Virus record (IMG/VR): IMGVR_UViG_3300029571_000006
From: a virus
Lineage: Duplodnaviria; Heunggongvirae; Uroviricota; Caudoviricetes
Length of the DNA stretch: 19,848 nucleotides
Direction: 5' to 3' (one strand)
Shown here: piece after piece, positions 1-19,848 of the stretch
How positions within the stretch are numbered: the stretch's first letter is position 1
Layout: each line of letters starts with the position of its first letter
Program-made: the position numbers and the translations under genes
The notes under the pieces: generated by a model
Told to the model about the DNA's origin: nothing
The model's database searches: none
Seen by the model: only the letters and a program-made list of their open reading frames with translations

Positions 1-204
1 CAGATAATCCAGTGCTGATCTGCCACCGGTTCTCTGACTCCACCACATCCATTTCCCATTTGATATTTTCAAACTATCGTGTGTTCTGGTAGTGTAGGTG
101 TTGCCAGAAAAGTGAACTAATTCGTATGGTTCATAATTTTTCAAGTACGTAAGCAAATCCATCCGCTTGACCTCCCGCACGACCGATGGTGGTATATATG
201 GCAT
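1..204 (-). CDS. 5' part of DUF3991/toprim (primase-like) ICE backbone protein, runs off the left edge
   Basis: Manual translation MPYIPPSVVREVKRMDLLTYLKNYEPYELVHFSGNTYTTRTHDSLKISNGKWMWWSQRTGGRSALDYL. The 'HDSLKIS..KW.WWS...GG..ALDYL' pattern is typical of these Clostridial ICE proteins. RBS AAAGGAG at 214-220; alternative ATG at 213. Confidence 0.75.
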   Translation of the reverse strand, partial: MPYIPPSVVREVKRMDLLTYLKNYEPYELVHFSGNTYTTRTHDSLKISNGKWMWWSQRTGGRSALDYL

Positions 205-262
205 AATTTTCATCTCCTTTCTTGCCTTAGATTGATATTATTGGGGATAATATCCGGGCATG

Positions 263-304
263 AAAATAGCCAGGTGATTCCTTGAGTTGGAACCATCTGG
301 CTAT
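263..304 (-). terminator. Intrinsic terminator-like hairpin after the SecB-like gene
   Basis: Minus strand ATAGCCAGATGGTTCC-loop-GGAATCACCTGGCTAT-TTT: a 16-bp stem with 2 imperfect pairs, followed by a short U tract. Confidence 0.6.
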
Positions 305-314
305 GTAAAAAACA

Positions 315-698
315 TTATTCGCTTTCTGTTTCTTCTTCAAATGGAGGTAAATCCACAACTGGTATCCCATACGCTTCAGTTACTTTTTTAACCGTCTTTC
401 TAAGTTCCGACAATGCAACCGGAAAGCATTTGAGTCGCACCTCTTCCTCGCTAATTTCATCACTATCTTTTTCGACTTCAAATCTAGATATCGTTTCTAA
501 AGTCAAATATAAACGTTCATCTGATTTTCCTAAATTCAACTTTAATTGAACAATCAAATATTTTGTTTTTCTCAAATCTTTTGGAATTAAAATTCCACCT
601 TCAACACTAACTTCTATATCTTTTTTCTTTTCTTTTTCCTTATTTTCAATAAAAGAAGCTGACTTCACATTATGTTGCACCAATTTAAAACTATTCAT
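315..698 (-). CDS. SecB-like chaperone (putative)
   Basis: 127 aa with alternating beta-strand patterns and a C-terminal helix 'FPVALSELRKTVKKVTEAYGIPVVDLPPF', matching the SecB-like P..R..I...T...G.P...LP signature. RBS GAGGTGG. Confidence 0.7.
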   Translation of the reverse strand: MNSFKLVQHNVKSASFIENKEKEKKKDIEVSVEGGILIPKDLRKTKYLIVQLKLNLGKSDERLYLTLETISRFEVEKDSDEISEEEVRLKCFPVALSELRKTVKKVTEAYGIPVVDLPPFEEETESE

Positions 699-710
699 TA
701 TTCCACCTCT

Positions 711-1286
711 CTATGCCAAGTTTACTTTTTGATTATGAATTGTTCCTATTGGATAACGAAATACATCTTTTGTATCCAAATCTATTTCTGAATCTTTTTC
801 CACCCTCAAGACACTCACAGCTTTATATCTTAAAATTAAAAATTTACTAATTTGTGGTTGAATAACATACTCAATATTTTTGTTTCTTTTTTGGAATTCA
901 ACAATTTCTTCTTCATATTCTCCTTCTTCTGCATCCATATACTCACCTACGGTTGGCAATACCTCATCAGGAATCTCACTAGATTTTTTTAATTCATATT
1001 CAACTTCTTTTCCATCATATTCAATCATAATTTTGTTATTTGTTACATTTAAAAACGCATCTCTGATAGTAATTTTATTTTCCAACAAATCAATTAAATT
1101 ATCATACGTTGTTCTTGTTCCAATCCATTTAATCTTTTCAGAATTTACCAAACAACAAATAAACAAGTATATATCTTTATCATTTTTGCATGTAAATAAC
1201 ACTGGATACTTACTTTCAAAAAGAATTGTATCTAAAATAACTTTTTGAAAATCCGGTATTTTTCTAAATATCTTTTCTATTTTCAT
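711..1286 (-). CDS. DUF6575-like protein, putative antitoxin with C-terminal extension
   Basis: 'ILFESKYPVLFTCKN...YLFIC....KWI...T....LIDLLENKITIRDAF...IPDEVLP..GEY' recalls DUF6575. Start reassigned to ATG 1286 (MKIEKIF), overlapping the upstream stop by 23 bp; the track start at 1346 overlaps much more deeply. Confidence 0.6.
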   Translation of the reverse strand: MKIEKIFRKIPDFQKVILDTILFESKYPVLFTCKNDKDIYLFICCLVNSEKIKWIGTRTTYDNLIDLLENKITIRDAFLNVTNNKIMIEYDGKEVEYELKKSSEIPDEVLPTVGEYMDAEEGEYEEEIVEFQKRNKNIEYVIQPQISKFLILRYKAVSVLRVEKDSEIDLDTKDVFRYPIGTIHNQKVNLA

Positions 1287-1716
1287 TTTCAAACACCTCA
1301 AATTCTCTATACGGCTCTGCATCTGTATATAACCACCAATCCACATGAGACCCTTTATATTTTATACCTAAATTTCGTTTCCATTCTTTAGTTTCCAAGC
1401 ATATTCCATGAGCAGGTTTTGTAACACCTTTCGCTATCACAAATGGAACTCCATAACGGCTATCCATTGCCATAAATCTTTTTACATCTCTAAATTTAAT
1501 ATAAGTCGATAATGAATATTCTTGTGGATCATGTTCATCACCATCTTTACTTATTTTGTATCCATTTTCTTCGAAACTATTCATAAACGATTCTCTATCA
1601 ACTTTTCCTGTTGCGCAAGCTCTAAATACCTCTAGTTCCTGCTCTCTTGCCCATTCAGGAATTTCAAAATTTTTGAAATATGAGGGAAACTTTTTTTCTG
1701 CTTGTTTATTATTCAT
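1264..1716 (-). CDS. Hypothetical protein, putative ADP-ribosyltransferase-fold toxin
   Basis: 150 aa with RBS GAGG. Motif order 'VFRA'...'SLSTY'...'SHVDWW' resembles the ART-fold R / S-x-S / third-strand arrangement. The ORF is solid; the function is an inference. Confidence 0.5.
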   Translation of the reverse strand: MNNKQAEKKFPSYFKNFEIPEWAREQELEVFRACATGKVDRESFMNSFEENGYKISKDGDEHDPQEYSLSTYIKFRDVKRFMAMDSRYGVPFVIAKGVTKPAHGICLETKEWKRNLGIKYKGSHVDWWLYTDAEPYREFEVFENENRKDI

Positions 1717-1762
1717 TCAATTCCTCAATTCATTAAATATATATCCTATAAACCTCTTTTTT

Positions 1763-1771
1763 ATTGTATCA
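1763..1771 (-). promoter_or_regulatory. Extended -10 promoter candidate (TGaTACAAT) for the three-gene operon
   Basis: TGN-TACAAT about 47 nt upstream of ATG 1716; no good -35. Confidence 0.45.
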
Positions 1772-1886
1772 TATCATATTAAAATATCTTTTTCTAGCAT
1801 CTGACTCCAAAAGATATCTAGCCCTTTTTACCAATATAATCAAAGAATCTTTCTAACAGTATTTTATCCAATTATATTTTTAGATT

Positions 1887-3749
1887 TTAGGGAATTAACC
1901 CTTTTCTTCCTACTGTTGAATCACCTGAAAAATGCAAATAATTTATTTTTGTTTTTACAGTACTACTTGGTTCCTCATTATCGAATATTATAATTTGTCC
2001 ATTCTTTTGTTCTGCCAACATTTCATAAAATTTCTCTTTTGTTCCTTTTGTTATAGTTTCATCATCCCCATCTTTTTTATCCTTCTCTTTGTATGTTGTT
2101 AATGGCGAATCCAAAACAACAATGCCTGGATGACACAAATTCCTTTTATAGCAATAATTCATTATTCCTATTAAAAATGTTGAATTAATTATTGCTCTAG
2201 CTCCTTTTCCATAAGAAGCTTTTTCTTTTTCTCCAACTTCTACATCCTCTGTAGCATTATTGTATTTTATTTTCCCCTCTTTGCCAATAAAATCACACCC
2301 TTGTAATAAAAATTTAATTTCCTTACAAAGTTCATTTGTATATGCCTCAGGTAAGTCTTCTATTTTCTTTCTTTTCTCTTGTCCTGTACTGTCTATTTTT
2401 TCTTGCCATTTACTAATTTCTGTATTATATTTGTTTATTCTTTTTTCATTTCTTGTTATTAAATTTATTCTTTCTTGTGCATCCATCAATTCTTGAACCT
2501 TTTTCACTTTCTCTGCTACTATCGGTCCTAAGTTATTATTTAGGTTATCTGTAATTTCTTCTTTATAATTTTCCAATTTACTAATACGCTGTTTTTTGCT
2601 TATTATTTCATCAGATAAATCTTTTATTGTCTCATCTAATTCTGCTAATTGAACTTCAATTTTTATCTTTTCTGTTGCTAATGCCTCATAATAATCATCT
2701 GATTTTTCCATCTCATTAACCTTCATAGGTGAATGACATATTGGACATTCTACCTCTACCAATTGTTGCGTCAAATCAAATGCATCATAAATAAACTCTA
2801 ATCGCTCAAGATCAGACAAATAATTTTTCTTCAACAAAACAAATTTGTTATTATTATTTAATAAATGCTTTAGTTCTGTATTTTTTATTTCAATCTCTGT
2901 TTGAATTTCTTTATAATCTAATTCATACTTCTTAATTTCTTCACTTTTTTCCTTTATAAATTTATTTAATTCAATAATCTCTATACTTTTCTCTGTATTT
3001 ATATCTTCCGTATCTTTTATCAACTCATTGTTTTCTATACGAATTTCATCAATAATTTGGCTTAATTGTTCTATCTTACCTTTTAATTTTGCCTTTATAA
3101 TTTCAGTATTTTCTTTTTTCTCTTCTTTTTTATAATCAATTCCCGATATAACTGTTTTAAAAGCCGTTCTTGCAGGTGTTGCAAAAGTACTTCCCCTAGA
3201 ATCTGTATGATAAATCGGAGAATGTCTTGCCGTAATTCTTAATTCATTAATCATAATTAATGGACTGAAGGATCTAAATGTAAAGGCTCGCGTATCTCCT
3301 TTTGTATTCTTCATCACATATTTGTATGTACAATCACAACAATTCAATAATTTTTTAGACAAGCTTTTTTTTGCATTATGAGTTACAGATAATTTTTCTA
3401 CCTCCGCTGCATCTTTCTCCTGATAATTGCTATAATAAATAAATATTTCGTTTTTTTCATCTTCAGAAAAATTTCGTTTTAATGTAAATATTTCTTCCTG
3501 CCCAATATCTTCAATTTCAAGGAAAACACTCCGATAGCCTTTCATTTCTGGAACTGTTTTAGGATTGGAAGATGAACCCAATGCAAAATCAATACATTCA
3601 AAAGCAAACGATTTTCCTGTATCAGATGCTCCCGCAATAACATTTAATCCACCTTTGAAATTAATAATTGCATCTTTTTTATTTTCCCCGGCCAAAATTA
3701 ATTTTGTCAACTTCAACCTTCCCTGCATTCTACTTTTCATTTTTTTCAA
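1887..3749 (-). CDS. SMC/Rad50-like ABC ATPase of a Lamassu/ABC-three-component system (LmuB-like)
   Basis: Walker A GASDTGKS, long coiled coils with a central CPIC zinc hook, signature-like SYGKG, Walker B VVLDSP; last gene of three overlapping genes. Confidence 0.85.
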   Translation of the reverse strand: MKKMKSRMQGRLKLTKLILAGENKKDAIINFKGGLNVIAGASDTGKSFAFECIDFALGSSSNPKTVPEMKGYRSVFLEIEDIGQEEIFTLKRNFSEDEKNEIFIYYSNYQEKDAAEVEKLSVTHNAKKSLSKKLLNCCDCTYKYVMKNTKGDTRAFTFRSFSPLIMINELRITARHSPIYHTDSRGSTFATPARTAFKTVISGIDYKKEEKKENTEIIKAKLKGKIEQLSQIIDEIRIENNELIKDTEDINTEKSIEIIELNKFIKEKSEEIKKYELDYKEIQTEIEIKNTELKHLLNNNNKFVLLKKNYLSDLERLEFIYDAFDLTQQLVEVECPICHSPMKVNEMEKSDDYYEALATEKIKIEVQLAELDETIKDLSDEIISKKQRISKLENYKEEITDNLNNNLGPIVAEKVKKVQELMDAQERINLITRNEKRINKYNTEISKWQEKIDSTGQEKRKKIEDLPEAYTNELCKEIKFLLQGCDFIGKEGKIKYNNATEDVEVGEKEKASYGKGARAIINSTFLIGIMNYCYKRNLCHPGIVVLDSPLTTYKEKDKKDGDDETITKGTKEKFYEMLAEQKNGQIIIFDNEEPSSTVKTKINYLHFSGDSTVGRKGLIP

Positions 3750-4197
3750 ATTCCCCTATCCATTTTCCTATGTTTTTATTTACATAATTTCTGATTTTAT
3801 CTTCATTCATTTTTGAAAATATTTTGTCTACCTCTGTTACGTAATACTGGTACTTTTTCGTATATTCATTGTTAAACATATCTACTATTTTATTTCCCAG
3901 ATTTGTATTTTGATACTTTATCCCTTGAGAATTATATTGCGGCTCAATCAATCCCTTACCGATTAAAAAATTTATTGCATTTTCAATAGTATGTCTTTTA
4001 ATAATAATTTCTGCCGAATGATTAGGATTAGACGGATGCAAACTCTCCCCTGTCTTTTTTAAATCACTAAAATGTAATGAAAAATAATCATAATATCCAA
4101 TTCTTTCTATCGAGTAAGTTTCTTTCACAATTTGTAAAATCAATAATATTCTGCAACCAATTTCTTGATTAGTATTATATATTTTCATCAATATCAC
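3730..4197 (-). CDS. ABC-three-component middle component (LmuC-like, wHTH-type)
   Basis: 155 aa (start may be 4188) with 'YYDYF....SD.....SLHP..P....EI..KR..I..AI.FL..KGLI'; overlaps both neighbours. Confidence 0.75.
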   Translation of the reverse strand: MILMKIYNTNQEIGCRILLILQIVKETYSIERIGYYDYFSLHFSDLKKTGESLHPSNPNHSAEIIIKRHTIENAINFLIGKGLIEPQYNSQGIKYQNTNLGNKIVDMFNNEYTKKYQYYVTEVDKIFSKMNEDKIRNYVNKNIGKWIGEFEKNEK

Positions 4198-5266
4198 TCC
4201 AAATTATTTTTTCATCATTGACAAGTTCGTGACACATGCCCGTTTTATCGTAAATAGTAACATCTTTTATTTCTTCGCAACTAATACCTAAAGAATTTGC
4301 TTGCTTAGTTGTTTCTTTTACTCTCTCTAATTCGCTTGAATATTCATTTTCATAAACATCCATTATTCCAAATTCAACCTGACCTTTTAAAGAGTTATAG
4401 CTATCTTCATTAAGTAATTCATCTCTTGCAAATCTTTTTAATGATTGTGCTGAAAAAAATCCTTCTCTCTGTCTCATAAAATGTTTATACAATTTTTGAT
4501 TATTTTTTAAGTCCTCTTGCGTTTCGTATACTTGTCCTGCTTCTTTTGAATACACTTTTAATAACTGTTTTACATATGGCATAGTTTTTTCTGACTTTTT
4601 CAATTGTTCAGAAGGCTTTTCAAATGTTGGTCTTTTTTTTATTCCACCACCAAAATGGTATTTATACCATGGTGATTTACTGAACTCATCAAGCAGTGTA
4701 ATTGGTGCTATATCTGAAACTATAGAAAAATCGAATTCCTCTATATATTTTCTTAAACTGTCTGTCATTTTTATGCCTTCAGCTATAATCTGTCTTTTTT
4801 TTCCACATTTTTCATCCCATATATTTATTAATTCAGTATTAATTTGTTTTGGATGCTCTATTAATTTTCTTAATGACTGACCAATTCCATTACTTGCTAC
4901 AATATAATATTTGTTGGGAACTGCATATTCTCCTATATATGTATAATAGCAAAGTTTTCCAAATTCAATCATATATGTCGATGGTGATAATGGTTTTTCA
5001 TATCGCTTACATTGATATATATCAAACTTTTGCATGTTATCATCTATATATGCCACCAGATCTCTTCCTGAGTCACCTGATCCTCCTAATAATGCAACAT
5101 TACTATACTTTTTTTCTTTTCTCAAACATGAATATGCCCATTCTCCAACAACTCTTTCAAATTCATCTTCTCCCATAGTTTTTAGTCTTAACTGTGGTTC
5201 TGTTGTATCAAATATCCTCGATGTATTCTTTGGTCTTTCAGGAGAGGATAACGGCTGTGTTTTCAT
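4175..5266 (-). CDS. Lamassu/ABC-3C effector: Mrr-like PD-(D/E)xK nuclease plus C-terminal ABC-3C domain (LmuA-like)
   Basis: 'FERVV...GDSGRDLVAY...IYQCKRY' is an Mrr-type E..D..D..QxK motif. C-terminal 'GMCHELVND.KI.W' is typical of ABC-3C C-terminal domains. Start at 5266 follows RBS GAAAGGG (track start 5296). Confidence 0.8.
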   Translation of the reverse strand: MKTQPLSSPERPKNTSRIFDTTEPQLRLKTMGEDEFERVVGEWAYSCLRKEKKYSNVALLGGSGDSGRDLVAYIDDNMQKFDIYQCKRYEKPLSPSTYMIEFGKLCYYTYIGEYAVPNKYYIVASNGIGQSLRKLIEHPKQINTELINIWDEKCGKKRQIIAEGIKMTDSLRKYIEEFDFSIVSDIAPITLLDEFSKSPWYKYHFGGGIKKRPTFEKPSEQLKKSEKTMPYVKQLLKVYSKEAGQVYETQEDLKNNQKLYKHFMRQREGFFSAQSLKRFARDELLNEDSYNSLKGQVEFGIMDVYENEYSSELERVKETTKQANSLGISCEEIKDVTIYDKTGMCHELVNDEKIIWSDIDENI

Positions 5267-5317
5267 AATATAACCCTTTCGCTCTAGCACAATCATACAA
5301 TACTTATTCTAAGTTAT

Positions 5318-5326
5318 ATTTTACCA
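5318..5326 (-). promoter_or_regulatory. Extended -10 promoter candidate (TGgTAAAAT) for the Mrr-Lamassu operon
   Basis: TGN-TAAAAT directly downstream of the radC terminator and upstream of the effector gene. Confidence 0.45.
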
Positions 5327-5347
5327 CCATACTATATAATTCTCCAT

Positions 5348-5393
5348 AAAAATATCTACCATCACCGAACCTGTTATCGATAATAGTAGATAT
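5348..5393 (-). terminator. Intrinsic terminator after radC
   Basis: ATATCTACTATTATCGA-8 nt loop-TCGGTGATGGTAGATAT-TTTT: a 17-bp stem whose three imperfect positions are all G:U on the minus strand. Confidence 0.7.
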
Positions 5394-5403
5394 CTTGTTT
5401 ATT

Positions 5404-5883
5404 CTATAATTCTCTCTCCCAATCCATCCTTCCTGTCACATTCAACAGCTTTTCTTCTCGGAAGCTGAGCATCTTTCCATTAGTTCCACCGACAATGATA
5501 TGATCCAGCAATTCTATCCCCAATAGCTGTCCGCACTTCTGCAGCTTTCTCGTAACAATCATATCCTCTTTTGATGGTTTCACATTACCACTGGGATGAT
5601 TATGAAGTCCAATGATTGCAGAAGCATTTGCCAGAATACTGCTCTTAAAAACTTCTCTGGGAATTACCAAAGATGCATTGATTGTTCCAACACTGACCAG
5701 ATTCATATTGATTACCTGTCCATTATTTTTCATATTCAAGATGCAAAATACCTCTCTGTCATATTGAGATAACTCCTTCGCCATCAATTCTACAACAGCC
5801 TGTGGACTGTCCAATATCTGCTCACTATAAAGAGATGGTTCTTTTACCAAACGGATATTCACAACTTCCAATTCATTCTCCAT
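5404..5883 (-). CDS. radC: RadC-family JAB/MPN domain protein (JAB domain only)
   Basis: 'DREVF...VSVGTINASLVIPREVFK...HNHPSG..KPS.ED...T......G.LLGIELLDHIIVG' is the canonical RadC JAB motif. Confidence 0.92.
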   Translation of the reverse strand: MENELEVVNIRLVKEPSLYSEQILDSPQAVVELMAKELSQYDREVFCILNMKNNGQVINMNLVSVGTINASLVIPREVFKSSILANASAIIGLHNHPSGNVKPSKEDMIVTRKLQKCGQLLGIELLDHIIVGGTNGKMLSFREEKLLNVTGRMDWEREL

Positions 5884-5998
5884 TGTTCTGATCTCCTTTT
5901 GGAAATTCTACAACTAGAAGAACATTACTTTCTGAAGATTCCACATATGCTTTCAATTGTGATAATGTCATTTCCAAATATTTAGGTTGTTCCACCAT
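5873..5998 (-). CDS. Small 41-aa hypothetical protein (not in the ORF track)
   Basis: MVEQPKYLEMTLSQLKAYVESSESNVLLVVEFPKGDQNNGE*. It has RBS AAGGAG and overlaps both the upstream stop and the radC start, suggesting translational coupling. Confidence 0.55.
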   Translation of the reverse strand: MVEQPKYLEMTLSQLKAYVESSESNVLLVVEFPKGDQNNGE

Positions 5999-6230
5999 AA
6001 TCTGCTCCTTTCGTTTCTTCCCTTGCTTCTGTTTTCTCTGACAAATAGCTTATCACTTTGTTTGCCTTAATGCTTTTCTGTAACTCACTGATAATGCACA
6101 GGTCTGCTACATTTACTCCTGGCAAAGCAAGCATTTCATCCATCGTCATATTGACAATCTCTTTCTCCGTTCCGTATCCGGCATCAAATAAACGCTGTAA
6201 TACTTTTATTGCTTTCTGATTCTTTCCCAT
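5982..6230 (-). CDS. Small helix-hairpin-helix-like hypothetical protein
   Basis: 'LQRLFDAGYGTEKEIVNMTMDEMLALPGVNVAD' resembles the HhH pattern (s.eEL..ipGig.k). Start uncertain (6230 preferred over 6296). Confidence 0.6.
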   Translation of the reverse strand: MGKNQKAIKVLQRLFDAGYGTEKEIVNMTMDEMLALPGVNVADLCIISELQKSIKANKVISYLSEKTEAREETKGADYGGTT

Positions 6231-6267
6231 TTCAATATCAAAGGGCAGCTTATCGCCGCCCTCTGTT

Positions 6268-9200
6268 TTACTCCTTCTCTTCTTTCTTTTCTTCAATTCC
6301 TAATCTCTTAACCTGCTTCTTTTTATTCCAGATACGAACTCCCGTGATTCCGGCTGCCGATAATAACAGAATGGCTATCCATAAAACTGCATTCGCAGTA
6401 TCGCCCGTTTTTGGAGGATTACTTGTCTTTGTAATAGTACCCGGTGTCTCTGGAGTTGATGTTTCCGGTACTTCTTTGATAGTTACGGTCTGACCTTCAT
6501 TGTCAATATCCTTATGCTCTGTTACCTTTTTCGGTTCTTCCGGATTTGTCATATCATACAGTTCTTCAAAGGTTACAAGCTGCTTTCCTCCAAGCGTGCT
6601 GCCGTTGAAAGTAAACTCAATCTGCACTTCCATGTTTTCCTTGTCCGCTGTAAATTCATAATCATTGGTAACCTCTTTGCCATCAATGAGCAACTTGGCA
6701 TTTTCTGCCTTAACCATCTGCCAACCGGACAACTTATAGTTCGTACCAATTTCCAATCCCTCTAAAGTAACCGTATCCACAATCGTCAGATCTTTTCCGG
6801 CTTCCACCTCTTTCTTACCGTTCTTATCCGTTGCTGTGGTATGAATCGAAATCTTTCGCTCCGTAATCAGGACGGTCTGACCTTCATCGTCAATGTCCTT
6901 ATGCTCTGCAACTTTTACAGGTTCTTCCGGATTCTTCAGATCGTATAATTCTTCAAATGTAACCAGATTCTGTCCGCCAAGTTCTGATGCATCAAACATA
7001 TAAGAAATTTCTACCTTCATTTTTTCATTGTCAGCAACAAAGGTATAATCACTCTCCACACACTTTCCATCAATGAGCAGTTCTGCATTTTCCTCTTTCA
7101 GCATCTGCCAGCCTTTTAACTGATATTTTCTTCCTTCTTCCAGACCGTCCAGAGTAACCGTATCTACAATCGTTACTTTCTTTCCTGCAACAATTATTTT
7201 TTCGCCCGTTTCTTTATCCGTTGCTGTTGTATGAATAGTAATCTCTTTTTCATACTCATCGGTCAGTGTTCCAAGGTCGATGGTTACTTTATTTCTGCTG
7301 ACAACAACTTCAAATGCTGGAATCAATTTCATACCGTTGTTGGATTCACAAGCTAACTCCTCAATCTCATAAGTGTCATAAAGTAATGCACCTTTGCTGT
7401 CGTCCGGCTCAGAAGTTCCGAACCAGATTCCGTCCTCACTGGATTTCCCGGCATTTGTATTTCTCTTATGTGATGCCCAATTGGAAGCTGTTGAAAACTG
7501 ACCATTTTTATCTGTCACTACGATATGGCTCTCTCCGGTTGTTTTACTGGTAATCTTAAAGGGAACATTTGCAAGTCTCTTATGTGTACCTGCTTCAATC
7601 TTTACGCTTTCCAAATCTCCACGTTTAATCTGGTTGTAAATGGAATGACTTTCATCTGTTAAATCCACGATTTTTTCCATTTTCCGTAATCGAAAATTCA
7701 ATCGCATTTGCCCCATCAGTCAGATAACCTTCCGGTGCTTTGGTTTCTTCCAGTTTGTATTTACCATACGGAAGTAAATCGGCCATCGTTGTTGCAATTC
7801 CGCCAATCCCCGTCTGAATCATCTTAACTGTCTCGTTCTTTTTGTACAGCTTTCCTTCTACCAGAACCAGATTTTCGTTCAAAGAAATAATCGCAAATGC
7901 TGTATCTTTTAATGTGGCACTTCCCTGTGCTTTGGTATCTTTTGTCTCTAAATCACGTTTCTGAATCTTCACCCCACCTCGGATTACCTGATCAGATACG
8001 GAATACTGATTGCTTCCGGAAAGAACTGCAAGTTCTCCGTCCTCTGTGATCTGTGTCAGATACATTTCTTTGATCTGCTCTGTACTGTCCCCTGCCTGCA
8101 TATAAGCTCCGTCTAGTAAGTATCCGTCTGGTGCTTTTGTCTCCTCAACAGTCAGTGTTCCAAGTGGTAATACGCTTTTTTCATTCTGGGTGTAAAATGC
8201 ATCCCCGGATACTTTGTAAGCATCTGCCAGTTTTGTCACATAATGAACAGTTCCATTATTGTCTTTTTCAACTACCGTCTTTGTAACCCAGGTACGTGTT
8301 GCTTTCTCTGGTAAATTGTCTTTTGTATAAAGTCCGTCATAATAATGCCAGGTAAACTCTGCTCCTGCCAGTGCTGCATCCCCCTGTGCGGTTGCTTTTC
8401 CCGTCTCCATATCAATCTTGAACAGGTCTACCAATGTCTCTGTCACTTTCGGAACATCGGAAACATTTAATACGACTGTCTTTCCTGCTTCAACTTTCAG
8501 ACTGTGTACTGTCGTATCCAGCTTATATCCCTTCGGTCCAGAAAATTCTTTGATATAAACAGTCCCTGCAGTCACTTCAACTTCATTTGTCTCACCATTC
8601 TCATTTGTTGTAAGTGTTCCAATCTGATTACTGCAATTCTGGTCTGAGAATATGCCAAAGGTTGCTCCGGCAATGGAATACATTGCATTTGCTTTTGTGA
8701 TACTTTCATTTGCTGTGATCTTTTTTACCTTCGCATTTCCGACATTCAGTTCTGCCCAAAACTGTCCGAGATCCTGTCCCTCTCCAGTATAGATATATCC
8801 GCCACATTTATAACGACCTTTGTTTGCCTGTACAAATGCTCTCGCCCCTGTATACACTTCATTCTGAATATCCTGTGAAATCTCAGAATATGCAGCTCGG
8901 ACATTATCACACTGCCAGCCTAAATACTCACTCAGTCTCTGCCATACTACACACTGTTCCAACAGATATCCCTGATTCGCATTCAGGTTGCTGTGACTGC
9001 CCCTATACTGCTTTACATACTCCAACGACAATGCCACATCTTCAATCTGTGCAGCACTCATACTGGAACTCGCATCGTGTCTGATTTTATACCCATTTTT
9101 AAATCCGGTGTTAATATCTACACAATAGGCTGTTTCGCCCTCCACTTTCATGTGACCTTCATTGAATGTCGAATGAATGGTTCCATCATTCATCACATGT

Positions 9201-9337
9201 TCAATATATCCGACTCGCTCTGAGGACTCTGTCCAATACTGTGTTTCTGCTGCGTAAGCCGATGTAGTCGGTAATGCAGTTAAAATCGTGGTCAGGGTAA
9301 GAAGTCCTGTACACACTCGTTTCCATATCTTCTTCAT
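6268..9337 (-). pseudogene. Sortase-anchored adhesin (signal peptide, thioester domain, SpaA/CnaB domains, two VaFE-type repeats), split by a +1 frameshift at 7671-7676
   Basis: ORF 7652..9337 has a signal peptide, TAYCVD...EQCVVW and 'ETKAPxGY' E-box domains. ORF 6268..7716 continues with Cna/VaFE repeats and PPKTG + TM + basic tail. Removing one A from GGAAAAAATC fuses ...ITENGK-IVDLTDE... into one ORF of about 1020 aa. Confidence 0.85.
6480..7256 (-). repeat. Two tandem intragenic repeats of about 387-390 bp (VaFE-type domains); boundaries approximate
   Basis: ACGGTCTGACCTTCAT..TCAAT.TCCTTATGCTCTG occurs at ~6485 and ~6872. The protein repeat is IHTTATDK...LVTFEELYD..NPEEP.KV.EHKDID.EGQTV. 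Confidence 0.85.
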
Positions 9338-9602
9338 TTTCTACAATTCCTTTCTTTTCAATCAAAAAAGACGTCCATCTGGAACGCCTGTTGTTGCTTT
9401 ATGCTGTTTACTCCCTGCTGTCATGCAGGGTATGGGAATCTCTGACCTGCCGAAAGAGAAGAGGTTCCCGGCTCCTTATTGTCTTTTCGGCTGGTAATCT
9501 GCTGGTAAACCAAAGGGGTAGGGTGTGGGGAGGGGAAAACAGAAAAAGGCTGATTTCTCATTGACCACCAACGGGTAGACTTTTCCCTTGGTGTCAAAAT
9601 GC

Positions 9603-10538
9603 CTATCGTTCCCTGCTTTTTTCCCGTTTCCGGTATAATTCCAGTGCTTTGATAATGGTTTCTTCCATTTTCTGCTGTGTAGTTCCCGATGGAAAGTATT
9701 TTTTCAGTCGGTTCTTCGGGATTTTCCACTGCTCTACCTGATTTGGCTTCTCTTCTGACATAATCGACAGCAAAACATCTTCATTCAACCTGCCCTCTGC
9801 TGAAAATTTGCGGATTTTAATTGCCTGTGCATGACTTGGGGTACAAGCCTCCGACTCCATGGTGTCGTACAATATCTCCTGTTCCTCTTTCGGCAAATAA
9901 GACAGCTCCACCGCCGGACGCATGGCAATTTTCTTGTTATCGACCATATCAAGAATTTCCGGTATTAAGTAGGTTAATCGAATATATCTTCTGATTTGGT
10001 CTTTACTTTCTCCAACCTCCTCACCCAATAATTCATCAGAACGTTTCCCTTTCAACTTTGTCGCCAGTGGCGACGAAGTTAAATCAGTTCTTTGTCCCTG
10101 TCTTTTCATGACATCTAACTTCATTTTGTAAGCAAATGCTTTTTCTGATGGTAATATTTCTTCCCTTTGAAGATTGCTGTCAACCATGACAATAACTGCT
10201 TCGTCATCACTGAGATTTCTTACAATACAAGGTATATTTTCTAACCCTGCCAGTTCACTTGCCATTTTTCTACGGTGTCCAGAAATCATTTCATACCCAC
10301 CTGTTGGCTTCTCTCTGACAAGAGCAGGAACCAATACACCATGTTCTCGAATACTTTCAATGGTCTCCACCATTTTATCATCCATTTTTACTTTAAATGG
10401 ATGATTCGGAAAATCACTGATTTCATAAACAGAAATATTTTTTACATGCTCCTGATTCTTCTGGTCTCTTTCTTCCTGCGTGGTAAAAAGGTCATCGGCT
10501 GAGGGAAGATTCATGTTTATTTCTTTGCTTTTCGCCAC
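9603..10538 (-). CDS. parB: ParB/Spo0J-family partition protein
   Basis: 'SIREHGVLVPALVR....GYEMISGHRR' arginine patch, 'DSNLQRE.ILPSEKA' and an HTH region; follows parA. Confidence 0.93.
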   Translation of the reverse strand: MAKSKEINMNLPSADDLFTTQEERDQKNQEHVKNISVYEISDFPNHPFKVKMDDKMVETIESIREHGVLVPALVREKPTGGYEMISGHRRKMASELAGLENIPCIVRNLSDDEAVIVMVDSNLQREEILPSEKAFAYKMKLDVMKRQGQRTDLTSSPLATKLKGKRSDELLGEEVGESKDQIRRYIRLTYLIPEILDMVDNKKIAMRPAVELSYLPKEEQEILYDTMESEACTPSHAQAIKIRKFSAEGRLNEDVLLSIMSEEKPNQVEQWKIPKNRLKKYFPSGTTQQKMEETIIKALELYRKREKSRER

Positions 10539-11319
10539 ACTGAATCACCTCCCTCGTAAATTCTACATACGCCTTTGCAACAGTTCCATTCTTGTCGTAC
10601 TCATAAATGCTCTGTCCTGCTGCACTGCTTTCTGCCGCTGTGATAGCCACTGGAATAACCGTTTTAAAAATTCGGATATGTTTTCCGTAATTTTCTCGAA
10701 GGCTATCCTCTGTTGTCCTTGCAAGTTTTGTCCTCATATCTGCAAGTGTTAGCAATACTCCATCAATCTTCAGATTAGGATTTAGCTGTCTTTGTACCTT
10801 ACCGATTGTTTTCATCAACTGCGTCATGCCCTTTAACGGAAGATAATGAGCCTGAACTGGAACAATTACACTGTCTGCGGCAGCTAACGCATTGATGGTC
10901 AACATACCAAGGCTAGGCATACAGTCAATCAGAATATAATCATAATCTTTTTTCAAATCTGACAGATACAGCTTTAGTGTCTGCTCTCTGCTCATGGCAT
11001 TTACTAATGACATTTCCATGCCTGATAACTCGATGTTGGTCGGAATAATGTCTACTCCTTCTTCATGGTGCAAAATGCCTTCATTATACACAAACGGTTC
11101 GTCTTGTAATATTTTCTTCATTTGCGTATCCAACGTAATCGGAAGATTATCTGCATCAGTCCACCCTAAAGCGGTTGTTAAGTCTCCCTGTGGATCAGCA
11201 TCGACCAATAATACTTTTCGCCCCTGATGTGCAAGACCAATTCCCAGATTTAATGTCGTTGTGGTCTTTGCTGTTCCTCCTTTCTGATTTGCAAGGGCAA
11301 TTACTTTGCACTTGGTCAT
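10492..11319 (-). CDS. parA: ParA/Soj-family ATPase
   Basis: Deviant Walker A NQKGGTAKTTT, VDADPQG, IDCMPSLG. Start 11319 follows GGAGG (track start 11355). Confidence 0.95.
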   Translation of the reverse strand: MTKCKVIALANQKGGTAKTTTTLNLGIGLAHQGRKVLLVDADPQGDLTTALGWTDADNLPITLDTQMKKILQDEPFVYNEGILHHEEGVDIIPTNIELSGMEMSLVNAMSREQTLKLYLSDLKKDYDYILIDCMPSLGMLTINALAAADSVIVPVQAHYLPLKGMTQLMKTIGKVQRQLNPNLKIDGVLLTLADMRTKLARTTEDSLRENYGKHIRIFKTVIPVAITAAESSAAGQSIYEYDKNGTVAKAYVEFTREVIQCGEKQRNKHESSLSR

Positions 11320-11347
11320 ATGATTTCCTCCTTCCTCGAAAAATTTA

Positions 11348-11436
11348 ATAGCCAATCCTTTTTACGGGACTGGCTATGTATAAAAATGAGCATGAAAAAA
11401 GCCGATTGATTCCTGATTGAACCAATCAGTTATGTA
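11348..11436 (-). repeat. Two tandem hairpins related to the hairpin at 258-307
   Basis: Plus strand ATAGCCAATCC...GGACTGGCTATGTA (11348-11380) and GCATGAAAAAAGCCGATTGATTCC...GAACCAATCAGTTATGTA (11390-11436). Confidence 0.6.
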
Positions 11437-11482
11437 TTTACTCTATGCATATGGAACGAACCATTTAAGCGCTTACTAAAAA

Positions 11483-11528
11483 ATAGGGAGTATACACACA
11501 ATCAATTGGTAGTGATAAACTCCCTATG
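11483..11528. other. Inverted repeat in the parA leader
   Basis: ATAGGGAGT...ACTCCCTAT arms with further imperfect pairing inside. Confidence 0.5.
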
Positions 11529-11634
11529 TATGGATTGATTTCTTCCTACATATTGAAAATAATTATTGCAAGTATAAACTTTGTCAAACAAAACTTAAGC
11601 TGTCTGCGTAAAGCAAACAGTTTGCTTAGGTTTC

Positions 11635-13563
11635 CTATTTCTCGCAATTCTCCTGTAATAAATAATTTTCGCCTTCCAACTTGTAAAAAACATTTTTTTT
11701 GAACTCTTCCGGATATGTGTCTATTCCAGTTGTTAATATTATTTGATATTGGGTTTTCATTTCTTCCGTATATTTATCAGCCTCTGCCAATAAACCAATA
11801 TTTTTAATTAAATTTTCTTTGTCAATTCCCTCCTTATTGGGTGTATCAATCATTAAAAATTGGGGGAAATTAGCTTCATTTTTTAAACTTTCAATCAACA
11901 TTGTCAAAAAGTACATTAACCTTTTAGGAACAGCTGCACTTCTTTCACGATATGCTCCCAAATTTATATGAGGCATATAATCCTCTCCTATATACGCAGA
12001 ATAACAGTGTTCATCAGCACGTTTCATTAGACTAAAATAAACTTCGTCAAAATCCTTCTTCTTATTCAACATATCTTCTCTTGCAGCATTAAGGAAAGAA
12101 TCTACCCTTATTTTTAAGCCTTCTACCTTATTTCTTAGCTGAATCACTTGAGAAGCAAGTGTTTCTCTTTTTTTGGCCAAATCTTTTGCCTGTTTTAACT
12201 CCAATATTATTCCATTTAATTCTCGTTCTCGCTCGTCAAGTTGACGAATATATGCTGAATTATAATTTGTTGCAATATCCTTCGTCAATTCATCAATATA
12301 AAGCCTTATTTTTTCAATAGATTGTTCTGCTTTTTCAATATGACCAATTATTATTTTCAATCGTTGACTTTTTCTTTCTAACAACTGTTCAAGTGACTGA
12401 ATAGACTTTTTCTTTACTTTCAAAATGTCTAAGTATTCTTCATCCGTATAGAAAAATTTTTCATACTGTTCTTCTTCAATGTCGTTTCCACATATACATT
12501 TCCCTTTTTCACGTTCTACTTCTCTTAAACAGTAAGGGCACGTATTCGGAGTAAACAATTTCAACTTTTTATTAACAAGCCTAATTTTTTCAATTTCACT
12601 CAGTTCTTTTTCTGATTCATCAATCAAATACAAAATTTTATCAATAGATTGTGTTGTTAAATTTTTTGCAGATTCCCACTCTTCCAACTTATGTTGGTTT
12701 AATATTAACTCTTTTTTTTGTTGACCTATTAGTTGCCAAATTTCATCTGAATTACCTTGTTCTCTTGAAGCAATTTCTCGTTCGATTTGAACTTTCTCTA
12801 TCATTTCCTGATTTTCTGATATCATTGAATTAATATGAACAACATTCGCCAAATCATAGTCTAAAACTTCTCCAAGGAATTCATCATAACTATCCATAAC
12901 TGCTTGTGCTTTCTCAAGCTCTTTCATTGTTAATTTATACTGTCCCAATGTTGAATAATAATCATTGTACGTCTTCCCAAGCAAAATCTCGAATATTGCT
13001 TTCCTAATCTCAAGTGAATCTGACAAAAAATTAGAATTATCCGCTTCTTTATAAACTTTATCAACCTCCGTTTCTTGATCATGATAAACCAATCTCAATA
13101 AATCAGTAAAATTAAGTTTAAAGCTTCTTGTCCCTTGTACAATATCAAAAACGTTTATATTTAATTTTCCTAATATCCAATCAGAAAAAACCATAGTATG
13201 TTCATCACTTTGATTTCTTAATACACAAGTCTCCCTGACTTCCTCATCTTCTCCAACTACAAATATTAAGTTGTCTCCTATATAGCGTGTTAGCTCATAT
13301 TTTTCATCATCAATTTCAATTAGTAATTCTACGTAATTATTTGTATCATAAAATATCTCATTATGTTTTTTTGAATCATTATCATCATTTTTATTAAATG
13401 CTTGTACTCTTCCTCCCAATCCATAATAAATCAAATTCATGAACGTGCTTTTTCCATGCCCATTTACGCCTTCCATTATTACGATTCCATCATTCAAATA
13501 AGGAGATTCGAAACTATATTTATCTCCACTATACACAACTCTTCTAATAGCTAATCTTCCCAT
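11635..13563 (-). CDS. SMC/Rad50-like ABC ATPase of a second Lamassu/ABC-3C-like system
   Basis: Walker A GVNGHGKS, Q-loop-like YHDQ, coiled coils with a CPYC-x10-CIC apex, Walker B LMIDTP, IILTT. Confidence 0.85.
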   Translation of the reverse strand: MGRLAIRRVVYSGDKYSFESPYLNDGIVIMEGVNGHGKSTFMNLIYYGLGGRVQAFNKNDDNDSKKHNEIFYDTNNYVELLIEIDDEKYELTRYIGDNLIFVVGEDEEVRETCVLRNQSDEHTMVFSDWILGKLNINVFDIVQGTRSFKLNFTDLLRLVYHDQETEVDKVYKEADNSNFLSDSLEIRKAIFEILLGKTYNDYYSTLGQYKLTMKELEKAQAVMDSYDEFLGEVLDYDLANVVHINSMISENQEMIEKVQIEREIASREQGNSDEIWQLIGQQKKELILNQHKLEEWESAKNLTTQSIDKILYLIDESEKELSEIEKIRLVNKKLKLFTPNTCPYCLREVEREKGKCICGNDIEEEQYEKFFYTDEEYLDILKVKKKSIQSLEQLLERKSQRLKIIIGHIEKAEQSIEKIRLYIDELTKDIATNYNSAYIRQLDERERELNGIILELKQAKDLAKKRETLASQVIQLRNKVEGLKIRVDSFLNAAREDMLNKKKDFDEVYFSLMKRADEHCYSAYIGEDYMPHINLGAYRERSAAVPKRLMYFLTMLIESLKNEANFPQFLMIDTPNKEGIDKENLIKNIGLLAEADKYTEEMKTQYQIILTTGIDTYPEEFKKNVFYKLEGENYLLQENCEK

Positions 13564-14069
13564 TTTGACACCTCATCATATCCGAACACCTTTTTTTGCA
13601 ATGTTTCCAATTTCAAACTTCTTATTCTGGGAATTAGTTTTCTTACAGTAAAACATCTATTTAAATCCTCATCCAATATTTTCATTTCTATCAGATTGTT
13701 AAATGCTTCGCTCTCTTTTAAAGTGACATTAATATTACTATTTTTAATACTTCTGGTCAGCTCAACCATATTTTGTTTTTCTAAAAAAAAGAGAACTCTC
13801 TTTATTACAGAAACATTTAATCTTGAATCGCAAAAAAACTTAATCGCTTTATCACTATCAAAAATATTTAGTTGACTATGATGTATTAATTTCTGTAGAA
13901 ATATGATATTCTCTTCACTTTTTATAGCTTCTAATACTATTCCTAATTTTCTATAGTCTTCAAATGGTTTTTTGTCACAATCCAGAGCCTTTAAAATTGA
14001 AAGGAGTTTTATTGTAATAAAGTAATAATCTTCTTCAAGAATGAACATCATTCTTTTTTTACTATCCAT
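13551..14069 (-). CDS. Putative middle component (LmuC-like) of the second system
   Basis: 172 aa, overlaps both neighbours, wHTH-like 'IKRVLFFLEKQNMVEL'. Assigned mainly by position and size. Confidence 0.6.
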   Translation of the reverse strand: MDSKKRMMFILEEDYYFITIKLLSILKALDCDKKPFEDYRKLGIVLEAIKSEENIIFLQKLIHHSQLNIFDSDKAIKFFCDSRLNVSVIKRVLFFLEKQNMVELTRSIKNSNINVTLKESEAFNNLIEMKILDEDLNRCFTVRKLIPRIRSLKLETLQKKVFGYDEVSKWED

Positions 14070-15327
14070 TTACGTTTCCCCCTTCATCTAATGCCAAATA
14101 GCACTCTTGAAACAATATAATTATTGTTTTTCTTATCATATCTTGATCTTCAAAAGCTACATCGTATGTTTTAGCTTTATCTTGGATAAACCCATATGCT
14201 CCATGTGTTAGCTCTTCAATAAACACTTCTATTTCATCTTGTGTAAAAGCACTGTTTCGCTCCTTCAAGAATTTCTTTATTTTCTTCTGGCACGCTTTAT
14301 ATACTCTGTAATTATAAGCCTTTACCTGTCTATGATTTTGATGATGGCTTTGCTCATATGCACCATCAATATATTCCTCTTCCAGTTCTTCCAAAGAATC
14401 TTTTTCAAAATCTGGACATACGCACAAAAACTTTTCATTTATATTTCTTACATCATCACATTGTATATCATCCCATTTTTCGTACATTGGATCTAATTTC
14501 TCTTGTATTTTAGCCTCTTGTGCAAATTCTAAAAATAAAGATTTGATCTCCGCGACATGTACAATACGACATAAAAAATCATCTTCAAACTTTCTGGATT
14601 CTATCATATCTAGCATTTGTGCGACGATTGCAGGTATATATTTTTCATTCACATTATATTTAAGACATATCTCTCCCACTAATCTTTCGACATTTTTCCT
14701 AATTTCAATCTCATCAGCCTTTCCAAAATTCCATTCTATCAAATCAAAAAATTTTTTCCATTTTTCTTTATCCATAGAATCTAATATTTTTTCAAAAAGT
14801 TCTATATCTTCTTCTTTGTTGATATGCTTTTTATGTTGTTCTAAATAATATGCCCTAAAAACAGGCAGAACAAAAGGAAACGCTTCATCATATTTCTTTT
14901 CACACAACAACTGAATTAACGGTTCTTCTGGCAACGTCTCTTTTATTTTTTTTAATTCGCCAACTTTCTTTTCTTTTTTTATATTTGTATTTGTATAAAA
15001 AACAAATTTGATACTCTCAGACACTTCAACTGTACCATACCAAGTATCAAAGAAGATTCTTAAAGAATTCTTTACTTCATGACTGTTCATTGAAAAATCT
15101 GTTGAATACGATTTATTTTGTTCTGCCGTATAATTAGTGGTTTCATGCTCTACATCAACCTCTAAGACATCATCAATATGTTCAATAGTACAAAACACAG
15201 CCCTCTTATTCTCTAAAAGGGCCCCTAACAATCTCTCAGCAGCACGTATCTTTTGCAAACCAATGCCTTTGATACTTGAATCTGCATCTGTATTAATCTG
15301 TTCTGTCTGAAGTACTTCCTTAATCAT
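14062..15327 (-). CDS. Putative effector with N-terminal Cap4/DUF4297-like nuclease (LmuA-like)
   Basis: 'ADSSIKGIGLQ' (cf. A...GF.YQ), 'EHIDDV' and 'EQNKSY' form an E..DD...Q.K nuclease motif; RBS AAGGTGA. Confidence 0.7.
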   Translation of the reverse strand: MIKEVLQTEQINTDADSSIKGIGLQKIRAAERLLGALLENKRAVFCTIEHIDDVLEVDVEHETTNYTAEQNKSYSTDFSMNSHEVKNSLRIFFDTWYGTVEVSESIKFVFYTNTNIKKEKKVGELKKIKETLPEEPLIQLLCEKKYDEAFPFVLPVFRAYYLEQHKKHINKEEDIELFEKILDSMDKEKWKKFFDLIEWNFGKADEIEIRKNVERLVGEICLKYNVNEKYIPAIVAQMLDMIESRKFEDDFLCRIVHVAEIKSLFLEFAQEAKIQEKLDPMYEKWDDIQCDDVRNINEKFLCVCPDFEKDSLEELEEEYIDGAYEQSHHQNHRQVKAYNYRVYKACQKKIKKFLKERNSAFTQDEIEVFIEELTHGAYGFIQDKAKTYDVAFEDQDMIRKTIIILFQECYLALDEGGNVNG

Positions 15328-15421
15328 CTTCTCACCTTTATATGTACATACTTTTACTGTTCCATTATGCTATTCTTAGCATATCATAAATCATAAACAA
15401 AATGAATACATCATAACATCA

Positions 15422-15430
15422 ATTATATCA
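15422..15430 (-). promoter_or_regulatory. Extended -10 promoter candidate (TGaTATAAT) for the Cap4-like Lamassu operon
   Basis: Perfect TGN-TATAAT about 95 nt upstream of ATG 15327. Confidence 0.5.
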
Positions 15431-15725
15431 ACAGAATACATATTATTTTTAAGTATCCCTCACAAATCTAATCATTATCTTGCATATATACCCTTACACG
15501 AATTTAGGTCACAAATCCGATTCGCATTATTCCGTCCAAACCGTGTTTTATATCCAAATTATATGGAAATATGGATCAAATGAACGTTTCAGCACTGAAA
15601 ATAACTTGAAATCAGATTAAGAGACAGGTATTCTATAATATGCCTCACCATCTAACTTTTCTCTATTATAATCTCAATTTCTCTTTTCATCAATCGGAAA
15701 ATACTTCCACGACAACTTACGAAAG

Positions 15726-15955
15726 GTTGGGGAATCTTACGCTATCATACATCAAAAGTTGGGAAAATATTGGGGAGTTACACTACTCCCCAACAAAATA
15801 AAACAGGCAATCTTCGCCTACTTATTTCAGAAGAATGAGGCGAAGTTTCACACGCCAGTTGGGGAGTTGAAATTCCCCAACTCACTCCCCAACTTTTACC
15901 CAATTCCATGCATAAATAGCGATAATTTACGATAAGTCAAAATTTATTCCCCAAC
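15726..15955. repeat. Array of eight (A[C/T])TCCCCAAC-like boxes in both orientations
   Basis: Reverse copies at 15726, 15758 (GTTGGGAAA, degenerate), 15770 and 15858; forward copies at 15785, 15872, 15884 and 15946; central IR CTTCGCCT/AGGCGAAG at 15812-15845. Confidence 0.85.
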
Positions 15956-15959
15956 ACTA

Positions 15960-15982
15960 AAAAAGGTCCACCGGACCTTTTT
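15960..15982. repeat. Perfect palindrome AAAAAGGTCC-ACC-GGACCTTTTT
   Basis: 10-bp perfect arms with a 3-nt loop. Confidence 0.75.
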
Positions 15983-16001
15983 GTCGCATGCTTGGCAACG
16001 C

Positions 16002-16048
16002 AAAAAAACCTTGAATCATCCCATTTTCATAGGAAATTCAAGGTTTTT
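16002..16048 (-). terminator. Bidirectional-type intrinsic terminator
   Basis: AAAAACCTTGAAT...ATTCAAGGTTTTT perfect 13-bp arms with extra pairing inside and a U7 tract on the minus strand. Confidence 0.7.
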
Positions 16049-16083
16049 CGTTGATTTACATGATAATAATACGGTTCAAATTC

Positions 16084-16292
16084 TTATGCGAACTGTAAGA
16101 TTATGCGTTCATCTGTTTTGCAACTTTTGGATTACATTCCAGCCTGCTTTGCGAAGTATTTTTATAAGTCCTTATTTATCAGTATGTTACAGCATTATGA
16201 TTTAAGAACTTACGCAACTTTTACGCAACTATTTTTTGCCTTGCTCAAATGAAGATGCGTCAATTTCAACGCAATTTGCATTTTACGCAACT
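16084..16292. repeat. TTACGCAACT repeats, probable integrase arm-type sites of the phage att region
   Basis: Exact TTACGCAACT at 16210, 16221 and 16283; degenerate TTATGCGAAC 16084, TTATGCGTTC 16101, TTTTGCAACT 16116, AACGCAATT ~16268. All lie immediately downstream of the integrase stop. Confidence 0.7.
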
Positions 16293-16294
16293 GG

Positions 16295-17497
16295 CTATTC
16301 AAGGAAGTTCCCAACCTTTTCTACCTCTCTTTGACGTAAATCGTCTAATATATGTGTGTATGACACTGTAGTTGAATAGCTTGCATGTCCCATTATACTC
16401 TGAACGAATAACGGGTCAAGCCCTTTTTCAAAACAACGTGTTGCAAATGTGTGACGAAAAGCATGTGGATGCAAGTGCTCAAATACAACTGGTTCTCTAT
16501 GTTCTCGGAATGCTTTACTAATCTCTTTTAAATTGATATCCTGTACAACCTTATTGATGTCATGCACGATAACATATCTTGTTACAGGGGAACCAACGGT
16601 GCTTGTGAATACCAGGTCTCCAAGCTCAGGTCTTGCTCTCCATCTATCGCCGAGTCTCTTTTTGTATTCATCCTGTTTCTTCTTCCATCTCTTCAGACAT
16701 TCCTCTGTCTCTCCAAAGAACGGAATTGCTCTGTATGAATTAGATGTTTTTGGAGTCGTAAGTTCTTCTACTTTTCTTCCATCTATATATGCTGTCTGCA
16801 TGGATCTGTTGATATTGATTACCTTGTTCTCGAAGTCAATGTCCCTCCACTGCAGACCGGAGAATTCTCCGATTCGCATTCCGGTTAATAACAGAATCTT
16901 GTATGCCTCATAGTAATATCTGCCTTCAACCTCTTTTAAAAACAGGTCTTGTTCCCATTGCTTCATAACCCTACGTTCTCTGCGCTCGTTTGCATTCTGG
17001 ATTTTGATTCCCACACATGGATTTACATTGATGATATGGTTCACAATCGCAATTTCCATGCACTCATTAACAATTCCAAGAGCTTCTCTTACTGAACGAT
17101 CAGTATATCCTTTTTCGATCAGCTCTGTTGTAGCAGCTTGCATATTCATCTGCGATATGTTCTCCATGCGCTTATCTCCAAGTATCTTGCAATAGGTATT
17201 TCTGACTTTTCTGTCATACGTCTTCCTGCTTACATCAGATTTAAGCTGAGGAGATTTACACTTCTGGAACCACTCCAAGTACCATTCTCCAAACGTAACA
17301 TTAGGTCTGACATTCTTTTCGTCTCGTAACACTCTAGCCTTTTCAGCTTCAAAATCCTTTTTCAGCTTTGCTAGATTCATGTCATATATGTCTATTTTTG
17401 TGCCGCATATTACGGCTCTGGCTTCGTATCTACCGTCCTTTCTCTGACTAAATCCTCTACCAAGTTCTTTACCATTTAAGTCTTTTCCCATAATCAA
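16295..17497 (-). CDS. int: Tyrosine recombinase/integrase (phage/Tn916-like)
   Basis: N-terminal arm-binding-type 'QRKDGRYEAR'; catalytic R (TGMRIGE), K (PKT), HxxR (HAFRH), H (MGH) and Y (SYTH). Confidence 0.95.
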   Translation of the reverse strand: MIMGKDLNGKELGRGFSQRKDGRYEARAVICGTKIDIYDMNLAKLKKDFEAEKARVLRDEKNVRPNVTFGEWYLEWFQKCKSPQLKSDVSRKTYDRKVRNTYCKILGDKRMENISQMNMQAATTELIEKGYTDRSVREALGIVNECMEIAIVNHIINVNPCVGIKIQNANERRERRVMKQWEQDLFLKEVEGRYYYEAYKILLLTGMRIGEFSGLQWRDIDFENKVININRSMQTAYIDGRKVEELTTPKTSNSYRAIPFFGETEECLKRWKKKQDEYKKRLGDRWRARPELGDLVFTSTVGSPVTRYVIVHDINKVVQDINLKEISKAFREHREPVVFEHLHPHAFRHTFATRCFEKGLDPLFVQSIMGHASYSTTVSYTHILDDLRQREVEKVGNFLE

Positions 17498-17577
17498 TAT
17501 TCCTTTCTATATTGACTACAGCATCAACTTACACATATACATTACAATATTTTACGCAAAAATACAACTGCTAAGTT

Positions 17578-17766
17578 TCAAATGGGTATATGGTATTTTG
17601 CGCATCGATTTAAGTATTCATCGAATAACTTCTTATTAACATATAACCGGTTGCCTAGTATAACAGTAAATGTGCTGTTAGGTCTTTTTAGTATTTCTCT
17701 TACCTTCGTTTCTCCCCATCCGGTGTATTCGCACACCTCTTTGAGGCTCATCAATATTTTCTCCAT
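17578..17766 (-). CDS. xis: Excisionase-like winged-helix DNA-binding protein
   Basis: 62 aa 'LMSLKEVCEYTGWGETKVREIL...GNRLYVNKKLFDEYL', upstream of int; RBS AAGGAG. Confidence 0.8.
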   Translation of the reverse strand: MEKILMSLKEVCEYTGWGETKVREILKRPNSTFTVILGNRLYVNKKLFDEYLNRCAKYHIPI

Positions 17767-17788
17767 TATGTATATCTCCTTATAAAGA

Positions 17789-17810
17789 GAGGCGGGCTTG
17801 CGCCCACCTC
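17789..17810 (-). terminator. GC-rich hairpin with GCAA tetraloop between dut and xis (terminator/attenuator candidate)
   Basis: GAGGTGGGC-GCAA-GCCCGCCTC followed by TCTTT, a weak U tract. Confidence 0.5.
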
Positions 17811-17818
17811 ATAATATT

Positions 17819-18265
17819 CTACAGCGAAACTCCTGTACTACCAAATCCTCCCGCACCTCTGTCCGTATCTGACAGCTCATCAACTTCATGCAGGTCAACA
17901 CTAATATACGGCATAATAACAAGCTGAGCAATTCTATCTCCATGATGAATAGTCTCACATTTATCAGAGTCATTATGCAGTGCTACAATGACCTCTCCTC
18001 TGTAATCTGAGTCCACAACTCCTACGCAATTTGAAGGTCTCAGACCTCTCTTTGTTGCAAGACCACTTCTTGCGAACACAGCGCCGAAGCATCCGTCCGG
18101 AATCTCTGTTGCAATACCAGTTCCGATTTTTACTGTAGCTCCTGCCGGAATATCCACGGCTCCTCTTTCAACATAAGCATACAGATCAAGTCCGGCTGCG
18201 CAAGCAGAACCTTTCGTTGGAATAGTTGCATCCGCTTTAAGTTTTTTAATATTCATTTCTACCAT
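17819..18265 (-). CDS. dut: Trimeric dUTPase
   Basis: All five motifs present: AGLDL, RSGLA, GVVDSDYRGE, GDRIAQL, RGAGGFGSTG. Confidence 0.97.
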   Translation of the reverse strand: MVEMNIKKLKADATIPTKGSACAAGLDLYAYVERGAVDIPAGATVKIGTGIATEIPDGCFGAVFARSGLATKRGLRPSNCVGVVDSDYRGEVIVALHNDSDKCETIHHGDRIAQLVIMPYISVDLHEVDELSDTDRGAGGFGSTGVSL

Positions 18266-18279
18266 TGTAATGTTCCTTC

Positions 18280-18708
18280 CTATTTATATAATTGATATTT
18301 TTTACTTATCTTGTGCGCTATTTCATCATCTAACGGACAAAACCACATACCAGTCAGAGTTGTTCCGTCATCCTCTTCCGGTTCTAACTCCGTCAGGCAT
18401 TTGTCGTATATGCATCCGTAGTCGATATCCTCGACTAGACCGAGTTCGTCTGCGATGTCTTTTGCTTTGAGCAGTTGATTCTTATTCCTTGCTTCACAGA
18501 CGGTCTTAGTAAATGATCCGCATACATAATCTCTGTATACGCTTTCTGGCATTGTCATCTGAGCCATATATTTACCGTCTTTTGTGTGATATAAATCACC
18601 TCTACGAATCTTTGAAGTCCAATATGCCTCGGCACAATGCATTACCTGAGCCATCATTTTTCCAGTTGACATATTTAGGTCTTTTCTCATAATAAACAAT
18701 CGTCTCAT
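18280..18708 (-). CDS. Peptidyl-tRNA hydrolase type 2 (Pth2) family protein
   Basis: 'MRKDLNMSTGKMMAQVMH' matches the Pth2 motif R.DL.M..GK..AQ..H, plus 'KTV', 'IYD..LTEL', 'TLT....P' and a terminal 'YQLY'. Confidence 0.85.
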   Translation of the reverse strand: MRRLFIMRKDLNMSTGKMMAQVMHCAEAYWTSKIRRGDLYHTKDGKYMAQMTMPESVYRDYVCGSFTKTVCEARNKNQLLKAKDIADELGLVEDIDYGCIYDKCLTELEPEEDDGTTLTGMWFCPLDDEIAHKISKKYQLYK

Positions 18709-18932
18709 TCTTTATCCCACCTTTCAGTCCATCTAGGCAGCGCACATACAAAGAAGCTGAGTATAAGCAAAAGAATGACTTTGATTGCAAGTGATATCAA
18801 CAATGGAGATACGATCCATACCCAATACCAATGCACAACTCCTAAGAGATTGAGTGCAATAAATATTGCCGTCAGAATGTATTTTGCACTATGCAACGCT
18901 ATTGACAGCTTCATTTCTTTATTTCTTTTCAA
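18705..18932 (-). CDS. Small two-TM membrane protein
   Basis: 'ILTAIFIALNLLGVVHWYWVWIVSPLLI' resembles a common phage small membrane family (L.L.GVI.WSW.WV..P). Overlaps both neighbours. Confidence 0.65.
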   Translation of the reverse strand: MKRNKEMKLSIALHSAKYILTAIFIALNLLGVVHWYWVWIVSPLLISLAIKVILLLILSFFVCALPRWTERWDKE

Positions 18933-19428
18933 GGCTTTCCCTCCACTCTTTCATGCTAATTATTCTTTGATTTGAAGACCCTCTGAACTCTAATGTAATA
19001 TCCTTTAGGTCTTCAACAAATCTTCCATCGACAAGCACATCTATCAAAGATAGTAACGAATCCGTCACATCACATCTGCAATTTGCCCCATCCGTCATAG
19101 CCTGCTCAAGTGTATATCCGGTATAACACCACACATCTTTTTCTGGATATTCAGATTTGACCCTTTGGAGGAGTCGTATTAAACCGCGTTGATTTTCCGG
19201 TTCTAACGGCTCCCCTCCGAGTATTGTAAGACCTTGAATATACGGTTCAGATAATAACTGGATAATGTATTCTTCCGTCTCATCTGTATACGGTTGTCCA
19301 TATTTGAAATCCCATGTCTCCGGCTGAAAGCAGTTCTTGCAATGGTTTCTGCACCCAGATACAAACAAGCTAACACGGACACCTTTACCATTTGCAATAT
19401 CACAATTTCTTATCTTCCCGTAATACAT
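18919..19428 (-). CDS. nrdG: Anaerobic ribonucleotide reductase activating enzyme
   Basis: 'DIANGKGVRVSLFVSGCRNHCKNCF' radical SAM CxxxCxxC, LGGEP, FRGSSNQR. Confidence 0.97.
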   Translation of the reverse strand: MYYGKIRNCDIANGKGVRVSLFVSGCRNHCKNCFQPETWDFKYGQPYTDETEEYIIQLLSEPYIQGLTILGGEPLEPENQRGLIRLLQRVKSEYPEKDVWCYTGYTLEQAMTDGANCRCDVTDSLLSLIDVLVDGRFVEDLKDITLEFRGSSNQRIISMKEWRESLEKK

Positions 19429-19430
19429 TA

Positions 19431-19847
19431 TTATTCACCGCCTAAATGAACATATCTTTCTTTAATTTCCTGTGTACGCCCCTGATTGAAATCGTTTACT
19501 CCAATGTATCCGCAAGTACGTCTTGCGATATTCATCTTTGTTCTATTTGTGTTTCCACAGTTCGGGCATTTCCAAATCAGCTTGCCATCATCGTTCTCTA
19601 CAATCTGGATTTCTCCATCATATCCACATTCCTGGCAGAAGTCAGATTTTGTATTAAGCTCTGCATACATAATGTGGTAGTAGATATACTTGATAACAGA
19701 TAAAGCTGCTTCCACATTGTCGCTAAGATTTGCTGTTTCAATGTATGAGATAGCACCGCCCGGACTTAATTGCTGGAACTCTGACTCAAATCTCAGTTTA
19801 TCAAAAGCATTGATTTTCTCTGTGACATGAACATGATAGCTGTTTGT
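19431..19847 (-). CDS. nrdD: Class III anaerobic ribonucleotide reductase, C-terminal part (continues off the right edge)
   Basis: The frame is open to the edge: TNSYHV...SPGGAISYIE..., two CxxC, glycyl radical loop RRTCGYIG, ERYVHL. Confidence 0.95.
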   Translation of the reverse strand, partial: TNSYHVHVTEKINAFDKLRFESEFQQLSPGGAISYIETANLSDNVEAALSVIKYIYYHIMYAELNTKSDFCQECGYDGEIQIVENDDGKLIWKCPNCGNTNRTKMNIARRTCGYIGVNDFNQGRTQEIKERYVHLGGE

Positions 19848-19848
19848 G

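Follow-up and report, generated by a model that had tools for sequence, protein, structure and literature searches.

The stretch of DNA analysed here, a window of 19,848 nt, carries three closely spaced genes on its minus strand, with an overlap of 23 nt between gene 1 and gene 2 and a gap of 12 nt between gene 2 and gene 3. A sequence-only reading had described these as three coupled, AT-rich genes placed directly behind a Lamassu operon, and both descriptions hold: the GC content of the cassette is 28%, against about 40% in its flanks, and LmuA, LmuC and LmuB were recognised upstream at 5296-1887 (PADLOC E 1e-92, 2e-36 and 4e-140, respectively). The features of the cassette are the following:

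1763-1796, minus strand: likely promoter of its own, with a TAGAAA -35 element from 1796, TG-n-TATGAT at 1776-1768 and an overlapping TG-n-TACAAT at 1771-1763
1716-1264, minus strand: gene 1, a 150-aa ORF with a predicted ART-superfamily fold; likely the toxin and a distant PD-T4-10A relative
1286-711, minus strand: gene 2, 191 aa from an ATG behind a GAGGTG ribosome site
867-1286, minus strand: gene 2 residues 1-140, a folded DUF6575-like domain; likely the toxin-binding antitoxin core
711-866, minus strand: gene 2 residues 141-191, a chaperone-addiction-like tail ending in ...KVNLA; likely a SecB-binding site and protease degron
698-315, minus strand: gene 3, 127 aa, a divergent SecB-like chaperone; likely the phage sensor
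263-304, minus strand: terminator-like hairpin with T/A runs on its flanks

The mechanical ORF of gene 2 reaches 1346, and its start was placed at the ATG by the ribosome site. A promoter consensus scan returned 14 sites compared with 14.3 in shuffles, which by itself is not above chance. The better-supported element was TAGAAA-N17-TG.TATGAT, with its -10 at 1773-1768 (9/12 consensus plus TG), 5 bases upstream of the overlapping TGATACAAT that had been proposed, at 1763-1771, as the extended -10 of the cassette. One or the other of these overlapping forms was kept in 10 of 12 relatives inspected, with spacers otherwise diverged, and the other 2 had a different promoter. The proposal of an own extended -10 is thus borne out by the retention of the motif, but the scan is at chance and the neighbouring TATGAT is the better supported of the two. 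In two copies that are 96-97% identical (L073 and L081), TTGAAA-N17-TATAAT replaces the cassette's own promoter upstream of gene 1. The downstream hairpin, previously called a terminator, has a folding energy of -21.4 kcal/mol (z -3.4; 2 of 200 shuffles equally good), but a terminator scanner called 0 terminators, this hairpin included, and a recognisable version was kept in 3 of 12 relatives.

A DUF3991/TOPRIM gene lies directly downstream of the cassette, with RadC upstream, and the position of the former suggests that the cassette sits as cargo in an ICE-like element. The right end of the window presumably holds an integrase together with genes resembling dUTPase and nrdG, and we take its left part to include ParA/ParB-like and pilin-like genes. 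The window comes from a viral record; the nearest phage record matches only its positions 16062-19848, at 98%, and positions 1-16061 look like ICE cargo.

Further loci were found via gene 1, giving a set of 143 that was not dereplicated (49 from GTDB, 14 viral and, from metagenomes, the best 80 of 179). With 28 loci set aside as cut by contig ends, 115 could be assessed, and all three genes were intact and in order in 96 of these (37 GTDB, 11 viral and 48 metagenome cassettes, the last from the best 80 of 179). The expectation that the three genes co-occur elsewhere was therefore well founded. GTDB matches were all from Bacillota, mostly Lachnospiraceae and Oscillospiraceae, and covered dozens of gut-bacterial species. 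Four loci were decayed throughout, and at another, L057, the script's score of 'partial' was judged wrong. The gene 1 profile found 3 of 401 sampled Bacillota genomes, namely the seed and two fusion forms of the kind described below; the three-gene form is rare, since 0 of the 400 genomes besides the seed carried the unit. Median dN/dS (17 sequences and 136 pairs, of which 53-74 were usable, or 53-63 for gene 1, the gene 2 core and gene 3) was 0.10 for gene 1, 0.20 for the gene 2 core, 0.62 for the gene 2 tail and 0.22 for gene 3. Genes 1 and 3 and the core of gene 2 are under purifying selection, and gene 1 is the most conserved of the three. We regard a toxin-antitoxin-chaperone (TAC) architecture as very likely.

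Searches of Pfam, NCBIfam and PADLOC yielded no useful match to the window's gene 1, and a PDB sequence search with the gene 1 alignment returned nothing significant. The AlphaFold model has a pLDDT of 93 and six strands. Foldseek with this model found no match at E<=0.001, ART-superfamily chains being the top rows. A wide fold search was led by KptA (Z 6.7, rmsd 2.6, 88 aligned), TreX (6.4) and Scabin (6.4); nearly all of the 50 fold matches listed belonged to the ART superfamily, and no Z reached 8. The nearest named cluster in the Atlas was Arr, at 0.79, which is a lead only. Based on the model, gene 1 is predicted to have an ART-superfamily fold with a split beta-sheet, in line with the ART-like fold suggested earlier, although the scores are modest.

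The putative triad of gene 1 is strongly conserved across 117 family members, with R32 present in 114, S70 in 117 and H124 in 117. In the model these residues lie on beta1, on beta2 and at the front of beta5, respectively; ART triads sit on strands 1, 2 and the front of 5, where the R-S-E clade has a Glu (PMC7955679). This Glu is replaced by H124 in all 117 members, within an R...SLS...H-x-D-WW motif, confirming what had been noted as R...SLS...H-x-x-WW in place of R-S-E. Because a His replaces the catalytic Glu, ADP-ribose transferase activity of gene 1 is not assured; D126, present in 109 of the 117 members, could serve as an alternative acid. A similar arrangement is found in Tse2, a toxic ART-fold effector with a predicted pocket of R14, T79, S80 and H122 (bioRxiv 10.64898/2026.06.15.732508). 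Both proteins are ART-like in fold and place R, S and H in the three positions of the pocket, but Tse2 matched weakly in the gene 1 fold search (Z 3.8), the residues correspond by strand order and not by superposition, and Tse2 is a secreted P. aeruginosa T6SS effector with an unrelated immunity protein.

The gene 2 model separates a beta-rich domain (residues 1-140, pLDDT about 90) from a poorly structured tail (residues 141-191, about 44-54). The window's gene 2 protein had no PF20215 (DUF6575) match in a Pfam search. Of its 12 syntenic relatives, 1 scored above the gathering score and 4 at E<0.001, and 15 of 120 gene 2 homologues among the matches listed carried PF20215. The domain also lay near DUF6575 clusters in the Atlas, at 0.90-0.93, and HHalign of the gene 2 family with an annotated DUF6575 protein gave 95.8%; through these relatives and profiles, the DUF6575-like assignment is upheld. 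A PDB fold search with the domain gave no Foldseek match at E<=0.001 and a best Z of 5.3. Three viral models were matched by the domain, one named DUF6575 and two being 113-124 aa proteins; plasmid and GenBank phage records contained no gene 2 match. A stand-alone 134-aa DUF6575 gene occurs amid small genes on a plasmid (L070:2444-2848), and the Atlas holds further short DUF6575 clusters, one of them partly viral. Such stand-alone genes are possible orphan antitoxins. The idea of phage-borne antitoxin mimics was unsupported, as the stand-alone DUF6575 protein had no phage match.

The tail of gene 2 is 35% identical among relatives, compared with 66% for the core, and its dN/dS is the highest value given above; the variable, low-structure C-terminal extension of TAC antitoxins is therefore present in gene 2. 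In a census of dereplicated gene 2 relatives followed by an intact chaperone, which are not independent of each other, 52 of 75 ended in Ala and 32 of 75 in Ala-Ala, against 20 and 2, respectively, of 280 further long ORFs from those loci. CmdA carries LAA at its C-terminus and is broken down by ClpP (PMC11618068). ChAD regions of different TACs show no similarity to one another, and ChAD deletion makes a TAC antitoxin chaperone-independent (PMC5105189). Judged by its sequence, the 50-aa tail of gene 2 is likely a chaperone-addiction tail with an Ala degron.

The window's gene 3 had no direct match in Pfam, NCBIfam or PADLOC, and a PDB sequence search with its alignment found nothing significant. 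Among close gene 3 homologues, 5 of 56 matched Pfam SecB weakly. We chose 20 syntenic third genes across the range, of which 10 passed the SecB gathering score and 15 matched PD-T4-9_C (CmdC) models. HHalign aligned the window's gene 3 family with those 10 genes end to end (95.8%, E 6.6e-9), and a profile of the same 10 found E. coli SecB at 6e-11. By these profile comparisons gene 3 is a divergent SecB, as had been proposed, although it is its relatives and not the window's protein that give the direct matches. SecB is sporadic in Firmicutes, and 44 of 70 SecB copies outside Proteobacteria are TA-linked (PMC4257090).

The first two genes lead to PD-T4-10, a validated two-gene anti-T4 TA system of E. 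coli (Vassallo 2022, PMC9519451). Gene 2 matched the PADLOC model PD-T4-10_B at positions 22-134 of 353 (E 5.9e-6), as did 7 of 12 gene 2 relatives. PD-T4-10_A was matched by 14 of 117 gene 1 family members (best 2.2e-8), with no match from the window's gene 1 or its 47 closest homologues, and HHalign of the gene 1 family with a protein matching PD-T4-10_A gave 96.6%. On these profiles, which are PADLOC models and not the actual E. coli sequences, genes 1 and 2 are distant relatives of PD-T4-10A and PD-T4-10B. All PD-T4-10_B matches stayed within positions <=147 of 353, so the C-terminal region of B is absent from gene 2, a 191-aa protein that did not cover the full-length model. The two systems share gene order, overlapping ORFs and an A-family first gene, but PD-T4-10 has no SecB-like gene, and its B protein has about 220 further residues where gene 2 has the 50-aa tail. 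The published roles, A as antitoxin and B as toxin, are also the reverse of those that we assign: PD-T4-10B is toxic, and PD-T4-10A is non-toxic, cannot be deleted and rescues B (PMC9519451). Table S3 part 3 of the supplement assigns no fold to PD-T4-10A or B (PMC9519451).

The pair of genes 1 and 2 had been put forward as an undescribed toxin and antitoxin, with defence-model searches (DefenseFinder/PADLOC) named as the check on novelty. In the accessible literature we found no description of an ART/DUF6575/SecB system, but the pair itself is distantly related to PD-T4-10A/B, and the PADLOC link from gene 2 to PD-T4-10_B speaks against novelty at that level. A 2025 RefSeq-wide survey of SecB neighbourhoods reportedly describes several new TAC classes, with ART toxins from Gram-positive hosts tested. 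There is a real, though lesser, chance that it already lists this cassette family.

Two-gene forms, in which the second gene is a fusion of 390-430 aa with an N-terminal DUF6575 domain and no SecB is annotated beside it, were found at L064, L066-L069, L151-L153 and L159. Their hosts are a cyanobacterial plasmid, Arthrobacter, a staphylococcal prophage, Rahnella, E. coli prophages and two Bacillota genomes. They have the first-gene family and the DUF6575 domain in common with the cassette and match PD-T4-10 models, but their C-terminal region is PDC-M63B-like (matched in L066, L067 and L068) or of another kind. Of these 9 forms, 8 retain the R-S-H triad. A tree built from 40 chosen gene 1 proteins, which contains long branches, had one branch (96/94) that split the 9 fusion forms from 31 TAC-lineage rows, and the two SecB-less short forms nested within the TAC side. 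The staphylococcal pair, an ART and a DUF6575 fusion of roughly 400 aa, lies at the prophage end beside leukocidin genes. In enterobacterial prophages (L151, L152, L153 and L154-L165), an ART and a 430-aa DUF6575 fusion lie near late or lysis genes and form a candidate PD-T4-10-like defence system.

Among TAC systems, CmdTAC (PD-T4-9) resembles the cassette in its ART-fold first gene, its tailed second gene with an Ala degron and its SecB-like third gene, but CmdA consists of two helices plus a tail, and gene 2 has a 140-aa beta-rich domain. CmdT is diphtheria-toxin-like with an H-Y-[E/D/Q] triad (PMC11618068), and CmdA is known to be variable (PMC9519451). We considered membership of CmdTAC and rejected it, given that 0 of 117 gene 1 family members matched PD-T4-9 models and that their triad is R-S-H. 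A CmdA-like helical antitoxin was likewise rejected, gene 2 being beta-rich and neither the window's protein nor any of 12 relatives (0/12) matching PD-T4-9_B. With no gene 1 or gene 2 sequence examined matching PD-T4-9 A or B, the earlier view that this is not CmdTAC is sound. Its claim that a Gram-positive TAC would be new is not, because CmdTAC homologues already occur in Gram-positive species (PMC11618068). HigBAC, MqsRAC and HicABC share with the cassette the T-A-C order and a poorly conserved C-terminal extension of the antitoxin (PMC3581621, PMC5105189), but they have RNase toxins and DNA-binding antitoxins, and no such family was matched here. In every TAC that PMC3581621 surveys, the toxin gene precedes the antitoxin gene. 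As far as its genes can be placed, the cassette would work like CmdTAC, yet is neither CmdTAC nor a full PD-T4-10, and is likely a TAC variant built on a PD-T4-10 core.

We think it reasonably probable that the cassette is a TAC phage-defence switch, with gene 1 as an ART-fold toxin, gene 2 as a labile antitoxin and gene 3 as a SecB-like stabiliser; that gene 1 is an NAD-using toxin in phage defence we hold with moderate confidence. The genes form a single cassette in T-A-C order with a conserved promoter motif of their own. In the proposed switch, the DUF6575 domain of gene 2 would bind and block the ART, and SecB would bind the aromatic, low-structure tail of gene 2, hiding its C-terminal Ala degron. 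By analogy with HigBAC and CmdTAC, a new phage structural protein would outcompete the tail for SecB, and a ClpXP-type protease would then degrade the gene 2 product. Once free, the R-S-H enzyme may transfer ADP-ribose from NAD to a cellular target, of which RNA or a component of translation is the most likely, and so abort infection; the chief alternative to this chemistry is simple hydrolysis of NAD. From the tree we infer that the unit probably arose once, when a tail-plus-SecB sensor was grafted onto the two-gene ART/DUF6575 core used by PD-T4-10. A role in phage defence is proposed because PD-T4-10, CmdTAC and HigBAC defend (bioRxiv 10.1101/2024.02.24.581848 for the TAC part). Clear defence genes lay within two ORFs at about 10 of 42 GTDB loci (127 flanking ORFs; matches picked by hand, with no control); these neighbours were a retron RT, CBASS, AbiL, PD-lambda-1, a DRT-associated DUF1848, Kiwa, PDC-S04, type I restriction and Cas3. 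Two Lamassu operons in the window itself add to the defence context. About 32 of the 42 loci had no clear defence neighbour.

Natural lesions bear on which of the first two genes is the toxin; the loci counted were retrieved with gene 1 and include the best 80 of 179 from metagenomes, and breaks in MAGs may be assembly errors. At 7 loci gene 1 was broken, and both the core of gene 2 and gene 3 were scored as intact (L024, L039, L040, L042, L046, L102 and L113), of which L039 and L040 carry further lesions. The reverse case had a single candidate, L100, but gene 1 there is cut after residue 132. SecB was absent or 5'-deleted with gene 1 intact at 6 loci (L028, L034, L035, L044, L045 and L142; the script had scored L028 as intact, and it was reassigned on inspection of the locus). 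At all 6 of these the native end of the gene 2 tail was deleted, replaced or short, as would be expected if an antitoxin without its tail no longer needed the chaperone. The exception is L144, where gene 3 is frameshifted and gene 1 and the tail are intact; one extra base in a T run is responsible, perhaps a sequencing error. Deletions in L028, L034 and L044 span the gene 2 tail into the SecB gene, with an in-frame fusion in L044. L035:2573-3499 holds an intact ART and a 145-aa, tail-less DUF6575 protein with no SecB, a natural minimal TA pair.

The natural mutants point to gene 1 as the toxin, which we favour because of this lesion pattern, the degron tail on gene 2 and the absence of B's C-terminal region. 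The triad alone is no proof of toxicity, since the two-gene forms keep R-S-H too. That PD-T4-10A is harmless alone does not mean that it is inert, because CmdT alone is also non-toxic (PMC9519451, PMC11618068), but this does not account for the killing by B when A is missing. If polarity were reversed, the DUF6575 protein would be toxic, gene 1 would neutralise it by binding or ADP-ribosylation and SecB would help to fold or hold the toxin. The homology of genes 1 and 2 with the PD-T4-10_A/B models, the published toxicity of PD-T4-10B and neutralising role of PD-T4-10A (PMC9519451), and the conserved triad of the two-gene forms (8/9) all agree with such a reversal. We nevertheless judge it quite improbable, as the region of B beyond position 147 of 353 is absent in gene 2, gene 2 is intact at the 7 loci with a broken gene 1, and the 134-aa DUF6575 gene of L070 has no gene 1 relative annotated beside it; moreover, a degron on the toxin would turn defence off once SecB was diverted.

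With gene 1 as the toxin, a TAC of the same polarity might still act to maintain its element or to respond to proteotoxic stress instead of sensing phages. The cargo slot in the ICE-like element (DUF3991/TOPRIM downstream, RadC upstream) and the majority of GTDB loci without a clear defence neighbour would fit such a role, and the first TAC, from M. tuberculosis, is described as stress-responsive (PMC4257090). The nearest studied relatives of both modules, PD-T4-10 and CmdC, are anti-phage, however, the two-gene forms occupy accessory slots of prophages, and 14 loci are on viral contigs, leaving this role unlikely in our estimate, though not negligible. That the genes are accessory parts of Lamassu, or a chance cluster, is very improbable. 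The cassette is on the same strand as lmuB and 170 bp behind it, but of the 143 loci, which include the best 80 of 179 from metagenomes, only 5 have Lamassu genes. These 5 all share at least 98% gene 1 identity, and no Lamassu genes occur at loci with 95-97%; therefore, the upstream operon is an incidental neighbour. An accessory role is largely refuted by this rarity and by the promoter motif that the cassette keeps elsewhere.

On the reading of gene 1 as an ART-fold toxin held by gene 2, the cassette would represent a TAC class whose core has no relation to HigBA, MqsRA, HicAB or CmdTA, in gut Clostridia, where housekeeping SecB is mostly missing. PD-T4-10, an orphan system, would gain a mechanism, since its A protein would have a specified triad on a predicted ART fold, and the R-S-H ART may modify a new target. 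Lacking B's C-terminal region, the cassette would be the cleanest setting in which to tell which half is toxic. More tentatively, the R-S-H ART and DUF6575 may form a portable toxin switch with interchangeable sensors, namely the tail plus SecB here and various C-terminal fusions in PD-T4-10 and related forms. The A-family protein, which was published as an antitoxin with no function assigned, would then be an active enzyme that uses NAD, acts on a new target and belongs to an ART class not yet described, and the toxin and antitoxin roles of the pair would flip with the DUF6575 fusion; we consider this possible but doubtful. The natural tail-plus-SecB deletions would represent chaperone addiction lost in the wild.

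The window also contains a second, divergent Lamassu-like operon on the minus strand at 11635-15327, with an LmuA-like gene (E 3e-17), LmuB (9e-51) and a 172-aa middle gene with no useful family match. Two Lamassu systems thus lie in the window, less than 15 kb apart.
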